Sequence record: NC_105514.1
Strand: one strand, 5' to 3'
Origin: Escherichia phage JLBYU40
Length of the DNA stretch: 64,000 nucleotides
This document shows positions 1-64,000 of this stretch, one piece after another; the stretch's first letter is position 1; each line of letters begins with the position of its first letter. A program made the translations under genes and the position numbers. The notes under the pieces were generated by a model that searched no databases, was not told the origin of the DNA, and saw only the letters and a list, made by a program, of their open reading frames with translations.

Positions 1-15
1 TTTCAACTTTAATTA

Positions 16-750
16 TTACGCAACTTTTAATTTCTCAATATATTGTTGCGGGCTGCAACTATATTCTGCGCGTTCTTCTTCGGTCATACCTTCCCAACAT
101 AATTGCAGGCGGTCGGCTAGGAACTGATAATCATTATCATCCTCAAGAGATTCATCAATAAAGGTTTCACCTATCAATGTCACGCCGATTGATAGAATAT
201 CGTTAACGGCTTGCGCATCCAGCGTTTTAAATCCGTATGATGCCGCCGCTGATAGCACGCCTTTATGATCATCAATCATTGTAAAATCAGCGTTCGGATA
301 TAATTGTTTAAATAATTCAAAATAATAAGATTTATATACTGCGTCCTTGCTGTGGTATATTTCGCTAACCTTATCAGCTTCAAAATATTTGTGTAGTGTA
401 TCGCGGGAAAATACACGGATATTACTATCCCCACGCCCTCGCAATCCTTGTTTACGCAAATAATAATAATCCGACTTGCTCATCAGTCGAGCGGTACAGA
501 TAATGTTTAACGTGTTAACATCATTCATGCACTGGCGCATATATGTAACAAGGGGCAATAGTGTATCTTGCATTATTAAATCATGTTTGCAGGCTTCATT
601 TTTATACTTATTTAAATCTAAATTGCCCTCGCTATCAAAGCAAGGCGCTACACGATGAAACGAATTAATGATAGTGCCGTCCAGATCCCAAATCATGACG
701 CGGGAAATATGCGGGAAATTACGGGTAATATTCGTTTTAACTTGATTCAT
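16..750 (-). CDS. dmp: HAD-superfamily phosphatase, likely 5'-deoxyribonucleotidase (T5 Dmp-like)
   Basis: 244 aa; N-terminal IWDLDGTI (HAD DxDGT motif); first gene of a dmp-A1-A2-like array. Confidence 0.6.
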   Translation of the reverse strand: MNQVKTNITRNFPHISRVMIWDLDGTIINSFHRVAPCFDSEGNLDLNKYKNEACKHDLIMQDTLLPLVTYMRQCMNDVNTLNIICTARLMSKSDYYYLRKQGLRGRGDSNIRVFSRDTLHKYFEADKVSEIYHSKDAVYKSYYFELFKQLYPNADFTMIDDHKGVLSAAASYGFKTLDAQAVNDILSIGVTLIGETFIDESLEDDNDYQFLADRLQLCWEGMTEEERAEYSCSPQQYIEKLKVA

Positions 751-830
751 TTTGTTACGTTCTCCATTTAAGGGATTAGATTAATTCAGCATTACCCGCT
801 ATTTATAAGCGGGTAATAATAAATTAACTA

Positions 831-1223
831 TTAAAGACCATAAGCCAACGCATCAGCGATAAAACTAACATCTTCACCCGATACACTGGAACGAATCCCC
901 GCACAAGTATATACTTTTGCGCTGATCAATTGATCATCAAGACAAGCGGGGCAAGGCGCGACAACTGCAAAGGCTAGGCCGGATTTTACGGCGTCGATGA
1001 TAATCGTTTCTTGTTTCACCGTGTCAACATAAACGCCTGCGGCCTTAATGTAACTACTTGCGCGGCCTTGCGTATAGGCAAAGGTAGTAACCTGCAAAGC
1101 GTCATTAAAGTCTAGTAGTTCATCAATAACGTGCCCTGCCTCGACGTGGTAACGTTCGCCGTTAGAATAAACCAGAACAATTGAGGACTGAGCGCGATCG
1201 AATGGAATATTTTGCTTTTTCAT
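831..1223 (-). CDS. hypothetical pre-early protein
   Basis: 130 aa ORF, co-oriented and tightly packed with neighbours. Confidence 0.45.
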   Translation of the reverse strand: MKKQNIPFDRAQSSIVLVYSNGERYHVEAGHVIDELLDFNDALQVTTFAYTQGRASSYIKAAGVYVDTVKQETIIIDAVKSGLAFAVVAPCPACLDDQLISAKVYTCAGIRSSVSGEDVSFIADALAYGL

Positions 1224-1261
1224 ATTTATATAACTCCAATTAGTTTAATAAGGGGTTTAAT

Positions 1262-1519
1262 TTATTTGATAATAATCTGCATCTGGTACGGCGTTAATTC
1301 ACCGTTTACGGGTAAATTATTATCGCTTAGCCACTCATAAAAAGCACCATCATCATCAAAAGGGACAATATCGTTATCACGGGAATCGACGGAAATAATA
1401 CCATCCGTATTAGTTTTGGCGGCTAGGATAGGCCCGAAGCTGTAAACTTTATCAGATTCCATTTCATCCGGTGAAATGAATACTTTTTCGTCCAATGTTT
1501 TGGGAAGAGTAACTTTCAT
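1262..1519 (-). CDS. hypothetical pre-early protein
   Basis: 85 aa ORF, acidic. Confidence 0.4.
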   Translation of the reverse strand: MKVTLPKTLDEKVFISPDEMESDKVYSFGPILAAKTNTDGIISVDSRDNDIVPFDDDGAFYEWLSDNNLPVNGELTPYQMQIIIK

Positions 1520-1536
1520 TTAATTTAGCTCCTATA

Positions 1537-1562
1537 ATAGCGGCTATATTTCAAGCCGCTAG
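1537..1562 (-). terminator. intergenic hairpin after the A1-like gene
   Basis: 8-bp stem TAGCGGCT/AGCCGCTA with 8-nt loop. Confidence 0.35.
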
Positions 1563-1575
1563 GGGAATAATTTAA

Positions 1576-3330
1576 TTACGCGAAAAATTTACCGTTTTTA
1601 AAGTCAATCAAAGTACGCTGACCGTTTGCATAGGTAATTAAATGCGTTTGCGTCCAGCTTGACGCGCCAACGTTGTAACCCATATCCAGACTACCAGCTA
1701 CGCCAGCGGTATAAACGCCGCCATAAATGCTTGCCGTATGAGTATGCCCTGTGTTTAATTTGCCCAATTTCTTAAATTGTTTCGGGTTGCCACGGCTGCC
1801 GTTAATGCCATTGTGACCGTGTACGCCGCATTCAATGCCTGCAATTTTAAATGATTGGTCAGTTGTTAGAAAAATGGCGTTAAACTCGCAACCTGCAACC
1901 TTACGCAGCGCATAATCTAGCACGTTGAAAGTATCGTCTTTTTCTGCAATAGCTCCATAAATCGCGGCATTTAGGCGGTGATATAGTTCCGCGTTTGCGG
2001 GGTCGTCTTTAATGTTAGCATTACGATCATCCAGCCAACGGGATAGCGCCAAATCGTGATTCGATTCAACAATGATCGTTTGACTAAAATCACGTTCCAT
2101 CGATTCCAGCACGCGCCCCGTATCGATAAGATCATCCAGAACTTTATCACGTCCGGCGGCATACTGTTTTGCTAGGAATACACCCGAAGCGCGGTTGTGA
2201 TGGTTGCGTGATGTAAAGTCGTGAACGTCATGGATAAACTGATATTTTGGTTTAAGAATATCAAGCAAGCTATTTTCGCCAGCCCATGACGCGGCGGCGC
2301 AATCGTCATCTAATTTTTCAGCGTGAATATCACCATATTGCAAGCCTAAAACATGCCCCGATGTTTCATAACATCCGGCGGGAGTGGCGCAAACATTCAG
2401 ATCATAAAACACGCCGCTTTCGTCCATTGTTTCAAGCTGGCGAACAAAAAATTCCCCGTCGTCGTCGAACTCAACAATCAGCGCCCCGAAATTATGCAGT
2501 GCTTCCGCTTTCTGCCCTGCTTTCTGCTGAATGTAATTTTTGAGCGTTGCCGTTCCGGTTGAATACATGCGGCGCACAATTTCACCTTTTAAAGCTGGCA
2601 CGCTTTCGGCGGTGATTTTAGCGTGACCAATTGCCAGACCTTCAAGATTAAGCGCGGTTGCAGTTTCAGCGAATCCAGATAGCGGATAGTCTGCGGTTGG
2701 CAAAACATTAATTTCAGCCATGAAAGCAAAACGGCGATTATTCAAAAACACGTTTTTGCTGCAAATATATTTATCGAACGCGGAATCATATTTTATTCCA
2801 TCCGCGCCCTCGCCATTTTGGAATCCGTTTTTATTATAAATATACTTAGAAACAAGCAAATCAGCGCCACAATATTTAGCATATTGTTCGAGCGAGGACA
2901 AAAAGTTTTTATGCGGGAACGTATTATTCTGAATCGATGTAATAATAAAGCGTTTACCCTGCTTTACTTCCCATTGTTCAACCGTGCTAGAAACAATCCC
3001 CGCCGCTTCTGGGCGCTCATCGTTTTTAATGGCTTTTGCTGCTTTCGCCGCTTTCGGTTTAGCTGGTTTATTTGCTTCCAACCAATCACAAATGGCGGTC
3101 GAGTGTTTTGTTGTATCGTAGACCGCTTTTGATATATCGTCGCAGACCTCCAGTTTAGTGGCGCGCAGACGTTTACCATAGAAATTAAAGTCAGCGGCCA
3201 TTTTCAGGATAGCGGTTTGTTTTTCTGCGGAAATAATCATAGTATAAAACTCCATTAAAGGGACTAGGTTAATAACGGCAATATTGCCAAATATAACGCC
3301 TATTATTTGAGGCGTTATAATTTGCAACAT
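1576..3330 (-). CDS. A1: pre-early A1-like protein with C-terminal metallophosphoesterase motifs
   Basis: 584 aa; C-terminal GVHGHNGINGS...GHTHT calcineurin-like motifs; size and position match T5 A1. Confidence 0.55.
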   Translation of the reverse strand: MLQIITPQIIGVIFGNIAVINLVPLMEFYTMIISAEKQTAILKMAADFNFYGKRLRATKLEVCDDISKAVYDTTKHSTAICDWLEANKPAKPKAAKAAKAIKNDERPEAAGIVSSTVEQWEVKQGKRFIITSIQNNTFPHKNFLSSLEQYAKYCGADLLVSKYIYNKNGFQNGEGADGIKYDSAFDKYICSKNVFLNNRRFAFMAEINVLPTADYPLSGFAETATALNLEGLAIGHAKITAESVPALKGEIVRRMYSTGTATLKNYIQQKAGQKAEALHNFGALIVEFDDDGEFFVRQLETMDESGVFYDLNVCATPAGCYETSGHVLGLQYGDIHAEKLDDDCAAASWAGENSLLDILKPKYQFIHDVHDFTSRNHHNRASGVFLAKQYAAGRDKVLDDLIDTGRVLESMERDFSQTIIVESNHDLALSRWLDDRNANIKDDPANAELYHRLNAAIYGAIAEKDDTFNVLDYALRKVAGCEFNAIFLTTDQSFKIAGIECGVHGHNGINGSRGNPKQFKKLGKLNTGHTHTASIYGGVYTAGVAGSLDMGYNVGASSWTQTHLITYANGQRTLIDFKNGKFFA

Positions 3331-3528
3331 TTAACTAATCGGCATTAGACTAGAACTAACACCACAAACAACGGCGGCAATAAAGCAAAGTAAGCCTAAA
3401 CGCTTTGCCAATTTAGATTTACGTTTAAAATAATATGAATCTAAATCATTTTGAAAATAAGCGAATAGTAATGAGGCCGCCATAATAAATAAACCTAGAA
3501 TTAACGATTCAGTAGGGTAAAAGATCAT
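3331..3528 (-). CDS. small membrane protein
   Basis: 65 aa, two hydrophobic segments; start abuts A1 stop. Confidence 0.4.
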   Translation of the reverse strand: MIFYPTESLILGLFIMAASLLFAYFQNDLDSYYFKRKSKLAKRLGLLCFIAAVVCGVSSSLMPIS

Positions 3529-3582
3529 TTTAATAACTCCTGATTTAAGGGAAGAAAATAACTATCGCTAAACAGTTATATT

Positions 3583-3609
3583 CTTGCCCCCTCACTAGAA
3601 GGGGGCAAG
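3583..3609 (-). terminator. strong hairpin after the A2-like gene
   Basis: 9-bp G/C stem CTTGCCCCC/GGGGGCAAG. Confidence 0.45.
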
Positions 3610-3618
3610 GTATAACTA

Positions 3619-4026
3619 TTATTCGCCTGCGGCTTGTTTCACTTCATCGGCAACGCCTAACAGTTGCGCTACGGCGTCCAGCGTTTCAAGTTTTGCACTT
3701 TCCAGACTTGCCAGATCGTCGGCGTCTTTAATAATGCCGGAATCGATAGCATGTTTAGCAATAACGCGCACGTAATGCGCTTTGCGGATTGAGCTACCGC
3801 CGCCAACTTTACGCGGCTTATCGCTTTTCTGATACGCTTTTGCGCTGGTCAATTTTGACCGAACGGATACGGGAGAAGCCGCGCCAACTGCTTTTGCAAT
3901 TTCTTTTAAACCGTCGCTATTTGCGAAATCTAAACCGTTTTCATTGATTAACTGCTGGTACATAGAAACAGCTTTCTGAGTGTTTTCTTCATTCCATGAG
4001 AATTTTGCGGTTTTAACGTTAGTCAT
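3619..4026 (-). CDS. A2: pre-early A2-like protein
   Basis: 135 aa; synteny downstream of A1-like gene; strong hairpin terminator follows at 3583-3609. Confidence 0.45.
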   Translation of the reverse strand: MTNVKTAKFSWNEENTQKAVSMYQQLINENGLDFANSDGLKEIAKAVGAASPVSVRSKLTSAKAYQKSDKPRKVGGGSSIRKAHYVRVIAKHAIDSGIIKDADDLASLESAKLETLDAVAQLLGVADEVKQAAGE

Positions 4027-4124
4027 GGTAAAAACTCCTATTAGTTTAATTTAAGGGATAAGATTAACATAATGTTAATCATTATATTCCCCATATTTCA
4101 GAGGAATATAAAGTTAACACTAAA

Positions 4125-4376
4125 TTATAAAACAGCTTCCCATTTTTCGTTGCGTTGAACAACCTTTACAACGTCGCCGGATTTAACGCGAACGCTAAAA
4201 ACGGTTTTGCCGTTGTTACTACGTTCATTTTCAGCGTATACCGCGTCGATTGTATCAAACGGCATAAGCGCCGCACCTTTAATACGTTCGGCTTTTCCGG
4301 TTAATTCATCCGTTTTAGTAACGAAAGGAATAAAAACGGATTGACCAATTTTTGGCGCGGTAATAACGTTTTTCAT
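4125..4376 (-). CDS. hypothetical protein
   Basis: 83 aa ORF. Confidence 0.4.
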   Translation of the reverse strand: MKNVITAPKIGQSVFIPFVTKTDELTGKAERIKGAALMPFDTIDAVYAENERSNNGKTVFSVRVKSGDVVKVVQRNEKWEAVL

Positions 4377-4412
4377 AGTATAAACTCCGAGTTATTTGGT
4401 GGATTGTTCCGC

Positions 4413-4439
4413 ATTACCTGCTGGAAAGTAGCAGGTAAT
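4413..4439. terminator. intergenic hairpin
   Basis: 10-bp stem ATTACCTGCT/AGCAGGTAAT with 7-nt loop. Confidence 0.4.
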
Positions 4440-4574
4440 AAGTAACAATCCGCTCGCCAGTATAATCGATTTAAAGAACTCCACGTAGGCCGCTATATCC
4501 CAGTTAGGGGGCGGGATGCATTATGGTAAGCACCGACCGTCAAATTTTATCAAGTTATCGCTCTTATCGAACTG

Positions 4575-4598
4575 GGTACATCTTAAAACCTATCGGCT
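4575..4598. repeat. left arm of 24-bp inverted repeat
   Basis: GGGTACATCTTAAAACCTATCGGC; 23/24 match to the reverse complement of 4841-4864. Confidence 0.7.
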
Positions 4599-4604
4599 AG
4601 GTTG

Positions 4605-4808
4605 TCAAACTATTTTTTGCAGTTTTTTATGATTTTCTTTCAGGTCAATCATAATATTGCGCCAGATCATTTCCAGACCTTGCTGGCGGCCTTTCTTGTA
4701 CTGCTTAAATCGCCATTTTACCGATCTTTGCGCTACTGTCAACAATTTTTTAGTTTCGCTATCCAGTGCCTTGCTAGGTTTACCAGTGATCAATAAAGTT
4801 TGTTTCAT
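4605..4808 (-). CDS. small basic protein flanked by 24-bp inverted repeats
   Basis: 67 aa, K/R-rich; bracketed by near-perfect inverted repeats at 4575-4598 and 4841-4864. Confidence 0.35.
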   Translation of the reverse strand: MKQTLLITGKPSKALDSETKKLLTVAQRSVKWRFKQYKKGRQQGLEMIWRNIMIDLKENHKKLQKIV

Positions 4809-4840
4809 ATCGTCGATTCCTTATATTATATAAGTTTACC

Positions 4841-4864
4841 GCCGATAGGCTTTAAGATGTACCC
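4841..4864. repeat. right arm of 24-bp inverted repeat
   Basis: GCCGATAGGCTTTAAGATGTACCC. Confidence 0.7.
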
Positions 4865-5581
4865 AATTTTTAAAGAGCGTGGCGGTAAACTTCCCGCCGT
4901 GTAGTTCGTCATTGCCGCCCTACGAGGTAAATACTAGCAAATACCAAAAATGGCGCAACCTTATTTTTGTAAAGAAACGTAAAGACACGATTCACCGGAT
5001 GGCGTGCGGCGACCTGGGCGCGGCGCATTAAAATTAAAGGAAACGGGCGCGCGAATACCACAAAACATAGCAGATAGGCAAGTAATTTTTTCATTTATAT
5101 TTGCTTTGCCCTACTTGACAAAATCTAAAAAGCTCAGGGTAGCGATAAACGGGCTATCCCTTTATGATGGGATGCCTGAAAAATTTACCGCGTCAGAAAG
5201 CGTTTTAGGCGGCTTATTTTCGATTTAACAAATATTTAACAAAAGCAAAATTGAAAAATAGTTGAAAAAGGTCTTGACTTTTAAAAATCAAGACTAAACG
5301 AGTTATTTTATAAAATTAATTAATTGACTTTTGTTTGTTGTTGTGTATTAGAAAGATAGCAGACTAATAATTACTAGAATGATAATCATGCTGGTGGATT
5401 GTAACAGCCTGAACCATTAGCAGACTATTAATCACGGAAAATCTCATTAGCCAACTAACTATTTCATGATATATAATATACTTATAAATTAATGAGAAAT
5501 AATAAGTATAATAAATAATAACTACAGTAAATAATAACTATAAGAAATTATCGGCCTAAGTGAGAACCACTATCATTTAAG

Positions 5582-5689
5582 TTATCCACAAGTTTATTAA
5601 CAGCACAAAATGATTTGACACGATAGGCGGCGATATAAAGACTTATCTACAGACTTATCCACAGGTTATCCTACTGTATAAATATACAG
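5582..5689. repeat. left arm of ~110-bp imperfect inverted repeat with DnaA boxes
   Basis: TTATCCACA at 5582-5590 and 5655-5663, TTATCTACA at 5643, palindrome CTGTATAAATATACAG at 5674-5689. Confidence 0.65.
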
Positions 5690-5956
5690 GGTAAATGGGT
5701 AGTATATTATAAGGATGTCGATTTTAAGCGGCCTAAAACGCTTTCTAACGAGCTAAATGCGGTGGGGTAATATTAAAGTAAAGCCTTCACCCGTCGCCCT
5801 GGTGGCTTCGCCGTGTTTTGCTCTTTATTACACCGCTGCGCGGTTATCATAAAAATATGCGCTAGGCAAGGAAAATAAAAAGGTAAAATAATCTTTGCCT
5901 ATGCTAGAAAATTACCTTTATCATTCACTCACCGATTAACGAGGGAGGCTGAACAA

Positions 5957-6967
5957 ATGAGGCTTTATAAACCTGATAATGCCACCGTTTTAAAAGGTGC
6001 ATTGCGCAACCTGCTGGACGGTAGCAAGTCAACCAGCATTAAACATTTTATTAACAAGGTTGAAACTATTCATCAAAACTTTTTTGATGAATATGACGCC
6101 TATGATATGGATAGTTTTCTACCCTTATATAAGCAAGGGGCAACGCTAGTTTTATATAATCGGGATTGCCATATCTTTACAGGCAGGGGAGCGGGACCGG
6201 ATACCGATTTTATTGTTGCGCAGGGCAATACTATTGTTGCGTATCATAGCAATTCAGGCCGTCAATCATTTAATATAAATGCTTTTGAGCTTATTGGGCT
6301 TGATCTTATAAACGGGCTTTCTAGCATTGAGGGATTTTTAGATGTTATCTGGAAGTATTTACCCGCTGGATGGTATAAGCCGGATAATGACGGATCTCAA
6401 TATACCGCTATAATGGCTTTTGATGGCGATGGTAATTTTTTGTTACCTTCGAAATTATACCCTTATGTATATAATGATCTAATAGAAGAGGCTGGTTTTT
6501 CTTTCTGGAAAGATGATGATCAGCCCATTGACAATATAGAAAACCATGCTGTAAATTCTAACACTCAAAGCGTTAACACTCAAACTACTGAAAACAAAGG
6601 AAAAAATACCATGACCAAGATCGCTAATATCGTTGCCGCTAATAAATCCGCCGTTGTAAATGCTGCAAAACTGGAAGCGGGTAAAATTGCACTGACTCAA
6701 ATTACGAAAGTAGCGGCTAAAAAAGCACCGTTCATGATTAAAGGTTATATTGATACACCTATCGGTCGAGTAGTGATTGCCAACCTGCTGAGCGTAGCGG
6801 TTGACCAGTATGCCCCGAACAACCAGAAAGCGAAAGCGGTAGCAGGTGCAGCTATGGAAGCGGCTATGTTAGAAATGGTACAAAGTTTCAATATTGCTGA
6901 AATGATTGATGAAATGGTAAAAGGTATTGATATTTCTACTTTTACTACTAACACTGAAAGCGAGTAA
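5957..6967 (+). CDS. hypothetical pre-early protein (336 aa)
   Basis: RBS GAGGGAGG upstream of ATG; first gene of plus-strand cassette between inverted-repeat arms. Confidence 0.55.
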   Translation: MRLYKPDNATVLKGALRNLLDGSKSTSIKHFINKVETIHQNFFDEYDAYDMDSFLPLYKQGATLVLYNRDCHIFTGRGAGPDTDFIVAQGNTIVAYHSNSGRQSFNINAFELIGLDLINGLSSIEGFLDVIWKYLPAGWYKPDNDGSQYTAIMAFDGDGNFLLPSKLYPYVYNDLIEEAGFSFWKDDDQPIDNIENHAVNSNTQSVNTQTTENKGKNTMTKIANIVAANKSAVVNAAKLEAGKIALTQITKVAAKKAPFMIKGYIDTPIGRVVIANLLSVAVDQYAPNNQKAKAVAGAAMEAAMLEMVQSFNIAEMIDEMVKGIDISTFTTNTESE

Positions 6968-7084
6968 TAAATAATCTAATGTAAAGTTTTGTAAAGGCCG
7001 CCTTTTATGGTGGCCTTTTTTGTTATAATGCCTTTACACCGTTTGAGGACGGTTGAAAATTTCCCAAAAAATTGGAGGCTTAAA

Positions 7085-7315
7085 ATGGTTGCATATTCTT
7101 CTTCTGACGCTCTTTTCACTGGAAAAGGCTGGGTATCAAATCGCTGGATCATTCAAGAAATGGTGCAAGAATACGGCATTGCTAAAACTTACACTACCAT
7201 TCAGGCGCTTTATGATAATGATCAAATCGATCAGCAAACGGCTGGCTTTTTGCTGGATACCCTGAAGGCGGAACATTGCACCAAAAAACAAGCCGCTAAA
7301 ATTATTTTAATGTAA
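7085..7315 (+). CDS. hypothetical protein
   Basis: in-frame ATG at 7085 preceded by RBS TGGAGG; the longer 7007 start lacks an RBS. Confidence 0.45.
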   Translation: MVAYSSSDALFTGKGWVSNRWIIQEMVQEYGIAKTYTTIQALYDNDQIDQQTAGFLLDTLKAEHCTKKQAAKIILM

Positions 7316-7513
7316 TTAATAACGGGGCGTTACTTTCGCCCCACTAACTAGGAGAATGAAAATGGTTATTTTTCGAGCTATTTTAGCGGGTATCTTGGGC
7401 GCTATTTTATCGTTGTTTGCAATAGCTTTCGGTGTTCACGCCGTTATTATCGGCGCGGGGATTGCCATTTTTTCTTATTTGCTGGGCTGCATGACTAGTA
7501 AAGGAGAATAAAA

Positions 7514-7726
7514 ATGATCCGCAACGTTTCTCTTGCTCGTTCGAAAGGCTTTAAGCTGGTGGACGTTAACACGTTCGAGCGTGAAGATTGTAAAATCGAA
7601 TATGTAGCGCGGAATAAAAACGCTTTTCGTGTTACCGAGAAAAAATTCGATAAGCGCGGCAACGTGATAGCTGAAACAGTTAAACATTTTGCCACCTTTT
7701 ACGCTGCGTTTCGTGGGGTACTATGA
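7514..7726 (+). CDS. hypothetical protein
   Basis: 70 aa; RBS AAGGAGA upstream. Confidence 0.45.
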   Translation: MIRNVSLARSKGFKLVDVNTFEREDCKIEYVARNKNAFRVTEKKFDKRGNVIAETVKHFATFYAAFRGVL

Positions 7727-7849
7727 AAAGCGTTATCATTATTATCCTTGCAATGGTTGGCGGTTTTACCGCCACCTTATTTAAAAATGATCCCCTTTTA
7801 CTGGGGATTTTTATGCTTTTATCTGGCTATCTGATTGGGAGGTTATAAA

Positions 7850-8194
7850 ATGGTAATTTATGAAGGCAATCGTTTTGTTGCTAATTGCCGTCCTGCATTG
7901 CTAGCAAATTACTTAAATCAGCTTTCACCAGCTTATAAGGGCGTCATTAATATTTACGAGGGCAAAGCGCATTATAAGATTAATGCGGTCGTTGCCCGTG
8001 AACTAGCGTTTCAATTTTTGACCTTTGCATCTTGTGACGTTCAGGTCATGGGTGAGGCGTTAATTGCAGAAAATGATGATGATTTTATTAACATTTTTCG
8101 CAAGGTATGCACCGAGCGCCTGATAATGAAAGGCGCATATATTCAATCCACTGCGGATAGTATTGAAACAGCGTTTCGAAAGGTGGCGCAATGA
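7850..8194 (+). CDS. hypothetical protein
   Basis: ATG at 7850 preceded by RBS GGGAGG; internal start of the 7835 ORF. Confidence 0.45.
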   Translation: MVIYEGNRFVANCRPALLANYLNQLSPAYKGVINIYEGKAHYKINAVVARELAFQFLTFASCDVQVMGEALIAENDDDFINIFRKVCTERLIMKGAYIQSTADSIETAFRKVAQ

Positions 8195-8367
8195 AAAAGT
8201 TTTTAATAGCTGGCATGTTTCCCTTGTTGCCTTATGTAATTTGCTGGGCTTTATATGCTCATGGTGCTAGTGTTCCCGGTGTGGTGTCATTTGGTGTATC
8301 GGCGGGCTTTCTAGCTGGACTATTGGCAAGCGTATATTTACGCAAATAATTAATAACGGGGGTTATT

Positions 8368-8562
8368 ATGAGCAATAAAATTATTGTAACCAAAACTACC
8401 ACAATGGTTGACGTTTTTTATGTGCCCGATACGCCGGAAAACCGGCAAGCGGTCGAGCGTGGCGAGTATGATAAAGTGATTTATGATCACGATGGTTATT
8501 ATCAGCATTTGGTCGATTCCTACGGGGAGGAGGAGAAGATCACGCATCAATTACCTGACTGA
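8368..8562 (+). CDS. hypothetical protein
   Basis: 64 aa; RBS-like GGGGG upstream; last gene of the cassette. Confidence 0.45.
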   Translation: MSNKIIVTKTTTMVDVFYVPDTPENRQAVERGEYDKVIYDHDGYYQHLVDSYGEEEKITHQLPD

Positions 8563-8705
8563 TAACAAGCGGGGAGCAGATCCCCGTTTTTCACGCCTCC
8601 AGATAAATACCCCTCTGTTTTAGTATCCCCACCAAAATTAAACGCGTTAGAATGCGATTCAGGACGGTTTAGCGGTATATTAGAATTATTCACTACATAG
8701 GAATA

Positions 8706-8813
8706 CTGTATAAATATACAGTAGGATAAGCTGTGGATAAGTCTGTTAATAATGCCTCAAAATGGCTAGGATTTTGTCAAGTCAAATCGTGCTGTTGATA
8801 AGTCTGTGGATAA
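8706..8813. repeat. right arm of ~110-bp imperfect inverted repeat with DnaA boxes
   Basis: same 16-bp palindrome at 8706-8721; TGTGGATAA at 8732-8740 and 8805-8813; shared AACAGCAC...GATTTGAC blocks. Confidence 0.65.
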
Positions 8814-8829
8814 CTTAAATAGCAGTGTT

Positions 8830-8876
8830 TCTCACTTCCATTTTTAAATGCGAGTCATTATCATTTGCATTTCACT
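8830..8876. repeat. 47-bp direct repeat, copy 1
   Basis: TCTCACTTCCATTTTTAAATGCGAGTCATTATCATTTGCATTTCACT. Confidence 0.7.
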
Positions 8877-8933
8877 ATCTAACCGATAATCATTCCACTT
8901 TTTAAATGAGAATCATTTCACTTCCTGAATAGT

Positions 8934-8980
8934 TCTCACTTCCATTTTTAAATGCGAATCATTATCATTTGCATTTCACT
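8934..8980. repeat. 47-bp direct repeat, copy 2
   Basis: identical to copy 1 except one base. Confidence 0.7.
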
Positions 8981-9046
8981 TTTTAAATGAGATTGATTCT
9001 CATTATCATTCGCATTCAAGCGGGCAGGGCAATTGCCCTGCGCTTT

Positions 9047-9647
9047 TGTGCAAATCCGACATTGCTCCACTGGTGTTACGTGTGGGCATGTATGTGCGAA
9101 TCCGACAATTTTTGGTAGTGTGCAAATCCGACCCGAAAAATTTTTATAGTGTGCAAATCCGACAATGAATTTTCCCAAAAACTCCAGCAATCCGATGCTG
9201 CGCATCAATCCTGTGGAATTAGCTAGAATATGTGCAAATCCGACATGGGTTTATTTGTGCGAATCCGACAAGATTTTTGTGACTTTGATTGGAGGGTGTG
9301 TGATTGTATGGGTTTGAGGAGAAGATGAGAGAGTGAGAGAAATTTGAGGGAACTGTGAGAGGGGCGCAGGATTGGTGCGGAGCACCTGATTTGCGGGGAT
9401 TTTGGGGAAGAGTTGAGAAGATTTGGGTTAATTTGAGATAGGTGCAGAAAAAGCGAAATTTTATTAGCTAAAGGGGGTAAAATAGCTTGACAAGTGAAAA
9501 TTTCTGTGGCTCAAAAAACACAAGCAATCATGGGCCTTCGGCCCGAAATAATGCTGCTATTTTCAGGAGAGTAAGAGTTCCTAAAAACTTAGGCGTTTGT
9601 GCAAATCCGACCATAAATTTCTAGAAATGCAGTGTGCAAATCCGACA
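9047..9647. repeat. iteron array: 8 co-oriented copies of TGTGCRAATCCGACM
   Basis: copies near 9047, 9093, 9118, 9150, 9230, 9256, 9598, 9633. Confidence 0.7.
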
Positions 9648-9690
9648 GTAATTTCTGGAAATGTGTTTTCAAAAAATGTTTCCTAGAAAT

Positions 9691-9763
9691 AACCGCCCTC
9701 CCTATAACCGCCCTGTATTAAACCGCCTAGTATATGTTCCTAGAAACTTAGGAGAACCGCCCT
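9691..9763. repeat. cluster of four AACCGCC(C/T) repeats with CTAGAAA palindromes
   Basis: AACCGCCCT at 9691, 9706, 9755 and AACCGCCTA at 9721. Confidence 0.6.
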
Positions 9764-10110
9764 AGAAAGAGCGGTATCTCGTGAGAACTCTGGAGTTTCT
9801 AGGAAAGTGTTATGCCATCCTAGCAGATGAGCGGCAACAGGTGTATCATCTTGAACACAGATATTGCCTTTAAATATTATAAGGTAAATTAAAAGTAAAG
9901 TAGCCCCCATTACATGTGTGCTTACTCGTGGGGCGCGTGATTAATTACGTAAGTCCTCGACTGTCATACCCCTGTTGCTCGGTCGCAAAGAGTTAACGAA
10001 GTCTCGTGTAATAATCATCGCCCCTAGAGTTCAAAACAAGAGTTGTTTTTAATCTATGTGATTATTATAACATGTGCCGCAATGAGTTGTCAAGAAGATT
10101 TTGTTAACGT

Positions 10111-10338
10111 TTATACATCCTCTTCGAGATTGGTATTGGGATCGTAAATTTTCTTAGCTCCTGTATTTAATAGGAATCGCTCTGCAAGTTGTGGGTGAAT
10201 ATCAAAGAACTCTGTGCATCCTTCGAATCCCTTTAAATTACAGCGGTATTTCTTAAAGTAGATATGTGCAGCGGCTTCTAGATCTCTAGGATTATGGGTT
10301 TCATAGATTCCCATACACGTATAAATCGTCAAAACCAC
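10111..10338 (-). CDS. hypothetical protein
   Basis: 75 aa ORF. Confidence 0.35.
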   Translation of the reverse strand: MVLTIYTCMGIYETHNPRDLEAAAHIYFKKYRCNLKGFEGCTEFFDIHPQLAERFLLNTGAKKIYDPNTNLEEDV

Positions 10339-10454
10339 GATAAACTATCTTATCTAAGTTTAGTGTTTGAATCCTATTATGTGGGTTCATACTAATACTG
10401 ATCTTTGTTCTCTTAGGGATCTTCGTCAGATCCCTATTTGCAAGAATATATACT

Positions 10455-11171
10455 TTATATAGTGACATTCTTTCTAGCCTTGAGTTTGATACCGAGAGAT
10501 GCGAAGTAGATATAAGTTGCTAAATAGGACATAGCAGATCCTGTCTCTTCGTAAGACAGAGTCCCTTTCACGTACCGCTCATATTCTGGCTCTAGATTAA
10601 TAATCGTAGTACTTGGCAATCCTAGCGAATTACATAATGATTTGAATGTTTCTTTATCTCTATGAATCGCATAGTGAATGGCTTTCTCTGTAGGAGTTAG
10701 TTCTAGATCTTTGGTAATGGCTACGTGCAAACTCGCTATAGTCATGCCAATTCCACGATACGTTTCTTCCTTATTAAGGGAAGGTTTCTGTTTCTCTAGC
10801 TCAGGAAGATGTGCAAATTCTCCTTTCTTTCTAGGAATCTTATCATCACTAAGTAATGCTGTTAAGAAATCTGTTTCTTCATAGGCTGGGAGCACTTCAT
10901 CAATCAATACTAGAATAGAACTAGCATTGATACCTTTCGCACTAGGATCTAAAGATTTTAACGCTTTATTAGTTTCAACGTAGGAGCCTGCTAATACTAC
11001 CTTTGAGCTATTCCTATCATATTTAATTTTATTAGCTTCCCAACGTGCAGGACGATAATCAGATAGGAACATTACAGCATACTTCTGTTCATCAGTTAGC
11101 TCAGAGAAACATTTCTGGTTTGATTCTTTTGCTAATGCAATAAGATGCTTTAGTTTTTCTGCTTTATTCAT
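10455..11171 (-). CDS. hypothetical early protein
   Basis: 238 aa ORF. Confidence 0.5.
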   Translation of the reverse strand: MNKAEKLKHLIALAKESNQKCFSELTDEQKYAVMFLSDYRPARWEANKIKYDRNSSKVVLAGSYVETNKALKSLDPSAKGINASSILVLIDEVLPAYEETDFLTALLSDDKIPRKKGEFAHLPELEKQKPSLNKEETYRGIGMTIASLHVAITKDLELTPTEKAIHYAIHRDKETFKSLCNSLGLPSTTIINLEPEYERYVKGTLSYEETGSAMSYLATYIYFASLGIKLKARKNVTI

Positions 11172-11173
11172 TG

Positions 11174-11563
11174 TTAAACCTCTTGAGCTTTATCTTCTGT
11201 ATAGAAATCTTCGGTAGCTTGATAGTGTAATGTAAAGAATTCAAATGACAAGCAATCTGATGCTGTATTTTGAATGTATCTTAATTCATTAATAAAGGAT
11301 TCTTTGAAGATCTTACGGTTAGGTTTTAGTTCTATCAGTTGGTTAATAAGCTCACCGATTAATTCTATTGCATCATCTATATACTCATCCATAAATACTG
11401 GGGATTCATAGATTATTTCCTCAACTCCATTAGTAACTAAAGCTACTACAATTACCTCTCCGGCAGTTTCTTCAGGGTAGAGATAACCTGCATCTATTTT
11501 ACGAACAGTAACACGAGTTTGACTAGTAATTTGACGATTTATAGCAATAATATAATGTAACAT
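11174..11563 (-). CDS. hypothetical early protein
   Basis: 129 aa; 2-nt gap to downstream gene. Confidence 0.5.
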   Translation of the reverse strand: MLHYIIAINRQITSQTRVTVRKIDAGYLYPEETAGEVIVVALVTNGVEEIIYESPVFMDEYIDDAIELIGELINQLIELKPNRKIFKESFINELRYIQNTASDCLSFEFFTLHYQATEDFYTEDKAQEV

Positions 11564-11625
11564 AAATTCTCCTAATATGCCTCCCCCTAATAGAAGGTCT
11601 GGAGAGGCGTAGACCTATAAATTAA

Positions 11626-12246
11626 TTAGTAATCTCTTTTATCCTCATTAATAGCAGCCCCTAACGCCTCCATAATAACATCTTCTAAACTTCCATGTTT
11701 ACTAGGATTATTAAAATGAATAGTGCAAATAGAACTCCTAGAAACTCCAGCATCCGCAGGTGCTACGCTTCGCATATCAGATTCAAAAGCTTCTTGGGTA
11801 TGTTGCAACTGTACAGAAGGGCCGTAATCTTCACCAAACTTATATGACTTCGTACTACTTACCACACCCCCACAAGGAACATTGTGCATATCCGACATTA
11901 ATCTTTTATCGGAGTTACTCAGCATTGAGATTGGCCCTGACTGCCACGGATCTCGAATAGTCACAGGAGTACTAGGACGGTTAACCTCAGTCTTCACAAG
12001 TTTATAACCAGCATCTATTAATGTGTTAATAAGGTTATCAGCTGGAATGCGAGCCGTGCCAAAAATCTTACGAGCATCTTCGAGCTTACCTTCAAGATCT
12101 TTACAGGCTCTAAGGTCAGTGTGTGCAAATGTTAGCTTCATAGATTTGAACTGTACAGTGGCAGTTAAGTCTTTAAAGCTATAATCCCATGTGTTCAGTT
12201 CATGATCTGGTACTACTTGAATAGCTTGTTGTGTATTAAAAGTCAT
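11626..12246 (-). CDS. hypothetical early protein
   Basis: 206 aa ORF. Confidence 0.5.
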   Translation of the reverse strand: MTFNTQQAIQVVPDHELNTWDYSFKDLTATVQFKSMKLTFAHTDLRACKDLEGKLEDARKIFGTARIPADNLINTLIDAGYKLVKTEVNRPSTPVTIRDPWQSGPISMLSNSDKRLMSDMHNVPCGGVVSSTKSYKFGEDYGPSVQLQHTQEAFESDMRSVAPADAGVSRSSICTIHFNNPSKHGSLEDVIMEALGAAINEDKRDY

Positions 12247-12431
12247 TATTTATTCTCCAGTTTGTCTAACAGTTTATGGGCTGCTAGGTTATATTGTTTA
12301 AGCTCACGATTAAGGATTTGGTTTTCACATTTTAACTCCAAATTCTTATTATTAAGAATATTACAGATTAGTAGAAGTGCTAGTATAACTAGCAGGGAAC
12401 CCACGAGCATTAAAAGAAAAAGAGTTTCCAT
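12246..12431 (-). CDS. small membrane protein
   Basis: 61 aa, one hydrophobic helix. Confidence 0.4.
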   Translation of the reverse strand: METLFLLMLVGSLLVILALLLICNILNNKNLELKCENQILNRELKQYNLAAHKLLDKLENK

Positions 12432-12664
12432 TATTTAATTCCCATATAGCGTTTGAGGTATATGATGAAGTCTTCTGTTGTATGTTCTACGCTACCCTGA
12501 ACCACAAACAACTTTAAAGCCTCTCGCTGTAATTTAAGAGCAGCCAACTCACCACGTAATTTTGTTATATCTTCCGCTAGTTCTCTAGCTCTGCGCATAA
12601 TAGCAAATGATACAAATGTTACAATAAATAACATAACTGCTAAAATAATTACTATGATCTCCAT
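12431..12664 (-). CDS. small membrane protein
   Basis: 77 aa, N-terminal hydrophobic helix. Confidence 0.4.
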   Translation of the reverse strand: MEIIVIILAVMLFIVTFVSFAIMRRARELAEDITKLRGELAALKLQREALKLFVVQGSVEHTTEDFIIYLKRYMGIK

Positions 12665-12942
12665 ATTAACATCCAGCTCTTATCGTATATTTGGGCATGT
12701 TCTACTAATTCATTTATCGATATAGAATTATCGTAGATACCCTCTAGTAAACGTTTTCTGTCAAATTTATCAACCAAATACTCTGTGCCATTTATCACTA
12801 CCCTATACAGCTCTGGAACTAAGGAGTGTTTGTTTGGTATTGGGCGACTACCTAAGTCTATTTCATTATATCCCCACGTTGTTTTAAATAGTTTGTTACT
12901 AAGTGCTGCTAGTGGGTTTGACCATACAATATAGCTACTCAC
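12652..12942 (-). CDS. hypothetical protein
   Basis: 96 aa ORF. Confidence 0.4.
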   Translation of the reverse strand: MSSYIVWSNPLAALSNKLFKTTWGYNEIDLGSRPIPNKHSLVPELYRVVINGTEYLVDKFDRKRLLEGIYDNSISINELVEHAQIYDKSWMLIWRS

Positions 12943-13423
12943 TACTTATCTCCATTCTTAGCTTTGAAAACTTATTATACCAAACTATATGATTATCGTC
13001 AATTACAAATTTATGGTAACATGCTGGTACGGTATAAGTTCCATAATCCGTGACACGCTGCACAACCTTGTGTGCACACAGTCGACAACCATGCCCTTCT
13101 AAATGAGATCTAGCAGTCTGCCAGTAATAACCATCGTGATCTGGACAATAGATCTCGACTTGCTGTTGCATTGTCTTATAATTTACACGCTCATATCCGA
13201 AGAAAGCCCCGTGAGCTGCAACGGCTTTCTTGATAAATATAAGGTTTAGTGCTTCTTGCTGGAAGTCGGGATGTAGCTGCTTAATCTTAGTTCTATTAAT
13301 AGATCCATCCGATTTAATGAACCTATTTATTGGAAAGTTGTTAGCTTCCTCGATTAATAATTCATTTACTTTCTCTCTCATATTAGATACTCTCACAACT
13401 AAGATGGAAACATTCGTAAGCAT
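12935..13423 (-). CDS. hypothetical Cys/His-rich protein
   Basis: 162 aa; CPDHDG...HLEGHGCRLCAHK suggests metal binding. Confidence 0.45.
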   Translation of the reverse strand: MLTNVSILVVRVSNMREKVNELLIEEANNFPINRFIKSDGSINRTKIKQLHPDFQQEALNLIFIKKAVAAHGAFFGYERVNYKTMQQQVEIYCPDHDGYYWQTARSHLEGHGCRLCAHKVVQRVTDYGTYTVPACYHKFVIDDNHIVWYNKFSKLRMEISSE

Positions 13424-13661
13424 CCCCAGTAAACTCTTTATCTAGTAGTATACACTTAGCCTGGTCTTCGGGTACTCCAGCATCTAATAATTGTTGTTTA
13501 CTTGGCTTTTCAGCGAATACTTTTACAAAATACTCACCATCCTGATTATACTCATTTATATCTCTGGTAAGGACATATACTTGCATTTGAAGTTCCTTGA
13601 AAACATAAAAGGCCAGAACAATTAAGTCCTGGCCTCTAGAATTAGTGAAGTTGTTTACCAC
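13383..13661 (-). CDS. hypothetical protein
   Basis: 92 aa ORF. Confidence 0.4.
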   Translation of the reverse strand: MVNNFTNSRGQDLIVLAFYVFKELQMQVYVLTRDINEYNQDGEYFVKVFAEKPSKQQLLDAGVPEDQAKCILLDKEFTGDAYECFHLSCESI

Positions 13662-14079
13662 TTCGTAACATAGTGGCCGTTTCCATAAGACCTAGTGTAG
13701 TATCACGCTTATTGATCTGTTTACCGAGTTCATCGGTACGTTTACCGATGTAAGCGTTAATAGCCATATTCATAGCTGAGGCGAGATCTTCTTTGGTTAT
13801 CTCTTCGTCATCTAAGGCTAATTTAGCCAAAGAATCAAATGTGCTAGAGAGTCCTATAAGATCGGAGGTTTCTTTGGCCAAAATAGGATTAATATTATCT
13901 ACTGTTACTTCTAGCATGGAGTTAACAATATCTTCTCCGTCTACTAGACCAGATTCAATATTACTCTCCCACTCCTTCATCTGCTCCAATAATGGATTTT
14001 TCTTTTCTGTCATGGTAGAGGTTTCCTGTGTCAGTTGGTAAGAAGGATGATTGAGCTTTAGGCGGATGTTGTTTAGCAA
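13642..14079 (-). CDS. hypothetical protein
   Basis: 145 aa ORF; true start may be an internal Met. Confidence 0.4.
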   Translation of the reverse strand: MLNNIRLKLNHPSYQLTQETSTMTEKKNPLLEQMKEWESNIESGLVDGEDIVNSMLEVTVDNINPILAKETSDLIGLSSTFDSLAKLALDDEEITKEDLASAMNMAINAYIGKRTDELGKQINKRDTTLGLMETATMLRSGKQLH

Positions 14080-14422
14080 TCCAGTTAAGAATCAGTACAC
14101 GACTAGGAACAATATCAGTGTTGTACCAGAAATCATGAACCCATTGACGAGCATCCTCAAACTTACCAAATTTATATTCTTTCTTAAACAATTCAAACCC
14201 AAAACAATCTGGTGTAAAGTCTACTTCACGATATTGAACTACTTTAGAACCAGTTAGGTCTTGGATCGCTGCATTAATTTCTGTATGCGAGAATTTTGTT
14301 TCGTGAAACTTATTAAAGAATCGGTAGTTGAAGCGTCCGTTCGTTTCGACAAACAACTGGATGAAAAGATCGTTAAATTGGTTATCAAACCAGTAATTCT
14401 GTAGTTGTTGTAGTGCTGTCAT
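13961..14422 (-). CDS. hypothetical protein
   Basis: 153 aa ORF. Confidence 0.45.
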   Translation of the reverse strand: MTALQQLQNYWFDNQFNDLFIQLFVETNGRFNYRFFNKFHETKFSHTEINAAIQDLTGSKVVQYREVDFTPDCFGFELFKKEYKFGKFEDARQWVHDFWYNTDIVPSRVLILNWIAKQHPPKAQSSFLPTDTGNLYHDRKEKSIIGADEGVGE

Positions 14423-14619
14423 TTACGAACTCCGTTAATTGCCACGATGATGCCTTCATACATAAAAGGAAGTAGTTCAGAAGTGTAGAAGATATTTTCC
14501 GTTATTCCTAGATGTCGAAAAAGTATATTAAATAATGCTGTTAGAAATACAATCTGGGGCAGTAATACAAAATACTCAGTTACAATCTTTGGTGCCCGAT
14601 AAACAAGACGTTTTATCAT
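14419..14619 (-). CDS. small membrane protein
   Basis: 66 aa, hydrophobic. Confidence 0.35.
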   Translation of the reverse strand: MIKRLVYRAPKIVTEYFVLLPQIVFLTALFNILFRHLGITENIFYTSELLPFMYEGIIVAINGVRK

Positions 14620-14718
14620 TGTTTTTAAGTCTCCTTATTACTTTGGCCTGCTCCACAATAATGAAAACTGCGAGCACTAATAGTGCTATTAGCCCCGCAG
14701 TAATTGGTACTAAATCAA

Positions 14719-15096
14719 TCATGGGAGACGCCATACGTAATTAGCTGTCTGTAGAACCTTAGGTGTGTCATCATGATACATTACTACAGACTTTGGTGAA
14801 TAGCTATCAGCTAGCTCTTTACGAATCATCTTACATTCTTCACCAGTATCGATATTTTTAACTATCACTTTCATATTAAGAGGTGTTAATACAGAAAGCG
14901 GTTTCCAGAAGTCCTCAATCTCAATTCCTACCTTTTTCTCGATTACCATGAGGACTTCTAGTGTATCATCTGGAATACTAATATTATTATTCACAAACTG
15001 TAATATCTCATGTAAGGTATTTAATTCATTAAAATTAAGCTTCATCTTTAAGAATATCCTCAACCATATCACAGGACTGTTGCAATTCGTCAGCAA
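14719..15096 (-). CDS. hypothetical protein
   Basis: 125 aa ORF. Confidence 0.45.
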   Translation of the reverse strand: MLTNCNSPVIWLRIFLKMKLNFNELNTLHEILQFVNNNISIPDDTLEVLMVIEKKVGIEIEDFWKPLSVLTPLNMKVIVKNIDTGEECKMIRKELADSYSPKSVVMYHDDTPKVLQTANYVWRLP

Positions 15097-15280
15097 TGCG
15101 CTTAATATCGGTCTTCGTCACTCTACCGATTAACATCACCAGTAACATAGAAAGTATAATAAGTGGGACTGGAATAACAAATAAAGCTACCTTAACAACA
15201 TTCTTTGGCGTCCATGTGTGGTACTTAGTAACCAGTACACCAACCACAATTAGATAAAACGCTAGAATAAACATCATCAT
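15035..15280 (-). CDS. small membrane protein
   Basis: 81 aa, two hydrophobic helices. Confidence 0.4.
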   Translation of the reverse strand: MMMFILAFYLIVVGVLVTKYHTWTPKNVVKVALFVIPVPLIILSMLLVMLIGRVTKTDIKRIADELQQSCDMVEDILKDEA

Positions 15281-15558
15281 TTTTTAATCTCCGTAATTAT
15301 CTGAGCACGCATTACTTTATTAGGTAGTTTTGTATTCCCAGCAATTGCTTCAATATTGTTTAGTTTTTCTTTTAGAATATCTGAGCGTCTCTGTGCTAGT
15401 TCAATATCTTGTTCTTGTTCTATTAAGCGGCAGTGAAGTCCACTATTAGTAGTAAGCATACTCTCTATATTTTTTCGCATGCTTACAATACCAATAACCC
15501 CACCAATCGCTACTAGTGTCATAAGCACTAGCAATCCAATGAGAATTTCAGTTAACAT
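15277..15558 (-). CDS. small membrane protein
   Basis: 93 aa, N-terminal TM helix. Confidence 0.4.
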   Translation of the reverse strand: MLTEILIGLLVLMTLVAIGGVIGIVSMRKNIESMLTTNSGLHCRLIEQEQDIELAQRRSDILKEKLNNIEAIAGNTKLPNKVMRAQIITEIKK

Positions 15559-15721
15559 TAAATGCCCCTACATTTTTCGTTATTTGGCGTTACTTTGCAA
15601 ATCTCTACGTTTAGCTCATGAAGAGACTTGTCTACTTCAGTTAAGCGTATGTTAAGAGAAACCATATTATATATTAGTATTCCTATAAGGAATGACAGTA
15701 TTGAAATTGATACTCTTTCCA

Positions 15722-16018
15722 TTATTTCTTACCTTTCAGTTGCTTAACTTCACGCTCAAAAGATGCTGCACGACGTTCGGCAGTCGCTTGATGCTCTTTA
15801 GCAAAACGTGCTTCCTGTTTTGCAAGGTTGAATGCCATAGCATTCTTATTCAGAGAATCATACATCTTTTTCATTGCCGGAATAGACATCTTCATGAGCT
15901 GACCCTCAAATCCTTGCATGTCGAGGAGAATTGCTAATACATTGGCCATTTCAGTCTTGGTAAGGTTAGAGGCGTCGAAGTCTTTAGTCATGTTTTCCAT
16001 TAGAATTTCCTCTCTCAT
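15722..16018 (-). CDS. hypothetical protein
   Basis: 98 aa; directly downstream of early promoter 16033-16061. Confidence 0.5.
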   Translation of the reverse strand: MREEILMENMTKDFDASNLTKTEMANVLAILLDMQGFEGQLMKMSIPAMKKMYDSLNKNAMAFNLAKQEARFAKEHQATAERRAASFEREVKQLKGKK

Positions 16019-16032
16019 TAATTTATGAACTT

Positions 16033-16061
16033 ATTATACAGAATTTTAAGGCTTAAAGCAA
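16033..16061 (-). promoter_or_regulatory. early promoter (TTGCTT-17-TATAAT family)
   Basis: minus-strand -35 TTGCTT (plus AAGCAA 16056-16061), 17-bp spacer, -10 TATAAT, conserved A/T leader. Confidence 0.55.
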
Positions 16062-16078
16062 CTGAATTTTTTAATTAC

Positions 16079-16510
16079 TTACCAATCGTTAACAACGCCG
16101 GAGAACTCAGAAGCAAAAACTTTTTCAAATTTCTCTGCAATTTCAGGATGATCTTTGCAGATCAGCTCAATACATGCTTCTGGAGTCATTCCTTCATCTT
16201 CAGGATCACCATAGTATTTATCCCAAAGATCATCGGGAATGATATGCTCCGCCAAATCTTGGAAAGAGACTAACTGATAACGTTCTGCCTCCTCAGCGAT
16301 AAGAATTTCGCACAGATCTTTATCTATATCGCTACGATAATCCGCAATTAATAAGGCATTGCAAGCATGACACTCCCAAACCATCAAGCGTTCAGAAATA
16401 GGATTAGACTTATCCTGTACGTAAGACTGAAACAGGGTTCGGAAAGTTGCCTTAACTTGTTCAAACTTATCTGCTGCTGCGAAAACTAGAGCTTTATCAA
16501 CTTTGTTCAT
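16079..16510 (-). CDS. hypothetical acidic protein
   Basis: 143 aa; downstream of early promoter 16541-16569. Confidence 0.5.
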   Translation of the reverse strand: MNKVDKALVFAAADKFEQVKATFRTLFQSYVQDKSNPISERLMVWECHACNALLIADYRSDIDKDLCEILIAEEAERYQLVSFQDLAEHIIPDDLWDKYYGDPEDEGMTPEACIELICKDHPEIAEKFEKVFASEFSGVVNDW

Positions 16511-16540
16511 TTTGATTCCTTCTCATCAATTTATAAAGTA

Positions 16541-16569
16541 ATTATACAGAAACTTAAGCATTTTAGCAA
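16541..16569 (-). promoter_or_regulatory. early promoter
   Basis: -35 TTGCTA, 17-bp spacer, -10 TATAAT; leader ATAAATTGATGAGAAGG. Confidence 0.55.
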
Positions 16570-16677
16570 ATAAAACTTTTAATTAAAATGCCTAATCCTG
16601 TGCCAATAGCAATACAAATGATTATAAGTATTGCTATCGCCTGTATGATTCGTTTAATAATAACCTCAGCTATATAC

Positions 16678-17271
16678 TTAGACATTTATATCGCCACGCA
16701 ATACAGCAGCTACGTCTTCTCCTATTTGTAATACCTCGCCGGTAGTACAATTAACCACTCTATCGTAACTAGTAAACTTACCAGACACAATATCCTCTAG
16801 TGGAATTGGAGTTCTACTCATTTCAAATGAGACATTAATATAACGTGGATCACGTAAAGAAGTAGTATGTACATGTCCGTGAATATTTAGTTTGCCACGA
16901 AGTTCATTGGGATGCAAAGGGCAGTGAGATAGCCAAAACTTTTTGCCACCTCCAGTCTGTTTGCCTAGAGCTTGAATATCGTCATAAACTTCCGCTAAGT
17001 CCCTAATACTCAGTCCTTGACGCTCCGCATCATGATTACCCATAATGAGTTGATTAGGGACATTGTGGATAACCGACTTTAATTTGGCCAGACCTTCACG
17101 ACCTACTGCAATATCTCCTAGCAAAATAAGTTTTGTTCGTTTACCAATATGCTTGGATAAAGTATCTAGAATATACTCATCGTGCTCTTTCATGTTCTTA
17201 AACCACGGACGGAAACGTAGTGCTCCAGGGTGGTCTAAGTGCAAGTCTGACCAGAATTTAACCTTCATCAC
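16678..17271 (-). CDS. metallophosphoesterase (calcineurin-like)
   Basis: 197 aa; motifs DLHLD, GDIAVGREG, GNHD, GHVHT. Confidence 0.6.
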   Translation of the reverse strand: MMKVKFWSDLHLDHPGALRFRPWFKNMKEHDEYILDTLSKHIGKRTKLILLGDIAVGREGLAKLKSVIHNVPNQLIMGNHDAERQGLSIRDLAEVYDDIQALGKQTGGGKKFWLSHCPLHPNELRGKLNIHGHVHTTSLRDPRYINVSFEMSRTPIPLEDIVSGKFTSYDRVVNCTTGEVLQIGEDVAAVLRGDINV

Positions 17272-17555
17272 TTACTCCTTTTTTGTATTAAATTATCAAC
17301 CCAGGTAGTTAATACTCTAGTTTTAAACTCCTCGGGAGTCTCTCCTTCCTTAAGGTCTACCTCATTAAGGTAGGTAGTAAGCCTTGTTTCTATCTCTATT
17401 TCAGCAGGAGAATTAAAACAAAAATTGACTGCTATTCCAGAATATATTACTCCGGTATCCCCTTTGACGAAAGCATTAACTAATGCTCTCCAACGAAGGG
17501 CATCAATACGCATTGCTCGTAATTCTTCTCGTACTTCTTTCATTCTATCATTCAT
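17268..17555 (-). CDS. hypothetical protein
   Basis: 95 aa ORF. Confidence 0.4.
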   Translation of the reverse strand: MNDRMKEVREELRAMRIDALRWRALVNAFVKGDTGVIYSGIAVNFCFNSPAEIEIETRLTTYLNEVDLKEGETPEEFKTRVLTTWVDNLIQKRSK

Positions 17556-18430
17556 TAAAGAATCCTCTGTACACCGCAGCTATCAATTTTGTCTGTGGTA
17601 AATGTGGTGATTTTGCCAGTTTCATCGTTAACTTGCGCAACCGTCAACTGCCCGTTGAAAACACCGCCAGTATCAAGATAAACACGGTTCTGGTATAAAA
17701 TCGGGTAGGGTACTCCAGTATGCCCATGAAATACAAAGTCTACTCCATTAACTGGGGGTACTTCTACCATGTATTTTTCCTTAAATCCTGCATAACGCTG
17801 GAAATACGGGTGTTCCTCCCCATTTTTGGACAAGTAGAAGCCTATTTCTTGGATTACATCTCGATCCCATAAATATGGTTCAATATGGTATCCAGGATGG
17901 TCATGTGGGTCTTCCTTAGCTGCTTCTACTTGTGCAATAAGATTATCCCATACTGGGGTTTCTACTTCATTACCACATTCTTTGTACGTAAAAGGTACAC
18001 CACCATGAACAACACCAAACTTCTTACCACGATGTCTAACAGTTAGGAATACTGGCATTTTTTCAGCCATATCTTCGGCAATATTTTTAATTGTGTCTGC
18101 ATCTAGTTCATTCATGGCCCACATACCCCCATTATACATCCAATTAGTCCAATCTCCCACAATCATAAATTGATCATGATTACCACGGACACTGATAAAA
18201 CGTGGATTATATAGGAATTTGGCTAAAACTTGTAGGTTTTGTGTGCCTCGGTCAATTAAGTCACCAACACATACTACGCAATCTTTTTTGCTATTATAGC
18301 CAGCCAATTTCAACGCATCTTCTAGCAAATCATTGCATCCATGAATATCACCAACGAAAAACAAGTTGGCATCATCCGGCACTACTAGAGTTTTATGTAC
18401 ATTAAATTCTTTTTTCATAATTATTCCCAA
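17555..18430 (-). CDS. Ser/Thr protein phosphatase (PPP family)
   Basis: 291 aa; GDIHG, GDLIDRG, RGNHD motifs. Confidence 0.7.
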   Translation of the reverse strand: MGIIMKKEFNVHKTLVVPDDANLFFVGDIHGCNDLLEDALKLAGYNSKKDCVVCVGDLIDRGTQNLQVLAKFLYNPRFISVRGNHDQFMIVGDWTNWMYNGGMWAMNELDADTIKNIAEDMAEKMPVFLTVRHRGKKFGVVHGGVPFTYKECGNEVETPVWDNLIAQVEAAKEDPHDHPGYHIEPYLWDRDVIQEIGFYLSKNGEEHPYFQRYAGFKEKYMVEVPPVNGVDFVFHGHTGVPYPILYQNRVYLDTGGVFNGQLTVAQVNDETGKITTFTTDKIDSCGVQRIL

Positions 18431-18666
18431 ATAACAGTTAAAATAGTTGTGCCATAATCATTAGATAGTTGGAGAGTATAACCCTCTTTATAGAGGGCTT
18501 TTATAGCTTCATAACTAATTTCATCACGATTAAACTGCACAAAAGAACCCCCAATTCCCACAGAAGAAACTATTCTCTTTTTAACATACTTATATGGTTT
18601 CTTTCTGCTATTAAGGAGTGCAGCTCTATTTATCCTGGCTAAACATTTTGCTTGTTCCGCTAACAT
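18421..18666 (-). CDS. hypothetical protein
   Basis: 81 aa ORF. Confidence 0.4.
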   Translation of the reverse strand: MLAEQAKCLARINRAALLNSRKKPYKYVKKRIVSSVGIGGSFVQFNRDEISYEAIKALYKEGYTLQLSNDYGTTILTVIWE

Positions 18667-18670
18667 TTAA

Positions 18671-19075
18671 TTATCTCCAGTGGTTAGTATGCTTCTCAGC
18701 TTCTGTATCATTTGGCTCAAAGACAACATGACAATCAATAGCTTCCCAGAAAGCTTCACGGATTAAAGAGTTTTTAGCTATAATATCCAACTCTTCCCAT
18801 TCTTCTAATGTTTCTAGATCTGTATCAACTTCGGTATCACAGCCAACCAGCCCCAAAGAAACAACAATAGTAACGCGATCTTCACGTTGTTCGGGATAAA
18901 CATCAGCATATTCCCAAGCAGCTTCTTCAACATAATATTGTTGTTCCTTTTCTGGAAGTGACTTATACTTTTCTTCTGTAATACCCATCTCAACGGCGCG
19001 AGTACCACAAACTACATTGTTATTAATAATTAGATATGCATAGTTCATCGTAATACTCCTATTTCTTGGGGGCAA
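18671..19075 (-). CDS. hypothetical acidic protein
   Basis: 134 aa ORF. Confidence 0.45.
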   Translation of the reverse strand: MPPRNRSITMNYAYLIINNNVVCGTRAVEMGITEEKYKSLPEKEQQYYVEEAAWEYADVYPEQREDRVTIVVSLGLVGCDTEVDTDLETLEEWEELDIIAKNSLIREAFWEAIDCHVVFEPNDTEAEKHTNHWR

Positions 19076-19126
19076 AGATAGTCATTAATATGACTAAAAT
19101 CCGTACAAAGATAGATGATGTAATCA

Positions 19127-19345
19127 TTATCTCCACCGTGGATAGTCATTACAGGTATATTTAAATTCAATTTTCTGAGTAGGAGTAAATATCATATCAC
19201 CATTGGTGCTAATAGATGTAAGAGTAGTAGATACTGTTCGCATTTCTTGCGTTTGTACACAGTTCTGGGCTGCCATTTCTTGGGCATCCTTAGCTTTATA
19301 ATAGGCTTGTACCACTACCTTACCCAAGTGATTATATAATATCAT
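19127..19345 (-). CDS. hypothetical protein
   Basis: 72 aa ORF. Confidence 0.4.
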   Translation of the reverse strand: MILYNHLGKVVVQAYYKAKDAQEMAAQNCVQTQEMRTVSTTLTSISTNGDMIFTPTQKIEFKYTCNDYPRWR

Positions 19346-19445
19346 TAATTAATCCTCCCATCAATTTATATAAGTATTATACCAAAATTTTTAGCAAAAA
19401 GCAAGTAAAATAAAAGCCTGATCAGCTAAGATCAGGCTTTGTTTA

Positions 19446-19736
19446 TTAGTCCTCTGGATTATCATCCAGGAAATTTTTAATAGCTTCGTGCATAGTTTCT
19501 TTACGAAGCTGACGTCCAATCAGAATATGATTAGCTTCTACTCGACCATTAGGTAAGCGATCCGCCAGAACTACTACAGGAACTTGGCGTACGCCAAATT
19601 TCTGCATTAATTCTGTATTATCAGTCTCTTTATGGACTTCCAAATTATATTCATTGACTACTTTATCAAATACTGGCTCAAACATTTTGCAAGGATTGCA
19701 AGTAGAACCTTTCAATAGATATACTAATTTACTCAT
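19446..19736 (-). CDS. thioredoxin/glutaredoxin-like protein
   Basis: 96 aa; CNPC (CxxC) near N-terminus. Confidence 0.5.
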   Translation of the reverse strand: MSKLVYLLKGSTCNPCKMFEPVFDKVVNEYNLEVHKETDNTELMQKFGVRQVPVVVLADRLPNGRVEANHILIGRQLRKETMHEAIKNFLDDNPED

Positions 19737-20160
19737 AGTTATTAATGGCCTCTAAGAAGTTTTTCATAGTTTTTACGGTTGCGGTGCTCAGATCAAGATT
19801 TACACCCAAACACTCGGTTAATGCTTCCTGATAAGGAGCCTTTAATCTGCCTTCTGGGACTTCTACCTTCTTATATTCTTTATTTTTGACCTTTTTAATC
19901 ATAGTCTCTAGTACAAGAAGCGGTAATTTAGCACCTTCAATATCAGTACCCAAAAGTTCAGTTAAAATTTTATTAAGATCAAGACGAGTTAACTTTTTGC
20001 CCTTAGACATAGATGCACCTACCTTTGTATCAATAGATTTTTCCGCTTTCTTTTCGAGCTTTTTGTACTCAGGAGAGTCATGATCACGGAGTGCAATGTT
20101 TAGCTCGTAATGTGGTATACGAAAATGTTCCGCCATTTGAGTATAGAAACGATCAGACAT
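19729..20160 (-). CDS. hypothetical protein
   Basis: 143 aa ORF. Confidence 0.45.
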   Translation of the reverse strand: MSDRFYTQMAEHFRIPHYELNIALRDHDSPEYKKLEKKAEKSIDTKVGASMSKGKKLTRLDLNKILTELLGTDIEGAKLPLLVLETMIKKVKNKEYKKVEVPEGRLKAPYQEALTECLGVNLDLSTATVKTMKNFLEAINNYE

Positions 20161-20235
20161 AATATATACCTCTCTTAACTAATTTATGTATATATTATAT
20201 AATAACTGGGGCTAAAAGTCAACTACTTTTTTATC

Positions 20236-20652
20236 TTAATCTACTGCATGTATAAATCTTTTCCTAACTAGATACATAGTTATTGGGTAAATTGAGTACA
20301 TAAGTATCGGGGAGAAAAGGGTGAAATACGCTGTAACTCCCCCAGCTAACATCAAAGGTATTAATGCTAGAGTAAGGGCCATAAGAATCATGCCGAATGA
20401 AACAGCCAAAGCTATGGATATGGGATTCTCTAGTTCCATCCATAACCAACAATATTTCGTATCTCTATGGCAATTGCATTTACAAACGCCGAATGAACCC
20501 ATAATTATATACTCTAGTCCGTGAATAACCTTTACTAATAAGCTATTTCGGGTAGTTAATGCAATGATAGTAAAGACTATCATTAAAACGAATACTACTA
20601 GACTTATTTTCCAGATACCTAGCAGCATCATAGTGAATAGTTCTGCAAACAT
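20236..20652 (-). CDS. multi-pass membrane protein
   Basis: 138 aa with about four hydrophobic helices. Confidence 0.45.
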   Translation of the reverse strand: MFAELFTMMLLGIWKISLVVFVLMIVFTIIALTTRNSLLVKVIHGLEYIIMGSFGVCKCNCHRDTKYCWLWMELENPISIALAVSFGMILMALTLALIPLMLAGGVTAYFTLFSPILMYSIYPITMYLVRKRFIHAVD

Positions 20653-20729
20653 GGCTTTCTCCTATCTTCAAAAATTATTAAAGCCCCCTTTGCCTAAAAA
20701 GGCGGGAATATTCCCGCCTCAGTTATTAA

Positions 20730-21143
20730 TTAAACTAGTTCGACATGACCGCCATCATAGGTACCACGTTTTATTTCGTCGTGATAATCTCCTGAAGCAT
20801 TCCAATCAGCACCAAAACGAAGTTTAATGCCTAGTTCTTTACCAGCTTGTTCAAAAGCCTTTTTAACTGCCCAAAATGCTTCTAAGTCATTCCAATCAAT
20901 TTTGCCATTAATGTATGGAGCAAAATCAAGGGCATCCCCAGTAATATGCTTGCTTTTACTAGGATCTTTTAAAAATGAAGTACCATTAGCAATATTCTGG
21001 GCACTTTGTGCTACTGTACGAATACCCTGTACGATCGTGAAATCATATGGAGATAATTCTAAAGCTCTACGAGCTACTTTTTGTAGCTCTGGCTTAACGG
21101 TAGCTAATTGTTTTTCGCTATTTTTACCAAATTTAAAACTCAT
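20730..21143 (-). CDS. lys: endolysin, likely L-alanyl-D-glutamate peptidase (T5 Lys-like)
   Basis: 137 aa; H..D...H-type zinc peptidase residues; immediately downstream of putative holin. Confidence 0.65.
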   Translation of the reverse strand: MSFKFGKNSEKQLATVKPELQKVARRALELSPYDFTIVQGIRTVAQSAQNIANGTSFLKDPSKSKHITGDALDFAPYINGKIDWNDLEAFWAVKKAFEQAGKELGIKLRFGADWNASGDYHDEIKRGTYDGGHVELV

Positions 21144-21796
21144 ATTGATCTACCTAAAGATCTCTGTTGTGGAGAACAGAGCTTTGTTAAATACTCGTTA
21201 AATTTCTCAGAATCGGCCGCATCTACAGGATTATCTTTCCAAGCAATACCAATATATCCAGCATAGATATTGTTTAGATTGAAATACGGACAAGTGTATA
21301 TGTAATTAAAAGTAACGTTCTTAAACGCAGGTATATTTAACCCCATGTATTTATTTACTTTTACACTTAAATCCGATGCGTAGTTAAAGCCCTCTAAGTG
21401 ACGTCTATATAGCTCAGACGTTTTATTTACCGCTTTATCGGCCAAGTCAGCCCTATCTAATTGCGCATTGCTTTCCCATGCAATAATGTTAGAATAATCA
21501 TTAATGGCATCGGGTTTATACTTGACGACAAAAACAGCATCCGCACCCGTTTGAGAAAAGAGTACCATGCTCTTTTCTCTAGCTACATTAGGAAAGTTAT
21601 CTATCCTTTGAGTTTGAACATCCTGTAGAACCGCAGACGTGGAGAAAGTCTTTAAGAATGACATCACCTCGCTAGTATTACTAACAAATAAGAAAATAAT
21701 GACAGCAACTAAGATAGTTAGCAGACGTTTAAGAAGCGATGCTGGATCTTTCGCTTCTTGGAGCAGTACCGTTAATAATTGTAAGAACTTTTCCAA
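21140..21796 (-). CDS. putative holin
   Basis: 218 aa with one N-terminal TM helix; 4-nt overlap with endolysin start. Confidence 0.45.
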   Translation of the reverse strand: MEKFLQLLTVLLQEAKDPASLLKRLLTILVAVIIFLFVSNTSEVMSFLKTFSTSAVLQDVQTQRIDNFPNVAREKSMVLFSQTGADAVFVVKYKPDAINDYSNIIAWESNAQLDRADLADKAVNKTSELYRRHLEGFNYASDLSVKVNKYMGLNIPAFKNVTFNYIYTCPYFNLNNIYAGYIGIAWKDNPVDAADSEKFNEYLTKLCSPQQRSLGRSI

Positions 21797-21952
21797 TTGT
21801 AACCTCCTCTAACCAGTACCATTATACTAATTTTGGAGGAAAATTACAATGTGTTTTTAAAGATCACTTCTGGAGCATAAAATTTTGTCGTTGTCAAGAA
21901 GAATTTTAGATAAAAGAAAAGCCAGGGTCGTTAAACCCTGGCTTAAAACTAC

Positions 21953-22552
21953 TTACTCTTCGTTGTACCCATCGAATTGAGGTAACTGGGCTTTATTATA
22001 TTGCTCAGATCGATATTTTGCCAAGATTTCAATACGCTTATGGATTTCTTTGCTATCTAGATAGATATTTTTGTTGTCTTTTACCATCTCGTCGATTTCA
22101 TCTATTGAGAAGAATGGATAGTAGACATCTAGCATCATATCTTCTACGAACTTGTTGTAAGATTCATAGGCTTTCTTGATTTCTTGACCTTTCTCACAGA
22201 ATCCGCCAGAGAACGTGTGTCCCATTAACGTAGCATGTGGATGTACTACCCATCCATGACAGGATAGGAAAATTGTGCAGTAAGCAGAAGCACTAGGACC
22301 AATCAGATGTCCTATAACTGTTCCACGGCAATTAGCAATTAAGTTAGATAACTGTGCAGCAGTATCAACATAACCACCCGGGCCATTGATCATCAGATTA
22401 ATTTCGTCGTCCTCATTTGCCTGCATAAGTACCATTGATAAATCACGGTATTCATCCGGCGGGCCTAATTCTTCATCAAAGAAAAAGGTATACTCATTAG
22501 ATTGGCGAATGGAGTGAAACAGGTTAGTCTTTTCTTCTTTTTTATTAGTCAT
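21953..22552 (-). CDS. ClpP-like serine peptidase
   Basis: 199 aa; INGPGG (cf ClpP INSPGG) and GPSASAY Ser-motif-like segment. Confidence 0.45.
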   Translation of the reverse strand: MTNKKEEKTNLFHSIRQSNEYTFFFDEELGPPDEYRDLSMVLMQANEDDEINLMINGPGGYVDTAAQLSNLIANCRGTVIGHLIGPSASAYCTIFLSCHGWVVHPHATLMGHTFSGGFCEKGQEIKKAYESYNKFVEDMMLDVYYPFFSIDEIDEMVKDNKNIYLDSKEIHKRIEILAKYRSEQYNKAQLPQFDGYNEE

Positions 22553-22564
22553 AGCGATCCTTGA

Positions 22565-23317
22565 TTATCCAACTAGTGGTTCTAGCTCTAAGTCACAGAA
22601 GTTATAAACTTCTAGTTTAAGGTTATTGATACCATCGAATTTATTAACTAATTCGTGAGTAATATATTTTGCAGGAATACCACTTTCAGATGGATGATCT
22701 GATTTAATAGTGAACTTCTGCTCAGCGGGTACTACATTTACTATCAAAGAATCCATATCTAAATGGTTTGTTTCTCTTAGTAACTCTCCTTCATTGGGGA
22801 ATCTAACATCTGTTATTACGGCGACGTCTGGGTCGTCTTTAGCGATGGATTGCTCCAGAATTATGAGCCAAATGCGTTCATGCACCAGCTGCCTTCCTAG
22901 CTCTGTTCCTACGAGCTGTAACATTTTTCTCGGAGAAATAAATAAACTATAAAGACCATCTTCTTTACTCTCTGAGATAAGTTGTTGAGGATTAAGATAT
23001 TTTTCCTCAAAAATAGGCCAAACGTACGAGAAGTCTTCAAACTTATCGATACCATACTTAACCCACACATCTCTGGCTCGCTCCAATTGAGATTGTGTGA
23101 CTGTAAACCATTGGTCAATCTCTTTTCCCTTGCGCTCTCCTAGAAACTCTGGAGTTACACCGAGGATTACGGATGCAAGTTCATAAACGGGCTTAGCAAA
23201 ACTATAACGACGAGAAAAACACGTTGGATACGTGTCATTACACCAATCGATAATTAATTTTGCAACGGTATCTTTTCCCGAACCAGCTTCACCATGTAAA
23301 CCGACTAATACTGACAT
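22565..23317 (-). CDS. dnk: deoxynucleoside monophosphate kinase
   Basis: 250 aa; P-loop GEAGSGKDT; T5-like position. Confidence 0.6.
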   Translation of the reverse strand: MSVLVGLHGEAGSGKDTVAKLIIDWCNDTYPTCFSRRYSFAKPVYELASVILGVTPEFLGERKGKEIDQWFTVTQSQLERARDVWVKYGIDKFEDFSYVWPIFEEKYLNPQQLISESKEDGLYSLFISPRKMLQLVGTELGRQLVHERIWLIILEQSIAKDDPDVAVITDVRFPNEGELLRETNHLDMDSLIVNVVPAEQKFTIKSDHPSESGIPAKYITHELVNKFDGINNLKLEVYNFCDLELEPLVG

Positions 23318-23670
23318 TAATCTTTCCTATTTGTAATGGGTGGATAGTAAACTAAGCAACGTTTTTCTTGTAAACCTTGACGATAGAAGCAGACCATACC
23401 AGTCAGTCGTGAAATGTAAGAGTAAACTGCTTCCTCACATTTTGCTTTTGCATTCCAATCTTTGTATGGTATAACAACTACTACGCCGTCTTCTCCATTT
23501 GTAGCTAATTTCTTTTCAAACCTAAAGTTAAAGCTACAAGGTTGAAGTCCTTTAGGCCAGTCTACATGAGCTTGCTTTAACTCATGAGATGGCTCTGGTT
23601 TTATTTCTTCTGCACAGCCTGTGATTGTGATTGCGGCTGCGAGCAGTATTCCAAGTTTCCAGTTAAACAT
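23317..23670 (-). CDS. lipoprotein, candidate o-spanin
   Basis: 117 aa; signal peptide ending ITGC (lipobox-like); start overlaps the upstream gene by 70 nt. Confidence 0.4.
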   Translation of the reverse strand: MFNWKLGILLAAAITITGCAEEIKPEPSHELKQAHVDWPKGLQPCSFNFRFEKKLATNGEDGVVVVIPYKDWNAKAKCEEAVYSYISRLTGMVCFYRQGLQEKRCLVYYPPITNRKD

Positions 23671-24050
23671 GCTAATCTTTCCTCGAACTCTTTATTCTGC
23701 TTTTTAGCAATTAATGTTACCAATCCAGGCTTTGCAGCGATAACATCTTGACGACTAAGAGCTTTATCTAGCTGCTTAATCTTTTTGTCTAGATCTGCTT
23801 GCGAAATATTATTCATTGTGAAATACTGATTCATTCTAGTCTCACGAAGTTCGCTTTCAGCTTTCACCTTGTTAAGGGAAGTCTCTAGAGAAGAAATCTT
23901 TTTAGTAGCTACCGCAAGATCTCCCGCCAAAGTCTCCACTTTATTTACTAAGTGATAAGCACCGAACCCGATGCCTATCGCTAGACCTGCTCCCAGGATA
24001 TACCACTTACCGTGCCATATTCCTGAAAGAAGTTTTTGTATCAAATCCAT
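23601..24050 (-). CDS. N-terminal-anchored coiled-coil protein, candidate i-spanin
   Basis: 149 aa; N-terminal TM then coiled-coil; overlapped Rz/Rz1-like arrangement. Confidence 0.4.
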   Translation of the reverse strand: MDLIQKLLSGIWHGKWYILGAGLAIGIGFGAYHLVNKVETLAGDLAVATKKISSLETSLNKVKAESELRETRMNQYFTMNNISQADLDKKIKQLDKALSRQDVIAAKPGLVTLIAKKQNKEFEERLACLTGNLEYCSQPQSQSQAVQKK

Positions 24051-24705
24051 GCGCTGCTAACCTGTCTTTATCTGATACTTTAATTATATCAGGCTCACCA
24101 GTTCCTAGTACACCAAAGATATACTGTTCGAGAACTTGGTGTAAACGGTATAAGTTACTTTCAATTTCCTGCCACGGAATACCGGACTGATGGAAACGAA
24201 TGTTAGTCTGAATTACGAAGTTACGAACATCATCGTTATCGTTCTTTTTAATACCTTTCACATATGCAATCGGTACACGCAGTTCGGATAAGATACGTTC
24301 TGCTTTAGGTTTTGCTTCAGCTAGTAGATCACGCATTGTTTCACGAACATCTCCACGACTCTTATCCATTAAGTAAGAGCGAGCATGTAACCCCATCTCT
24401 TCCATTTTATCAAACATAGTGTCGAGATTAAACGTTTTGAAGCTAAATGCTGGATGCCAGCAGTACAGCTCGTGTAACCAGTAAACTTCACCTGCAACAA
24501 ATAGGGGGTTTACGAAGTATTCGAAATCACCACGGAAAGATAGCGAACCATCACGAAATACCTGGCGAGTATGCACAATGTTCTTTTCTGCATCATCGGT
24601 TACTTTAACCAGTAACTCCTCAGTTTTACGTTCCCACACACGATCTGGGTCGAACAAACTGTTCTGCAAATCATACACATCGGCGAACTTAGAAATAATC
24701 CTCAT
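24007..24705 (-). CDS. hypothetical protein
   Basis: 232 aa ORF. Confidence 0.5.
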   Translation of the reverse strand: MRIISKFADVYDLQNSLFDPDRVWERKTEELLVKVTDDAEKNIVHTRQVFRDGSLSFRGDFEYFVNPLFVAGEVYWLHELYCWHPAFSFKTFNLDTMFDKMEEMGLHARSYLMDKSRGDVRETMRDLLAEAKPKAERILSELRVPIAYVKGIKKNDNDDVRNFVIQTNIRFHQSGIPWQEIESNLYRLHQVLEQYIFGVLGTGEPDIIKVSDKDRLAAHGFDTKTSFRNMAR

Positions 24706-24859
24706 ATTTAATCCTCTTGCCTCAATCTATAAACATATTATACAAAAGTTTGGGCATCTAAGCAACTAAAATTTTATTATAAAAATAGCCCAGTCGCAAA
24801 AGTGCAGGCTGGGCTTTGTCATTATTTGCTTTTGCTAGTAAGTTGATTTAGTATCAATC

Positions 24860-25240
24860 TTATGTAATATTAGTTTCTCTAGCTTTACGCAGTACCCCTG
24901 CATTTCTCCACAATTTGATGTCAGCAACTGTTTCCTTATATGGGGCAATGGTAGAACCAATTGGGCCAGCAACTAATAGTCCAAAGAACCCTACAATACG
25001 CATGTAGAACAAGCATTCTTTGGCTGTCATATTATTTACTGCTTTTTTCTGCTTTTCATCTTTAAACTTCTGTTCTTGATCATCAATACGTAGATACTTA
25101 ATAAACCATTCAGCAGAATATTCGTCCAAATGTCTAATAATAGCTATCGCATATCCAGCACCGATTAAAAACCAAGTTGTAACAAGAATTAGTAATATAG
25201 TCATATTATCTCCAGTTAGGGCTAGCAGCCACCTCACCAC
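24860..25240 (-). CDS. membrane protein
   Basis: 126 aa, several hydrophobic helices. Confidence 0.45.
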   Translation of the reverse strand: MVRWLLALTGDNMTILLILVTTWFLIGAGYAIAIIRHLDEYSAEWFIKYLRIDDQEQKFKDEKQKKAVNNMTAKECLFYMRIVGFFGLLVAGPIGSTIAPYKETVADIKLWRNAGVLRKARETNIT

Positions 25241-25314
25241 TTACCGCACTAAGGGGCACGACTCCCTTATCCGTAACAGTTGCAGGTGACGCAACTCGGT
25301 CCTACGCGAGTTCT

Positions 25315-25599
25315 TTAAGTATTCTGCATTTCAGCTTTAAATTTTTTCATATTACGAGTTTTTCTATAAAAGAAAAACACAGATGTTGGGCCTAGAAGAA
25401 TATCCACAATAAATATCACAGATCTAGCACATCTGAGTAATGTTTTATCATCAAGAGGTGGCAGATCTAACGGTCGAGTTTTATGTATAACGTATAATAT
25501 TACATCTCTATTCTTAGAAATATACAGATCATCAACCAAGCTGTAAATAGCAACCACAGACCCAATGACGAACCAAAGAGCAAACGGAGAAATAATCAT
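25315..25599 (-). CDS. membrane protein
   Basis: 94 aa, two hydrophobic helices. Confidence 0.4.
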   Translation of the reverse strand: MIISPFALWFVIGSVVAIYSLVDDLYISKNRDVILYVIHKTRPLDLPPLDDKTLLRCARSVIFIVDILLGPTSVFFFYRKTRNMKKFKAEMQNT

Positions 25600-25892
25600 T
25601 TCAGATCCTTTTCATTAATTAGAATATTAGTAAACAGTGGAGTAACTCCTAGACTCATAGTGGGTCCAAACGTATTCATGGCTACCCACATTTGCATTGT
25701 GATCATCCCATCTTTAATCTCTGGATCTTTATATTCTTCGATACGTTTTTTGGCAAAGGCAACTACATCTGGGTTATTTTTATTTTCCTGGATATAGGCA
25801 TGCCAAAACTGGGTATTCTCACTACGTAGGAATGTTAAAATATCCTTAGTTGCTGGGATCTGTACTGTGCTATTGATGTTTAGTCTTTTCAC
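25596..25892 (-). CDS. hypothetical protein
   Basis: 98 aa ORF. Confidence 0.4.
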   Translation of the reverse strand: MKRLNINSTVQIPATKDILTFLRSENTQFWHAYIQENKNNPDVVAFAKKRIEEYKDPEIKDGMITMQMWVAMNTFGPTMSLGVTPLFTNILINEKDLK

Positions 25893-26289
25893 GTTCTTCT
25901 CTCCGACGTTTGCGTTCTTTCATCATATGAGCTGCTACAACTTCATGGTAGTAGTCATTAATGTTATCTTCTGGCAAGAAATGCTTAATAGTCATTAGCT
26001 GACAAATAACTCGATGAAGATGGTTATTTGGTAGACACAATTTTATACCTGCAACAAATCCAGAGAAGCCGGGAACACTAAACATGGGTTGGGCTTCTAC
26101 TCTACCTTCAGAGTTGATATTAAGCTCAATTGAGATACCCATTTTCATACTATAAAGCTGGCAATATTCTCCATTACCAGACCTTGACCAAACAGTAAAA
26201 TCCTCATCAATTTGATCTTGGATTTCTGTAATTGCAAATTTAATTCTAGGGTCTAAATTATTCATCTTCACCTTCAAAGTCGCAATCAT
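25870..26289 (-). CDS. hypothetical protein
   Basis: 139 aa; basic C-terminus. Confidence 0.45.
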   Translation of the reverse strand: MIATLKVKMNNLDPRIKFAITEIQDQIDEDFTVWSRSGNGEYCQLYSMKMGISIELNINSEGRVEAQPMFSVPGFSGFVAGIKLCLPNNHLHRVICQLMTIKHFLPEDNINDYYHEVVAAHMMKERKRRREEREKTKHQ

Positions 26290-26623
26290 AACGACAAGTA
26301 AAAGAATCAGAACTATTAGTACGTTGAGTGGTTATTTCACCGCGTTTGCTAATAGTAACGGCTGGAGTAGAAAAGTTTTTGTTAGTATAGATTTCTACTT
26401 TACCATTACGTTCTTTAACATCACGAACTTTACCATACTCGGTAATAATGCCGTTCTGTTGGACTTTAACACTGCCATTTTTCATAGAAACTTTGGTAGA
26501 TGCCAGAGAACCGAAACTAACTGCGGAGATCATCAGTGCAATAATAAACTTATTCATCTTCATCCTCCCCACTACAATCACGACATACATCATAATCGTT
26601 GAAAGAACGTTCGTGAGCTTCAC
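26258..26623 (-). CDS. secreted/periplasmic protein
   Basis: 121 aa with signal-peptide-like N-terminus. Confidence 0.4.
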   Translation of the reverse strand: MKLTNVLSTIMMYVVIVVGRMKMNKFIIALMISAVSFGSLASTKVSMKNGSVKVQQNGIITEYGKVRDVKERNGKVEIYTNKNFSTPAVTISKRGEITTQRTNSSDSFTCRYDCDFEGEDE

Positions 26624-26831
26624 ACCACCAAGAACAAGAATCGCAGAGGAACATTTCGGTTTTCTCCAGTGCTTGACCTAAAAGATCATCAGCTTCCTCA
26701 GCAGTAATCTTCAATCCGCACACATCTGCCACACGTTCTTTAATTAAACGACCTGCTTCGTGGTAAGACATACAGGTTCCCGCAACATCATGTTCAAGAA
26801 CATGAATGGCACAGTCTAGGCGATTTTTCAT
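26550..26831 (-). CDS. Cys-rich protein
   Basis: 93 aa; several Cys pairs; downstream of early promoter 26862-26890. Confidence 0.45.
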   Translation of the reverse strand: MKNRLDCAIHVLEHDVAGTCMSYHEAGRLIKERVADVCGLKITAEEADDLLGQALEKTEMFLCDSCSWWCEAHERSFNDYDVCRDCSGEDEDE

Positions 26832-26861
26832 TTCAAACCTCTCTCATCAATTTATAAATAT

Positions 26862-26890
26862 ATAATAGCAAGAAAAGAGAGGTTTAGCAA
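26862..26890 (-). promoter_or_regulatory. early promoter
   Basis: -35 TTGCTA, 17-bp spacer, -10 TATTAT; leader ATAAATTGATGAGAGAGG. Confidence 0.5.
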
Positions 26891-26907
26891 ATGAATTATT
26901 TCAGAAT

Positions 26908-27255
26908 TTAGTCATAGCACCACCATAATCCACGCTTACGCATGTCATGATCGCGATTATAGTCGTAATTTTCTGGATCTTTCATCACGCGATGTAGTTC
27001 TTGGCGATTCCCTTGACGAACCATTTTATTAGAATGCCACTTAACATTCTTACTAATAGAATTCCAGTTATAACCATCCTTTTTCTCATTACGAATGGTT
27101 GCTTCCTTCATTTCCTGTTCTACATCATCCCAGGATTTAGCATAAATAACACGAATCCAGTAGCCATTTTCTTTTAGGAAAGAATATTCTTGAGAGAATT
27201 GCTCTTTAGACTTCCACCACTGATCACCAGATTGTCTACGATAAGTACGGCTCAT
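26908..27255 (-). CDS. hypothetical Trp/basic-rich protein
   Basis: 115 aa ORF. Confidence 0.45.
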   Translation of the reverse strand: MSRTYRRQSGDQWWKSKEQFSQEYSFLKENGYWIRVIYAKSWDDVEQEMKEATIRNEKKDGYNWNSISKNVKWHSNKMVRQGNRQELHRVMKDPENYDYNRDHDMRKRGLWWCYD

Positions 27256-27376
27256 ATTACCTCCATTAAGTCTTTTAAATTAACCTAATGTGGATGAATT
27301 TTATTATACATAAACTATCTCCCTGTATACAGAAAAACCCCAGACTACTTATTCAATAGCTGGGGTTTGTTATTAA

Positions 27377-27691
27377 TTACAGATCGGGGCGTTCATCTTC
27401 GAAACAGCCTGAGCTGATTCCTTCTCCGAATCCTACAAAGCCATCAAATTCATCATTTGAGATGCCAATAATCATTGCTTCCATTTTCCTGATCTCCGAG
27501 GTTTTCATACCTGCTTTACTATTCTTATAGTATTTGCGAGGGTTCCCACACATCCAACAAGAACAGATGCAAGGAGTAGTAGTGACAATACCTAACCGCT
27601 TGGGGCTTTCTTCATGTGGGAAGACTGTCCAATACTTCTTGCGATTGTTCTTCACACGTTGCCGGTGATGGCGTCTTAATGCTCGATCCAC
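27377..27691 (-). CDS. Cys-rich basic protein
   Basis: 104 aa; CICSCWMC cluster. Confidence 0.4.
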   Translation of the reverse strand: MDRALRRHHRQRVKNNRKKYWTVFPHEESPKRLGIVTTTPCICSCWMCGNPRKYYKNSKAGMKTSEIRKMEAMIIGISNDEFDGFVGFGEGISSGCFEDERPDL

Positions 27692-27772
27692 ACATTTCTC
27701 CTAAAACTTGGGAGATAAATGGAGTTTGCTCGACTACCTTGCGTAGCTGGGAGAAATCGTATCCAAACCCCA

Positions 27773-28141
27773 TTACATCGCCTGAGTAAATGTACGACTA
27801 ATAACGTCGTTCTGTTGTTCACGAGTCAGTGCGTTAAATCGAACAGCGTAGCCAGATACACGGATAGTTAATTGAGGGTATTTTTCAGGATGTTTCTGTG
27901 CGTCTAAAAGCTGATCACGACTTAACACATTGACATTTAGGTGCTGACCGCCTTCGATTTGAGGGGCGACTTCCACTTTGACTTCACGGAAGGCTTCGGG
28001 ATCGAATTGTGGTGTGATACCTTCTAGATCTTCAACTAGAACTTTCTGTTTAAGTTCACCGTTATCGGAGTATAGCTGAATGATCTGATTTTCATGAACG
28101 AGATTGATTACGCCAGATTTAAGATTTTGATATGCTTTCAT
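27773..28141 (-). CDS. autonomous glycyl-radical cofactor (GrcA/YfiD-like)
   Basis: 122 aa; C-terminal RVSGYAVRF glycyl-radical motif. Confidence 0.6.
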
Positions 28142-28183
28142 TAGATCTCCCTGATGTTAGAATTTGGCTCAGCTCTTTATTCT

Positions 28184-28378
28184 CTATAGTTTACCACGAT
28201 ATACAGAAACTGTCTTACCAGTTTGGTTCATAACGTATGCTACTTCATCTTCTTTTAAGAAGATTGCTTGATCTATTCCAGAAATAGCTATGCTTTTATT
28301 TCTGGGATTAAACCCTACGCTTTTACCAACATGGATCTGCTCACCACCATCAGTGGACATTATTTTAACTGTTAACAT
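28184..28378 (-). CDS. hypothetical protein
   Basis: 64 aa ORF. Confidence 0.35.
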   Translation of the reverse strand: MLTVKIMSTDGGEQIHVGKSVGFNPRNKSIAISGIDQAIFLKEDEVAYVMNQTGKTVSVYRGKL

Positions 28379-28415
28379 AATTGCTCCTATATTTAGCTAT
28401 CTCTAGCTCTTTTAA

Positions 28416-28491
28416 TGGTAGTTAGTAGTGGATTTGAACCACTGTAGTCGCTCCGTATGAAGGAGGTGCATAACCACTCTGCCAACTAACT
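28416..28491 (-). tRNA. tRNA (anticodon CAT; Met, fMet or Ile2)
   Basis: hand-folded: 7-bp acceptor AGTTAGT/ACTAACT, T-arm, encoded CCA, anticodon loop TTCATAC. Confidence 0.55.
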
Positions 28492-28587
28492 GTTATGTTT
28501 TACTAGACTAAGTAAGTATTCTTTATACTCTTTAGACCAATTAGCTTTTTTAAACTTTCCTGGACGCATAGTCTTAATTCCTAAATT

Positions 28588-28664
28588 TGGTACTCCGGGA
28601 GGGATTTAAACCCCCGATCTCTCGGTTATCAGCCGAGTGCTTTAGATCGCTAAGCTACCGAAGC
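28588..28664 (-). tRNA. tRNA-Ile (GAT)
   Basis: acceptor with two G-U pairs, T-arm, CCA, anticodon loop CTGATAA. Confidence 0.55.
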
Positions 28665-28665
28665 A

Positions 28666-28893
28666 TTAACATTTTACAGCAGAACGTTTGCCATTTCTAG
28701 GTGCACCTGGAAGTCGTGCACGTTCTGCCATTCTTCGCTTAATCTTTGAGATATCTTCTAGTGTTTGTTCTTCAGGCTTAATACCTGAAACACTACACCA
28801 CTGATTACCATCCCATGCGGTAATGATCATAACACCGTTACTCATGATCTTTTCTGTGAAAGTAATCCTCATTATAGCAACTCGTCTAAGCAA
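28666..28893 (-). CDS. hypothetical protein
   Basis: 75 aa ORF. Confidence 0.35.
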   Translation of the reverse strand: MLRRVAIMRITFTEKIMSNGVMIITAWDGNQWCSVSGIKPEEQTLEDISKIKRRMAERARLPGAPRNGKRSAVKC

Positions 28894-29165
28894 GAGGTAT
28901 ATTTAAGTTTACCATCTTTATCTACTTTGATTTCGACTTCCGCTCGTGGTACTTGACGAACTACACCATGAATCATCTTATAGTTAATAGACTTAGACGG
29001 TTCATAATCTTTTGTGAAGACTTGCTTAATCGTTACTACCTTGTACCCATCACGCGGTGTTAACACAACAACTTGATCACCTTCTTTGATCTTCCAAGAG
29101 CTAGGAAATTCATAGGTATAGCGTTGACCACCAGTTTGGAACACAACAGAAAGATAACGTTTCAT
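28872..29165 (-). CDS. hypothetical protein
   Basis: 97 aa; downstream of early promoter 29195-29223. Confidence 0.45.
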   Translation of the reverse strand: MKRYLSVVFQTGGQRYTYEFPSSWKIKEGDQVVVLTPRDGYKVVTIKQVFTKDYEPSKSINYKMIHGVVRQVPRAEVEIKVDKDGKLKYTSCLDELL

Positions 29166-29194
29166 TTGGTTTCCCTCTCATTAATTTATATAAA

Positions 29195-29223
29195 TATTAT
29201 AACAAGAAATAAGAGAGAAAGCA
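29195..29223 (-). promoter_or_regulatory. early promoter
   Basis: -35 TTGCTT, 17-bp spacer, -10 TATAAT; leader ATATAAATTAATGAGAGGG. Confidence 0.55.
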
Positions 29224-29232
29224 AATGAATTT

Positions 29233-29427
29233 TTAATAAAGTTTAGTCACTTCATAAACTATACTACGAGATTCTTTATTTCGTTCTATTAAATTAGTAT
29301 ATGCTTTTTCAGCTTCATTTTTAGTATTAAAGTCTATAACGTGGGAGGTATTCGCTCTATTTGATTGACTATACCAGATAACTACTAACAGTTTAAACAT
29401 AATAGTCCTTAAATTGGTGCTGGGCAC
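29233..29427 (-). CDS. hypothetical protein (start uncertain)
   Basis: 64 aa ORF; listed start overlaps a tRNA 3' end, so the internal Met near 29400 is more likely. Confidence 0.3.
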   Translation of the reverse strand: MPSTNLRTIMFKLLVVIWYSQSNRANTSHVIDFNTKNEAEKAYTNLIERNKESRSIVYEVTKLY

Positions 29428-29501
29428 AGGATTCGAACCTGCAGCGGGATTACTCCTCCTGATTACAAATCAGGTGCATTCAACCATTCTGCCAACCCAG
29501 C
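29415..29501 (-). tRNA. type II tRNA, anticodon unresolved (canonical register TGT)
   Basis: perfect acceptor, GGTTCGAATCC T-arm, CCA, ~15-nt variable arm; anticodon stem CCTGA/TCAGG with loop TTTGTAA. Confidence 0.45.
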
Positions 29502-29666
29502 AGAACCCGTTATTTCAACGGGATTTCTTTTTCAATAACAGGAGACTTATCAGTCATAACTGCCATTGCCATTTGTTGTAGAAATTCAAAGGTGAAGGCT
29601 ACACGTTCTTCACCAATCTCTACTTCTACACGTTTCTTTTGTTTGTCGATCTTGACTTTTAGGTTA

Positions 29667-29918
29667 TCAGCCATTAGATAGTACAGTACTGGTAGTTGGC
29701 AATACTACAGATGAAGCAACAGTATTTAAATGCTTTCTCCAGTCTAGGTTAAATTGTTTTCGAAACTCTTCATAAGGTTCTTCTGGATAAAAGCTAAAAC
29801 CTCCTTTCTCATCATTCAGGATAACAGTGCCGTCAGTTTGTTCGTATGCTCGGTATGTTTCTCCAATAACAATAACTCGTTTATCAGTACTTTTATTACG
29901 GAACTCAAAAACGTGCAT
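29667..29918 (-). CDS. hypothetical protein
   Basis: 83 aa ORF. Confidence 0.4.
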   Translation of the reverse strand: MHVFEFRNKSTDKRVIVIGETYRAYEQTDGTVILNDEKGGFSFYPEEPYEEFRKQFNLDWRKHLNTVASSVVLPTTSTVLSNG

Positions 29919-29934
29919 AACGTTTCCTTAAAGT

Positions 29935-30010
29935 TGGAGCGGCTAGAGGGAATCGAACCCTACTCAGCGAGGCTTGGAAGGCCTGCGGCACAACCCGTAT
30001 GCTTAACCGC
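29935..30010 (-). tRNA. tRNA-Gly (TCC)
   Basis: acceptor GCGGTTA/TAGCCGC, T-arm GGTTCGATTCC, CCA, anticodon loop CTTCCAA. Confidence 0.55.
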
Positions 30011-30018
30011 TTATTATT

Positions 30019-30094
30019 TGGCTGGAGAAGGAGGAATCGAACCTACCATTAACGGAGTCAAAGGCCGTTGTGCTAACCGTTACACTACTCTCCA
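30019..30094 (-). tRNA. tRNA-Gln (TTG)
   Basis: U1-A72 acceptor, anticodon loop CTTTGAC, CCA. Confidence 0.55.
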
Positions 30095-30100
30095 ATTATT

Positions 30101-30176
30101 TGGCTGGGATGCCACGGATCGAACGTGGAACCTTCGGAGTCAGAGGCCGACGATCTGCCAATTGATCTACATCCCA
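30101..30176 (-). tRNA. tRNA-Gln (CTG)
   Basis: U1-A72 acceptor, anticodon loop CTCTGAC, CCA; close paralog of the previous tRNA. Confidence 0.55.
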
Positions 30177-30188
30177 ATAATTTTTATT

Positions 30189-30383
30189 CTACGGAAAAAT
30201 TGTTGTTGGCTCAGATTCTTCCAAACGTTTGCCTTCATGATCTACTCGAATAACTCCGCATCCCTCGCAAATCACAACAGCACCGTAGCCTTCTTTAACT
30301 TCAGCTTCTGTAATCAAACCAGAAAGATCACCAGTATCTCTGCCCCACATATCAATGGAGCATTGTTTGCAGAAATCAGCCAT
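30189..30383 (-). CDS. hypothetical Cys-containing small protein
   Basis: 64 aa ORF. Confidence 0.4.
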   Translation of the reverse strand: MADFCKQCSIDMWGRDTGDLSGLITEAEVKEGYGAVVICEGCGVIRVDHEGKRLEESEPTTIFP

Positions 30384-30408
30384 ATTTTATTTCCTATTTA
30401 AGTTAATT

Positions 30409-30485
30409 TGGGGTGGCTAGTGGAATTCGAATCCACATAGGCCTGATTCACAATCAGGATCATTAACCAATTATGATATAGCCAC
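30409..30485 (-). tRNA. tRNA-His (GTG)
   Basis: perfect acceptor, D, anticodon (loop TTGTGAA) and T stems; discriminator C; CCA. Confidence 0.65.
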
Positions 30486-30853
30486 AATTGAAAACTCGCA
30501 GGGTTAGCGAAACCATCCTCAATTAGCATGTTCTAGAATACTAATCAAGTTATCTCCTATTGCACGCAGCTCAAGACGAGTACGAATTTTCAATTGTGGC
30601 GGCTCTCCGAAACTCTTCTACTCTAGCCTTAGCAGCTTACTCCCGAACGCATGTCGGGAAAGTCTTACTAAGAGCATCAAATAGCACCGTTACACTTTGA
30701 GCCATTGATGTATCAAGGAATAGAAGGACTTGAACCTTCATGAGTTAGACCATTTAACTCAACCGCTTTTAAGGTATATTTCTAGGAGTGGATGTTCCTA
30801 GTAAACCTATTGGGCAGTCCCGTCTACCAATTCCGGCATATTCCAAGAATTAT

Positions 30854-31105
30854 TTAAAACTTATAGCCTTCAGGAACCTTATCTTTAACACCGTCATACT
30901 TAGCCTGAATGTAGTAGTCTGGTACATGATCTTTTGGCAGATTTTTATTAGTATCATGAACCTCAGCTCTAGCTTCTTCTTCAGAATCAAAGCCACGATA
31001 CCAGATTTCACCGCCCCACCCACGTTCACTTTCAGTATACTTAACAATATGTTTCATAAGGTTTTCCTTATAAGTTGGAGGAAGGTAATGGAGTCGAACC
31101 ATCAC
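30854..31105 (-). CDS. hypothetical protein
   Basis: 83 aa ORF between tRNA blocks. Confidence 0.45.
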   Translation of the reverse strand: MMVRLHYLPPTYKENLMKHIVKYTESERGWGGEIWYRGFDSEEEARAEVHDTNKNLPKDHVPDYYIQAKYDGVKDKVPEGYKF

Positions 31106-31165
31106 CGTATCACTACAGCGGGCTAGTTTTCAAGACTAGTTGCGTACCACTACGCCCTACCTTCC
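31076..31165 (-). tRNA. tRNA-Ser (TGA), type II
   Basis: acceptor GGAAGGT/ACCTTCC, anticodon loop CTTGAAA, long variable arm, CCA. Confidence 0.55.
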
Positions 31166-31172
31166 ATTTGTT

Positions 31173-31263
31173 TGGCGGAAGAGGAGAGATTTGAACTCTC
31201 AAGCCGTTTTACCAGTCAGCCACTTTCCAAGCGGTTTTCGTCGCCAATTCGATTTGCTCTTCC
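31173..31263 (-). tRNA. tRNA-Ser (GGA), type II
   Basis: perfect acceptor, T-arm GAGAG-TTCAAAT-CTCTC, CCA, long variable arm; 4-bp anticodon stem with one G-U, loop TTGGAAA. Confidence 0.45.
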
Positions 31264-31299
31264 AATAATAAGATGATGCCTCTATCACACCAGGCAGTT

Positions 31300-31372
31300 A
31301 CGCCTCGCTGGGATTCGAACCCATTAAAACAGCTCAACCGAGATAGTAGGTTTAGTTTACTCTGACCATCAA
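31300..31372 (-). other. tRNA-like element (T-arm only)
   Basis: canonical T-arm (rc of CTGGGATTCGAACCC) in a slot between two tRNAs, but no complementary acceptor or anticodon stem found. Confidence 0.2.
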
Positions 31373-31375
31373 ATT

Positions 31376-31452
31376 TGGTGCGTGACAAGGGATTCGAACC
31401 CTCAAAACCCGACTTCTAAGGACGGTATGTATGCCAATTCCATCAATCACGC
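31376..31452 (-). tRNA. tRNA (anticodon TAG, Leu-type; short variable loop)
   Basis: good acceptor, T-arm, CCA; anticodon stem has one U-U mismatch, loop CTTAGAA. Confidence 0.4.
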
Positions 31453-31457
31453 GTATT

Positions 31458-31531
31458 TGGTGGAGAAAGAGGGAGTTGAACCCTCGTCTTCTGCGTGCAA
31501 AGCAGATGTTCTACCATTAAACTATATCCCC
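31458..31531 (-). tRNA. tRNA-Ala (TGC)
   Basis: G3-U70 pair in acceptor, anticodon stem TCTGC/GCAGA, loop TTTGCAC, CCA. Confidence 0.6.
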
Positions 31532-31769
31532 AAATTCTTTAGTTTACTAAGGCTATTAGCTCGGCGTAACTACAGCACCTTCGCTTCGAGCGGAAGTAAC
31601 CGCGTCATCTCGCAAACCCGATACACTATTCAGTTGCCGCTGAATCTAGTGGACTAATCTAGAACCTCTCCCAAATCGTAGGGATCGTGCTTTTTGGCAG
31701 CCAGTCCTAGGTCGAGCTAATACCTTAGTGAACTATGATGAGGATTTCTCCTCATCAATTTATATAAAT

Positions 31770-31798
31770 ATTATAACAAGAAATTAAGCATCAAGCAA
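31770..31798 (-). promoter_or_regulatory. early promoter driving a noncoding leader plus tRNA block
   Basis: -35 TTGCTT, 17-bp spacer, -10 TATAAT; about 200 nt without a plausible ORF before tRNA-Ala. Confidence 0.5.
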
Positions 31799-31816
31799 AT
31801 GAGTTTTTCTTGAAAT

Positions 31817-31895
31817 TGGTAGATCGCCTGGGACTCGAACCCAGAACCTTCCGATTAAAAGTCGGATGCTACTAAACCTATTGAGCTAGCGATCT
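31817..31895 (-). tRNA. tRNA-Lys (TTT)
   Basis: perfect acceptor, anticodon stem TCCGA/TCGGA, loop CTTTTAA, CCA. Confidence 0.6.
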
Positions 31896-32084
31896 ATTAA
31901 TAACTATTGTATACTTCTTTAATAGAGTGAACTTTCAAGTAAGGGTGATTAGTACTAAACTCTATCATTACTTCATCCCAATTTTTACCATAATGAGCAA
32001 GTAAGGATTTTGATGTATTCTTACCTAAACGTTTGTCACTTACTACTAATCGAAATACTTTCATTTCGAAATCCTCTATTAAAG

Positions 32085-32162
32085 TGGAAGCGGGTGCAGG
32101 AATCGAACCTACCTCTTTCTAGCTTATGAGACTAGCGATCTCTACCAGAGATCTAACCCGCA
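32085..32162 (-). tRNA. tRNA (anticodon CAT; Met, fMet or Ile2)
   Basis: unpaired 1-72 (U-U), D-stem GATC/GATC, anticodon loop CTCATAA, CCA. Confidence 0.45.
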
Positions 32163-32168
32163 ATTGTT

Positions 32169-32246
32169 TGGTCTCCGTGGGAGGATTTGAACCCCCGACC
32201 CTATCGCCCCAAACGAAACGCTCTGGCCAAACTGAGCTACACGGAG
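32169..32246 (-). tRNA. tRNA-Pro (TGG)
   Basis: perfect acceptor, D-arm GCTC/GAGC, anticodon loop TTTGGGG (stem with one U-U), CCA. Confidence 0.5.
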
Positions 32247-32619
32247 AATATTATTTCTTTAACCACAGCAAAGATAAGCCCAGCATACTAAAACCGCTAA
32301 CTAATCCGATACATTTTTCTTCTATAGTAAAAGTATCTAGATTAAATGCTGTTATAGCTATTGGCATACACCATAATGCCATAAAAACTTGAGATATCTT
32401 GTGTTTCATTTTGCTTTCCTTCTCTTCACTTTATAAAATATATTATACAGATAATAAAGCAGAATAGCAAATGAATTTTTAATAAATTTACTTATTGTGT
32501 AGGCCACCTGGAGGCTACCAACCCCACGGCTGACAAAGAAGTTTGCGAGACCTCTCTTAAATGCCAGAATAGACCCGCCGGTCTATCGGAACCTACATAA
32601 TAAGTAAACTTTATAGTGT

Positions 32620-32740
32620 CATTCTAGACAGGACTCGAACCTGTTATCACTTGTGCGGACTTACGAGAACCATTCTTTCACTCGAATCGAACGAGCTTCT
32701 GCCCCCGCCAAGCTGGTTTCCCCATCAACCACGCTAGAAT
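32620..32740 (-). other. oversized tRNA-like element (~120 nt)
   Basis: canonical T-arm (rc of ACAGGACTCGAACCTGT) but the only complementary acceptor partner lies ~115 nt away; no CCA. Confidence 0.2.
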
Positions 32741-32862
32741 GTTTGATTGTTTTCAGTGCAAGAGTCCGAGTCTTGGACACGACCGCTTCGCAAGTACATA
32801 GGCGGCTTATCATGAGTCAGCACTTCCGAATTGCTAGCTTCGTGTTCTGCACTGAAATTTTG

Positions 32863-33210
32863 TTAATTTAATAGTAAAGTACGATCTACTTCACCATTAA
32901 TTGTTCGGCATTCTTCTGGGATTGCTGGTGTAGTCTTATATTCCCACCATTCAGAACCATCATATTCACCACGTTCTAACCAAGTTCCATCGGTAAACCA
33001 TACGTTACCATAAAGCAATTGTCCGCCGAAACCAGAATCATATTTAAAGTCTAGATTATCTAGAAAATCTTCAATATCTTTTTCTGTATAACCTACGGGT
33101 AATACCCAAACTTCTTTATCCCCATAATAACCGAATTCTATCTTAATACACTTAACTTCAGAATTAGTATTCTTTAGGGCAAGTAACAATTCTTCTTTAG
33201 CATTAATCAT
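32863..33210 (-). CDS. hypothetical acidic protein
   Basis: 115 aa ORF. Confidence 0.45.
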   Translation of the reverse strand: MINAKEELLLALKNTNSEVKCIKIEFGYYGDKEVWVLPVGYTEKDIEDFLDNLDFKYDSGFGGQLLYGNVWFTDGTWLERGEYDGSEWWEYKTTPAIPEECRTINGEVDRTLLLN

Positions 33211-33236
33211 AGCGTATTTCTCGTGCTAGTTTAGTT

Positions 33237-33313
33237 TGGCGCGACCGATGGGATTCGAACCCACATTCTCTCCCGTGACAGGGGAGTACCATTACCAAGC
33301 CAGCCCCGGTCGC
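33237..33313 (-). tRNA. tRNA-Asp (GTC)
   Basis: perfect acceptor, anticodon stem CTCCC/GGGAG, loop CTGTCAC, CCA. Confidence 0.65.
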
Positions 33314-33322
33314 ATAATTCAT

Positions 33323-33508
33323 TTACTCAGCTTTGAGTTTTTCAATAGCTGCATTAAGTTCCTTAAGAAACTCTTTTCGTACATTAAGACGATTAAGACT
33401 TACTAGTATATCATGTTTAAGTTCTTCGATGTATTTCTTCTCAACTTCAATATTGTTGATAGTGCTATCACGATGAACTTCTAGCTGTGCAATTACGTTC
33501 TTGGACAT
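33323..33508 (-). CDS. hypothetical coiled-coil protein
   Basis: 61 aa ORF. Confidence 0.35.
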   Translation of the reverse strand: MSKNVIAQLEVHRDSTINNIEVEKKYIEELKHDILVSLNRLNVRKEFLKELNAAIEKLKAE

Positions 33509-33610
33509 GCTTGTTTCCTCAGTTATTAATGAAAATGGTATCTGTGGCTGAATTCGATGTCAGCAATGATAGCTGGTTGGCTACCGGTTTACTTAACTCT
33601 ACACAGAATT

Positions 33611-33688
33611 TGGCGGTTCCTGCTGGATTCGAACCAGCAACCCTCAACTTAACAAGATGCCGCTCTAACCAATTAGAGCTAAGGAACC
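33611..33688 (-). tRNA. tRNA-Asn (GTT)
   Basis: perfect acceptor and T-arm, CCA; anticodon loop TTGTTAA but stem has two mismatches. Confidence 0.45.
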
Positions 33689-34183
33689 ATATAAGTCAGA
33701 ACTAGAGTTAATACGTTCTAGATATTTACTAAGATCTCTAGAATTTATACTAAACCACTCATGTTCTTTTAAATCTTTGAAATACTGGTGAATTAGTTTT
33801 TCACCTTTTCGTTTGTCAAACCAAAAAGACCAATGCTCTAACTTATAATCCCTATAAGGGGAATAAGTCTGATATTGAGCTAATCTCTCTTTTGGATTTT
33901 GACTCATACCTATTTTATACTGATTTTTCCATGCAGGATTACTAATACAGTATACAAAACCTTCAGAAATAGGAAGTTTATTTTCCTGCTTAAACTTTAT
34001 AAAGGAAAGTGCAGCAAGTTTTCTCGAATACATAGTATTTGTATTCTTTTTGGTATTACCATTGGTTCCTGAAAGATTTATATATTCTTCCATAAATCTT
34101 TGGATTAGTTCTGCGGTTATATAGAAGGGCTCATTAGTAACAATACCTTTCTTTACCAAACTATCAAAAACTCTTGTATGCAC
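33665..34183 (-). CDS. T5orf172-domain (GIY-YIG-like) protein
   Basis: 172 aa; GFVYCISNP...YKIGMSQNPKERLAQY resembles the T5orf172 motif; 3' end overlaps tRNA-Asn by ~24 nt. Confidence 0.55.
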   Translation of the reverse strand: MHTRVFDSLVKKGIVTNEPFYITAELIQRFMEEYINLSGTNGNTKKNTNTMYSRKLAALSFIKFKQENKLPISEGFVYCISNPAWKNQYKIGMSQNPKERLAQYQTYSPYRDYKLEHWSFWFDKRKGEKLIHQYFKDLKEHEWFSINSRDLSKYLERINSSSDLYGSLALIG

Positions 34184-34204
34184 TACTTCTTTCCTTTAGT
34201 AATT

Positions 34205-34280
34205 TGGACGACCGCATGAGATTTGAACTCACATAAAAAGGATTTGCAATCCTTCGCCTAAGCCATTCAGCCAACGGTCG
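34205..34280 (-). tRNA. tRNA-Cys (GCA)
   Basis: acceptor with terminal G-U, anticodon stem AAGGA/TCCTT, loop TTGCAAA, CCA. Confidence 0.55.
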
Positions 34281-34357
34281 GTTTATCTTGTTCTGTCATG
34301 TTGCTTCTCCAGTTCAATTTATGTAATTATTATACAGAACTTTTGGAAACTAAGCAA

Positions 34358-34627
34358 CTACATTTTTAAGAATTTGATGCCTTTCTTTTTCTTCTTATAT
34401 TTCCACGTTAATGGATTCTGCCGATTGTGAACGCTTGAGATCTTCGTCTCGTCAAAGTTCTTCAATATCATGTAATCACAAGATAATTGTTCTAATGGAA
34501 TGTGATCACCGTCAAAAGCATATACATAAGGCTGTTGACTAACACGATAATGATAGACTTTGTTAATTCTACGTTTTAGCGACTTATCAGCGCAGTAAAT
34601 AAAGAAGTTTTCAGGATGCATCAGCAT
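34358..34627 (-). CDS. hypothetical basic protein
   Basis: 89 aa ORF. Confidence 0.4.
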   Translation of the reverse strand: MLMHPENFFIYCADKSLKRRINKVYHYRVSQQPYVYAFDGDHIPLEQLSCDYMILKNFDETKISSVHNRQNPLTWKYKKKKKGIKFLKM

Positions 34628-34638
34628 CTCCTTCGATT

Positions 34639-34713
34639 TGGTGCACCCTGTTCGTATCGAACGAACCTCTCAAGCTCTTCAGGCAAGCGCTAATCCATCT
34701 CAGCTAAAGGTGC
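34639..34713 (-). tRNA. tRNA, probably Phe (GAA)
   Basis: good acceptor, T-arm, CCA; anticodon loop CTGAAGA but stem has two U-U mismatches. Confidence 0.4.
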
Positions 34714-34719
34714 AAATTT

Positions 34720-34796
34720 TGGCAAACCTACTAGGACTCGAACCTAGACCGTACGGTTTTGGAGACCGACATGCTGTCCAGTAACACTCTAGGAAT
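34720..34796 (-). tRNA. tRNA-Trp (CCA)
   Basis: anticodon arm CGGTCTCCAAAACCG as in bacterial tRNA-Trp; perfect T-arm; acceptor has two U-U mismatches; CCA. Confidence 0.5.
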
Positions 34797-34804
34797 GCAG
34801 AAAT

Positions 34805-34881
34805 TGGCGTCCTGTGCGGGGATCGAACCCGCAAATCCTACCTTGAAAGGGTAGTGACTTTACCAGTTTGTCTAACAGGAC
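34805..34881 (-). tRNA. tRNA-Glu (TTC)
   Basis: perfect acceptor, anticodon stem CTACC/GGTAG, loop CTTTCAA, CCA. Confidence 0.65.
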
Positions 34882-34888
34882 TTAAATT

Positions 34889-34979
34889 TGGTGTTGGATG
34901 ATGGAGTCGAACCACCCGAGACCCTTCCGAGTCGGCAGATTTACAGTCTGCTTCGCTACCTCTACGATACTAATCCAAC
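34889..34979 (-). tRNA. tRNA-Tyr (GTA), type II
   Basis: anticodon arm GCAGACTGTAAATCTGC, long variable arm, CCA. Confidence 0.65.
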
Positions 34980-35107
34980 ATATTTAAAAGTATTCAAATA
35001 CTAGTTTAAACACTTTTAAATATGTTTCCGAATTAGATAACTATTATATCAAGTTTTAAGGCACTGAGCAAGTCAAATTTTAAAGAACTTGCTCAGTGCT
35101 GTATTAG

Positions 35108-35383
35108 TTAGTCGAACTTAGGAGTGACAGTTAAGGAGAACGGAAGTTCGAAAACTTCTTCGCCCTCATTACTAACGGTAACTACACGACCTTTAAGTTC
35201 AGACATTAAAATATCAATATCAGCTTTTGCATCTGGAGCCATGCCAGCTTCAATACATTTAGCTTTAACTTCCGGTAAAAGCTCTACGTTATAGAGATAG
35301 AGCCACTCAATCTCACCTTCCCAGTCTTCCCAGGATTTGCAGATTGCACTTTCAATACCAGTTGCTACAACACGATTTTGCAT
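35108..35383 (-). CDS. hypothetical acidic protein
   Basis: 91 aa ORF with early promoter upstream. Confidence 0.45.
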   Translation of the reverse strand: MQNRVVATGIESAICKSWEDWEGEIEWLYLYNVELLPEVKAKCIEAGMAPDAKADIDILMSELKGRVVTVSNEGEEVFELPFSLTVTPKFD

Positions 35384-35473
35384 TAATTAACTCCTTCATC
35401 AATTTATATAACTATTATACCAGAAATTTAAAGTAAAAGGCAAGTACATTTTTAAAAATTCTGTTTGGAGGAG

Positions 35474-35680
35474 CTAAACTCCAGATTTTTCGGCCAAGTC
35501 TAGACTAATAAGAGTTATAGCCATAATTGCTGCACCGTGTTCTTTTTCTCCGGTGTTTTTAGCAGAGTCTATAATATCCTTAATCTGTTCGTAATAACTT
35601 TTTACTTCTTGTTCAATGCCTGCCTCGGCTATCATGCCTTTAGCCATGAATCGTTGCATGGTAATTTCAGGATTAGCCAT
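35474..35680 (-). CDS. hypothetical protein
   Basis: 68 aa ORF. Confidence 0.4.
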   Translation of the reverse strand: MANPEITMQRFMAKGMIAEAGIEQEVKSYYEQIKDIIDSAKNTGEKEHGAAIMAITLISLDLAEKSGV

Positions 35681-35855
35681 GTTGTTTCTCCAGTTTCATT
35701 TTTAATAGTTTACAGATGAAATCAACGTCTTCATCTGTGCCTAAGTCTCTATCCTCAAGGGTCGCCTTGAAGTTTTTCGTCAATTCCATGAGGATGACTT
35801 CCCTAGAACGACGTGTTGGCGGAGGTGGATGTCTATACATCTTATTTCCTTAATT

Positions 35856-35932
35856 TGGTAGGGGTGGTGGGATTCGAACCCACAAAACCTGAATTTTAAG
35901 TCCAGTACCTATGCCAATTCGATTACACCCCC
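35856..35932 (-). tRNA. tRNA (anticodon TAA, Leu-type; short variable loop)
   Basis: acceptor GGGGGTG/CACCCCT, anticodon stem CTGGA/TTCAG, loop CTTAAAA, CCA. Confidence 0.45.
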
Positions 35933-36148
35933 GTGTAATTTAGTCAATTACTTTTGAAGCTTCAAGGTAGTCGATATAGTGTACGTTTTCTACCGTAATC
36001 ATATAATCTGCCACTTTATCCATAGCTTGGGCTTCAGAGGTAGCTCTGGCTAACCTATATCCTTTTTTATATTCATCAGAGTATTCTCTATCTTGAATAA
36101 ACACAACATAAACTACGTATAATTCCACTTGTAACCCCCTAATTAAGT

Positions 36149-36226
36149 TGGTGGCTCCCCGAGGATTCGAACCTACGTACCTTCCGGTTATGAGCCGGGT
36201 GCTCATACCATATGAGCTTGAGAACC
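36149..36226 (-). tRNA. tRNA (anticodon CAT; Met, fMet or Ile2)
   Basis: acceptor with two G-U pairs, D-arm GCTC/GAGC, anticodon loop CTCATAA, CCA. Confidence 0.5.
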
Positions 36227-36232
36227 AAAATC

Positions 36233-36321
36233 TGGCGGAAGAAGTGGGAATCGAACCCACAAGGCTATATTTCAAACCGACAGATTAGCAATCTGCTGCA
36301 ATACCGTTATGCTATTCTTCC
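36233..36321 (-). tRNA. tRNA-Ser (GCT), type II
   Basis: perfect acceptor, anticodon stem GCAGA/TCTGT, loop TTGCTAA, long variable arm, CCA. Confidence 0.6.
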
Positions 36322-36342
36322 GAATTTATAAGATATATTATA

Positions 36343-36862
36343 TTAGAAATTTAGCTTCATAGCAAGAAAATTTTTCAAGTTTTCGGTAGACATCTCATCT
36401 ACATCTACAGGAGAAACAAAGCCGTTTAATTTTCTAGCAAATTTTTCACCATCGGGATCATTGTCTCCAACAGCTACCAATTTAAAAGGTAGTAATTTCA
36501 GTTGCTTTAATAACGCTTTTCCTGGAGAAGAACCCAACATTGCTAGGGCTGGATAACCAGCGTTATGTAACGCAACTGCCTTAAATACAGATTCAGCAAT
36601 CAATACTACTTTTTCATCTCCATTGAGAGTTTCTAGTCCCCATACACACTGGGTAGTAGAATAAGTAAAGTATTTAGCTTCAAAGGGGCACTTACCATGA
36701 CCTTTTGGAGCAGAAGGATTATAAGTTTGATAGCCCCTCAACATCCCAGAGAAGTCATACAACGGGACTGTTAGCCATCCTTCTGGACTTAACCAGCAAT
36801 GATATTTATCTGTATCAAATCCCCTAGATAAGAGGTGCTGTGTTAGCTCATCAACATTCATA
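36343..36862 (-). CDS. Toprim-domain protein
   Basis: 173 aa from the Met at 36862 beside an early promoter; IAES...VAVGDNDPDGEKFA resembles the Toprim E + DxD signature. Confidence 0.45.
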
Positions 36863-37036
36863 TTTGGTTCCTCTCTCAAATTTATAGATATATTATACAG
36901 AGAATTTAGCATTCAAGCAATCAAATTTTTTAACTTTTTAGAGGAAAATCATAGGGCGCTTAAGGGTAACAGATAAGTGGTGAGGACCAAAATTTGTGAC
37001 CCCACTAAAAATCCGGGGGCAATTTTTAAAGACCCC

Positions 37037-37065
37037 TTGACATTTTCGCTGGGGTAGTGTAAAGT
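37037..37065 (+). promoter_or_regulatory. sigma70-type promoter of the plus-strand island
   Basis: perfect -35 TTGACA (37037-37042), 17-bp spacer, -10 TAAAGT preceded by TG; unlike the phage early promoter family. Confidence 0.5.
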
Positions 37066-37127
37066 ATATGTTATGGATGAGTGATCAAAGAGACACACAT
37101 TTTCTATATACTAGGAGGTGTCAAAAA

Positions 37128-38114
37128 ATGACAGAAGAAGTAGCTAAGAGTCCTGAGACCGTCGCTAGCGTTGCAGCAGAACTGCACCGTCACGAGGAAT
37201 CAGATAAGAAAAAGTGGGAGAAGGTCAGAGCCTACGAAGAAAAACATCGTGAACACGATGATGAAGAAGATGACGATGATGAACATTGTCATAAATATGG
37301 AAAACATAAAATGCAAGAACCAGTAAACGTATTCACTAGTGGCTTCCCTGGCCTACTGGGTGGTTACCCAGCAAACGCAGGTGCTTTCGGTGGTGAAGGT
37401 ATGGGACTATTCGGAGCTATCCTAATCGGTGCTCTATTAACAGGTGGATTCGGTGGTTTCGGTGGATTCGGTGGACGTGGTGTAGTTGGTGAAGGTACCG
37501 CAGTTGATGCAGTACTTCAGAACCAAGATACCGCTAGTATTCTAGCAGCTATTAACACTACTCGTACAGAAGCTAATCAGGGTACTGGGGCTGTGTTAAG
37601 CGCAGTTAACAATGGTTTTAGCCAGACATCCCAAAACCAGAGCCGTGATACTCAGTCTGTACTAACTACGATTTATGGTACAGGTGCTAATCTGTCTAAT
37701 CAGATCTGCCAGGAAACTCGCAACGTTATTCAGGGTCAGTTCGATCTTTCTCGCCAGATTGATCAATCTTTCGCAGCTAACCAGATAGCTCGTGCACAAG
37801 ATAAATTTGATTCTGCACAGATCGCTTTCCAGCAGACTTTACAAACTAATAACCAGTTTGCCGCTGTTCAGGCTCAGATGTGTGCTAACCAGAACTCTCT
37901 GGAACGTCAGATCGCTGAATGTTGCTGTGAACTTCAGACTGCGATCGCTGGTGTAACTACTGCGCGTATCCAGGATGAGTTAGATGCATGTCGCCTACGT
38001 GAGGCAATCGCTGCGGGTAATGGTGCTAACGATCAGGTAATTAATCAAATCGCTGTAAGTCTTGGTGCAATCACTCAGACTCTGGCTGGTCTGCAGGCTA
38101 AACTGCCGGCTTAA
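37128..38114 (+). CDS. glycine-zipper membrane protein with acidic/His-rich N-terminus and Q/N-rich C-terminus
   Basis: 328 aa from ATG 37128 (RBS TAGGAGGTG); GLFGAILIGALLTGGFGGFGGFGG segment; CCC motif; GC visibly above flanks. Confidence 0.55.
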   Translation: MTEEVAKSPETVASVAAELHRHEESDKKKWEKVRAYEEKHREHDDEEDDDDEHCHKYGKHKMQEPVNVFTSGFPGLLGGYPANAGAFGGEGMGLFGAILIGALLTGGFGGFGGFGGRGVVGEGTAVDAVLQNQDTASILAAINTTRTEANQGTGAVLSAVNNGFSQTSQNQSRDTQSVLTTIYGTGANLSNQICQETRNVIQGQFDLSRQIDQSFAANQIARAQDKFDSAQIAFQQTLQTNNQFAAVQAQMCANQNSLERQIAECCCELQTAIAGVTTARIQDELDACRLREAIAAGNGANDQVINQIAVSLGAITQTLAGLQAKLPA

Positions 38115-38135
38115 TATTAAGGGGAGGAGCCCATT

Positions 38136-38552
38136 ATGAGTAAATATGGTTTTGTAAATAACGGACTTAATCAAAGTATGGGCTCCCAGCAGCCCATTCC
38201 GGGTCTGGATAACCCCTACTTACAACAATTGCAACAGCGTTTAGCAGAAGCGCAACAGATGCAGCAACAACTCCAGCAAAACCCTGGAAGTGTGAGTCCT
38301 ATGCAAATGATGCAGCAAATGAGCGGGCAGTCGCAAATGCCTCAACAAATGCAGCAACAGGTGCCTCAGCAGCAAGTTCAGCAACAAACCCAACAACCGC
38401 AGGTTTCTGCGGAAGGACAGGCAGTACTAGCCCTTTTCGAAGACTTCGCAAAGACAGAGGATGGGAAACAGCTTGTATCACTTATGGGTAAGTTTAATAG
38501 CTTCTGCCAAAGCCAGGTTGCAAAAGCTCAAAATAGTGGTAATAACTCCTAA
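38136..38552 (+). CDS. glutamine-rich low-complexity protein
   Basis: 138 aa; RBS GGGGAGGAG; long Q/M/P-rich stretch. Confidence 0.5.
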   Translation: MSKYGFVNNGLNQSMGSQQPIPGLDNPYLQQLQQRLAEAQQMQQQLQQNPGSVSPMQMMQQMSGQSQMPQQMQQQVPQQQVQQQTQQPQVSAEGQAVLALFEDFAKTEDGKQLVSLMGKFNSFCQSQVAKAQNSGNNS

Positions 38553-38561
38553 GGAGGAATT

Positions 38562-38756
38562 ATGTGTTGCAGAAAATCTGTTTCGTGCTGCCCAATGCCT
38601 GTAGCACGTTGTTGCTCTCCAGCAATGTTTACGCAAATACCGGCGTTCAATCCGTTTGCCTTTAAGCCTACTCTTATCCTGCCCCCTAGAGTAGATTTTC
38701 AGTCAAGATTGGCCTCCCGTATGGGTAGTTGCTGTAACAAGAGTATATGGTTCTAA
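38562..38756 (+). CDS. small Cys-rich protein
   Basis: 64 aa; RBS AAGGAGG; four CC doublets. Confidence 0.45.
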   Translation: MCCRKSVSCCPMPVARCCSPAMFTQIPAFNPFAFKPTLILPPRVDFQSRLASRMGSCCNKSIWF

Positions 38757-38769
38757 GGAACCAAACAAT

Positions 38770-38810
38770 AAAGCCCCTAGTCGAAAGACTTAGGGGCTTT
38801 TCTTTTATCT
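38770..38810 (+). terminator. Rho-independent terminator of the plus-strand island
   Basis: ~11-bp GC-rich stem with GAAA loop followed by TTTTCTTTTATCTT. Confidence 0.6.
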
Positions 38811-38851
38811 TAAATACAGAAAAGCCCTGCGCTCTCTAGGAAACGCAGGGC
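38811..38851 (-). terminator. Rho-independent terminator for the SPFH gene
   Basis: 9-bp stem AGCCCTGCG/CGCAGGGCT with a T-run on the minus strand. Confidence 0.55.
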
Positions 38852-38876
38852 TTATTTCAGATGTTACATGCGGGTA

Positions 38877-39824
38877 TTATTTATTACGCATATCCATAAT
38901 CATTTGGCCATCATAGCCAGTGCCAACCACAGTCTGCGGTACACCACCTTGGTATTTCTGAGCACGAATCATTTCAACTTCCAGTTGCTTCCAGCGAATC
39001 ATCTCAGGAGTAATGGTACGTTGCAATGCGGCGTTAGCTTCAGCTTCTTTCTTAGCTGCATATAGTTTAGCATCTGCGTCACGTTCATTGGCAATAGCTT
39101 GGTTGTTGCGAGCTTCACGGTCTGCTTCTGCTTGTTTAACTTTTTGCTGTGCTTCCTGTTCAACGCGAGCCAGTTCAGCTTTCGCAGCATTAACTTGCTC
39201 TTCACGAACTTTGGTATTCTGTACCTGTTCCATGATTACCGGTGGCAAAGTAATATCCTGAAGGAATACCTGCTTAACTGTATAACCATATGGGCGTGCA
39301 TACTCTTCAACTTCCTGTTGAATTGCAGTTTGCAATTGAGCCTGAATTTTAGCATCAAACAAATCTTGTGCTTTAGGTACAGACTTACCAAACTCACGAA
39401 TAGTAGACAGTAATTTTTCAGTTACATACTTGTCTAGTGCCTGATCCTGAGTACCTGCGTTAATACGGTTAATTGGTGCCTTAGAACCATCAAACTGCAA
39501 CATAACAGTCAGGTCAACAGTGGATTTAAACTTATCCTGGCTAGGAACCTGAAGTTTATCTAATTTTACAGCAATATCTTTTGTACTAAAAGTGTCGAAA
39601 GATGCAAATGGGTTTACAAGATGGAAACCTGGTAATACTGGGTTAGGATCTACTTTACCCAGAAATGTTTGGGTTTTAACCGTACCATCAGAAACAATAG
39701 TATATGAATTAAAAGCTAGGATTAAACCTGCTAAACCAACTACAGCACCAATACCCCAACGTTTAATAGTACGAATTACTTTCTGCTCAGAAGTCAGTTC
39801 TTTCATATTTTTAGTATTAAACAT
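38877..39824 (-). CDS. SPFH/band-7 (prohibitin/HflC-like) membrane protein
   Basis: 315 aa; N-terminal TM helix, SPFH-like core, long charged coiled-coil C-terminus. Confidence 0.6.
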   Translation of the reverse strand: MFNTKNMKELTSEQKVIRTIKRWGIGAVVGLAGLILAFNSYTIVSDGTVKTQTFLGKVDPNPVLPGFHLVNPFASFDTFSTKDIAVKLDKLQVPSQDKFKSTVDLTVMLQFDGSKAPINRINAGTQDQALDKYVTEKLLSTIREFGKSVPKAQDLFDAKIQAQLQTAIQQEVEEYARPYGYTVKQVFLQDITLPPVIMEQVQNTKVREEQVNAAKAELARVEQEAQQKVKQAEADREARNNQAIANERDADAKLYAAKKEAEANAALQRTITPEMIRWKQLEVEMIRAQKYQGGVPQTVVGTGYDGQMIMDMRNK

Positions 39825-39858
39825 ATATTTCCTTTGTTTTAGTTACAGTTAATAAAAT

Positions 39859-39933
39859 TGGCCGAGGTGACAGGATTCGAACCTGCATAAAGGAATTTAG
39901 AAGACTCCTGCCTCTCCCTTAGACTACACCCCG
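39859..39933 (-). tRNA. tRNA-Arg (TCT)
   Basis: acceptor CGGGGTG/CACCTCG, anticodon stem GGAGT/ATTCC, loop CTTCTAA, CCA. Confidence 0.5.
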
Positions 39934-40435
39934 TTTAAGTATTTTTAAGAACTCTCGTAAAAACTCTTAAAAATACAGACGATACCGGGAGAGTCATAGG
40001 TCTCACTCATTAAGTATTTCAAGACAAAATACAGTAACGTCTATTATTTTCCAGTTTAAGTCAGGGTGACTTAGTGGTTATGTCCTGCGGTATATTGAGG
40101 ACTCGGTTAGGCTTGGGGTCATGACTTCCCGCCTTTTGCTGCTACTCAACAGGAGTTATCGCGAATTACCTGTGCTATTGTGCACCATTAGTGACATCTC
40201 TCATGCCAGCATTTCCCACTTTGTGGATAGCTTGAAAAACTACTCCGATATGGAGAAAGAACTTCACTATCCTAGAATACCTTCTAAAGTTCTTCTTTAG
40301 CCTGGACATAGTTAAATCGTAATAAAACTATTCAGCAGACCGGTTGGTTAGTCTGGAACCAACTACCGCGTGGTTTAGGCAGTGCGCAACTAACCTCGGA
40401 AGCTTTTACGTTAAAAGCATCAGTTATCCAGTTCT

Positions 40436-40507
40436 TACCGACCGTAGGATTCGAACCTACATCTTCCACCAGTTACGGCTTGATAATACCAATTATACTA
40501 GGACGGC
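40436..40507 (-). tRNA. tRNA, anticodon unresolved
   Basis: perfect T-arm, acceptor with one U-U mismatch, no encoded CCA; no convincing anticodon stem by eye. Confidence 0.3.
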
Positions 40508-40730
40508 AGTGTTACTACATAAGTGATTTCCACACCCCACTATTTATAAATTAGAGAAGAGTTTAGGGAAGAGGTTTCAGACGCCTCATTTTACACGTTC
40601 TAGCCACTAACCGGGATTGCCGCCCCCTGTGTACTAGTTTTACAACTAACCCACCGACTCTATTCAATGCACTCCGGTTGGGATTCTGCACTCAGCGTAA
40701 TCGGCTCGCTGTTCCCTAATTTATGAATAT

Positions 40731-40759
40731 ATTATACAGAATTTATAAGCATTTAGCAA
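40731..40759 (-). promoter_or_regulatory. early promoter
   Basis: -35 TTGCTA, 17-bp spacer, -10 TATAAT. Confidence 0.5.
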
Positions 40760-40767
40760 ATGAATTT

Positions 40768-41202
40768 TTAGAAAAATTCACTAGCGATCAAAGCAGTTGT
40801 TTTACCGTCATAACGTCCAGGAAATTCTGCCTTAATAGTTTTCATTAATAGAGCTTTGGTAATACCTGGGTTTAATTTAACCAGTTCTGCAAAATACTCA
40901 CGAATTTCAGTTTCAGTCAGTTGACTTGGCTGATACTCTTGCAGCATGGAATAAAGCAGTTGCTCATAGTCTACATCAGTAGGAACTTTCGTACCAACTT
41001 TAATAGCGCGCTGCTTTGCATTTTCTAGAGCCTTAATCTGAGCTTTCAGATAGGCTACAAACTCGGTTCGAGTAACAATGTCTTTATCAATACGTTGCAG
41101 GTCGCCAATCATGGTCTGAAGATTAAGTGCCCGCTCTTTATCACCGTGAGTACGTGCTAGACTAAGCAGTCCACGAAGGGTCATTAGGATATTTTCACCC
41201 AT
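40768..41202 (-). CDS. hypothetical protein
   Basis: 144 aa ORF. Confidence 0.45.
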   Translation of the reverse strand: MGENILMTLRGLLSLARTHGDKERALNLQTMIGDLQRIDKDIVTRTEFVAYLKAQIKALENAKQRAIKVGTKVPTDVDYEQLLYSMLQEYQPSQLTETEIREYFAELVKLNPGITKALLMKTIKAEFPGRYDGKTTALIASEFF

Positions 41203-41440
41203 TATTTCATCCCCAATGCTTGGTTAAAAGATTGTTCTGTCATAACTGCTGAGACTTTGGCGAAATCAAACTTTTTAGGGTTCGTAGTGATTTCAGCAAC
41301 GTTAGAAGTTTTAACAGTTTTCGTAGTACGAATACCGCGAGTGTTAACACCAATAATTACAACTGATTTCATATTTCGCTTCCTCTCATTAATTTATGAA
41401 AGTATTATACAGAAATTTAAGTATTTAAGCAAGTAAATTT

Positions 41441-41908
41441 TTAAGTTTTAGTGACAACAGGTTTATAAAACGTATGTCCCTTAATCTTAGTTGTTTTCTT
41501 AAACTTCTTTGTCCAGTAAGGTTTATCTTTACCACTATGGAAGTATAGTGCTCCATGTGTAGGATCTTGTGGTAAATCAACGTAGTATATCACTCTAGCT
41601 AAATTCTTAGCGGTTTGCCAAGCCTCATCAGTTTTATCAACTTTTGGTCTCTTAGATACCCAAGAGAACTGGTTAGACTGATATACTACTTTACAGTAGG
41701 AATCTGGGAATTTACCGGAGTTTACACGGTTTTTAGTAACATGTGCAATCGCCGTCATTCCCTTTATGCCCTCACCACGACTTTCGAAATAGATATTTTT
41801 AGCAATGCAATCTATTTCTTTTGCATCGTGCGATGCCTGACTACTAAAGCTGAAGGTAAGGGCAGCTACTAAAAGCAAAGCTGCCTTCATTCTTTTTACT
41901 ACTGCCAA
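41441..41908 (-). CDS. secreted cell-wall hydrolase (SleB-like)
   Basis: 155 aa; signal peptide; IAHVTKNRV...FPDSYCKVVYQSNQFSW resembles the SleB hydrolase core. Confidence 0.5.
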   Translation of the reverse strand: MAVVKRMKAALLLVAALTFSFSSQASHDAKEIDCIAKNIYFESRGEGIKGMTAIAHVTKNRVNSGKFPDSYCKVVYQSNQFSWVSKRPKVDKTDEAWQTAKNLARVIYYVDLPQDPTHGALYFHSGKDKPYWTKKFKKTTKIKGHTFYKPVVTKT

Positions 41909-42213
41909 TCATATTCAACACGATTGGGATTTTCTTTATACCCTAAGTCAAGCAAATCATTACGCATATTTTGCTTAGCTACTGGGTTCGAGGTTACTAG
42001 TACCACTTTCTTTGGTCTCTGCCCAAATTCTAAGAGTAAACGAAGAATTTGATAACCTTCCATACCATCTACAGCCAAGTCATTATCCATATAAACGAAA
42101 TGGCCTGTGGTATCAGTTTTATTCAGAAACTCTACAGCGGCTTCTGGGGTTCGAATGATAATGTCCATTCCGTGAAGATTGCGCACGTCATCAATCAAAA
42201 TATGAAAAGTCAT
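41899..42213 (-). CDS. hypothetical protein (possible receiver-like fold)
   Basis: 104 aa; weak resemblance only. Confidence 0.35.
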   Translation of the reverse strand: MTFHILIDDVRNLHGMDIIIRTPEAAVEFLNKTDTTGHFVYMDNDLAVDGMEGYQILRLLLEFGQRPKKVVLVTSNPVAKQNMRNDLLDLGYKENPNRVEYDWQ

Positions 42214-42655
42214 AATAGCCTCGTTTCATCAATTTAAAAATATATTATACACATAATTTAGTAAATTAGCAAATACATTTTTAAATTGTGAAACTAGTAA
42301 ACCGATAAACAGCCTAGAGGCGCCACAGGCCATATCTTATGAGCCATGTACCTTTGATCTAGGGTTTGAATCATCAATGAATACTTTGCATCTTTTAGCT
42401 TTAGAAGTTTAGAAGTTTGAGTTCTTTAAACTTTTCAGCTTTCATACTTAAATGTTGATCTTTGAAGTTGTGTCGGTAATATCAACGACGCTTTGTTTTT
42501 ACGTGTCAGATTAAATGTCTGATGTAATAAACATAATCTCCAATAGATTATACTTTATAGTATGGTCAGCGGTCTTATTTAACCTCGTATTTCAACCGCT
42601 GCTGCGAGGTAAGATGCTTGGGCTTTCGTCTACCGATTTACTAGCTTTTAAATTA

Positions 42656-43294
42656 TTACTCTACTTCAATGAAGGTAGAGGCGTTAGACTCGGACAGAAC
42701 AAAGTCAACATTTGTTGCAAAGTCCTGATATTCCTCGTCATGCTGTTTAATCAGCTTTTCCAGTTCCAGCGGATCAATCAAGAATGGGGTATTCTTGAGT
42801 TCCAGCAGGTTGAGCTGCATTTTAACTTCATCTTCGGAAGTTTTCTTATCGCGGGTAGCCATGCTATCCTGCAAACGCTCATATTTAGCATCAAACTGTG
42901 CTTTCTGCGTATTAAACTTAACCGTAGCGGCATGGAACTGCTTACGCATGTTAGCCAGCAGTTGGGCTTTAAGTTCCATAGAACGCTTAGCTTCAATTGC
43001 TTCCGCAACGGTCATCTTACGAGAGCCAATCTCAACGATTGTTTCAGCATTGCTTTTAATCAGAGCAGCTTTGATACGATCACGCTGGGACATCATATCC
43101 AGGAGAGATTGGAAATCTGCCTTAATACGAGCAGACAGATCGTCTACTTCGATTGCAGCGCCAACTACAACCTTATTTTTATCCTTACCTTCACCAACAG
43201 CGATCAGAAGCTGCTGTTCAGTAGCTTTACGGATTTTAGCTTCCAGAGATTTGATAGTTGCCAGAGCGCGGGTTTTAGAAATACGAGTAGTCAT
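42656..43294 (-). CDS. hypothetical coiled-coil protein
   Basis: 212 aa; plus-strand ORFs here are antisense shadows. Confidence 0.5.
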   Translation of the reverse strand: MTTRISKTRALATIKSLEAKIRKATEQQLLIAVGEGKDKNKVVVGAAIEVDDLSARIKADFQSLLDMMSQRDRIKAALIKSNAETIVEIGSRKMTVAEAIEAKRSMELKAQLLANMRKQFHAATVKFNTQKAQFDAKYERLQDSMATRDKKTSEDEVKMQLNLLELKNTPFLIDPLELEKLIKQHDEEYQDFATNVDFVLSESNASTFIEVE

Positions 43295-43570
43295 TATTTG
43301 CTTCCTTATATGAAGTTTGAGATTTGAATTTGTTTAAAGTTGGTCTATTACAGACCAATTGCCAGCAGAGTGCGCAGAACAGTATCGTTACTGTTATCAA
43401 TTTTAGGATTAGCACGATTTAGCAGATCAAAGATTTTCTGGACACCTGATTGACGTTCAGCCATACGACGGATACCCAGATTACGAGTAGCTTTCTTACC
43501 ATTTTTACGAACATTTTTAGATACTGGCGTATTTGTTTTCCTTTTATTGTTTTCTCAAATTTATGAATAT

Positions 43571-43599
43571 ATTATACAGAATTTTGGGGCCGGAAGCAA
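43571..43599 (-). promoter_or_regulatory. early promoter
   Basis: -35 TTGCTT, 17-bp spacer, -10 TATAAT. Confidence 0.5.
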
Positions 43600-43600
43600 A

Positions 43601-44302
43601 TCAAATTTTCATTTTTTCGATCATAGCTGCAACACAATAGCTTTCAACTAAGGCATCAAATGCAGGATCATGCTTAACCGGATAGATCCCATAACGAATA
43701 GTGTCCATCTTCTCCATTTTAGCTATTGCCCAGCTAATAGCTTCGGTCTCTAGAGCCTTATAACTGTATCCAGCTTGCATCCAGAGATTACGAAGAGATC
43801 GAACATTACCCAAATTCCAGAATTTCCACGGAACTACCTCTTCATTGGTTCCAGCATGGAACGTGTTTGCAGAGTAGATAGTCATATCAAATTCTGGGCC
43901 ATTGCCATAATACAAAGCATTTTCGCCTAGAGCCAACTCCATAATATTTTGAGCCATAGAGAAGGCAGCATAGTTAGAGCCGAGCTTATTAGTACAGTGA
44001 TGTTTACCATTTTGGAAGGCAATCAGTTTTGGATTACGTTCCTTCATAGCTTCCATTATGTGAATAGCAGAGGGGCTATTTTTAGCTTGATCCATCCAGA
44101 ATGCTAGAGTAGATGCTGTAACTTTGGCACCAGAATTAAGCTGATCCTGCACATCCAAAGTAACAAATACTAAGTCAGGGTCTTTGTCAATCCCATGCAT
44201 AGCCACAAAAGCGAAAGAAGGCATTGCGATATGAGTAGTACCACAATCTCCTGGAGTTCCTAGAGATTCAATATCTAGCATACCAAATGGTTTTACTTTC
44301 AT
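43601..44302 (-). CDS. putative DEDD-type 3'-5' exonuclease
   Basis: 233 aa; FGMLDIESLG (DxE) and C-terminal HDPAFDALVESY (H-x4-D). Confidence 0.45.
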   Translation of the reverse strand: MKVKPFGMLDIESLGTPGDCGTTHIAMPSFAFVAMHGIDKDPDLVFVTLDVQDQLNSGAKVTASTLAFWMDQAKNSPSAIHIMEAMKERNPKLIAFQNGKHHCTNKLGSNYAAFSMAQNIMELALGENALYYGNGPEFDMTIYSANTFHAGTNEEVVPWKFWNLGNVRSLRNLWMQAGYSYKALETEAISWAIAKMEKMDTIRYGIYPVKHDPAFDALVESYCVAAMIEKMKI

Positions 44303-44330
44303 AACTTATCCTTTATTGTGTAGAAAACTA

Positions 44331-44567
44331 TTAAAGAGCTGTCTCTTTAATAGACTCCCACTTCTTGGGGTCTTTAAAACCAGGAAGCATATCCTCACTG
44401 ACATCCCAGTTCTCTTCCATAGAGAAGTCGGGCCATTCATTCCAGCTACCTTCCAGCTCTTCATAACAGGCATCCATTACCTCATGAATAGAAAGTCGTG
44501 TATAATCCCTAGCTGACTTATGGGTGCTAGCACGGTTAAAATCATTCTTTGCTACAAAATTACGCAT
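44331..44567 (-). CDS. hypothetical acidic protein
   Basis: 78 aa ORF. Confidence 0.4.
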   Translation of the reverse strand: MRNFVAKNDFNRASTHKSARDYTRLSIHEVMDACYEELEGSWNEWPDFSMEENWDVSEDMLPGFKDPKKWESIKETAL

Positions 44568-44608
44568 AGTTTCTCCAAATAAGAGGGGCCTTCGCCCCCT
44601 GATTTAAA

Positions 44609-44824
44609 TCACTTGCCCAGCAGTTTAAGGATATTTTCCATAATAGTTTGGGCAGATTTTTCACTCTTGTTGGTTTCAGCCAACTTTAAAGCGAGTTCTT
44701 CCTGCTGTTTCTGAATATCCGCAGCAATTTTTTGATCAGCCTCAATACGAGCTTGAAGCTCATCAGTGATAGTGGTAAAGGAAGCAACGATTTCAGTAAC
44801 AGAACGTGGTTTCTTAGAGAACAT
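44609..44824 (-). CDS. hypothetical coiled-coil protein
   Basis: 71 aa ORF. Confidence 0.4.
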   Translation of the reverse strand: MFSKKPRSVTEIVASFTTITDELQARIEADQKIAADIQKQQEELALKLAETNKSEKSAQTIMENILKLLGK

Positions 44825-44887
44825 AAAAATATCCTTGATTAGTTAGAGAATTAGTAGATTGTAGGGGCTTCTGCCCCTATTTATCTA

Positions 44888-45403
44888 TTACTTCGCTTTA
44901 CGCTTGCGAGCTGGTTTAGCAGATTTACGAGCAGAATCACCCGTGAACTTAATGCCTACACCGTAACACAGAGCACGAACGTTATCTTTGCTATACTCTA
45001 CACCGAAGATATTTGGCTTAACAGAACCAAACTGTCCACGAGTATCACGCAATACATCTGCCGTTGGTTTGCGTTTCTGGTTAACTGCTTTCTCGTAATC
45101 TTTCATGGCCATGCCATTACGAGGGAACAATTCTGCTCCAGCATTGAAACTCAGTGCTACTGGAACAGATTTGTGACCGTAACCCTGTACATAGGTCACA
45201 AGGCGGGCTACAGAACGAGTTGCGTTCTTAGCCTTCGGCTTTTGACGAATCGGAGCCGGACGATTCAGTGCCTGTGCAGCTTGAGCATCAGTAGGGTGCT
45301 TGCGCAGGTGGCGTTCCAGACGAGCTTTGCGGTTAGCCTCAGTCTGAGGGAAAGTTTTAACTGTAGTAGCTGCTTGAGTTTTTGCGTTTTTCTGCTTAGC
45401 CAT
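44888..45403 (-). CDS. basic, probably nucleic-acid-binding protein
   Basis: 171 aa, K/R/A-rich termini. Confidence 0.45.
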   Translation of the reverse strand: MAKQKNAKTQAATTVKTFPQTEANRKARLERHLRKHPTDAQAAQALNRPAPIRQKPKAKNATRSVARLVTYVQGYGHKSVPVALSFNAGAELFPRNGMAMKDYEKAVNQKRKPTADVLRDTRGQFGSVKPNIFGVEYSKDNVRALCYGVGIKFTGDSARKSAKPARKRKAK

Positions 45404-45441
45404 TATTTATTTTCCTTTTTGTTTATCAATTTATGAAGTAT

Positions 45442-45470
45442 ATTATACGAGAATTTGAAGCGTTTAGCAA
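45442..45470 (-). promoter_or_regulatory. early promoter
   Basis: -35 TTGCTA, 17-bp spacer, -10 TATAAT. Confidence 0.5.
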
Positions 45471-45486
45471 ATGAATTTTTTAAAAA

Positions 45487-45765
45487 TTATCTACCAACCA
45501 TCTTGGCTTGTTCTGCATCGGAAACATATTGATACGCTCCTTTATTATACGCTGGAGCAGTACACATTTTCTTACGCTCAATCTCTTCTTGAGCTTTTCT
45601 TTCGCGTTCAGCTAATTCTTCGTCCAGATAAACTAAACGTTGTTCTGGAGGGGGTGGAAGACGTGTCTCTGGCTCACCAATATTAGCCTTTCTTATTTGA
45701 CGAGGTGATTGTGCACGTTTTCTCAATGGTTTAAATCCTAATGAATTTGAGTTATAAATCCGCAT
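45487..45765 (-). CDS. hypothetical protein
   Basis: 92 aa ORF. Confidence 0.4.
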   Translation of the reverse strand: MRIYNSNSLGFKPLRKRAQSPRQIRKANIGEPETRLPPPPEQRLVYLDEELAERERKAQEEIERKKMCTAPAYNKGAYQYVSDAEQAKMVGR

Positions 45766-45841
45766 AAAGCCCTCCTCACTTTCAATATGAATATTATACT
45801 AAATTAGAGGGCTTTAAGCAAGAAGATTTTTAATTTATTTA

Positions 45842-46330
45842 TCACATCTCGGCCATTTCAGCTTCAGTAATAACTGTGTTACACAATGCATCTACAGCTT
45901 CATTACCACTAATACCAGAATGTCCTTTAACCTTAATAAAGGTAGGATTAGTATTGTGAAAGTTGATATACTGCTGTGTTAATTTAAATGCTTCCTGCCA
46001 AAGTTCTAGATTAAGAGGGACTTCACCATCTGCTTTCTTCCAGCCTTTCCTTTGCCAAGAAAACATCCAACTTTCCATACCATTTTTGCAATAAGCAGAA
46101 TCAGTATAGATAACAATTGGTCTATTATCTTTTTTAACTGACCAACGTAGAGCCTCTACAATAGCCGTGAGTTCCATCTCATTATTTGTAGTTTTAGGAC
46201 TATATCCAGATTTAGAACCTAAACGATCGTCGTTATCATCATAGACAATAAAACCCCAAGCACCTGGACCTGGATTAGACTTACAAGCACCATCTGTATA
46301 AATGTGGAAAACCGACATTATACCTCCCAA
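45842..46330 (-). CDS. rnh: ribonuclease H
   Basis: 162 aa; YTDGAC...GPGAWG, TNNEMEL, YTDSAY RNase HI motifs. Confidence 0.7.
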   Translation of the reverse strand: MGGIMSVFHIYTDGACKSNPGPGAWGFIVYDDNDDRLGSKSGYSPKTTNNEMELTAIVEALRWSVKKDNRPIVIYTDSAYCKNGMESWMFSWQRKGWKKADGEVPLNLELWQEAFKLTQQYINFHNTNPTFIKVKGHSGISGNEAVDALCNTVITEAEMAEM

Positions 46331-46599
46331 CTAATTTTAAGACCCATGTCTACAAAGGCGGCTTCTCGGTAGTATTGTGAGAGATGATACCCCTTATCCG
46401 ATAAGGTTTTTAGTACCGATTTAGCTGCTCCTGGCATTTCTCTAGGATTATATAGCCATCTAGCGTAAGGATTATCTCGAATAATTACTTCTGTATTTCC
46501 AGACTTAGCAGCTTCTACAATCTTTTCTTCTATAAACTTTAGAAATGCGGGTACTTCTGTTAATCCTGCAAGTTCTTGGGCTTCTTTGGCTGAAATCAT
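46318..46599 (-). CDS. hypothetical protein
   Basis: 93 aa ORF. Confidence 0.45.
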   Translation of the reverse strand: MISAKEAQELAGLTEVPAFLKFIEEKIVEAAKSGNTEVIIRDNPYARWLYNPREMPGAAKSVLKTLSDKGYHLSQYYREAAFVDMGLKISWEV

Positions 46600-46692
46600 T
46601 GTATACCTCCAATTTATAAAATATATTATATTTAAATTTCACTAAATAAGCAAATGAAATTTAAATATAATAGCCCCGAAGGGCTATTTAAG

Positions 46693-47532
46693 TTAAGAGG
46701 ACATTTTAGCTTTAAGAGCCGGATGCGGATCATATCCTTCAAGCTGGAAGGACCAAGCTGCCGTATTATTTTCTAATAAATCGTAAAGATCTACAAACTC
46801 TGGCATTACTAGAGTAGGTAAAGCACGAGGTTTACGTTTTACCTGCTCTTCTACCTGTTCCATGTGGTCATTATAGATATGAGTATCACCGCCACTAAAG
46901 ATAAGATAACGAGGTTTTAATCCTGTCAGTTTTGCTAATATGTGCGTTAATAAAGCATAACTAGCAATATTGAAAGGTAAACCGAGGAAACAATCTACAG
47001 AACGTTGGGTCCATTTAAGATCTAGGTATCCATCGTTACTTACATAGCACTGGAAGCCGTAGTGACATGGTGGTAATGCCATTTTATCAAGTTCAGCTAC
47101 GTTCCATGCAGAAACTAGATGTCTGCGGCCATGAGGATTATTCTTGAGTCCTTCAATAAGTTCTATAATCTGATCTCTCCCACCAAAGTTGCGCCACTGT
47201 TTACCATATACTGGTCCTAGATTACCCTTATCATACCCCATACTTATAGCTTGGTCTTCATAATTTGGAGTCCAGATGGTCCACTGTCCTTCGTCACGAC
47301 CAAATGTGAATACACGTAGATCATGGAGATTTGTGGAACCAGACAAGAACCATAAGAGTTCTCCTACTACTGATTTCCAGGCCAGGCGTTTAGTAGTTAC
47401 AGCCGGGAATCCCTCACGTAGGTCGAACTTAGCATAGGAATCAAAAATCGAAACTGTGCCCGTTCCTGTACGATCGTTACGTGGTTCACCTAGTAAAATT
47501 ACATCTGTCAAAATTTTTAAGTATTGTTGCAT
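46693..47532 (-). CDS. thyA: thymidylate synthase
   Basis: 279 aa; catalytic-Cys motif PPCH and RLAWKSVVGELLWFLSGSTN. Confidence 0.8.
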   Translation of the reverse strand: MQQYLKILTDVILLGEPRNDRTGTGTVSIFDSYAKFDLREGFPAVTTKRLAWKSVVGELLWFLSGSTNLHDLRVFTFGRDEGQWTIWTPNYEDQAISMGYDKGNLGPVYGKQWRNFGGRDQIIELIEGLKNNPHGRRHLVSAWNVAELDKMALPPCHYGFQCYVSNDGYLDLKWTQRSVDCFLGLPFNIASYALLTHILAKLTGLKPRYLIFSGGDTHIYNDHMEQVEEQVKRKPRALPTLVMPEFVDLYDLLENNTAAWSFQLEGYDPHPALKAKMSS

Positions 47533-48065
47533 TAATAAGTAACCAATTCCTGTACAAATCGCAGGCTGTTATCACTGTTTGCGCCAGTTGCGTAAACTAA
47601 ACGAGTAGATTCATAGTTGTAATCTAGAATCGTATTATCCAGATGTACATCTGCCTCTAGTTTTTGATCACTAAAGATTGTGGATACAAAAGCACTTTCA
47701 ATATGTCCATGAATATACATTTCTAGAAGAAGGTTAGCCCCACCTAGAACTACTGTCTGCTGATCTTTCAGAAATGTAGGTAAAGCATCCCCAATCTTAG
47801 AAATTGGAGTGTAAATATCATGTGTAATATCGTCTGGCAGTGGACGATCAGCACGAATAAATAGGTCAGAAGCTCCAATCATACGTTCTCTAACGGCGTA
47901 TGGAAGAGCTAAATAAGTACCCGCACCAATGATGATGTTATCTGGATTCAACACGTCCAGTTGAGAATAGAAAGCATCTAGTTCTTCTTTGAAGGAACCC
48001 CATGGAAGTTTACCGCGGAGGCCGAACTCCCCATTCGGCCCAACTGCATACATTGCTGTAATCAT
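47532..48065 (-). CDS. frd: dihydrofolate reductase
   Basis: 177 aa; GKLPW and N-terminal fold motifs; start overlaps thyA stop. Confidence 0.7.
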   Translation of the reverse strand: MITAMYAVGPNGEFGLRGKLPWGSFKEELDAFYSQLDVLNPDNIIIGAGTYLALPYAVRERMIGASDLFIRADRPLPDDITHDIYTPISKIGDALPTFLKDQQTVVLGGANLLLEMYIHGHIESAFVSTIFSDQKLEADVHLDNTILDYNYESTRLVYATGANSDNSLRFVQELVTY

Positions 48066-49207
48066 AAGAAATCTCCAAATTCATTACCTAGATCTTTCAG
48101 AGTATCAGCAGAGGTCTCAGTTACCTGACCTACACGGTAAGCTGCACCAATCTGGATTTCTTGCGGAGCAGGCTGTAGAGAAGTAGTATCCAACCAGTTC
48201 ATGATCCATGGAATAGGGTTTTTGGTGATTACTGGTAAGTGACTAGGCCATTCTACACCGATGTGCATAAATGCATTACGTCCCACAAAGTACAGATATT
48301 CTTCTAGAAGTTCTGCATTCAAGCCAATCAGACTACGACCTTTGAAAATGAAATGACCCCATTCAATTTCAGTTTTCAGAGTTTTCAGGAGCTGTGCTGG
48401 TGCTTTAGCCACTGCTTCATCTACCAGATCTTTGTCAAACTGCTGAAACATAATCTGGATGATTGCTTTGGACATCTGAGTGTGCAGAGCTTCATCTTTA
48501 GCGATTAATTGCAGATTTTTAGCAATACCTTGCAGAATATCGTTCTCTGCTAATGCAAAGGTACATGCAAAGGATGCGTAAAACTGCATTGCTTCCAGAC
48601 CATAGATAGCAAAGTAAGCGTCTAATAGTTTAGCCTGAGTTTCACGTTTAACTTCAGGGAACTCCGTTTCTGGATATGTATTGTCGCCACGATGATCGCG
48701 TACTGCGATGAAATACTGACCTAACTGGTACAGTTCATCGAATAGTTCAACAGAATCAGCGATGCGTGCGAATGCTTCTTGGTTTTTGGTTACAGAATCA
48801 ATAAATTCTGCTGGGTCAGTCAGCACATTACGAATAATATTGCTATAAGCACGACTATGCAGGTCTTCAAAATAGCTCCACTGTTTGAGCATACCTTCCA
48901 ATTCTGGACGACTTACAAGTGGCATAATAGCTGCTTCAGGGGCACGACTGATAAAGGAATCAGTTTGAGTCTGCCATGCTAGGTTCAGGAGTGTAATTTC
49001 CTGAATTTCCCGTGGGAGGTTAGGCCATTGTTTCTTATCTGCTTCCAGACTGATTTCAGTTTCAGTCCAAAATTGAGAGCGTTGCAGAAGTGCCAGACGT
49101 TCTAGTTCTGGATGTGCTACACGTACATAATCTGCGATACCGAGAGAATCTCCCAGGAAAAGGTCAGCATTAGTATGATCCCAATTCAGGTTTAGTAAAG
49201 TAGTCAT
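48062..49207 (-). CDS. nrdB: ribonucleotide reductase class Ia small subunit
   Basis: 381 aa; di-iron/tyrosyl-radical family signature; 4-nt overlap with frd. Confidence 0.75.
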   Translation of the reverse strand: MTTLLNLNWDHTNADLFLGDSLGIADYVRVAHPELERLALLQRSQFWTETEISLEADKKQWPNLPREIQEITLLNLAWQTQTDSFISRAPEAAIMPLVSRPELEGMLKQWSYFEDLHSRAYSNIIRNVLTDPAEFIDSVTKNQEAFARIADSVELFDELYQLGQYFIAVRDHRGDNTYPETEFPEVKRETQAKLLDAYFAIYGLEAMQFYASFACTFALAENDILQGIAKNLQLIAKDEALHTQMSKAIIQIMFQQFDKDLVDEAVAKAPAQLLKTLKTEIEWGHFIFKGRSLIGLNAELLEEYLYFVGRNAFMHIGVEWPSHLPVITKNPIPWIMNWLDTTSLQPAPQEIQIGAAYRVGQVTETSADTLKDLGNEFGDFL

Positions 49208-49313
49208 TGATTTTCCTCTTTCTCACTATTTCAGGAATATTATAGCAAATCTGGTAGCGATTAGCAAGTAAAATTTCAAAGAAAAAGGAGACCCGAAGAT
49301 CTCCTTATTTTTA

Positions 49314-51644
49314 TTAAATAGTACAACCGCCTGATGCACAACCGGCTGCTTCTTCTCCTGCACCACCACCATTAGCGGTGTTGAAGTTTGCGTAGTAGAA
49401 AGTCTTCCACCCATACTTAACAGCAGTCATGAAATCACGAACTACTACTGGACCAGGAATGATTTCATTCTCAAACTTGGTGTAGTCATAGTACATATTC
49501 GTACTGATAGACTGACTGAAGAATTTCTGCATAGTTGCTACCCATTTGATCCACTCGATACGATCTACATCATAAGCCAGTTTATAGCTCATTAACGTTT
49601 CCCAATCGGTTGCACCCGGAGCAATTGCAATTACTTTATTCACTGCACTACCCTTGATAGATACAATCTTACGAGGCGGTTCAATAGAGTTAGTAACACC
49701 TAACAGAACAGAAGAACTTTCTCCCGGCATCTGAGCAGTCAGAACAGAGTTACGCATACCATATTTCAGAATATCTGCACGTAGAGACTCCCAATCCATT
49801 TCTAGACCTACGGATACCAGTTCATCAACAGTTTTCTTGTACGTGTCGATTACCAGAATTCCTTTAGATGGTTTAGTACGATCAAACCACTCACATGCAC
49901 CCTGTTCTTTAGCTAGGCGTACAGAGGCTTTATGTAGGAAGTAGGACAGTTTTTCAGCCTCACGGTGAATCCAGTTACGGGCTTCAATACCTTCGTAAGC
50001 CAGACCTTCTGCTGCCATTGCACCTGCTGCGTTCATTAGGCCAATACCAACATTACGACGTTTCTTAGCCGTATATTCCATAGTTGGGAACGGATAATCC
50101 TGAATTTCGATAATTGTATCAACGAATTTCAGAAGGATGTAGCAAGTTTTTTCCCACTCAGCTAGAGATTCCATGCGTCCAAGTACAACACCACCTAAGT
50201 TACACAGAGATACTTCACCAATATCCTCCGGCTTCATTTGATCAAGCTGCTCTTTTGTCTTATACAGCTCTGTAATGTGATGGAATGGGCGTGTAGGCTG
50301 AGTAATCTCAACACAAAGGTTTGTCATACGGATCGGATCAAGGAAATTACCGTGACGATTAGATTCCCCGATGTGATGAGCATACATACGTCCTGTTTCC
50401 ATTCGGATACGTAGCCAAGTATCTAGGATTTCTTTTGCAGAGACTTTAGGAGCTGCAGGAACTGTTTTTCCTTCGTGGTCGATCTTTGTAAGAGATGCCA
50501 CACGTTTCTCCGCTGCCACGTAGATTTCTTCAAATTTAGCCTCGTCATCACTATAAAACGCTTCATGAACTTCTGGAGCATAGAAGTATGACATTAGCGT
50601 AATATCTTCATTTTTCAGATAACGTTTTAACAAAAGATTGTTGAAGCTCAGAGAATAATCCATCTTATCGATTTTATTCTCATCTGTAGCACGTTGTTGC
50701 TTAACCTGCATTAATTGAATGATTTCAGGGTCGAAGTATGGATAAGACACTGTAGCAGAACCACCACGAGTTTGCTGAGTATTGGCCTTTACTGAGCGGT
50801 CAATGTGTCGATAATATGGCAGTTTTCCGGAATGCGGGAATGCCCCATTTCGCACCGGATCAGCAATTGATCGGCTTTCAAGATGATACCCGATTCCCGC
50901 TCTGGCTGCGACCATTTTGAAGACGATGTGCTCGGCGGTGTCGATTGAATCCAACGTGTCAGTGGAATCCACGAGGCAGCAACTAGCAAATCCACGGTCA
51001 CTAGAGCGCAGACCAACCAGTGGCGGCGTAGGAACGTTGATTTTGTGGAGCGACATTGCGTTGTAGAGGTCGATTGCATCTAGAATTGTCCAGTTAGGTT
51101 GAGATAACATCGCCATTGCCATACCCATGTAGGCAAACTGCGGGGTTTCGTAAATTTCACCAGTGGCTATGTTACGACGGGAATACTTATCAAAGAACTG
51201 CTTCAGCCCACCACTAGTAAAAAGACGGTCACGATCATGGTCGATAACCTGATTCAGAGCTTCAAATTGCTCATCGGTAATCCATGCACTCATGTCTTCC
51301 CATGCACCTACGCTAACCATGTGGTCATGGAAGAAGCGTAGAGAAGGTGGTTCGAAAGAGTCATAAAGGCGTTTACGCATTTGCGCAAGACGTAATTCCT
51401 TTGCTGGCACATCGTATGCTGGGTTATCTTTGATAAGACTTTCAGCAGCTTTAATTAATGCGTCCATCAGAGTGTCGGAATCTACAACCCCTTTAGGTAG
51501 AGTTTTTTGAGCAGCCATAGTAATGGCTGACCAGCTTACATCAACTGTTTTGCAACCATACTCTGCCCAACCATTGAGTTTTTCAGGAGCAAAGTCTTCT
51601 ACAGTACCGTCACGTTTAATTACTTTTTCAATGCGATGGCTCAT
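49314..51644 (-). CDS. nrdA: ribonucleotide reductase class Ia large subunit
   Basis: 776 aa from the Met at 51644 (RBS AAAGGAAAG); ATP-cone VIKRDGTVEDF; C-terminal Cys pair; the longer 51749 start is probably not used. Confidence 0.75.
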   Translation of the reverse strand: MSHRIEKVIKRDGTVEDFAPEKLNGWAEYGCKTVDVSWSAITMAAQKTLPKGVVDSDTLMDALIKAAESLIKDNPAYDVPAKELRLAQMRKRLYDSFEPPSLRFFHDHMVSVGAWEDMSAWITDEQFEALNQVIDHDRDRLFTSGGLKQFFDKYSRRNIATGEIYETPQFAYMGMAMAMLSQPNWTILDAIDLYNAMSLHKINVPTPPLVGLRSSDRGFASCCLVDSTDTLDSIDTAEHIVFKMVAARAGIGYHLESRSIADPVRNGAFPHSGKLPYYRHIDRSVKANTQQTRGGSATVSYPYFDPEIIQLMQVKQQRATDENKIDKMDYSLSFNNLLLKRYLKNEDITLMSYFYAPEVHEAFYSDDEAKFEEIYVAAEKRVASLTKIDHEGKTVPAAPKVSAKEILDTWLRIRMETGRMYAHHIGESNRHGNFLDPIRMTNLCVEITQPTRPFHHITELYKTKEQLDQMKPEDIGEVSLCNLGGVVLGRMESLAEWEKTCYILLKFVDTIIEIQDYPFPTMEYTAKKRRNVGIGLMNAAGAMAAEGLAYEGIEARNWIHREAEKLSYFLHKASVRLAKEQGACEWFDRTKPSKGILVIDTYKKTVDELVSVGLEMDWESLRADILKYGMRNSVLTAQMPGESSSVLLGVTNSIEPPRKIVSIKGSAVNKVIAIAPGATDWETLMSYKLAYDVDRIEWIKWVATMQKFFSQSISTNMYYDYTKFENEIIPGPVVVRDFMTAVKYGWKTFYYANFNTANGGGAGEEAAGCASGGCTI

Positions 51645-51682
51645 TTGGCTTTCCTTTTTATAGTTATCAGGATTTAAGGAAT

Positions 51683-51711
51683 ATTCTACTTTATTATCGG
51701 TCATTAGGCAA
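51683..51711 (-). promoter_or_regulatory. candidate nrdA promoter
   Basis: -35 TTGCCT, 17-bp spacer, -10 TAGAAT, about 40 nt upstream of the proposed nrdA start. Confidence 0.4.
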
Positions 51712-51786
51712 ATAAAATTTTCTGATAGAAAAGGCCCGAGTATTTTCATACCCAGGCCCTGTATATTACCAGTCTAGCTTTTTAGC

Positions 51787-52008
51787 TTATTCAATTACTT
51801 TAGCTCTAGCTACTTCTTTTAATAGAATATCTATGGAGGTGCTCAGCTCGTTATAATTGAATGGTTTATTTGGATTTGAGGTTACAATTTTCCACGCTAG
51901 GGTTGTCTTAGGACTTTCTTCCCCTTCCTTACGTGTAATCATATTAGCAGCACTCAGTGAAGTACGATGTATTTTAGTTTTACGGCTCAGATGAACGACG
52001 TTTCCCAT
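51787..52008 (-). CDS. hypothetical basic protein
   Basis: 73 aa from internal Met (MGNVVHLSRK) with RBS; the listed longer ORF overlaps phoH. Confidence 0.4.
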   Translation of the reverse strand: MGNVVHLSRKTKIHRTSLSAANMITRKEGEESPKTTLAWKIVTSNPNKPFNYNELSTSIDILLKEVARAKVIE

Positions 52009-52009
52009 A

Positions 52010-52771
52010 TTACACCTTCCCCATGTCTTTAAAAATATCATAGAATGCTTTAGACTCAACAGAACGAACGTTATCAATCAATTCGATCATTGAGAAGGGG
52101 GCATTTTCGTATTTCTCATAGACTTCCATAAGGAGTGCTAGACCTGAGTCGCCTTTAATGTCTTTCTGGGCTATATCTCCGCAGATAATTAAACGGCAGT
52201 CTTGTCCTACACGAGTTAGGAGACAAATCATTGCCTCAACGGAAATATTCTGAGCTTCATCGACAATTACATAGGAGTTGTTGAAAGTTCTGCCACGAGC
52301 ATGTTCGATAGCCAAAAATTTAATTTTCTGACGTTCGACATACCCTTTATATGCATGATCGCCAATGGCCCATTTCATACCATCAGCTATTGGCTCCAAC
52401 CAAGGCTCTAGCTTTTCCGCTAGATCACCAGGAAGCATACCAAGAGACTTACCTAGAGGTTCATTAGGACGTACGAGAATCACTTGCTCAATATCTGAGT
52501 GAATGTCTACTAGTTCCTGAGCTGCAAGAACGGACGGAATAAAGGTTTTACCAGTACCTGGCTCACCGATACCCACAGTCACTGTGTTGTTCTTGATCAT
52601 ATTGATATATGATTTTTGCTCGCGGTTTTTACCTACTAGGGATTTAGCAACTGGGTTAGCGTAATCATTAGAAAAATCAGCCTGAATTACGTTATTCTCA
52701 TATTTGTTGCCACGCTTTCTTGAACCATTGCGGTTCTCTCTTTTTTGACGTGCTTTTCCCATAAATAACAC
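52010..52771 (-). CDS. phoH: PhoH-like ATPase
   Basis: 253 aa; Walker A GEPGTGKT and Walker B VIVDEAQN. Confidence 0.75.
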   Translation of the reverse strand: MLFMGKARQKRENRNGSRKRGNKYENNVIQADFSNDYANPVAKSLVGKNREQKSYINMIKNNTVTVGIGEPGTGKTFIPSVLAAQELVDIHSDIEQVILVRPNEPLGKSLGMLPGDLAEKLEPWLEPIADGMKWAIGDHAYKGYVERQKIKFLAIEHARGRTFNNSYVIVDEAQNISVEAMICLLTRVGQDCRLIICGDIAQKDIKGDSGLALLMEVYEKYENAPFSMIELIDNVRSVESKAFYDIFKDMGKV

Positions 52772-53056
52772 TCCTATAGTGTACTTCGCTAACAGAGGAT
52801 CAACAAAAAGATCTTGTTTATCAACTTACAAATATATTATACCAATATATACAGTAAAAAGCAACTACAATTTTAAATAAGCCTATGATATTGCATTTAA
52901 ATAAAAAATTTGCTTGCTTTTAACGTGAGATGTGTGATACTAGATAATCATTTTATATCGCGTGCACGAGTGCGTGATTATACAATTTTTAATAGAGATT
53001 GGCAAATAAAATTTTTTGACTCAGATCATGTTATAGAACTTTATAGTAAAATATTG

Positions 53057-53085
53057 TTGACATCCGCCCTCGAATGAGTTATAAT
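53057..53085 (+). promoter_or_regulatory. consensus sigma70 promoter upstream of nrdD
   Basis: -35 TTGACA, 17-bp spacer, -10 TATAAT; FNR-like TTGAC-N4-ATCAT at 53016-53029. Confidence 0.55.
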
Positions 53086-53114
53086 AGTAGTCTTAGTTAG
53101 AGAAGGAGGGTGTA

Positions 53115-54989
53115 ATGAATCGTAATGAAGAACTAAAATATAAAGAAATGCAGGCGTTAATTAGAAACTGCAAAGAGATTATCGAAGGGTCAGCAGATGA
53201 AGAGCTGCTGTTTAATAATGCTAATAAACCCTCAGAACGTTTCCCTACACAAAGGGATATGCTTGCAGGTGAATTGAGTAAGTATCTAATTCTAGAAGAA
53301 ATGCCAATTCAGATTCGAAATGCTCATATGATTGGGGATATTCATTTCCATGATGCTGATTATGCTGCATTAGGCATGACTAACTGTTGCCTGGTAGCTC
53401 TGGAAGATATGTTGAAGAATGGTATGAAGGTTGGTAATGCTGAAATTAGCACTCCAAACTCTATCACTACTGCGGCGGCTATTACTGCTCAGATTATCAC
53501 TCAGGTTAGCTCCCATCAGTATGGTGGTACTTCTGTAGATCGCCTTGATGAAGTATTAGCCCCTTATGTTCGTAAATCCTATGACAAAAATCATGCGTTT
53601 GCAAAACGCTGGACTAAGGATGAGGCCAAAGCATCCGTAATGGCTACGGAGATGACTGAAAAAGAAGTCTATGATGCTTGTCAGGGTCTAGAGTATGAGA
53701 TCAATACGATGTTCAACTCTAATGGTCAGAGTCCATTTATTACCTTTGGTTTTGGTCTAGGAACTTCTTGGGAAGCTCGTCTAGTACAGAAAGCAATACT
53801 GAAAGTACGTATGGATGGTTTAGGTATCAATAAACGTACAGCTATCTTCCCGAAACTGGTATTTGTACTTCGTGATGGAGTAAATATGAAACCAGGAGAT
53901 GTTAATTATGACATCAAGAAGTTAGCTATGAAATGTACTGCTGAACGTATGTATCCAGATTATATCAGCTATGACAAAGTTGTAGAAGTTACTGGAGACT
54001 ACAAAGTTTCTATGGGCTGCCGTTCATTCCTAGCTGCTACAGAAGATGGTGAAACTGCAGGTCGTAATAACTTAGGTGTTGTTTCTGTAAACTTGCCTAG
54101 AATTGCTATCGAAGCTGAAGGAAATATTGACCTATTCTTTGATTTGCTTGAGCTACGTGTAGATACAGCATTAAAAGCGTTGGAGTGGAGAGTTGATCGC
54201 TTAAAATACATTCAAGCTAAAGCTGCACCCATCCTCTATATGTCAGGAGCCTTTGGGTTACGCTTAGGGCCTGATGAATATGTATTTGATCATTTCTATA
54301 ACCGTGCTTCTGTATCTCTAGGGTATATTGGTTGCCATGAAATGCTACAGTTCATGTTTGGCAAAGATGTAGACACAATGTCCGAGACCTGCATTAAGTT
54401 TGTTCAGCGTGTATTGCAGTACATGCGAGATAGAGTCGATCAGAAGAAGGAAGAAACTAAGTTAGGTTATAGCCTGTATGCTACACCATCAGAATCCCTA
54501 TGTGATCGTTTTTGTCGTCTAGACCGTGAATATTTCCCGGAGCATGAAGATATTCTGTCTAAAGGATACTACACTAACTCGCACCACCTTGATGTAGAAC
54601 GCAAAGTTGCTCCCAATGTGAAATTTGATTATGAATCTAATTTTACTCCGATTGCTTCTGGTGGGTGCATTTCCTATGTAGAACTACCAGATATGAAACG
54701 ATTCCCAGATGCACTGGAATGGGTTATTAATTATGCTGCTAGTAAAGTTCATTACTTCGGTATTAATACTCCAGTGGATTCTTGTGGTAAATGTGGATTC
54801 TTAGGTGAAACAATAGCATCCGAAGATGGATTTAAGTGCCCTATCTGTGGTAATCATGACCCCGAAACTCTTGAAGTAACTCGTCGAGTTTGTGGGTATC
54901 TTGGAAATCCAGGTGCTCGTCCATTTAACCCGGGCAAACAGCACGAGGTTATGGGCAGAGTGAAACATCAGGATATTCGAGCTAAATAA
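53115..54989 (+). CDS. nrdD: anaerobic ribonucleoside-triphosphate reductase (class III)
   Basis: 624 aa; C-terminal RRVCGYLG glycyl-radical motif and CxxC zinc ribbon. Confidence 0.75.
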   Translation: MNRNEELKYKEMQALIRNCKEIIEGSADEELLFNNANKPSERFPTQRDMLAGELSKYLILEEMPIQIRNAHMIGDIHFHDADYAALGMTNCCLVALEDMLKNGMKVGNAEISTPNSITTAAAITAQIITQVSSHQYGGTSVDRLDEVLAPYVRKSYDKNHAFAKRWTKDEAKASVMATEMTEKEVYDACQGLEYEINTMFNSNGQSPFITFGFGLGTSWEARLVQKAILKVRMDGLGINKRTAIFPKLVFVLRDGVNMKPGDVNYDIKKLAMKCTAERMYPDYISYDKVVEVTGDYKVSMGCRSFLAATEDGETAGRNNLGVVSVNLPRIAIEAEGNIDLFFDLLELRVDTALKALEWRVDRLKYIQAKAAPILYMSGAFGLRLGPDEYVFDHFYNRASVSLGYIGCHEMLQFMFGKDVDTMSETCIKFVQRVLQYMRDRVDQKKEETKLGYSLYATPSESLCDRFCRLDREYFPEHEDILSKGYYTNSHHLDVERKVAPNVKFDYESNFTPIASGGCISYVELPDMKRFPDALEWVINYAASKVHYFGINTPVDSCGKCGFLGETIASEDGFKCPICGNHDPETLEVTRRVCGYLGNPGARPFNPGKQHEVMGRVKHQDIRAK

Positions 54990-55031
54990 GCTAATCAGCT
55001 GGGTTGCTAGTCGACCTGGCTTTTATTTTAT

Positions 55032-55060
55032 TTGCTTTCAGCCAAAAATTTATATATAAT
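55032..55060 (+). promoter_or_regulatory. plus-strand early promoter
   Basis: TTTATTTGCTTTCAG...17...TATAAT then ATAAATTTGAGAGG leader; near-duplicate of the promoter at 62722-62750. Confidence 0.55.
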
Positions 55061-55088
55061 AGATTTATAAATTTGAGAGGAGAAAGCT

Positions 55089-55370
55089 ATGAGCGAGTTG
55101 CTTCCTAAAGTAGATGTCTCCCATCTTGGAGAGCCTAGTGAAGAACGTAAGGCTCTAGATTGGTTGGGTGGATTTGATTATCGTCGTGTTGTTGCAACAT
55201 GGAATGATAAGAAAGTTAAGAAGTTTCGGGTACATTATGTAGGTAAAGACAAGTGGCTCTGGATTGATTATGAAGAATCAAAGGGGTCTACTAAGGCTGT
55301 GAAAATTTATTGTATGTATGGGTATTATTATGCTCACTGTGATAAGAATGAATTTACAGTACAGAACTAA
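55089..55370 (+). CDS. hypothetical protein
   Basis: 93 aa; RBS GAGAGGAGAAAG. Confidence 0.5.
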   Translation: MSELLPKVDVSHLGEPSEERKALDWLGGFDYRRVVATWNDKKVKKFRVHYVGKDKWLWIDYEESKGSTKAVKIYCMYGYYYAHCDKNEFTVQN

Positions 55371-55379
55371 GGAACAAGA

Positions 55380-55583
55380 ATGAAAAACGTAAAACATCTT
55401 AAATATCGCTTAATTTACAACGGACGTATGGAAACAGAAGATCTGGCCCAATTAGCTATTAATTCTAATGAGGTTACGGTGCGTGCTCTGGCAATTGAAA
55501 AGTTGCGTGCCTCTTATGAAAATCGTGTTATGGAACTGGAGGAGAAACTTTATGGACTTCTTGAATCAGAATCTAAAAAGTAA
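55380..55583 (+). CDS. hypothetical protein
   Basis: 67 aa ORF. Confidence 0.4.
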   Translation: MKNVKHLKYRLIYNGRMETEDLAQLAINSNEVTVRALAIEKLRASYENRVMELEEKLYGLLESESKK

Positions 55584-55746
55584 TCCAGAAAACATGCTTA
55601 TTGAGCAATGGAACTTTGGTTATAATGCTGGTGTAGCTACTTGTATTGCTAGATTGGATACGCTTATTAAGCAAGAAAAGGTACGCCCTGAGGAAGCAAT
55701 TTTACTCCAAAATATTATCGAAGGATTTAAGCAAGGAATCGTATAG
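55552..55746 (+). CDS. hypothetical protein
   Basis: 64 aa from ATG 55552 with RBS GGAGGAGAAA; internal start of the longer listed ORF. Confidence 0.4.
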   Translation: MDFLNQNLKSNPENMLIEQWNFGYNAGVATCIARLDTLIKQEKVRPEEAILLQNIIEGFKQGIV

Positions 55747-56582
55747 TGCGTAGATTAGTTATTATTAGCGGTGCAGGTTTGAGTGTTGAAAGTGGTGTAC
55801 GAGCTTTTCGTACTGATACTGCTAGTGGTAAAGCATTGTGGGATGATTATGATCTAGAAGAAGTATGTAATATTCATGCCTTTCGTGGTAATTTTTATCA
55901 TAAAACCCATATGTTTTACAACAAACGTCGTGAAGAGCTAAAAACTGTTGAACCCAATCTTGCACATTTGCGTATTGGTGAATGGTATAAACAATATCCA
56001 GGTCAAGTAGTAAACTTGACTACCAACGTTGATGACCTTATTGAGCGTGCTGGCGTTCCACATAGTGACATTCTGCACATTCACGGATATTTAAAAGAGG
56101 TTGTTGTAGCTGATAGCTACAATAGTAGCAATAAACGGATTATTGATGTAGGGTATAATTCTATTGATCCAGATGATTATAAATGGGTTAAACCTAATGT
56201 AATCTTCTTTGGAGAACATGCTCCTGCATACGCAGAAATGTATAATGTTTTTGATGGTATTACCAGTCAAGATATGATCATTGTGGTTGGTTGCTCTAAT
56301 CAAGTAATTAACTTCTACTGGGAATTATTTCCTGTTCTTAATTTGACTGCTGCCAAACTAATGGTAGTTAACTACTATGATAGTGCCATAGCAGCAGAGC
56401 CAGGCTATCAAGGTATGACTCGTAGTGAGATGTACCAACTGGAAGATCGTGGTATTCCTTACTGGAGTAAAGGTGCAGTAGATGCTTTTAGTGACCCTGA
56501 TTTTATTGCTCGTGTGGAAGCCCATTTAGAGGGTAGACCTTATGTGCCGGAGAGAAGGGGAAACAGATATGTCCATAGTTAA
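55746..56582 (+). CDS. Sir2-like (sirtuin-family) NAD-binding protein
   Basis: 278 aa; GAGLSVESGVRAFR, TTNVDDLIERAG and HIHGYL sirtuin-type motifs. Confidence 0.6.
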   Translation: MRRLVIISGAGLSVESGVRAFRTDTASGKALWDDYDLEEVCNIHAFRGNFYHKTHMFYNKRREELKTVEPNLAHLRIGEWYKQYPGQVVNLTTNVDDLIERAGVPHSDILHIHGYLKEVVVADSYNSSNKRIIDVGYNSIDPDDYKWVKPNVIFFGEHAPAYAEMYNVFDGITSQDMIIVVGCSNQVINFYWELFPVLNLTAAKLMVVNYYDSAIAAEPGYQGMTRSEMYQLEDRGIPYWSKGAVDAFSDPDFIARVEAHLEGRPYVPERRGNRYVHS

Positions 56583-56751
56583 ATCTGTTTATACACATCC
56601 CGATGATATATTTGTATGGGCGGACGGTAGTTGGTGCTATCGCTGTGAGCTGTGGGAAATGGACTATAAATCCGATGACTATGGTGTCATATATGTTGAT
56701 ACGGCTGAGTATGATACGTTCTTAGAAAGGAACAAAAATGGAAATAAGTAA
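56569..56751 (+). CDS. hypothetical acidic protein
   Basis: 60 aa from ATG 56569 with RBS AGAAGGGGA. Confidence 0.35.
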   Translation: MSIVKSVYTHPDDIFVWADGSWCYRCELWEMDYKSDDYGVIYVDTAEYDTFLERNKNGNK

Positions 56752-57244
56752 TACTCCAATTATTTTTCTAGATATTGATGGGGTGCTCAATTCGAGCATC
56801 TCCCACCATCATGCGCCTGATCATGAAAAGATTTTCTTTGGAAGTGACTGGGTTTTCAAACCGCTTCTCAAGGCTTTTCAGGACTTTATTCGTCCTTCTC
56901 CGATAATGATTGTTGGAGTATCCTCATGGTTCCCTGTCAGGAATGAGATGGAGAACGTTCAGATTATGACCGGATTAGGTCTTATCGATCGTTTTCTTGG
57001 TACAACGGATTTTACTGGTGGTGGGCTATCTAGGGGTAATTCTGTTCTTCGCTTCGTTGAAAAGCATAAGCTCAAACATTGGTGTGTGCTGGATGATGCT
57101 GGTGCTATGATGTACCAGTATCCAACGGTTATAGTCAACGGTAGAACTGGAATAAATCTTCAAGATTTAAGAGCTGTTAGCTATATGCTAGAATTTAGCC
57201 CAGATCTTGAAATGTGTAAATCCTTACAACAATTTAAGGTGTAA
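56738..57244 (+). CDS. HAD-like hydrolase
   Basis: 168 aa; N-terminal IIFLDIDGVLN (DxDGV). Confidence 0.45.
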   Translation: MEISNTPIIFLDIDGVLNSSISHHHAPDHEKIFFGSDWVFKPLLKAFQDFIRPSPIMIVGVSSWFPVRNEMENVQIMTGLGLIDRFLGTTDFTGGGLSRGNSVLRFVEKHKLKHWCVLDDAGAMMYQYPTVIVNGRTGINLQDLRAVSYMLEFSPDLEMCKSLQQFKV

Positions 57245-57246
57245 AT

Positions 57247-57675
57247 ATGTTCAATAATGTATTCTCTAAAGAAGCTAACCCAATTTTGGTTAACTTTTGG
57301 CGTACTCTCCCGGCTAGCCTGTATAATGAGGCTATTAACTCCTTGAAAATATGGTGTGAAAATAATGAAATCTCCTTTGCTTTTAAAGATGATATTGATG
57401 AGGCCCCCTGTATTGGTTTAGTTGTGCAGGTAGAGGATGGTCTTGAAGAGATTGTGGGCTGGAAAGAGTTAGACGAAATGGGCTTAGTTTTTGCGTTAAA
57501 TTATAAGCTGTTTATGCCTGCTAAGCATCGCCTCGTTGTTAACCATAAAACTAGTGAATCTCCTGGTTTTCAGGTTAATGAACGTTATGGTTGGTCTTAC
57601 TCACCGGAAGAAGTAAATGAGGGGATTCAGAAACTTCGCCGTTTTGGTTATCAGATTCCGGGTTTAACTGCTTAA
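57247..57675 (+). CDS. hypothetical protein, paralog A
   Basis: 142 aa; shares D(D/E)PCIG...W(K/N)EL(D/S)(E/A)MGL(V/I)(F/V)ALN(Y/F)(K/S)LF(M/H)P and ...Y(Q/V)(I/P)PGL(T/N) with the next ORF. Confidence 0.5.
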   Translation: MFNNVFSKEANPILVNFWRTLPASLYNEAINSLKIWCENNEISFAFKDDIDEAPCIGLVVQVEDGLEEIVGWKELDEMGLVFALNYKLFMPAKHRLVVNHKTSESPGFQVNERYGWSYSPEEVNEGIQKLRRFGYQIPGLTA

Positions 57676-57684
57676 GGAGGCAGA

Positions 57685-58077
57685 ATGGAACAAGTATATT
57701 GGCGTCAGATTGATCCTAGTTTGGTGAAGCGTGCGGAGAAGCTGCTACAACGTTGGTTGGGGGTAAGACAAGCCTCCTTCACTTTTCCGGAGCAGCAAAT
57801 AGACGATCCCTGTATTGGTGTTTTCCTATCAGGCTACGCTAGGGAATGGGAATTGGATTGGAATGAATTGTCTGCTATGGGCTTGATTGTTGCCCTAAAC
57901 TTCTCTTTGTTCCATCCACGTGGTTTGGCCATATGTCGTGTGCCTGATGACGGTTGTTCGCCCCATCTTTTACAGGTGGAAGATGATATTTGGGAGTACA
58001 CTCCAGATATTCTCACAGAAGCTAAAGAACAATTAAATCGTGTTGGGATTTATGTTCCGGGCTTAAATGATGAATGA
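57685..58077 (+). CDS. hypothetical protein, paralog B
   Basis: 130 aa; tandem paralog of 57247-57675; RBS AGGAGG. Confidence 0.5.
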   Translation: MEQVYWRQIDPSLVKRAEKLLQRWLGVRQASFTFPEQQIDDPCIGVFLSGYAREWELDWNELSAMGLIVALNFSLFHPRGLAICRVPDDGCSPHLLQVEDDIWEYTPDILTEAKEQLNRVGIYVPGLNDE

Positions 58078-58168
58078 TTTTTATTAGCTGAAATTTGTAA
58101 TCCGGGCTATTAGTGCTCGGATTATTACATAATCTTTCCAGTCGATTGACAGTCAAAATAAATTGTCG

Positions 58169-58197
58169 TTGACAATTTGGATGGATTATGTAATAAT
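58169..58197 (+). promoter_or_regulatory. candidate promoter with palindromic TTGACA repeats
   Basis: GATTGACAGTCAA...GTTGACAAT with an A/T-rich -10-like AATAAT at 17 bp. Confidence 0.3.
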
Positions 58198-58216
58198 ATA
58201 TGTATTGGAGGTGAGG

Positions 58217-58669
58217 ATGTCATTCACACAGCAAGAACTTTTAGATAACTTCCGATATGAAGATGGTAAGTTATTTAGAACTACAGGAAGAAATGCAGGG
58301 AAAGAATGTTGTGTTTCTACGGGTAACGGATATTATCGTATATCTCTAGGGAATAGGACTATGCTTCGGCATAGAGCAATATTTTTAATGCATCATGGAT
58401 ACTTACCTGATTTAGTAGATCATGTGAATACTATAAAAGGTGATGATCGTATTGAAAATCTTAGAGAGCAGACAGTGTCCGGTAATCTAAGAAATATCAA
58501 ATATAAGAAAGGAATGCATGTTTACCCTTCTGGTAGTAAGAACTGGCAAGTAGTATTTACTATTAACCGTAAACGTATAGTTAAAGGAACATATGACAAC
58601 TATGAGGTTGCATGTTCTATGGCCAAGATGTTTAGAGGTCAATTATACGGTAGGGAATCAATCCAGTAA
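58217..58669 (+). CDS. HNH homing-endonuclease-like protein
   Basis: 150 aa from ATG 58217 (RBS GGAGGTGAGG); HRAIFLMHHGYLP...VDHVNTIKGDDRIENLR. Confidence 0.55.
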   Translation: MSFTQQELLDNFRYEDGKLFRTTGRNAGKECCVSTGNGYYRISLGNRTMLRHRAIFLMHHGYLPDLVDHVNTIKGDDRIENLREQTVSGNLRNIKYKKGMHVYPSGSKNWQVVFTINRKRIVKGTYDNYEVACSMAKMFRGQLYGRESIQ

Positions 58670-59204
58670 AATTTCATTTGCAAGGGAGTATTATTTTATA
58701 GTATAATATTCCCATAAATGAGAGACATTAGTAAAAATTGATTTTGCTAATTTTTCTTGTTTACAATCCGCGATACGGAACAGTTAGGCTGCCCCATTAA
58801 GGGTTGTTTTAACTGTTACGTGTTAGTTTTTAAACAAATAGTTAATAGAATACTTAGCGATCTGCGTCCCATAGGAACCCTGGTAAGGCCTCGAAGCAAC
58901 CTAGTATGAGGTGGTTGTGAAGTGAGATGGGAGGAGTGAAAAACTCCGAGACGTGATTCTGTAAGTTATATTGCATCTAGTATGAGCTAGTATATGAAGC
59001 ATTAGGTGAGCAAATCTGGCTTAGCGGCCATCCTCAAGGATTTGTGCGGTATAACAAAGCAGCAGCGCAGCGTGAAAGTGGAAGTTGCCACCCCACTTCA
59101 GTATTTGCGATTAATTTGTTGAGAAATTGACAGTAACAGTTGTTCTATTCTTTCTGAATAGTCCTAAAGAAAACTTATTTCATTTCCAACACAGGAGTAT
59201 TGTT

Positions 59205-61991
59205 GTGTTTTCAATCCTACAAGGTCATGCAGGATTTCATCGCGATTTAGCCACAGGCAATTGGCGAGAAGTTAAAGCAGAAGACTATCTTTTTGCTAAA
59301 AGATTTTCCTCAAAGCATCCTGAAGGTAAACCAGCTTCAATGCCCTTCAAGTTTGATGTAATTGATGAAGTTGATCCTCAAACCCTAGTAGAAATGCTTC
59401 CTCTTATGAGACGTTTAACGTCTGACCCTCATATCGTTGCGGTACGAGGTCGATGTCTTGCACCTAAAAATAATGTGCGACGTAAGAAGGGCAACTTTAA
59501 TGTATCTAACCCAAGTCATATAATTGCAATGGACGTGGATGGTATTGTAGATACAGGTGGTTGTAACAAGTTTGATCTTGTTGGCATGGCCCGACATATT
59601 ATTAGGATGTTAAATAGTATTAGTGAGGATATGTTTCCTCTTGATGCAGGGTTTATCGCTCATGCATCATCTTCGGCTGGGCTAAAACCAGGTATCCGAA
59701 TGCACTTAATACTAGAATCTAATGTTAAAGTAACTCAGGGTCAAATCAAGTTCTTATTTACATCTATCAATGAAAGTAGTAGACAAAAGTATGGCTTTGA
59801 TATTGCCGACTTAGCTTATTACTCTTCCGTACAGCTCCATTATTTTGCAGATCCGTTATTTACAGATGGTATAGTAGATCCGTTTAAAGCGGAGGGTGCT
59901 TCACGTCTGGTATTTGTTAAGGGTTCTAAAGTAAATTTACCCAATAATCTGGTTGACTATGAAACAACTAGAGGCGAGTTTAAAGAGGAGTTTTACTCTT
60001 TACTCGATCAAATTAAAGGTAAAAAAGCCGCCTCCGATAAAGTAGAGGAAACTATCAGCGAACTAGAAGAAGCTGAGGATGGAGTGTATCTACGTATTAT
60101 TCCTAAACTCTATCACAGGGCTTTAGAGGATGGTGTTGATTTTGCATGGCTAGAAAAAGAAATCCGTCCAGCCTTATCAGAGTATATTGCAACTAAAGAT
60201 AATAGTCGTAATATTCAAGACTACTTTAACAACGGTCGTAAGCAGGCTCTGAAAGCGTTTGTTAATAATTCTAAACGTGATATACCGGATGTTTTAAAAG
60301 GTATTCCACTTAAAAAGCTAGAAACTAACTCTCTAGAGACTGATAACTTCTTGAAATTAAATACTGTACCACCAGAAGGTTATATGACTTTTGTAAAAGC
60401 AAGTCTAGGTACAGGTAAAACTACGGCGGTTGTGCGTTGGCTGGATTCAGGAGTTATTAAGGGTAATTTCTTAGCAATTACCAATACTAGGGCACTAGTG
60501 TCTTCAAATGCTAAGAAATTTAGTGCAGGACAATATGATAAGTCTGTAGATATGCTTAATTTTAAGCGCGGTGCTATTGACCGTATGTCCACAACTATTC
60601 ACTCTTTACATAAGTTCAAGAGTTTTATTGGTCAAATTGATGCAATCTTTATCGATGAATGTGATGCTGTAATGAATGACCTATTATTCGCCCCGGTTGT
60701 TAAGCAACGTCGCGAGTGTATTCAGGTTCTTCGGGATATTCTTGCAACTGCAAAAATCATTATATTATCTGATGGTGATATTAGTGCTGAAACAATTGAA
60801 GCATATGGTTCTTTGATTGAGTTTGATAAACCGGTTGCATTTTATAATCATCACCGTAAGATGCTGTCAAAAGCTCATGCTTATGAGTTCCCTGATGAAT
60901 CTAGTATTTGGGTTGCACTTCAGACTTCTCTAGAGATGGGTGAGAAATCTATTCTGGTATCTGACTGTGGGCCGGATGAGCTGAATGAGAAGGGCATGGC
61001 ATTGCGTCATAATACGGGTGCATTAGTTAAGGAAATCCACTCAAACTCTACGTCTGATGTAGATATTAGACGTATCCTGGATTACACAACTAATGAGTTA
61101 ATTGACCAACAAATTGATTGCTTATTATGTAGTCCATCCGTAACGAGTGGTGTTGACTTCAACTATTTTGATAACGTATTCGTTATTACTAGAACCAGTA
61201 ATCAGGCGCCAAACATGCGTTTCCAAGCAATCAGGCGCGACCGTGGTGCTCAGAACATCTATTATTTTATTGATAAATCCACTAGTGGATTCTCCGCAGG
61301 TTCCGAACAATATAATATTGATGAAGGTTGGCTGGAGTTAGCACAGCAATTATACGCACGTCGCAGAGAGCTAGAATCTAGGAACTATACTAGTACTTTA
61401 CGTTATTACTTGCTTGATCAGGGTGCAACTATTGATATTTTCAGCGAAAGCTGGGGAACTATTGAAGGTGCTGGTAAAGAGTACACAGAAGAGCGAATTA
61501 AAGCTATTCTACATTCAACTCCGGATTATTGTGCTCCACGTCATGCGGATGCGTATGAAGCTAAACTACTTCTTGTTCGCTATTATCATCTCGAGTCTAT
61601 TAAAGATGTAACAGTTGAGCATGTTGAACAATATATCAAAGATAAACCAAATGATCGAGCTGCATTCTTCCATAAGATGCATGAGATGTTCTGGGAAGAT
61701 ATTAAGAAGTGTTCAAATGTGACCATTAAACCATTCATAGAAGCTCTGAAAGGTAAGAAGAAGGATTTCTTCCTTAAAACAGGTCAGAGTGCTAACCCAA
61801 AATATGCTAGAATGTATCTTGGTATGATGGGTATTGGTAAGGATATGAACACTGAAAATATTGTAGACTGGTACAGAACCTATTGTAAAATCGAGTGTAT
61901 GCCAATTCCTTTCAAATTCATGACAGAGGAAGAGAAGGCTATGGCAGAAGAAGTAATGTCCGAACTTGGAGCAACCAATGAAGATGCATAA
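59205..61991 (+). CDS. large Walker A/B NTPase, helicase/replication-initiator-like
   Basis: about 928 aa from GTG 59205 (RBS AGGAG); ORF track gives 954 aa from a TTG; Walker A GTGKT, Walker B FIDECD. Confidence 0.5.
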   Translation: MFSILQGHAGFHRDLATGNWREVKAEDYLFAKRFSSKHPEGKPASMPFKFDVIDEVDPQTLVEMLPLMRRLTSDPHIVAVRGRCLAPKNNVRRKKGNFNVSNPSHIIAMDVDGIVDTGGCNKFDLVGMARHIIRMLNSISEDMFPLDAGFIAHASSSAGLKPGIRMHLILESNVKVTQGQIKFLFTSINESSRQKYGFDIADLAYYSSVQLHYFADPLFTDGIVDPFKAEGASRLVFVKGSKVNLPNNLVDYETTRGEFKEEFYSLLDQIKGKKAASDKVEETISELEEAEDGVYLRIIPKLYHRALEDGVDFAWLEKEIRPALSEYIATKDNSRNIQDYFNNGRKQALKAFVNNSKRDIPDVLKGIPLKKLETNSLETDNFLKLNTVPPEGYMTFVKASLGTGKTTAVVRWLDSGVIKGNFLAITNTRALVSSNAKKFSAGQYDKSVDMLNFKRGAIDRMSTTIHSLHKFKSFIGQIDAIFIDECDAVMNDLLFAPVVKQRRECIQVLRDILATAKIIILSDGDISAETIEAYGSLIEFDKPVAFYNHHRKMLSKAHAYEFPDESSIWVALQTSLEMGEKSILVSDCGPDELNEKGMALRHNTGALVKEIHSNSTSDVDIRRILDYTTNELIDQQIDCLLCSPSVTSGVDFNYFDNVFVITRTSNQAPNMRFQAIRRDRGAQNIYYFIDKSTSGFSAGSEQYNIDEGWLELAQQLYARRRELESRNYTSTLRYYLLDQGATIDIFSESWGTIEGAGKEYTEERIKAILHSTPDYCAPRHADAYEAKLLLVRYYHLESIKDVTVEHVEQYIKDKPNDRAAFFHKMHEMFWEDIKKCSNVTIKPFIEALKGKKKDFFLKTGQSANPKYARMYLGMMGIGKDMNTENIVDWYRTYCKIECMPIPFKFMTEEEKAMAEEVMSELGATNEDA

Positions 61992-62496
61992 ACCAATGCC
62001 TCCTATGGCATTTATCCTAGAAAAGCTTAGGTATGACGAAAGTACTGGGGACTTAATTTGGTTATCTGGCCCAAGGAAGGGAAAGATAGCGGGCTCCAAA
62101 ATGAAAACTGGGAGACAGTTAGAGTTTATGATAAATGGAGAGCATACAGCTTACTTAGCCCATAGAATAATCTGGTTTATAAAGACAGGCGAAGATCCTG
62201 GAGATAAAACTATCGACCACAAAGACGGTGATAGTTTAAACAACTTGTGGGATAATTTACGTAAGGCTACCTATTCCGAAAATGGAAAGAATAAGAAGTG
62301 TTCTACTAATTCTACCGGATTCACTGGAGTTGTAAAACGAGGTAATAGGTATATGGCCTACGCTTACTGCAATGGAAAACAGCATATTTTTGGTAGACGA
62401 GATACCCCGGAAGAAGCCCATCAGCTATACCTTAGGGGAGTTAAAGAACTGTTTGGTGAATTTAATCCCTCGGAGAGATATGACAGTGAAGAATAA
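61966..62496 (+). CDS. HNH endonuclease with AP2-like domain
   Basis: 176 aa; IDHKDGDSLNNLWDNLR then GFTGVVKRGNRYMAYAYCNGKQHIFGRRDTPEEAH; start overlaps upstream stop. Confidence 0.55.
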   Translation: MEQPMKMHKPMPPMAFILEKLRYDESTGDLIWLSGPRKGKIAGSKMKTGRQLEFMINGEHTAYLAHRIIWFIKTGEDPGDKTIDHKDGDSLNNLWDNLRKATYSENGKNKKCSTNSTGFTGVVKRGNRYMAYAYCNGKQHIFGRRDTPEEAHQLYLRGVKELFGEFNPSERYDSEE

Positions 62497-62713
62497 AAAA
62501 TGGGAAACAAGGAAGTTCCCCGTAAAAGAGCGTAAAGTTCCTGTTTACGATACTTCGGAAAAGCTATGTAGGGTGGTACCGCACAGATTAGCTGGCATCC
62601 CTAACATATCCGAATGGTTACTTAAACAACGGAAAACAAACGTGTCTCTTCGCATCGGCTTTGAGTTAGATAAAGTCTATGCTGAACTTGCTTCTTTGCT
62701 CAAGGAATCGTAA
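62480..62713 (+). CDS. hypothetical basic protein
   Basis: 77 aa from ATG 62480; the longer listed ORF overlaps the HNH gene. Confidence 0.35.
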   Translation: MTVKNKKWETRKFPVKERKVPVYDTSEKLCRVVPHRLAGIPNISEWLLKQRKTNVSLRIGFELDKVYAELASLLKES

Positions 62714-62721
62714 AAATTTAT

Positions 62722-62750
62722 TTGCTTTCAGGAAAATTTTTCTGTATAAT
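62722..62750 (+). promoter_or_regulatory. plus-strand early promoter
   Basis: -35 TTGCTT, 17-bp spacer, -10 TATAAT, then ATAGATTCATAAATTTGAGAGAGAGGAG leader. Confidence 0.6.
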
Positions 62751-62783
62751 AGATTCATAAATTTGAGAGAGAGGAGTTTAAAT

Positions 62784-63488
62784 ATGGCTGGTTCTCGCAG
62801 AAAGAAACATATCCATGAAATCCCGGATGAAGTCTTTAAAAAAGTTATAGAGCATCTGGAGAACGGTGGTACTAAGAAAGCAGCATGTGAAATGCTTGGC
62901 GTATCATCCAATCCAACTATGGAAAGGATGATTGAAGAATGGCAAGACCGCCAGATTCAAGTTGCCGAGATGAAGAAAAAGAAACGTGGTACACTCATTG
63001 AAGGTATTGAGTTGGCCAACGTTATTGAACAGTATCTATCTGGCGATTCTTTTGAAGAAATTGCCGACCGTAATTACCGCTCTGTAGCAATGGTTAAATC
63101 TGTTCTGGAACGCTATGGTGCTTTGCTTCGTTTGAACGATATTGTAGACCCATTGAATCCTCCAATTATTCCTGATGATGCTGTGGCAGAAGAATTTGAA
63201 GTTGGTGAGCTTGTTTGGGTTCCTGGATACCAGTGTATTGGTGAAATCAAAAAAGCAATGGATAATCCTGTTGGTTGTTACCGTGTTTGGCTTCTATCAG
63301 AAGGCAAACAACAGAACGTCCATTATATGAATTACGAGCTGGCTTCTGTTAAACATCTGGAAAAGTTAGGGGTAGACGTAAAATCTCTAGGGTATAAATG
63401 GACTCGTGAAGAAATTATCACACTGATTAATGAAGCTGTTAAGGCTGCCTTGAAACTTGATAAAGAAAAAGGAAAACGCCGTGAGTAG
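62784..63488 (+). CDS. hypothetical protein, possibly DNA-binding
   Basis: 234 aa from ATG 62784 (RBS GAGGAG); the longer 62679 start lies within the promoter. Confidence 0.5.
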   Translation: MAGSRRKKHIHEIPDEVFKKVIEHLENGGTKKAACEMLGVSSNPTMERMIEEWQDRQIQVAEMKKKKRGTLIEGIELANVIEQYLSGDSFEEIADRNYRSVAMVKSVLERYGALLRLNDIVDPLNPPIIPDDAVAEEFEVGELVWVPGYQCIGEIKKAMDNPVGCYRVWLLSEGKQQNVHYMNYELASVKHLEKLGVDVKSLGYKWTREEIITLINEAVKAALKLDKEKGKRRE

Positions 63489-63732
63489 ACTAACTGATTT
63501 ACTTAAAGATGGAGAAGTAAAAACTCTGTATCGTAGAAGCTGGGATAATGATAATAATGGCTTAGTGTTACTAACTTTAGATGCTGACTCAGATGTAGCT
63601 ACTCAGCATACCTGGGTAGCCGGTAACTATCCATATAGCGAGGTTGTTTCATTAACAGTATGCGAAGCTATTGCTGACGATTGGGAGGTTGCCAGCATTG
63701 ATGATATGCTCGCTGTTGGCCTGGTGGAGTAA
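63481..63732 (+). CDS. hypothetical acidic protein
   Basis: about 83 aa from in-frame GTG 63481; the ORF-track start is a TTG. Confidence 0.35.
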   Translation: MSRLTDLLKDGEVKTLYRRSWDNDNNGLVLLTLDADSDVATQHTWVAGNYPYSEVVSLTVCEAIADDWEVASIDDMLAVGLVE

Positions 63733-63835
63733 CTACTTAAAAATTTCAGTTGCTTAATCCTACAATTCTTGATATAATATTCTCATAGTTTGAAAGAACT
63801 ATTCTGTTTAATTCTTAATTAAGGAAATATAAAAT

Positions 63836-64000
63836 ATGACTACTCCAACTCAGTGGACTGATGAACTGTTCGAAAAAATGTCTTCCGAATACGTTGCTCG
63901 TATGGAGCAATTCCCAGAGGATGAACGTCCGGGTGTTAGCATGGAAATTGTTAGCGAAATTGCCCAGGAAAATGGTGTAACTCCGAACGGTTTTCGTATG
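63836..64000 (+). CDS. hypothetical protein, 5' partial (runs off window)
   Basis: ATG 63836 with RBS AAGGAAAT; open to the window end. Confidence 0.45.
   Translation, partial: MTTPTQWTDELFEKMSSEYVARMEQFPEDERPGVSMEIVSEIAQENGVTPNGFRM

What the first reader, a model, noticed from the sequence alone, without database searches (positions are those of the whole stretch)
30490..30790. 300-bp structured spacer in the tRNA cluster with a T-arm-like hairpin but no tRNA
Seen: no ORF of 60 aa or more and no tRNA that folds, yet it carries a 5-bp hairpin CCCGAACGCATGTCGGG (30641-30657) and a perfect T-arm-like hairpin (rc of GAAGGACTTGAACCTTC near 30725-30741) whose flanks cannot form an acceptor stem. 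Inference: a small stable RNA, processing signal or tRNA remnant.
Basis: seen in the sequence. Interest (0 to 1): 0.5.

Follow-up and report, generated by a model that had tools for sequence, protein, structure and literature searches.

The report
Three known T5 stable tRNA-like RNAs
The "empty" spacer in this T5-like phage's tRNA cluster holds the counterparts of three small stable RNAs already annotated in phage T5 (RNA1, RNAI and RNAIII), one of them a tRNA-shaped molecule with no anticodon, and nobody yet knows what they do.

Summary
The window is a T5-like phage (Demerecviridae). The flagged spacer is real but is not an orphan. On the minus strand it holds the orthologues of three RNAs that the T5 RefSeq record annotates as "stable RNA with unknown functions". 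They are RNA1 (30847-30704, tRNA-like), RNAI (30703-30597) and RNAIII (30592-30487), which abuts tRNA-His.

RNA1 is a type II tRNA cloverleaf. Its D and T blocks are identical to E. coli tRNA-Leu(CAG). A 57-nt arm replaces the anticodon stem-loop, and no CCA is encoded. Covariation supports the fold: 27 distinct sequences, 96% of cells paired, 15 of 36 pairs changed on both sides.

RNAIII sits in a slot that holds at least seven length classes of sequence (only partly compared with one another) in relatives. All keep a 15-16-bp closing stem, except a 33-nt class with 9 bp.

A published T5 deletion removes all three RNAs and the phage remains viable. Verdict: already known, function unknown. 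My best functional guess is tRNA-mimic decoys, held at low confidence.

The parts
30704..30847 (-). RNA1 orthologue: a 144-nt tRNA-like stable RNA. It is a type II tRNA cloverleaf with no anticodon loop and no encoded CCA.
   Evidence: 94.4% identical to T5 rna1/T5s03. ARAGORN -i calls 30715-30845. Covariation on 27 distinct sequences.
30839..30844 (-). RNA1 acceptor stem, 5' strand (GGAAUA).
   Evidence: Pairs with 30717-30722. 5 of the 7 acceptor pairs changed on both sides among relatives.
30762..30818 (-). RNA1 extended arm (57 nt) in place of the anticodon stem-loop. It has a basal 5-bp stem, a middle 3-4-bp stem and an apical 5-6-bp stem. The apical loop ACAUCCAC lies at 30788-30795.
   Evidence: Helices 3-5 have 9 pairs changed on both sides. 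The loop is identical in 26 of 27 distinct sequences; the T5 RefSeq copy has ACAUCCGC.
30742..30760 (-). RNA1 long variable arm (6-bp stem, 7-nt loop), the mark of a type II tRNA.
   Evidence: 100% of cells paired. Pair 93/105 occurs as A-U, U-A and C-G.
30717..30739 (-).
   Evidence: The GGTTCAAGTCC block is identical to E. coli tRNA-Leu(CAG).
30597..30703 (-). RNAI orthologue: a 107-nt rod-like RNA. Its ends form 5' GGCUC...GAGCC-G-CCA 3'.
   Evidence: 91.6% identical to T5 rnaI/T5s02. The terminal stem and apical hairpin covary between the A-type, B-type and DU_PP_V variants. Inner stems are compatible but barely vary.
30593..30596 (-). 4-nt spacer CAAU between the CCA end of RNAI and RNAIII. 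It is part of the conserved CAAUUG motif.
30487..30592 (-). RNAIII orthologue: 106 nt, with a 12-15-bp closing stem around three hairpins. It occupies a slot that is hypervariable among relatives.
   Evidence: 100% identical to T5 rnaIII/T5s01. Fold z-score -2.85. Closing stem covaries across cassette types. 90-100% conserved wherever this type is present (95-100% in all but one locus).
30409..30485 (-). tRNA-His(GUG), the downstream neighbour. Its 5' end sets the 3' end of RNAIII.
30854..31057 (-). Upstream small ORF (67 aa, phrog_14410, unknown function). Its stop codon lies 6 nt before RNA1.

Best explanation
The spacer encodes, on the minus strand, the orthologues of the three bacteriophage T5 stable RNAs RNA1, RNAI and RNAIII.

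Shown here:
- Sequence orthology and synteny with the T5 annotation.
- RNA1 is a type II tRNA cloverleaf. It keeps U8, the G18G19-type D loop, a long variable arm and a canonical T arm. Its D and T blocks are identical to host tRNA-Leu(CAG). A 57-nt three-helix arm capped by a near-invariant loop ACAUCCAC replaces the anticodon stem-loop. It encodes no CCA, so it cannot decode.
- RNAI is a rod with a 5-bp acceptor-like stem and an encoded GCCA end.
- RNAIII is a multi-hairpin RNA closed by a long stem.

Inferred from the anatomy and from established knowledge of E. coli tRNA processing:
- The three RNAs are co-transcribed with the flanking tRNAs. No promoter-like site was found immediately upstream of RNA1.
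- They are released by the tRNA-maturation machinery. RNase P cutting at the 5' ends of RNAI and tRNA-His would create the 3' ends of RNA1 and RNAIII. Exonucleases would trim RNAI back to CCA. RNase III may act on the roughly 20-bp helix formed by the RNAIII closing stem plus the flanking CCAC/GUGG.
- The paired termini would make the products stable.

Functional guess (inference only, roughly 0.25): they act in trans as non-decoding tRNA mimics. They would occupy or divert a tRNA-recognising host factor such as a tRNA-targeting defence nuclease or an acceptor-end-modifying toxin. This would extend the anti-defence role already shown for T5 tRNA-Lys and tRNA-Tyr.

The confidence given below is for identity and biogenesis, not for the function.
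For: Identity:
- NC_005859 annotates rna1 30501-30644, rnaI 30394-30500 and rnaIII 30284-30389 as stable RNAs, directly upstream of tRNA-His.
- The window copies align end to end at 94.4%, 91.6% and 100% identity.

RNA1 fold:
- ARAGORN -i finds the 131-135-nt element in the window and in all 15 relatives fetched at that stage (L001-L015).
- 96.4% of cells are paired and 15 of 36 pairs changed on both sides, against 1-4 in slid controls. 0 of 500 shuffles reached this. RNAalifold agrees independently, except that it draws a different, longer D-region stem.

tRNA-Leu likeness:
- 15-nt and 11-nt blocks are identical to E. coli leuV.
- The best pairwise matches are type II Ser and Leu tRNAs.

RNAI:
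- The termini GGCUC/GAGCC-GCCA are conserved and become GGGCC/GGCUC in DU_PP_V.
- The apical hairpin has pairs changed on both sides.

RNAIII slot:
- The closing stem is 95.3% paired, with 10 of 16 pairs changed on both sides.

Strand: folding is strand-specific for RNAI and RNAIII.

Conservation:
- About 490-500 Demerecviridae records hold RNA1, including Sugarlandvirus and Hongcheonvirus.
- RNAIII is 90-100% identical wherever its type is present (95-100% in all but one locus), similar to tRNA-His. Flanking ORFs are 81-100% identical.

Context:
- T5 tRNA-Lys neutralises PARIS, and T5 tRNA-Tyr counters retron Eco7 (PMC11464382).
- No sigma-70-like site lies just upstream of RNA1.
Against: - No transcript data were available for this phage. 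'Stable RNA' rests on the annotation of the T5 record, and the ends are transferred by alignment.
- The inner helices of RNAI vary too little within its type to test (1 pair changed on both sides; shuffles do as well).
- The inner hairpins of RNAIII are invariant, so they are untested.
- Nothing here bears directly on function.
- The T5-123 deletion (29191-32442) removes all three RNAs and the phage is viable. Plasmid fragments of that deletion other than the tRNA-Lys fragment did not rescue PARIS sensitivity. The RNAs are therefore dispensable in the laboratory and are not the PARIS suppressor.
- The annotated 5' end of RNA1 lies 3 nt upstream of the first G-C pair of the acceptor stem (2 nt upstream of the mismatched U·U that would complete a 7-pair stem), which is not where RNase P would be expected to cut.
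Confidence: 0.88

Rival explanations
1. Passive processing spacers. The three segments matter only in cis. Their closing stems insulate neighbouring tRNAs from misfolding and present RNase P or RNase III sites. The excised pieces are merely long-lived by-products with no role in trans.
For: - Boundaries abut exactly: RNA1 with RNAI, and RNAIII with tRNA-His.
- Across the RNAIII slot the only shared feature among seven length classes (33-148 nt) is the closing stem.
- One relative (L030) has only a 33-nt hairpin there.
- The region is dispensable in T5-123.
Against: - The interior of RNAIII is 90-100% identical wherever this type is present (95-100% in all but one locus), as conserved as tRNA-His and more than the flanking ORFs.
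- The internal arms of RNA1 covary, and its apical loop is nearly invariant across three taxa of Demerecviridae.
- RNA1 keeps the full tertiary-interaction set of a tRNA, which a spacer does not need.
Confidence: 0.25
2. RNA1 is an intron-containing tRNA-Leu(UAA) gene. A 40-nt intervening sequence is removed to give a working tRNA.
For: - ARAGORN -i reports tRNA-Leu(taa) with a 40-nt intron at position 33.
- In the window and in T5 the seven bases before the 3' strand of the basal stem read CUUAAAA, a plausible anticodon loop.
Against: - In all 13 fetched relatives other than T5 (L001, L002, L004-L015), ARAGORN calls Phe(aaa) instead, with a 41-nt intron at shifting positions (35-37).
- In most relatives the corresponding bases are CGAAAAC or UCAUAAA, with no conserved U33 or anticodon.
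- No CCA is encoded, unlike the neighbouring tRNAs inspected (His, Gly, Ser, Gln, Thr).
- Rfam finds no group I intron.
- T5 annotates the unspliced 144-nt species as the stable product.
- The 'intron' helices covary as part of the mature fold.
Confidence: 0.03
3. Trans-acting base-pairing regulator. The invariant RNA1 loop ACAUCCAC (or loops of RNAI and RNAIII) pairs with phage or host mRNAs.
For: The loop is nearly invariant while its stem changes by compensation.
Against: - The complement GTGGATGT occurs 3 times in the window against 1.26 expected, and 14 of 100 shuffles do as well.
- One of the three is the locus itself, and all lie on the plus strand.
- Eight bases are too few to identify a target. 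Host targets were not searched.
Confidence: 0.1
4. Decaying tRNA pseudogenes, or unannotated small protein genes. Several GenBank records place 'hypothetical protein' CDSs over this stretch.
For: - Relatives carry CDS annotations over the homologous DNA, for example AKM_ECS, SuperGirl, Sugarland and DU_PP_V.
- The tRNA match in Rfam is below gathering score (23.9 against 29 bits).
Against: - No ORF of 60 aa or more is present.
- RNAI variants differ by a 7-nt indel.
- Substitutions are compensatory in helices.
- Folding of RNAI and RNAIII is specific to the tRNA strand.
- The sequence is conserved across about 500 genomes.
Confidence: 0.02

Closest known systems
Bacteriophage T5 stable RNAs RNA1 (T5s03), RNAI (T5s02) and RNAIII (T5s01), NC_005859/AY543070
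   Same: Same order, strand and neighbours: small ORF, RNA1, RNAI, RNAIII, tRNA-His. Identities are 94.4%, 91.6% and 100%. Lengths are the same: 144, 107 and 106 nt.
   Different: Only point substitutions, for example the RNA1 loop ACAUCCAC here against ACAUCCGC in the T5 RefSeq strain. Some are compensatory, as in the variable arm UUA/UAA against AUA/UAU. Most other records of relatives seen here leave the stretch unannotated or label it as a hypothetical protein.
Bacteriophage T4 rnaC (species 1) and rnaD (species 2) stable RNAs
   Same: Small stable RNAs of about 120-140 nt encoded inside a phage tRNA cluster next to a tRNA gene. rnaC also carries a canonical T arm and long arms. Their roles are likewise unknown (PMC3014915, PMC9697503).
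   Different: No detectable sequence similarity to RNA1, RNAI or RNAIII (z between -0.4 and 1.1). They come from a different phage family, and the arrangement of arms differs.
Canonical type II tRNA (tRNA-Leu / tRNA-Ser), Rfam RF00005
   Same: Acceptor stem, 3-bp D stem with a GGAAUUGGUAGAC loop, long variable arm and a GGUUCAAGUCC T arm. The D and T blocks are identical to E. coli tRNA-Leu(CAG).
   Different: No 7-nt anticodon loop and no conserved anticodon. No CCA and no usable discriminator. A U·U pair sits at the top of the acceptor stem. The Rfam score is below gathering (23.9 against 29 bits).
Phage-encoded tRNAs that counter tRNA-cleaving immunity (T5 tRNA-Lys against PARIS, T5 tRNA-Tyr against retron Eco7)
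   Same: Same gene cluster and same dispensable accessory character. They are tRNA-shaped molecules whose anticodon arm differs from that of the host tRNA (PMC11464382).
   Different: Those are functional, decoding replacements for a cleaved host tRNA. RNA1 cannot decode, so it could act only as a mimic or sponge. No defence system is known to be affected, and PARIS is not.

Membership tests
T5 stable RNAs RNA1 / RNAI / RNAIII | Sequence orthology to the annotated T5 genes over their full length | tested here: met
   94.4% (144/144 nt aligned), 91.6% (107/107) and 100% (106/106). Gap-free alignment across all three RNAs; the only gaps lie in the flanks, upstream of RNA1 and at the alignment's 3' edge.
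T5 stable RNAs RNA1 / RNAI / RNAIII | Synteny: between the small ORF (T5.063 homologue) and tRNA-His, on the tRNA strand | tested here: met
T5 stable RNAs RNA1 / RNAI / RNAIII | Accumulate as discrete stable transcripts in infected cells | not testable with these tools
   Rests on the annotation of NC_005859. No expression data are available here.
Canonical tRNA (RF00005) | Cloverleaf with acceptor, D and T arms supported by covariation | tested here: met
   Acceptor: 5 of 7 pairs changed on both sides. D stem 98.8% paired, T stem 100% paired.
Canonical tRNA (RF00005) | 5-bp anticodon stem with a 7-nt loop, U33 and a conserved anticodon | tested here: not met
   A 57-nt arm sits at that position. 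ARAGORN's anticodon call switches between taa and aaa among relatives.
Canonical tRNA (RF00005) | 3' discriminator plus CCA (encoded in the neighbouring tRNAs inspected) | tested here: not met
   The acceptor 3' strand of RNA1 is followed by UUGAUACAUCAAU. RNAI, by contrast, does end in GCCA.
Canonical tRNA (RF00005) | Rfam gathering score | tested here: not met
   23.9 bits against 29, and only for 30715-30783.
Intron-containing bacterial or phage tRNA (group I intron in the anticodon loop) | Group I intron fold, and an intact anticodon loop once the insert is removed | tested here: not met
   No intron family at E up to 10. The insert is 40-41 nt. The residual loop is not conserved.
tmRNA | tRNA-like domain plus a tag reading frame | tested here: not met
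   ARAGORN reports no tmRNA in the window. Rfam reports none.
T4 rnaC / rnaD | Sequence homology | tested here: not met
   Local alignment z-scores of -0.4 to 1.1 for RNA1, RNAI and RNAIII. They are analogues by position and shape only.

The most novel reading that the evidence does not exclude
The three RNAs are a modular array of tRNA-shaped decoys directed against tRNA-targeting host immunity.
- RNA1 copies the elbow of host tRNA-Leu exactly but offers no anticodon loop or CCA to attack.
- RNAI presents a free GCCA acceptor end on a rod.
- The RNAIII position is a hot-swappable cassette site, framed by the CAAUUG palindrome, in which unrelated structured RNAs are exchanged between phages in an arms race.

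If so, this would be the non-decoding RNA counterpart of the T5 anti-PARIS and anti-retron tRNAs.
Probability: 0.2. Interest if true: 0.75.

Novelty: already known. Interest (0 to 1): 0.33.

Why it matters
The feature itself is not new. T5 RNA1, RNAI and RNAIII are annotated in the T5 reference genome as stable RNAs.

Two things make it more than routine. First, their function is still annotated as unknown in the T5 reference record, like that of T4 RNAC and RNAD, and I found no paper assigning one. Meanwhile the T5 tRNA cluster has recently been shown to be an anti-defence arsenal. Second, almost every one of the roughly 500 related genomes in the phage collection carries RNA1. Among the records listed, only the T5 RefSeq entry annotates it. 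The others leave it blank or place a hypothetical protein over it.

The covariation-backed fold of RNA1, its identity to the host tRNA-Leu elbow, and the cassette-like RNAIII slot give concrete handles for experiments and for correcting annotations.

Tried and rejected
- Rfam at gathering score and at E up to 10 found only tRNA-His, a sub-threshold tRNA hit on the RNA1 T-arm half, and noise (an antisense 'Plastid-ycf2' match on tRNA-His and two snoRNA models).
- Spliced tRNA-Leu: rejected. The anticodon is inconsistent among relatives, there is no CCA, and the insert helices covary.
- Coding: rejected. There are no ORFs of 60 aa or more, a 7-nt indel separates the RNAI variants, and substitutions are compensatory.
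- Target search for the RNA1 loop complement in the window: no enrichment.
- blastn of RNA1 against 5,426 E. coli genomes found no match at E up to 10, because the database is too large for 15-nt blocks. I replaced this with a direct comparison to leuV.
- Homology to T4 rnaC and rnaD, and paralogy among the six T5-type stable RNAs: none beyond the shared T arm (RNA1 against RNA2, z 4.3).
- Covariation within A-type RNAI: inconclusive because there is too little variation.
- Searches seeded with Sugarland and DU_PP_V sequences did not reach beyond Demerecviridae.
- Literature searches for T5 stable RNAs in the held library found nothing on their function. A 1986 NAR paper on T5 tRNA genes is not held.
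- Flanking small ORFs belong to phrog_2210 and phrog_14410, both of unknown function, with no significant Pfam domain.

Full report
**What the window is.** The stretch around the finding matches about 450-500 records of T5-like phages (Demerecviridae). The closest is Escherichia phage phiAPCEc03 at 97.9%, and T5 itself matches at 95.6%. All tRNA genes of the cluster lie on the minus strand.

**Checking the observation.**
- Both hairpins are present, 1-2 nt away from the stated coordinates. CCCGAACGCATGTCGGG is at 30642-30658 and GAAGGACTTGAACCTTC is at 30723-30739.
- No ORF of 60 aa or more lies within 30490-30790.
- Default ARAGORN and Rfam at gathering score call nothing there.
- A permissive Rfam scan (E up to 10) adds only a sub-threshold tRNA hit at 30715-30783 (23.9 bits against 29) and noise.
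- The claim that the flanks of the T-arm hairpin cannot form an acceptor stem is wrong. Read on the minus strand, the T arm GAAGG-UUCAAGU-CCUUC is followed by UAUUCC.

**What it is.** The T5 RefSeq record NC_005859 annotates the homologous DNA as three misc_RNA genes on the tRNA strand, lying between ORF T5.063 and tRNA-His:
- rna1, 'RNA1, tRNA-like stable RNA with unknown functions' (144 nt)
- rnaI, 'RNAI' (107 nt)
- rnaIII, 'RNAIII' (106 nt)

Alignment transfers these to the window as follows:
- RNA1: 30847-30704, 94.4% identity
- RNAI: 30703-30597, 91.6% identity
- RNAIII: 30592-30487, 100% identity

RNAIII is followed by tRNA-His at 30485-30409. The other three T5 stable RNAs are also present in the window: RNA2H at 31722-31551, RNAIV at 32598-32496, and the tRNA-like RNA2 at 32741-32617. 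It is three RNAs, not one.

**RNA1.** ARAGORN -i detects the same 131-135-nt element in all 15 relatives first fetched. However, its anticodon call changes (taa in T5-type phages, aaa elsewhere) and the 'intron' position shifts.

I collected homologues from annotated records and from an IMG/VR pattern scan. This gave 27 distinct sequences spanning Tequintavirus, Epseptimavirus, Sugarlandvirus (Klebsiella) and Hongcheonvirus (Pectobacterium). I then counted pairs on a cloverleaf that I wrote down from the window sequence:
- 96.4% of cells pair.
- 15 of 36 pairs have changes on both sides, against 1-4 when the 3' partners are slid.
- No shuffle out of 500 reaches the observed values.
- RNAalifold independently returns the same helices, except that it draws a different, longer stem in the D region.

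The molecule has these parts:
- An acceptor stem, topped by a conserved U·U.
- U8 and a 3-bp D stem with loop GGAAUUGGUAGAC.
- A 57-nt arm where the anticodon stem-loop should be. It has basal, middle and apical helices, all with compensatory changes. The apical loop ACAUCCAC is identical in 26 of 27 sequences.
- A 6-bp variable arm and a canonical T arm.

A 15-nt D block and an 11-nt T block are identical to E. coli K-12 tRNA-Leu(CAG). The closest tRNAs overall are type II Ser and Leu species. The neighbouring tRNAs I inspected by eye (His, Gly, Ser, Gln, Thr) encode CCA, but RNA1 does not.

Several things rule out a spliced tRNA. The bases that would form the anticodon loop after 'splicing' are not conserved. 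Rfam finds no intron family. T5 lists the unspliced 144-nt species as the stable product. RNA1 is therefore a tRNA-shaped RNA that cannot decode.

**RNAI.** It starts at GGCUC and ends GAGCC-G-CCA, which is an acceptor-like stem with an encoded CCA. Relatives carry two versions of the interior, 107 nt (A-type, as here) and 100 nt (B-type), with identical ends. Pectobacterium phage DU_PP_V changes the terminal stem by compensation to GGGCC/GGCUC.

It is CCCGA/UCGGG in A-type and CCUGG/CCAGG in B-type, with pairs changed on both sides. Within A-type the full rod is 95.6% paired, but it varies too little to test.

**RNAIII and its slot.** RNAIII folds into a 12-15-bp closing stem around three hairpins, with a z-score of -2.85. 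In relatives, the interval between the CCA of RNAI and tRNA-His always begins CAAUUGA and ends UCAAUU. Between those ends it holds sequences of 33, 68, 111, 122, 126, 138 or 148 nt that look largely dissimilar; I did not compare them systematically, and the 33-nt form appears to derive from the 68-nt type and the 122-nt form to be homologous to the 126-nt type.

The first 17 and last 16 nt of eight types and subtypes form a 15-16-bp helix. In that helix 95.3% of cells pair and 10 of 16 pairs changed on both sides, against 0-3 in slid controls. With the flanking CCAC (end of RNAI) and GUGG (start of tRNA-His), the helix reaches about 20 bp.

Where the T5-type cassette is present it is 90-100% identical to the window (95-100% in all but one locus), like tRNA-His at 100%. 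In the same loci RNA1 ranges over 74-100%, RNAI over 70-100% and the flanking ORFs over 81-100%. The three modules assort independently. The interior is therefore not free to drift, which argues against a purely passive spacer.

**Strand and transcription.** RNAI and RNAIII fold significantly better than shuffles only on the minus strand: -2.17 and -2.85, against -0.28 and +0.10. No sigma-70-like site lies immediately upstream of RNA1, which begins 6 nt after the stop codon of a 67-aa ORF. The RNAs are therefore most simply parts of the polycistronic tRNA transcript.

**How it most likely works.**
- Shown: identity with the T5 RNAs, the folds, the abutting boundaries and the paired termini.
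- Inferred from established E. coli tRNA processing: RNase P cleaves at the 5' ends of RNAI and tRNA-His. RNAI is a hairpin with 3' RCCA, like known minimal RNase P substrates and p4.5S RNA. These cuts define the 3' ends of RNA1 and RNAIII. RNAI is trimmed to CCA. RNase III may cut the 20-bp helix.
- Function: nothing here tests it. The T5-123 deletion 29191-32442 removes all three RNAs and is viable. The non-tRNA-Lys fragments of that deletion did not rescue PARIS sensitivity (PMC11464382). The RNAs are thus accessory and are not the PARIS suppressor.

The same cluster supplies anti-PARIS tRNA-Lys and anti-retron tRNA-Tyr. RNA1 reproduces the host tRNA-Leu elbow while lacking the parts that nucleases and synthetases act on. 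I therefore favour tRNA-mimic decoys, at about 0.25. Passive processing elements come next at about 0.25, then a base-pairing regulator at about 0.1. The rest is unassigned.

**Comparison with what is known.**
- Membership in the T5 RNA1, RNAI and RNAIII genes is met by sequence and synteny. Expression cannot be tested here.
- RNA1 is not a canonical tRNA. The anticodon loop, CCA and Rfam threshold criteria all fail.
- It is not an intron-containing tRNA and not a tmRNA.
- The nearest analogues outside the family are T4 rnaC and rnaD. These are small stable RNAs in the T4 tRNA cluster with unknown roles (PMC3014915, PMC9697503). They show no sequence similarity to the T5-type RNAs.

**Verdict.** Interest is modest. 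It rests on the decades-old open question of what these RNAs do, on their near-universal non-annotation in relatives, and on the cassette-like RNAIII slot.

Noticed in passing
window 31551-31722, 32496-32598, 32617-32741 (minus strand): Orthologues of the other three T5 stable RNAs are present: RNA2H (97.7%), RNAIV (97.1%) and the tRNA-like RNA2 (96.0%). All have paired 5' and 3' termini. Like RNA1, RNA2 has a canonical T arm and an over-long arm at the anticodon position.
   Followed up: partly
window 29415-29501 (minus strand): The tRNA-Thr(UGU) here is 87 nt, with what looks like a long, type II-like variable arm. It aligns poorly with the 75-nt T5 tRNA-Thr at the same position. A Thr anticodon on a long-variable-arm body is unusual.
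   Followed up: partly
window 29935-30010 and 31173-31263 (minus strand): Two tRNA genes annotated in T5 and PSa2, tRNA-Gly(UCC) and tRNA-Ser(GGA), are missed by default ARAGORN and by Rfam at gathering score. They appear only with lowered ARAGORN thresholds. Conversely, Rfam calls tRNAs at 36152-36226 and 40436-40507 that ARAGORN does not.
   Followed up: partly
window 31266-31375 (minus strand): This 110-nt gap lies between tRNA-Ser(GGA) and tRNA-Leu(UAG), where T5 carries the HNH endonuclease gene hegC. It contains a perfect T-arm-like GGGTTCGAATCCC but no callable tRNA. It could be a tRNA remnant or another small RNA.
   Followed up: no
L008, L012, L013, L026 (relatives), between RNA1 and RNAI: Some Epseptimavirus genomes carry an extra module of about 115-130 nt inserted between RNA1 and RNAI. 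It begins with a small hairpin and the sequence TATAAAT. This may be a further small RNA or an internal promoter.
   Followed up: no
relatives: AKM_ECS (L009), SuperGirl (L011), Sugarland (L006), K7_rec13 (L014), DU_PP_V (L045): GenBank and RefSeq records place 'hypothetical protein' CDSs over the RNA1, RNAI or RNAIII homologues. Given the covariation, these are probably mis-annotations. Among the records listed, only NC_005859 labels the RNAs.
   Followed up: partly
window 30411-30485 (plus strand): Rfam 'Plastid-ycf2 5'UTR' matches the antisense of tRNA-His at 27.3 bits, far below its 65.7-bit gathering score. This is a spurious antisense-tRNA hit.
   Followed up: yes
window 30189-30383 (minus strand): The 64-aa ORF just downstream of tRNA-His has two CxxC pairs, so it is zinc-ribbon-like. 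It belongs to phrog_2210 (unknown function) and is noted in one record as conserved in FelixO1-like phages. It is a small conserved protein embedded in tRNA clusters.
   Followed up: partly

Follow-up and report, generated by a model that had tools for sequence, protein, structure and literature searches.

Among described RNAs, the closest in design to the element reported here is the tRNA-like domain of the bacterial YrlA Y RNAs (Rfam RF02553). In YrlA, a 5′ motif is followed by V, T, a closed 'AS' stem-loop and D, in this order (Chen et al. 2014, PMC4201824). YrlA is recognized by tRNA enzymes, and in M. smegmatis RNase P cuts the AS loop of YrlA, after which CCA is added (PMC4201824). A member of the family is also expected to have a nearly invariant D stem-loop and to lie within about 4 kb of a Ro60 (TROVE) gene on its own strand.

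We analyzed an element of this kind between two tRNA genes in a stretch of 64,000 nt of phage DNA (hereafter, the window). It has a T stem-loop followed by a closed AS-type stem-loop, and its 5′ region pairs with its 3′ region to close the whole. As in YrlA, the two ends make a closing stem, and a variable stretch leads to a canonical T-arm and then to a loop-closed stem-loop at the position of the acceptor. Both RNAs are about 100 nt long, YrlA too is found in phages, and recognition of the T-arm by tRNA enzymes is expected here as well. Unlike YrlA, it is situated within a tRNA operon and has no D-arm after the acceptor-like hairpin, where the sole candidate, UGAU/AUCA, fails (see below). 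The T5-type copies also lack the GNCGAAN0-1G motif, a putative Ro60/Rsr contact. The internal loop at the 5′ side, which is GUCAGAGUAAACUAAA in the T5 type and GUCAGUGAAA in Sugarlandvirus, comes near this motif only in Roskildevirus (CCCGAAAAG). No Ro60/TROVE gene was found within 4 kb of the element, a region without any ORF of 250 aa or more. The four ORFs of at least 400 aa in the window corresponded to ribonucleotide reductases, an origin-binding-like protein or no Pfam match, and none to TROVE. Lacking a match in Rfam, a D-arm, the 5′ motif and a Ro60 neighbor, the element is not a member of YrlA. The element shows that a tRNA top half closed at its acceptor end, as in YrlA, has arisen or spread beyond the Ro60 context, into phage tRNA operons.

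Small tRNA-like RNAs are also known from phage tRNA clusters: species 1 RNA (rnaC) of T4, and RNA1, RNA2 and RNA3 of T5 and BF23. They share with the element a canonical T-arm and dispensability in the laboratory. T4 rnaC and the RNA2 homolog of the window have the normal topology, in which the two termini pair to make the acceptor-like stem, and differ in this from the element. Unlike RNA1–RNA3, the element is unannotated in T5 and BF23 records, and T5 itself is without it. Homology to T4 rnaC was considered and rejected, as the covariance model built for the element (R1) matches only the 15-nt T-arm there (model positions 54–68, 12.3 bits). T5-like phages are model phages and common candidates for therapy and biocontrol, and their tRNA clusters are studied as counter-defense tools.

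Permuted tRNA and tmRNA genes have the same order of parts as the element: T-arm, 3′ strand of the acceptor, short linker, 5′ strand of the acceptor. Unlike permuted tRNAs and two-piece tmRNAs, it has no anticodon arm, D-arm, encoded CCA or tag reading frame. ARAGORN, which is able to detect permuted tmRNA, reported none in the slot. A circularly permuted decoding tRNA gene was likewise rejected: neither a D-arm nor an anticodon loop could be formed, and the flanks pair with each other as a 13-bp bulged helix. With canonical tRNA (RF00005) the element shares the T-arm sequence with its stacking partner, the location in a tRNA cluster and the strand, but it has no cloverleaf, anticodon or free acceptor end.

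We give about an even chance to the slot encoding a structured RNA that derives from tRNA, is under selection and functions in trans by mimicking the acceptor/T-arm half of tRNA. This overall confidence is lower than that in the structure described below, because the function is inferred. What is new is the element itself; the tRNA-like non-coding RNAs of phage tRNA clusters and the YrlA-type topology were known.

The slot and the limits of the element

The source of the window is a T5-like phage of the Demerecviridae. The surroundings of the element are 92–97% identical to T5-like phages, including Salmonella phages S130 and S131, T5_ev219 and OSYSP. All 22 tRNA genes called by ARAGORN in the window lie on the minus strand, and an Rfam search added a few tRNAs to this set. 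The upstream neighbor of the element is tRNA-Leu(UAG) (31376–31452, minus strand) and the downstream neighbor a tRNA-Ser(GGA)-like gene (31173–31263, minus strand). The latter was missed by ARAGORN, has a poor D stem and scored just 19.7 bits against the tRNA-Sec model; its homologs carry a tRNA-Ser annotation in BF23, T5 and T5_ev219. From the end of tRNA-Leu(UAG) at 31376 to the start of the tRNA-Ser(GGA)-like gene at 31263, the gap is about 110 nt, considerably longer than the 73-nt slot given in an earlier note on this DNA. Its coding potential is limited to short ORFs that extend into the tRNA genes, none of them plausible. No minus-strand promoter or terminator was found near the element in the window.

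Both ends of the unit could be placed by comparing neighbors. Three different tRNAs precede it across phages, each directly followed by the identical AAUUUGAUG. In relatives with another downstream neighbor, the similarity stops directly after ...GGCAUCAU. This constancy on one side and this break on the other put the ends at 31375 and 31274. The entire conserved element (31274–31375, minus strand) is thus about 102 nt long, with the CCA of tRNA-Leu(UAG) directly before it and the 3′ strand of helix P1a as its end. Positions 31264–31273 are a variable spacer ahead of the tRNA-Ser(GGA)-like gene. R1 matched 31264–31375 on the minus strand with 120.1 bits, its sole full-length match in the window.

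The T-arm and searches for known RNAs

Read on the minus strand, the slot is AAUUUGAUGGUCAGAGUAAACUAAACCUACUAUCUCGGUUGAGCUGUUUUAA-UGGG-UUCGAAU-CCCA-GCGAGGCGUAACUGCCUGGUGUGAUAGAGGCAUCAUCUUAUUAUU. The canonical T-arm that the earlier note had recognized in it lies at 31309–31323 (minus strand, UGGG-UUCGAAU-CCCA). Its stem is formed by UGGG (31320–31323) and CCCA (31309–31312) around the T loop UUCGAAU (31313–31319), and it has the defining residues of a tRNA T-arm (G53-C61, U54 U55 C56 R57 A58). The loop is invariant at U54 U55 C56 G57 A58 across copies. Against a chance expectation of 0.22, the window has 23 copies of the T-loop motif GGTTCRANYCC, without exception on the minus strand; the copy in the slot, along with a few others, falls outside all predicted tRNAs.

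The T-arm is the sole part of a tRNA present in the slot. ARAGORN found neither a tRNA nor a tmRNA in 31264–31375, and the Rfam models for tRNA, tmRNA and YrlA gave zero matches both at E<=5 over 12.5 kb and at E<=10 on the 131-nt slot alone. The slot is thus not a tRNA by RF00005 or ARAGORN, and neither tool turned up the valid cloverleaf that would have contradicted the earlier note. Attempts to draw a cloverleaf by hand failed for want of a 5′ strand complementary to CGAGGCG upstream of the T-arm. The best candidate, UAUCUCG, pairs with two wobbles and one mismatch and has no counterpart in Sugarlandvirus. A tmRNA, permuted two-piece forms included, was rejected on the negative ARAGORN and Rfam results and because the element lacks both an ORF and the length required.

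Secondary structure and covariation

A predicted three-way junction, which we consider highly probable, is well supported when the T5-type, Sugarlandvirus, Pectobacterium and T4-like Roskildevirus copies are compared. It consists of a closing helix (P1a/P1b), a joiner (J1), the T-arm and a hairpin (P4). All coordinates below are on the minus strand.

The element opens with a conserved AU-rich AAUUU, whose AAUU (31372–31375) adjoins the upstream CCA. The corresponding AATTT (the first five columns) was invariant in 16 of 16 Demerecviridae sequences, and by analogy it is a putative RNase E-type trailer cleavage site. The 5′ strand of P1a, UGAUG (31367–31371), has CAUCA (31274–31278), the final conserved bases of the element, as its partner. 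P1a was paired in 100% of cells, its one change being U-A to U.G in Pectobacterium phage DU_PP_V; Roskildevirus has AGUGC/GCACU in place of UGAUG/CAUCA. The internal loop that follows at the 5′ side (31351–31366) varies in length (7–16 nt) and in sequence. Substitutions are free there, with G, U or A at 31366 and C, U or A at 31355, and indels separate the lineages.

The 5′ strand of P1b is made of CCU (31348–31350), a bulged A (31347) and CUAUC (31342–31346), and its partner is GAUAG-AGG (31279–31286). P1b was 100% paired in Demerecviridae, with changes on both sides at three pairs (UA/GC, UA/CG and CG/UA) and with wobble intermediates. In Roskildevirus, GUG(A)CUU pairs with GAG-CAC, the bulged A being retained. 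P1a and P1b together make up the 13-bp bulged helix of the flanks. J1 (31324–31341, 18 nt) carries a conserved GG (31338–31339) and ...UUUAA; the conserved ...CUGUUUUAA leads into the T stem. The invariant columns of the J1 region in alignment A3 were G38, G39 and C45–A53. Similar sequences are GGAAAUACGGUUUAA in Roskildevirus and AUAGGGUUUAA in a jumbo-phage contig (L038). The conserved GG could mimic the D-loop G18G19 at the elbow.

P4 (31289–31308) is a closed, acceptor-like hairpin that abuts the T stem. Its pairs are G31308.U31289, C-G, a G.G mismatch, A-U, G-C, G-C and C-G, and its loop is GUAACU (31296–31301). The G.G mismatch was invariant in 18 of 18 sequences, and (R/U)UAAC was present in the P4 loop of every lineage, L038 included. 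Above the C-G and the G.G there are four to six Watson-Crick pairs. A 2-nt joiner, GU (J3, 31287–31288), connects P4 to P1b. Being adjacent to the T stem, P4 is predicted to be able to stack on the T-arm, as the acceptor stem of a tRNA does. Its length is 7 to 9 pairs depending on the lineage, and the stack of T stem and P4 amounts to 11–13 layers. Exact mimicry of a tRNA acceptor is therefore not guaranteed.

For covariation, we used an alignment (A2) of 18 distinct sequences that was segmented by hand and padded with N, because plain MAFFT misaligned the 5′ part; the helices had first been proposed by eye across lineages. Standard pairs were formed in 94.9% of the cells, compared with 37–45% when the partners were slid by 1–3 columns. 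The covariation score was 0.431, compared with at most 0.10 in the slid controls, and 15 of the 23 pairs had changes on both sides. None of 500 shuffles reached the observed values. These values include Roskildevirus P1 strands that had been positioned by eye to pair, and the count was redone for this reason on Demerecviridae alone, whose alignment is unambiguous. There 95.4% of the cells were paired, compared with 35–45% after sliding, and changes on both sides remained at six pairs (P1b, three; T stem, two; P4, one).

The T stem covaries with UA/CG and GC/AU, with a GU intermediate, and P4 with AU/GC and CG/GC plus one GC-to-GU change in A2. Single-step wobble intermediates were seen at 31350 (C-G to U.G), at 31343 (U-A to U.G) and in P4 (G-C to G.U), and Klebsiella phage B01 has a G.U wobble in the T stem. 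RNAalifold, when fed with the alignment only, returned all four helices and added a G-U/C pair (31308 with 31289) by which P4 is joined to the T stem with zero linker. The covariation draws on few independent lineages: T5-type, Sugarlandvirus/Pectobacterium, Roskildevirus and L038. The folding energy of the single sequence was indistinguishable from that of shuffled sequence (z = -0.03) and is uninformative, so that the structural case rests on comparative data.

The copy in L038 shares this plan. Its closing helix (UUAACUAUA/UAUAGUUAA) is continuous over 9 bp, without the bulged A kept in Demerecviridae and Roskildevirus; J1 is longer, and P4 has 8 bp and the loop GUAACA. The copy is followed by a hairpin that resembles a terminator. 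This plan and the trailing hairpin suggest a self-contained RNA.

Two further pairings were tried and rejected. A D-arm-like hairpin UGAU-AGAGGC-AUCA (31274–31287) in the T5 type competes with P1, is weaker than it and shows no compensatory change. Its second pair is a mismatch in 6 of the 16 Demerecviridae sequences, and the hairpin is broken in copies from Sugarlandvirus and Pectobacterium. The stem CAGAG/AGCUG would form a pseudoknot with P1b, has just three Watson-Crick pairs in the T5 type and shows no compensatory change. Its counterpart in Sugarlandvirus and Pectobacterium is CAGUG/CACUG.

The earlier note had reported that no complementary acceptor or anticodon stem exists here. It was right about the cloverleaf, but stems do exist, with partner strands at 31274–31299. 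The box considered then, 31300–31372, splits P4 in the middle of its loop and omits the 3′ strands of P4, P1b and P1a, which explains why no complementary stem was seen. Its suggestion of a minihelix-like RNA was borne out insofar as the T-arm is directly continued by a hairpin of 7–8 bp. This hairpin is closed by a loop, and a third helix, formed from the flanks, holds the whole together, which makes the element a tRNA mimic built as a three-way junction instead of a free minihelix.

Distribution, conservation and natural loss

The 110-nt slot sequence was present in about 250 phage records. It is 97–100% identical in some 190 genomes of Tequintavirus and Epseptimavirus, including BF23 and Yersinia phage phiR2-01. 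The copies in Klebsiella phages of Sugarlandvirus are 73–82% identical, and that in Pectobacterium phage DU_PP_V (locus L023) is about 78–80% identical to T5-type copies. A shorter match led to copies in T4-like Roskildevirus (Erwinia phage IT22 and a relative, L010), and a looser DNA pattern to one further copy, in the 373-kb contig L038. Apart from L038, the looser patterns gave only false positives in tRNAs or coding sequences among viral contigs. BLAST of the L038 copy against the phage collection gave no match, and a metagenome scan gave T5-type copies only. In bacterial genomes, taken one per species, there were 8 pattern matches, 0 of them with the fold, and the element was not found in 5,426 E. 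coli genomes.

All known copies sit within tRNA clusters. Demerecviridae copies always come directly after the CCA of a tRNA, and the tRNA-Ser(GGA)-like gene is usually directly next. The next gene varies: it is a CDS in DU_PP_V and in phage TrudiRoth and tRNA-Met in IT22, and the L038 copy lies between a CDS and the terminator. Annotation of the element as an RNA was absent among the records listed, most of which show no feature there and a few a 'hypothetical protein'. We found no description of the element in the literature and no family for it in Rfam, although it is among the most conserved sequences of the cluster. A recurrent gap or spurious 'hypothetical protein' in annotations of T5-like phages is explained by it.

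Among 28 distinct T5-type regions, the mean pairwise identity was 98.8% for the element, with 10% variable columns, a figure somewhat inflated by the selection of these loci through an exact 27-nt core. In the same regions it was 78.6% for the upstream tRNA, 92.1% for tRNA-Ser(GGA) and about 62% for the outer flanks. The element was the best-conserved segment of its neighborhood.

It is nevertheless dispensable, as seen from its replacement in T5 and its deletion in phage SelmaRatti. In T5, which is without the element, the HNH endonuclease gene hegC (F-TflI) fills the slot precisely (27 records in total). In SelmaRatti, a deletion fuses the T-arm of tRNA-Leu to that of the element, with both destroyed and half of the element gone. 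In TrudiRoth, the last pair of the T stem is lost through a G-to-A change, and an ORF is inserted directly 3′ of the element.

The record of the BF23 tRNA region (NC_042564), an expert annotation, lists eight stable RNAs, promoters, terminators and ribosome-binding sites, and its 112-nt slot is blank. The RNA of the element thus does not belong to the abundant species detected classically; its lifetime may be short, or its action confined to cis.

Possible biogenesis and role

In the predicted fold, the topology is that of a circularly permuted 'top half' of a tRNA. The P4 loop closes the acceptor-like helix, so that there are no free 5′ and CCA-3′ ends, and the ends of the molecule leave where the anticodon stem would be. 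[quoted passage not shown]

The lack of an own promoter and terminator and the place between tRNA genes suggest production within a polycistronic tRNA transcript. The element would be transcribed with its tRNA neighbors as one RNA. A compact RNA of about 100 nt would then be released by two cuts, one of RNase E type within the AAUUU that follows the upstream CCA and one by RNase P where the downstream tRNA begins. These two steps are modeled on the general processing of pre-tRNA in E. coli. The freed RNA would display a tRNA elbow and a minihelix surface. In trans, it would most likely engage a factor that binds tRNAs by their acceptor/T-arm half, serving this factor as mimic, decoy or handle. 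Excision, stability and the role in trans are all inferred. Judging from its sequence, the T-arm should be a substrate of TruB and TrmA. The constancy of the G.G mismatch and of the UAAC loop points to recognition of specific sequence. The element offers a small, genetically tractable RNA for probing non-decoding tRNA mimics in infection, for which phages that have lost it naturally (T5, SelmaRatti) and phages that carry it (BF23, BASEL phages) are available.

A more specific version, in which it is an active player in infection, either as a two-piece CCA-tailed RNA made by RNase P or as a decoy for a host factor or immune effector, seems to us improbable. If true, it would extend the arms race of phage tRNAs versus tRNA-targeting defenses to non-decoding tRNA mimics.

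Alternative explanations

The main rival to a trans-acting mimic is a cis-acting module for folding and processing of the polycistronic pre-tRNA. By folding on itself, the element would prevent mispairing of two unusual neighboring tRNAs and expose the RNase E and RNase P sites, and the excised piece would be degraded without a function of its own. This could explain why Demerecviridae copies always adjoin the CCA of a tRNA, with an invariant AAUUU, and why the usual next gene is the tRNA-Ser(GGA)-like gene with its poor D stem. The absence of an own promoter and terminator, the absence from the list of stable RNAs in BF23, and the ability of T5 to do without the element fit as well. An insulator, however, needs no perfect canonical T-loop, no invariant G.G mismatch and no conserved UAAC loop. 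Moreover, the element also occurs beside other neighbors (DU_PP_V, TrudiRoth, IT22 and L038), while other tRNA junctions of the same cluster are without it. We consider a cis-acting module possible but doubtful.

In a further alternative, the element is a precursor. RNase P would cut the P4 loop, the 3′ end would be trimmed and given CCA, and the resulting two-piece tRNA-like molecule would perhaps be charged. The geometry of the T5 type is suitable: the 4-bp T stem and eight P4 layers (including the closing G.U pair) add up to the 12-layer stack measured by RNase P, and the 4-nt loop UAAC is at the position of N73-CCA. There is a precedent in YrlA, which is cut by M1 RNA and receives CCA in vivo (PMC4201824), but YrlA of S. 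Typhimurium and Yrn1 of D. radiodurans are uncleaved (PMC4201824). The stack ranges from 11 to 13 layers across lineages, CCA is not encoded, and the invariant G.G mismatch lies within the helix; we regard a two-piece product as quite unlikely.

Very unlikely, in our estimate, is conservation at the DNA level, in which the slot would be a target of a homing endonuclease or, within a mosaic region, a site of recombination, and the RNA fold would be incidental. The slot does coincide exactly with hegC (F-TflI) of T5, an ORF was inserted directly after the element in TrudiRoth, SelmaRatti recombined between the two neighboring T-arms, and the flanks are mosaic, with three different upstream tRNAs. 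A DNA target leaves unexplained why substitutions compensate each other in three helices, without a broken pair in the Demerecviridae alignment, and why quite different sequences in Roskildevirus and L038 share the fold. Besides, homing endonucleases exploit existing conserved sequence and do not create it.

A decaying tRNA pseudogene with the T-arm as sole survivor, as the earlier note had proposed, would agree with the failure of ARAGORN and Rfam to find a cloverleaf and with a probable derivation from tRNA, given that the T-arm and its stacked helix fit a tandem duplication junction, but it is scarcely credible for a sequence that is better conserved in T5-type phages than the adjacent real tRNAs, is kept in several phage genera and families with about 250 records, and carries compensatory changes in helices that are absent from tRNA.

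Insertions and a deletion at the element slot

The slot of the element, the conserved structured RNA between tRNA-Leu(UAG) and a tRNA-Ser(GGA)-like gene, is an insertion hotspot. In phage T5, the element is exactly replaced by hegC (F-TflI), an HNH homing endonuclease gene (2023-2607 in the T5 locus, L028), the 3′ end of which overlaps tRNA-Ser2. Counting T5, hegC was found in place of the element in 27 phage records. In phage TrudiRoth, a 231-nt open reading frame (ORF) was inserted directly after the element.

A natural deletion was also found at this slot. In Escherichia phage SelmaRatti (L035, 237-359), tRNA-Leu(UAG) and the element recombined at their T-arms, both of which read GGGTTCGAATCCC. 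The resulting hybrid retains two-thirds of the tRNA, from its 5′ side, joined to the element's 3′ half, and scored 43.5 bits against R1, the covariance model of the element.

tRNA genes flanking the element

The upstream tRNA-Leu(UAG) of the window (31376-31452, minus strand) is 77 nt long and, unlike a typical tRNA-Leu, has no long variable arm. At the same position, T5 and some relatives carry a classical 85-nt class II tRNA-Leu(UAG), and two other phage loci (L008 and L025) have a third tRNA 3′ end. The record of phage BF23 states that replacing the anticodon turns the short form into a working suppressor.

The tRNA-Ser(GGA)-like gene adjoining the element (31173-31263, minus strand) may encode a tRNA that is non-standard or does not function. 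ARAGORN made no call for this gene; the tRNA-Sec model gave it a score of just 19.7 bits, and there is no pairing in its D stem. The BF23 and T5 records both state that an anticodon swap in this gene yields no suppressor.

Other tRNA-like and unannotated stretches in the window

Outside the predicted tRNAs, two tRNA-like sequences on the minus strand carry a canonical T-loop: one at approximately 30486-30870 (T-loop 30726-30736) and the other at 32560-32720 (T-loop 32631-32641). They are equivalent in position to RNA1 and RNA2 of T5 and BF23. In the sequence at 32560-32720, an open acceptor-like stem (CAUUCUAG/CUAGAAUG) adjoins the T-arm; its topology is therefore unlike that of the element.

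Three further tRNA-like matches on the minus strand had no ARAGORN call. By their positions, those at 36152-36226 (Rfam tRNA model, 40.3 bits) and 29938-30011 (Rfam tRNA-Sec model, 29.6 bits) are probably the T5 tRNA-Ile2(CAU) and tRNA-Gly(UCC), respectively. The third, at 40436-40500 (Rfam tRNA model, 22.8 bits), is truncated by the boundary of the region searched.

A long unannotated stretch (approximately 31540-31740, minus strand) separates tRNA-Ala from tRNA-Lys and gave no match in an Rfam search. At the equivalent position, T5 and BF23 have "RNA2H, stable RNA with unknown functions". The sequence UGAUGAGGA...UCCUCAUCA at 31736-31757 is a strong hairpin.

Surroundings of the element in other phages

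The element copy of Erwinia phage IT22 (L004, region of approximately 680-870, minus strand) may belong to a larger unannotated RNA region. Upstream of this copy is a long hairpin, AUUGAUAGCAGUG...CACUGUUAUCAAU, preceded by a 50-nt stretch that resembles the sequence directly downstream of rnaC, the T4 species 1 RNA, in T4-like phages. Some T4-like phage records have a terminator annotated directly downstream of rnaC.

In the jumbo-phage contig IMGVR_UViG_3300045988_180118 (L038), the divergent element copy shares one tRNA cluster with a tRNA of no assigned identity (5521-5592, plus strand), for which ARAGORN gave a four-base anticodon (gtag).

Follow-up and report, generated by a model that had tools for sequence, protein, structure and literature searches.

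This study examined a stretch of about 200 nt that separates an early promoter from a block of tRNA genes in Escherichia phage JLBYU40 (NC_105514.1). All coordinates refer to the window, the 64,000-nt stretch of this genome that was analyzed. An earlier note on this DNA had proposed that the stretch is noncoding and yields a processed leader or small RNA. The flagged stretch and its flanks matched 444 phage records, nearly all from Escherichia or Salmonella T5-like phages, and the part of the window from 28.4 to 39.9 kb contains 22 tRNA genes by ARAGORN, every one of them on the minus strand. We therefore recognize here the early tRNA region of a member of the T5-like phages (Demerecviridae), with minus-strand transcription. 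The features in and around the segment are as follows, in the order of transcription:

31770-31798, minus strand: T5-type early sigma-70 promoter (−35 TTGCTT at 31793-31798, 17-nt spacer, −10 TATAAT at 31770-31775)
31736-31757, minus strand: 5' hairpin of 9 bp, UGAUGAGGA-GAAA-UCCUCAUCA, with a GNRA loop
31551-31722, minus strand: mature RNA2H, 172 nt, with ends according to the T5 RefSeq record (5' UAUUAGCUCG..., 3' ...GCUAAUAGCC)
31532-31550, minus strand: 19-nt spacer from the putative RNase III site to tRNA-Ala, UUAGUAAACUAAAGAAUUU
31458-31531, minus strand: tRNA-Ala(UGC), first tRNA of the co-transcribed block

Promoter and identity of the transcript

The tRNA-Lys gene, which ends at 31817, precedes the promoter on the minus strand. 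The TTGCTT and TATAAT hexamers of the promoter, with their 17-nt spacer, span exactly the promoter coordinates given in the earlier note. In BLAST alignment, window 31744-31817 was 92% identical to T5 promoter P13b, of which this promoter is the orthologue, and transcription would start at approximately 31763. The predicted promoter has the features expected of a T5 early sigma-70 promoter, namely a TTGCTT-like −35 hexamer, a 17-nt spacer, TATAAT, and an A-rich upstream region; it also has ATATT at the boundary of the −10 hexamer and the discriminator, a feature described for T5 early promoters (PMC7472727). A simple consensus scan missed it because TTGCTT matches TTGACA at only three of six positions. 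It belongs to a family (D2) of T5 early-promoter modules of about 75 nt, of which seven copies were counted between 26 and 42 kb and at least seven are present from 26834 to 41451 (for example, 29168-29243, 32415-32489, and 35386-35461). Conservation of this module reaches approximately 20 nt into the transcript (AAATTGATGAG / AAATTAATGAGAGG) and supplies the Shine-Dalgarno sequence in other copies; in the copy studied here, that sequence is folded into a hairpin.

This 5' hairpin hides the Shine-Dalgarno-like GAGGAG, lies outside the mature RNA, and is probably a stabilizer of the 5' end. Its loop is GAGA in two relatives, and in phages of the fp01/phiR2-01 type the hairpin is replaced by a domain of about 110 nt. 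The Sugarlandvirus phages have no 5' hairpin, and the first helix of the RNA (P1) begins at their transcription start.

The transcript runs for about 232 nt from the probable start to tRNA-Ala (31531), and its longest reading frames, which start with TTG and GTG, have 19 and 18 codons, respectively, in agreement with the earlier description of a noncoding stretch of about 200 nt ahead of the tRNA block. The 12-codon ATG frame mentioned in that description (MRRNPHHSSLRY, with its stop codon, at 31717-31755) is present as well. Homologues carry 1-nt insertions or deletions, and no open reading frame is preserved among them. These results demonstrated that the segment has no coding capacity.

A counterpart was found in the RefSeq record of T5 (NC_005859), in which a misc_RNA feature at 31808-31979, between promoter P13b and tRNA-Ala, is annotated as gene rna2H, locus T5s04, "RNA2H, stable RNA with unknown functions". 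BLAST placed T5 rna2H at window 31551-31722 on the minus strand, with 97.7% identity over all 172 nt, and the window has the same neighbors, the P13b orthologue upstream and tRNA-Ala downstream. The two phages differ in that JLBYU40 has no tRNA-Val between tRNA-Lys and the promoter and has a tRNA-Ala allele only 68.9% identical to that of T5. A covariance model built from 30 homologues scored 227 bits on the window and found one copy only, with no paralogue anywhere in the 64 kb. We conclude that the segment is very probably the orthologue of T5 rna2H, a 172-nt stable, structured, non-coding RNA with the biogenesis proposed below, its stability and exact ends being those of the T5 RefSeq annotation carried over to JLBYU40 by sequence. 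The flagged element is thus a catalogued T5 stable RNA and not a novel entity, a point that the earlier note had missed. T5 stable RNAs are said to have been cloned by Ksenzenko et al. in 1982; literature searches covering RNA2H, the stable RNAs of T5, and its transcriptomes turned up no study of function. Another T5 record (AY587007) has no RNA2H annotation, and in most GenBank relatives the locus is blank or overlaid with a spurious "hypothetical protein". The feature coordinates of AY587007.1 are also displaced by 68 nt relative to its sequence; tRNA-Val, for example, is annotated at 3980-4053 and was found at 3912-3985.

An RNA fold kept by compensatory substitutions

The 234-nt transcript had a predicted folding energy of −83.3 kcal/mol. 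This corresponds to z = −5.5 relative to 200 shuffled sequences with preserved dinucleotides (−58.5 ± 4.5 kcal/mol), none of which was as stable. Two alignments were examined: A4, with 30 distinct homologues, and A6, in which six Klebsiella phage sequences were added. In A4, 99.2% of cells were able to pair, versus 29-42% when the partners were slid, and none of 500 shuffles came up to the observed score for pairing or for covariation. In A6, pairing was 97.9%, versus 27-44% in the slid controls, and 19 pairs changed on both sides, many pairs being uninformative because much of the RNA2H sequence is nearly invariant. These results demonstrated that compensatory substitutions have maintained the RNA2H fold in Tequintavirus, Epseptimavirus, and Sugarlandvirus. 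The structural model, which is added here and is supported by covariation, consists of a 21-bp closing helix (P1), P2' and Palt in a pseudoknot topology, three hairpins (P2b, P3, and P4), and a long P5 arm:

31713-31734, minus strand: P1, 5' strand, AGUUCACUAAGG followed by UAUUAGCUCG, with the putative RNase III cut between them (31723/31722)
31703-31707, minus strand: P2', 5' strand GGACU, pairing with AGUCC at 31651-31655; 100% paired
31686-31697, minus strand: conserved unpaired motif CCAAAAAGCACG (CCAAAAAACACG in Sugarlandvirus)
31669-31684, minus strand: P2b, variable hairpin UCCC...GGGA; two pairs covary
31645-31663, minus strand: Palt hairpin, UCUAG-AUUAGUCCA-CUAGA; all three core pairs covary (phage SB13, Sugarlandvirus)
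31629-31644, minus strand: P3 hairpin, UUCAG-CGGCAA-CUGAA
31610-31621, minus strand: P4, weak 3-bp hairpin UCG-GGUUUG-CGA within the conserved GUGUAUCG..UUUG.GA; one-sided changes only
31568-31606, minus strand: P5, long variable hairpin; seven pairs covary, with a C-G to U-G to U-A series in L009/L012
31541-31563, minus strand: P1, 3' strand, CGAGCUAAUAGCC followed by UUAGUAAACU, with the putative RNase III cut between them (31551/31550)

The 21 pairs of P1 were 98.6-99.8% paired across the homologues, and five of them changed on both sides when Sugarlandvirus was included. Four of the five P2' pairs changed on both sides between the T5-like and the Klebsiella phages, and within the Klebsiella phages one pair occurred as U-G, U-A, or C-G. 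In Salmonella phage SB13, Palt carries a double compensatory change. Since the Palt loop contains the 3' strand of P2' (AGUCC, 31651-31655), the two helices form either an H-type pseudoknot or two alternative states, and the latter may apply because the loop connecting the pseudoknot would be very short (0-1 nt). In Sugarlandvirus, P3 is ACGC-CCUGGUAA-GCGU, with the loop residues GG.AA retained. Epseptimavirus and Sugarlandvirus have an additional hairpin of 22-26 nt at P2b and share a second version of P5 with the loop UGGCUAAU.

Comparison with Sugarlandvirus corrected the fold predicted from energy and brought out P2' instead. Three helices of the minimum-energy structure, P2 (CCUAGGACU:AGUUCUAG), P2a (GCU:AGC), and P3-outer (CACUA:UAGUG), were rejected as conserved features, being absent in Sugarlandvirus and broken in phage SB13. 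The near-palindromic hairpin CTTCGCTTCGAGCGGAAG, to which the earlier note had drawn attention, is present; its coordinates are 31579-31596 on the plus strand, 11 nt from the 31590-31607 given in that note, and it is the tip of P5, one arm of a multi-helix RNA of about 170 nt. Conserved G-U pairs, among them U13-G211 of P1 and a number of P5 pairs, are compatible with a minus-strand transcript only.

The insert of about 110 nt mentioned above (L008, L015, and L033-L036: fp01, phiR2-01, saus132, 1-23, and PRF-SP12) retains the stem of the 5' hairpin, UUGAUG...CAUCAA, as its closing stem in these loci. Parts of it resemble the P2a/P2b module (GCUACCGAAAAAGAGAUCCUCAGGAU versus GCUGCCAAAAAGCACGAUCCCUACGAU), a likeness that hints at a partial duplication of RNA2H. 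With a folding z of −1.3, it was not accepted as a clearly structured domain.

In all, 538 phage records matched the segment, 423 of them over at least 80% of the query. The promoter and the RNA form a constant cassette with changing neighbors: upstream there is tRNA-Lys, tRNA-Val, tRNA-Glu, or a 354-nt CDS, and downstream there is either a 264-nt CDS (phages 1-19 and PRF-SP12) or tRNA-Ala. Klebsiella phage IME260, a Sugarlandvirus, has a diverged homologue that the covariance model from A4 detected at 67 bits (E of approximately 1e-17), with the same order of a T5-type promoter, the RNA, tRNA-Ala, and tRNA-Leu(UAG), and RNA2H was present in all 81 Klebsiella phage records. The family thus extends to the Klebsiella Sugarlandvirus phages, which is an addition to the known annotation. 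Covariance-model searches of the tRNA regions of Aeromonas phage AhP_Mru1 (Shenzhenvirus) and Proteus phage PM135 (Novosibvirus) found no homologue. No match was found by BLAST (E ≤ 10) in 5,426 complete E. coli genomes; therefore, there is no detectable host copy or host mimicry. A metagenome scan added near-identical T5-type copies only. Two loci from a 16-mer scan of viral contigs (L014 and L028) were dismissed as chance matches, as were most loci from degenerate-pattern scans. No Rfam 15 family matched the segment or three variant loci at E ≤ 1, including the riboswitch, ribozyme, 6S, Y RNA, ROOL, and GOLLD families.

Processing and possible roles of RNA2H

The ends annotated in T5 lie in the middle of P1 and not at its base; the 5' end is U13, following G11-G12, and the 3' end is C213. 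They leave a 2-nt 3' overhang (CC), with G11-C213 and G12-C212, which are invariant in all three genera, between the staggered cuts. In vivo, E. coli RNase III leaves 2-nt 3' overhangs with G-C between its cuts (PMC6212723). P1 has the geometry expected of a substrate for this enzyme, being intramolecular and about two turns long (21 bp), with staggered ends that leave the 2-nt overhang and with the two G-C pairs lying between them. From this match we infer probable excision by host RNase III, a reading of the RNA2H ends that is added here and follows from the geometry of the annotated ends. Host RNA polymerase starting at approximately 31763 would produce a polycistronic RNA containing the 5' hairpin, RNA2H, tRNA-Ala, tRNA-Leu, and further genes; RNase III would release RNA2H by a double cut in mid-P1, after G 31723 and after C 31551, and RNase P would trim the 19-nt remnant off tRNA-Ala. 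The earlier proposal of a processed leader or small RNA is thus supported by the stable-RNA annotation of a 97.7% identical orthologue, by ends inside a long helix with the overhang expected of RNase III, and by compensatory changes that keep the fold in three phage genera.

Phage RNase III processing helices are familiar from T7 early RNA and the T4 tRNA precursor. P1 differs from them in what it encloses, about 150 nt of conserved, multi-helix RNA, which is itself the stable product. ROOL, GOLLD, and the T4 species 1 and 2 RNAs are likewise ornate non-coding RNAs of unknown function that occur in phage tRNA arrays. With its 172 nt, RNA2H is much smaller than ROOL and GOLLD and matches neither Rfam model at E ≤ 1.

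Two viable T5 deletions (29191-32442 and 30661-38625) both span rna2H (PMC11464382, the PARIS study); therefore, RNA2H is dispensable on the laboratory host. As a tentative best guess, we suggest that it is a trans-acting, protein-binding accessory RNA. The excised RNA would persist as a compact particle, and its invariant unpaired motifs (CCAAAAAGCACG, GUGUAUCG..UUUG, and the GG.AA loop) would bind a host or phage protein, giving an accessory and not an essential benefit, such as host takeover or counter-defence. The motifs that suggest such protein recognition, which is itself a guess, are CCAAAAAGCACG, GUGUAUCG..UUUG.GA, GG.AA of P3, and, in two genera, UGGCUAAU of P5. Searching the window for antisense targets yielded two 12-mers only, the number expected by chance. 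A more specific version, in which the bistable or pseudoknotted core neutralizes a host factor such as an RNA-sensing or RNA-cutting defence protein or an RNA-processing enzyme, is speculative and on balance improbable; if true, it would constitute an RNA-based counter-defence or host-takeover device common to Escherichia, Salmonella, and Klebsiella T5-like phages. Recent work has located counter-defence functions in the tRNA region of T5-like phages (tRNA-Lys, acting against PARIS); therefore, a conserved accessory RNA located there is a reasonable candidate for a similar role. T5-like phages are in wide use for therapy and biocontrol. RNA2H occurs in over 400 genomes of Escherichia and Salmonella phages and in 81 genomes of Klebsiella phages, and it is now a defined target, with a covariation-backed fold, probable RNase III excision, invariant unpaired motifs, and no Rfam family.

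The RNA could instead be a mere leader for processing or stability, in which the 5' hairpin and P1 provide RNase III entry and serve to separate or stabilize the tRNAs, and the excised fragment is a functionless by-product. The RNase III-type geometry of the ends, the location at the head of the tRNA block, and the dispensability of rna2H in the laboratory all agree with this explanation, as does the role of RNase III in phage T4 tRNA synthesis (McClain 1979, as cited in PMC4810235). However, approximately 22 bp suffice for an RNase III site, whereas here conservation covers about 150 nt enclosed by the helix, and the three genera share covarying helices as well as unpaired motifs that do not vary. 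Moreover, the promoter and RNA cassette keeps its sequence while its neighbors change (97.7% identity to T5 for RNA2H, 68.9% for the adjoining tRNA-Ala), and T5 annotates the product as a stable RNA. We regard a simple leader as rather unlikely. A cis-acting riboswitch or attenuator governing read-through into the tRNA genes is very improbable: a multi-helix junction with a long closing helix, located in a 5' leader, does resemble many aptamer domains, and competition between the two central helices could provide a switch, but neither a terminator nor an expression platform lies in the 19-nt spacer between P1 and tRNA-Ala, P1 with its 21 bp is too stable for toggling, no Rfam riboswitch matched at E ≤ 1, and the T5 product is annotated as a discrete stable RNA.

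Nor does the tRNA cluster location make a degenerate tRNA or tRNA-like element a good explanation, even with neighboring T5 stable RNAs (RNA1 and RNA2) annotated as tRNA-like. Neither ARAGORN nor the Rfam tRNA clan (E ≤ 1) gave a match in 31532-31765, and the covariation-supported fold contains no cloverleaf, so that we allow this reading only a very slim chance. Least credible of all is a small protein gene or a feature of the DNA itself, for instance the target of a homing endonuclease or a nick site, in place of an RNA gene. Many GenBank records do place a "hypothetical protein" over the locus, and HNH homing endonucleases populate this region of T5; however, the transcribed strand offers at most 19 codons and the homologues contain 1-nt indels, the 91-aa frame on the plus strand runs antisense through two tRNAs, and the helices change by compensatory substitution, with conserved G-U pairs that would be C-A mismatches on the other strand.

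Neighboring tRNA genes and stable RNAs

Orthologues of other T5 "stable RNAs with unknown functions" were observed in the window:

30704-30847, minus strand: RNA1 orthologue (tRNA-like), 94% identity to T5
32496-32598, minus strand: RNAIV orthologue, 97% identity to T5
32617-32741, minus strand: RNA2 orthologue (tRNA-like), 96% identity to T5

ARAGORN called none of these three, and the RNA1 orthologue gave a single, sub-threshold Rfam tRNA match (30715-30783, 23.9 bits). T5 RNAI, RNAIV, RNA1, and RNA2 share with RNA2H the tRNA region and the annotation class, and they are present in the window; they have no sequence or structure relationship to it, the RNA2H covariance model having found its one copy only. 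RNA1 and RNA2 are called tRNA-like, whereas RNA2H is not.

The tRNA-Val(UAC) gene that lies in T5 between tRNA-Lys and the promoter is absent in JLBYU40 (window 31799-31817, compared with 3912-3985 in AY587007.1, our locus L001), and no tRNA-Val was called anywhere in the 64-kb window. The tRNA-Ala genes of JLBYU40 and T5 are diverged within flanks of approximately 97% identity, and Epseptimavirus phages have two tandem tRNA-Ala genes at the same site, a pattern that suggests cassette exchange of tRNA genes.

Three Rfam tRNA-type matches on the minus strand had no ARAGORN report. Those at 36152-36226 and 40436-40507 scored 40.3 and 35.5 bits with the tRNA model, above its gathering score, and that at 29938-30011 was a sub-threshold tRNA-Sec match of 29.6 bits. 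ARAGORN recovered a tRNA-Ser(GGA)-like gene at 31173-31263 (minus strand) only when its threshold was relaxed; neither its default settings nor Rfam (E ≤ 1) detected this gene, the counterpart of T5 tRNA-Ser2(GGA), which carries a pseudogene label in one T5 record. Between tRNA-Leu and this gene, at 31290-31375 (minus strand), T5 carries the HNH endonuclease gene hegC at the matching position. The JLBYU40 stretch has no callable tRNA and contains a perfect T-arm-like sequence, GGGTTCGAATCCC, and it may be a tRNA remnant.
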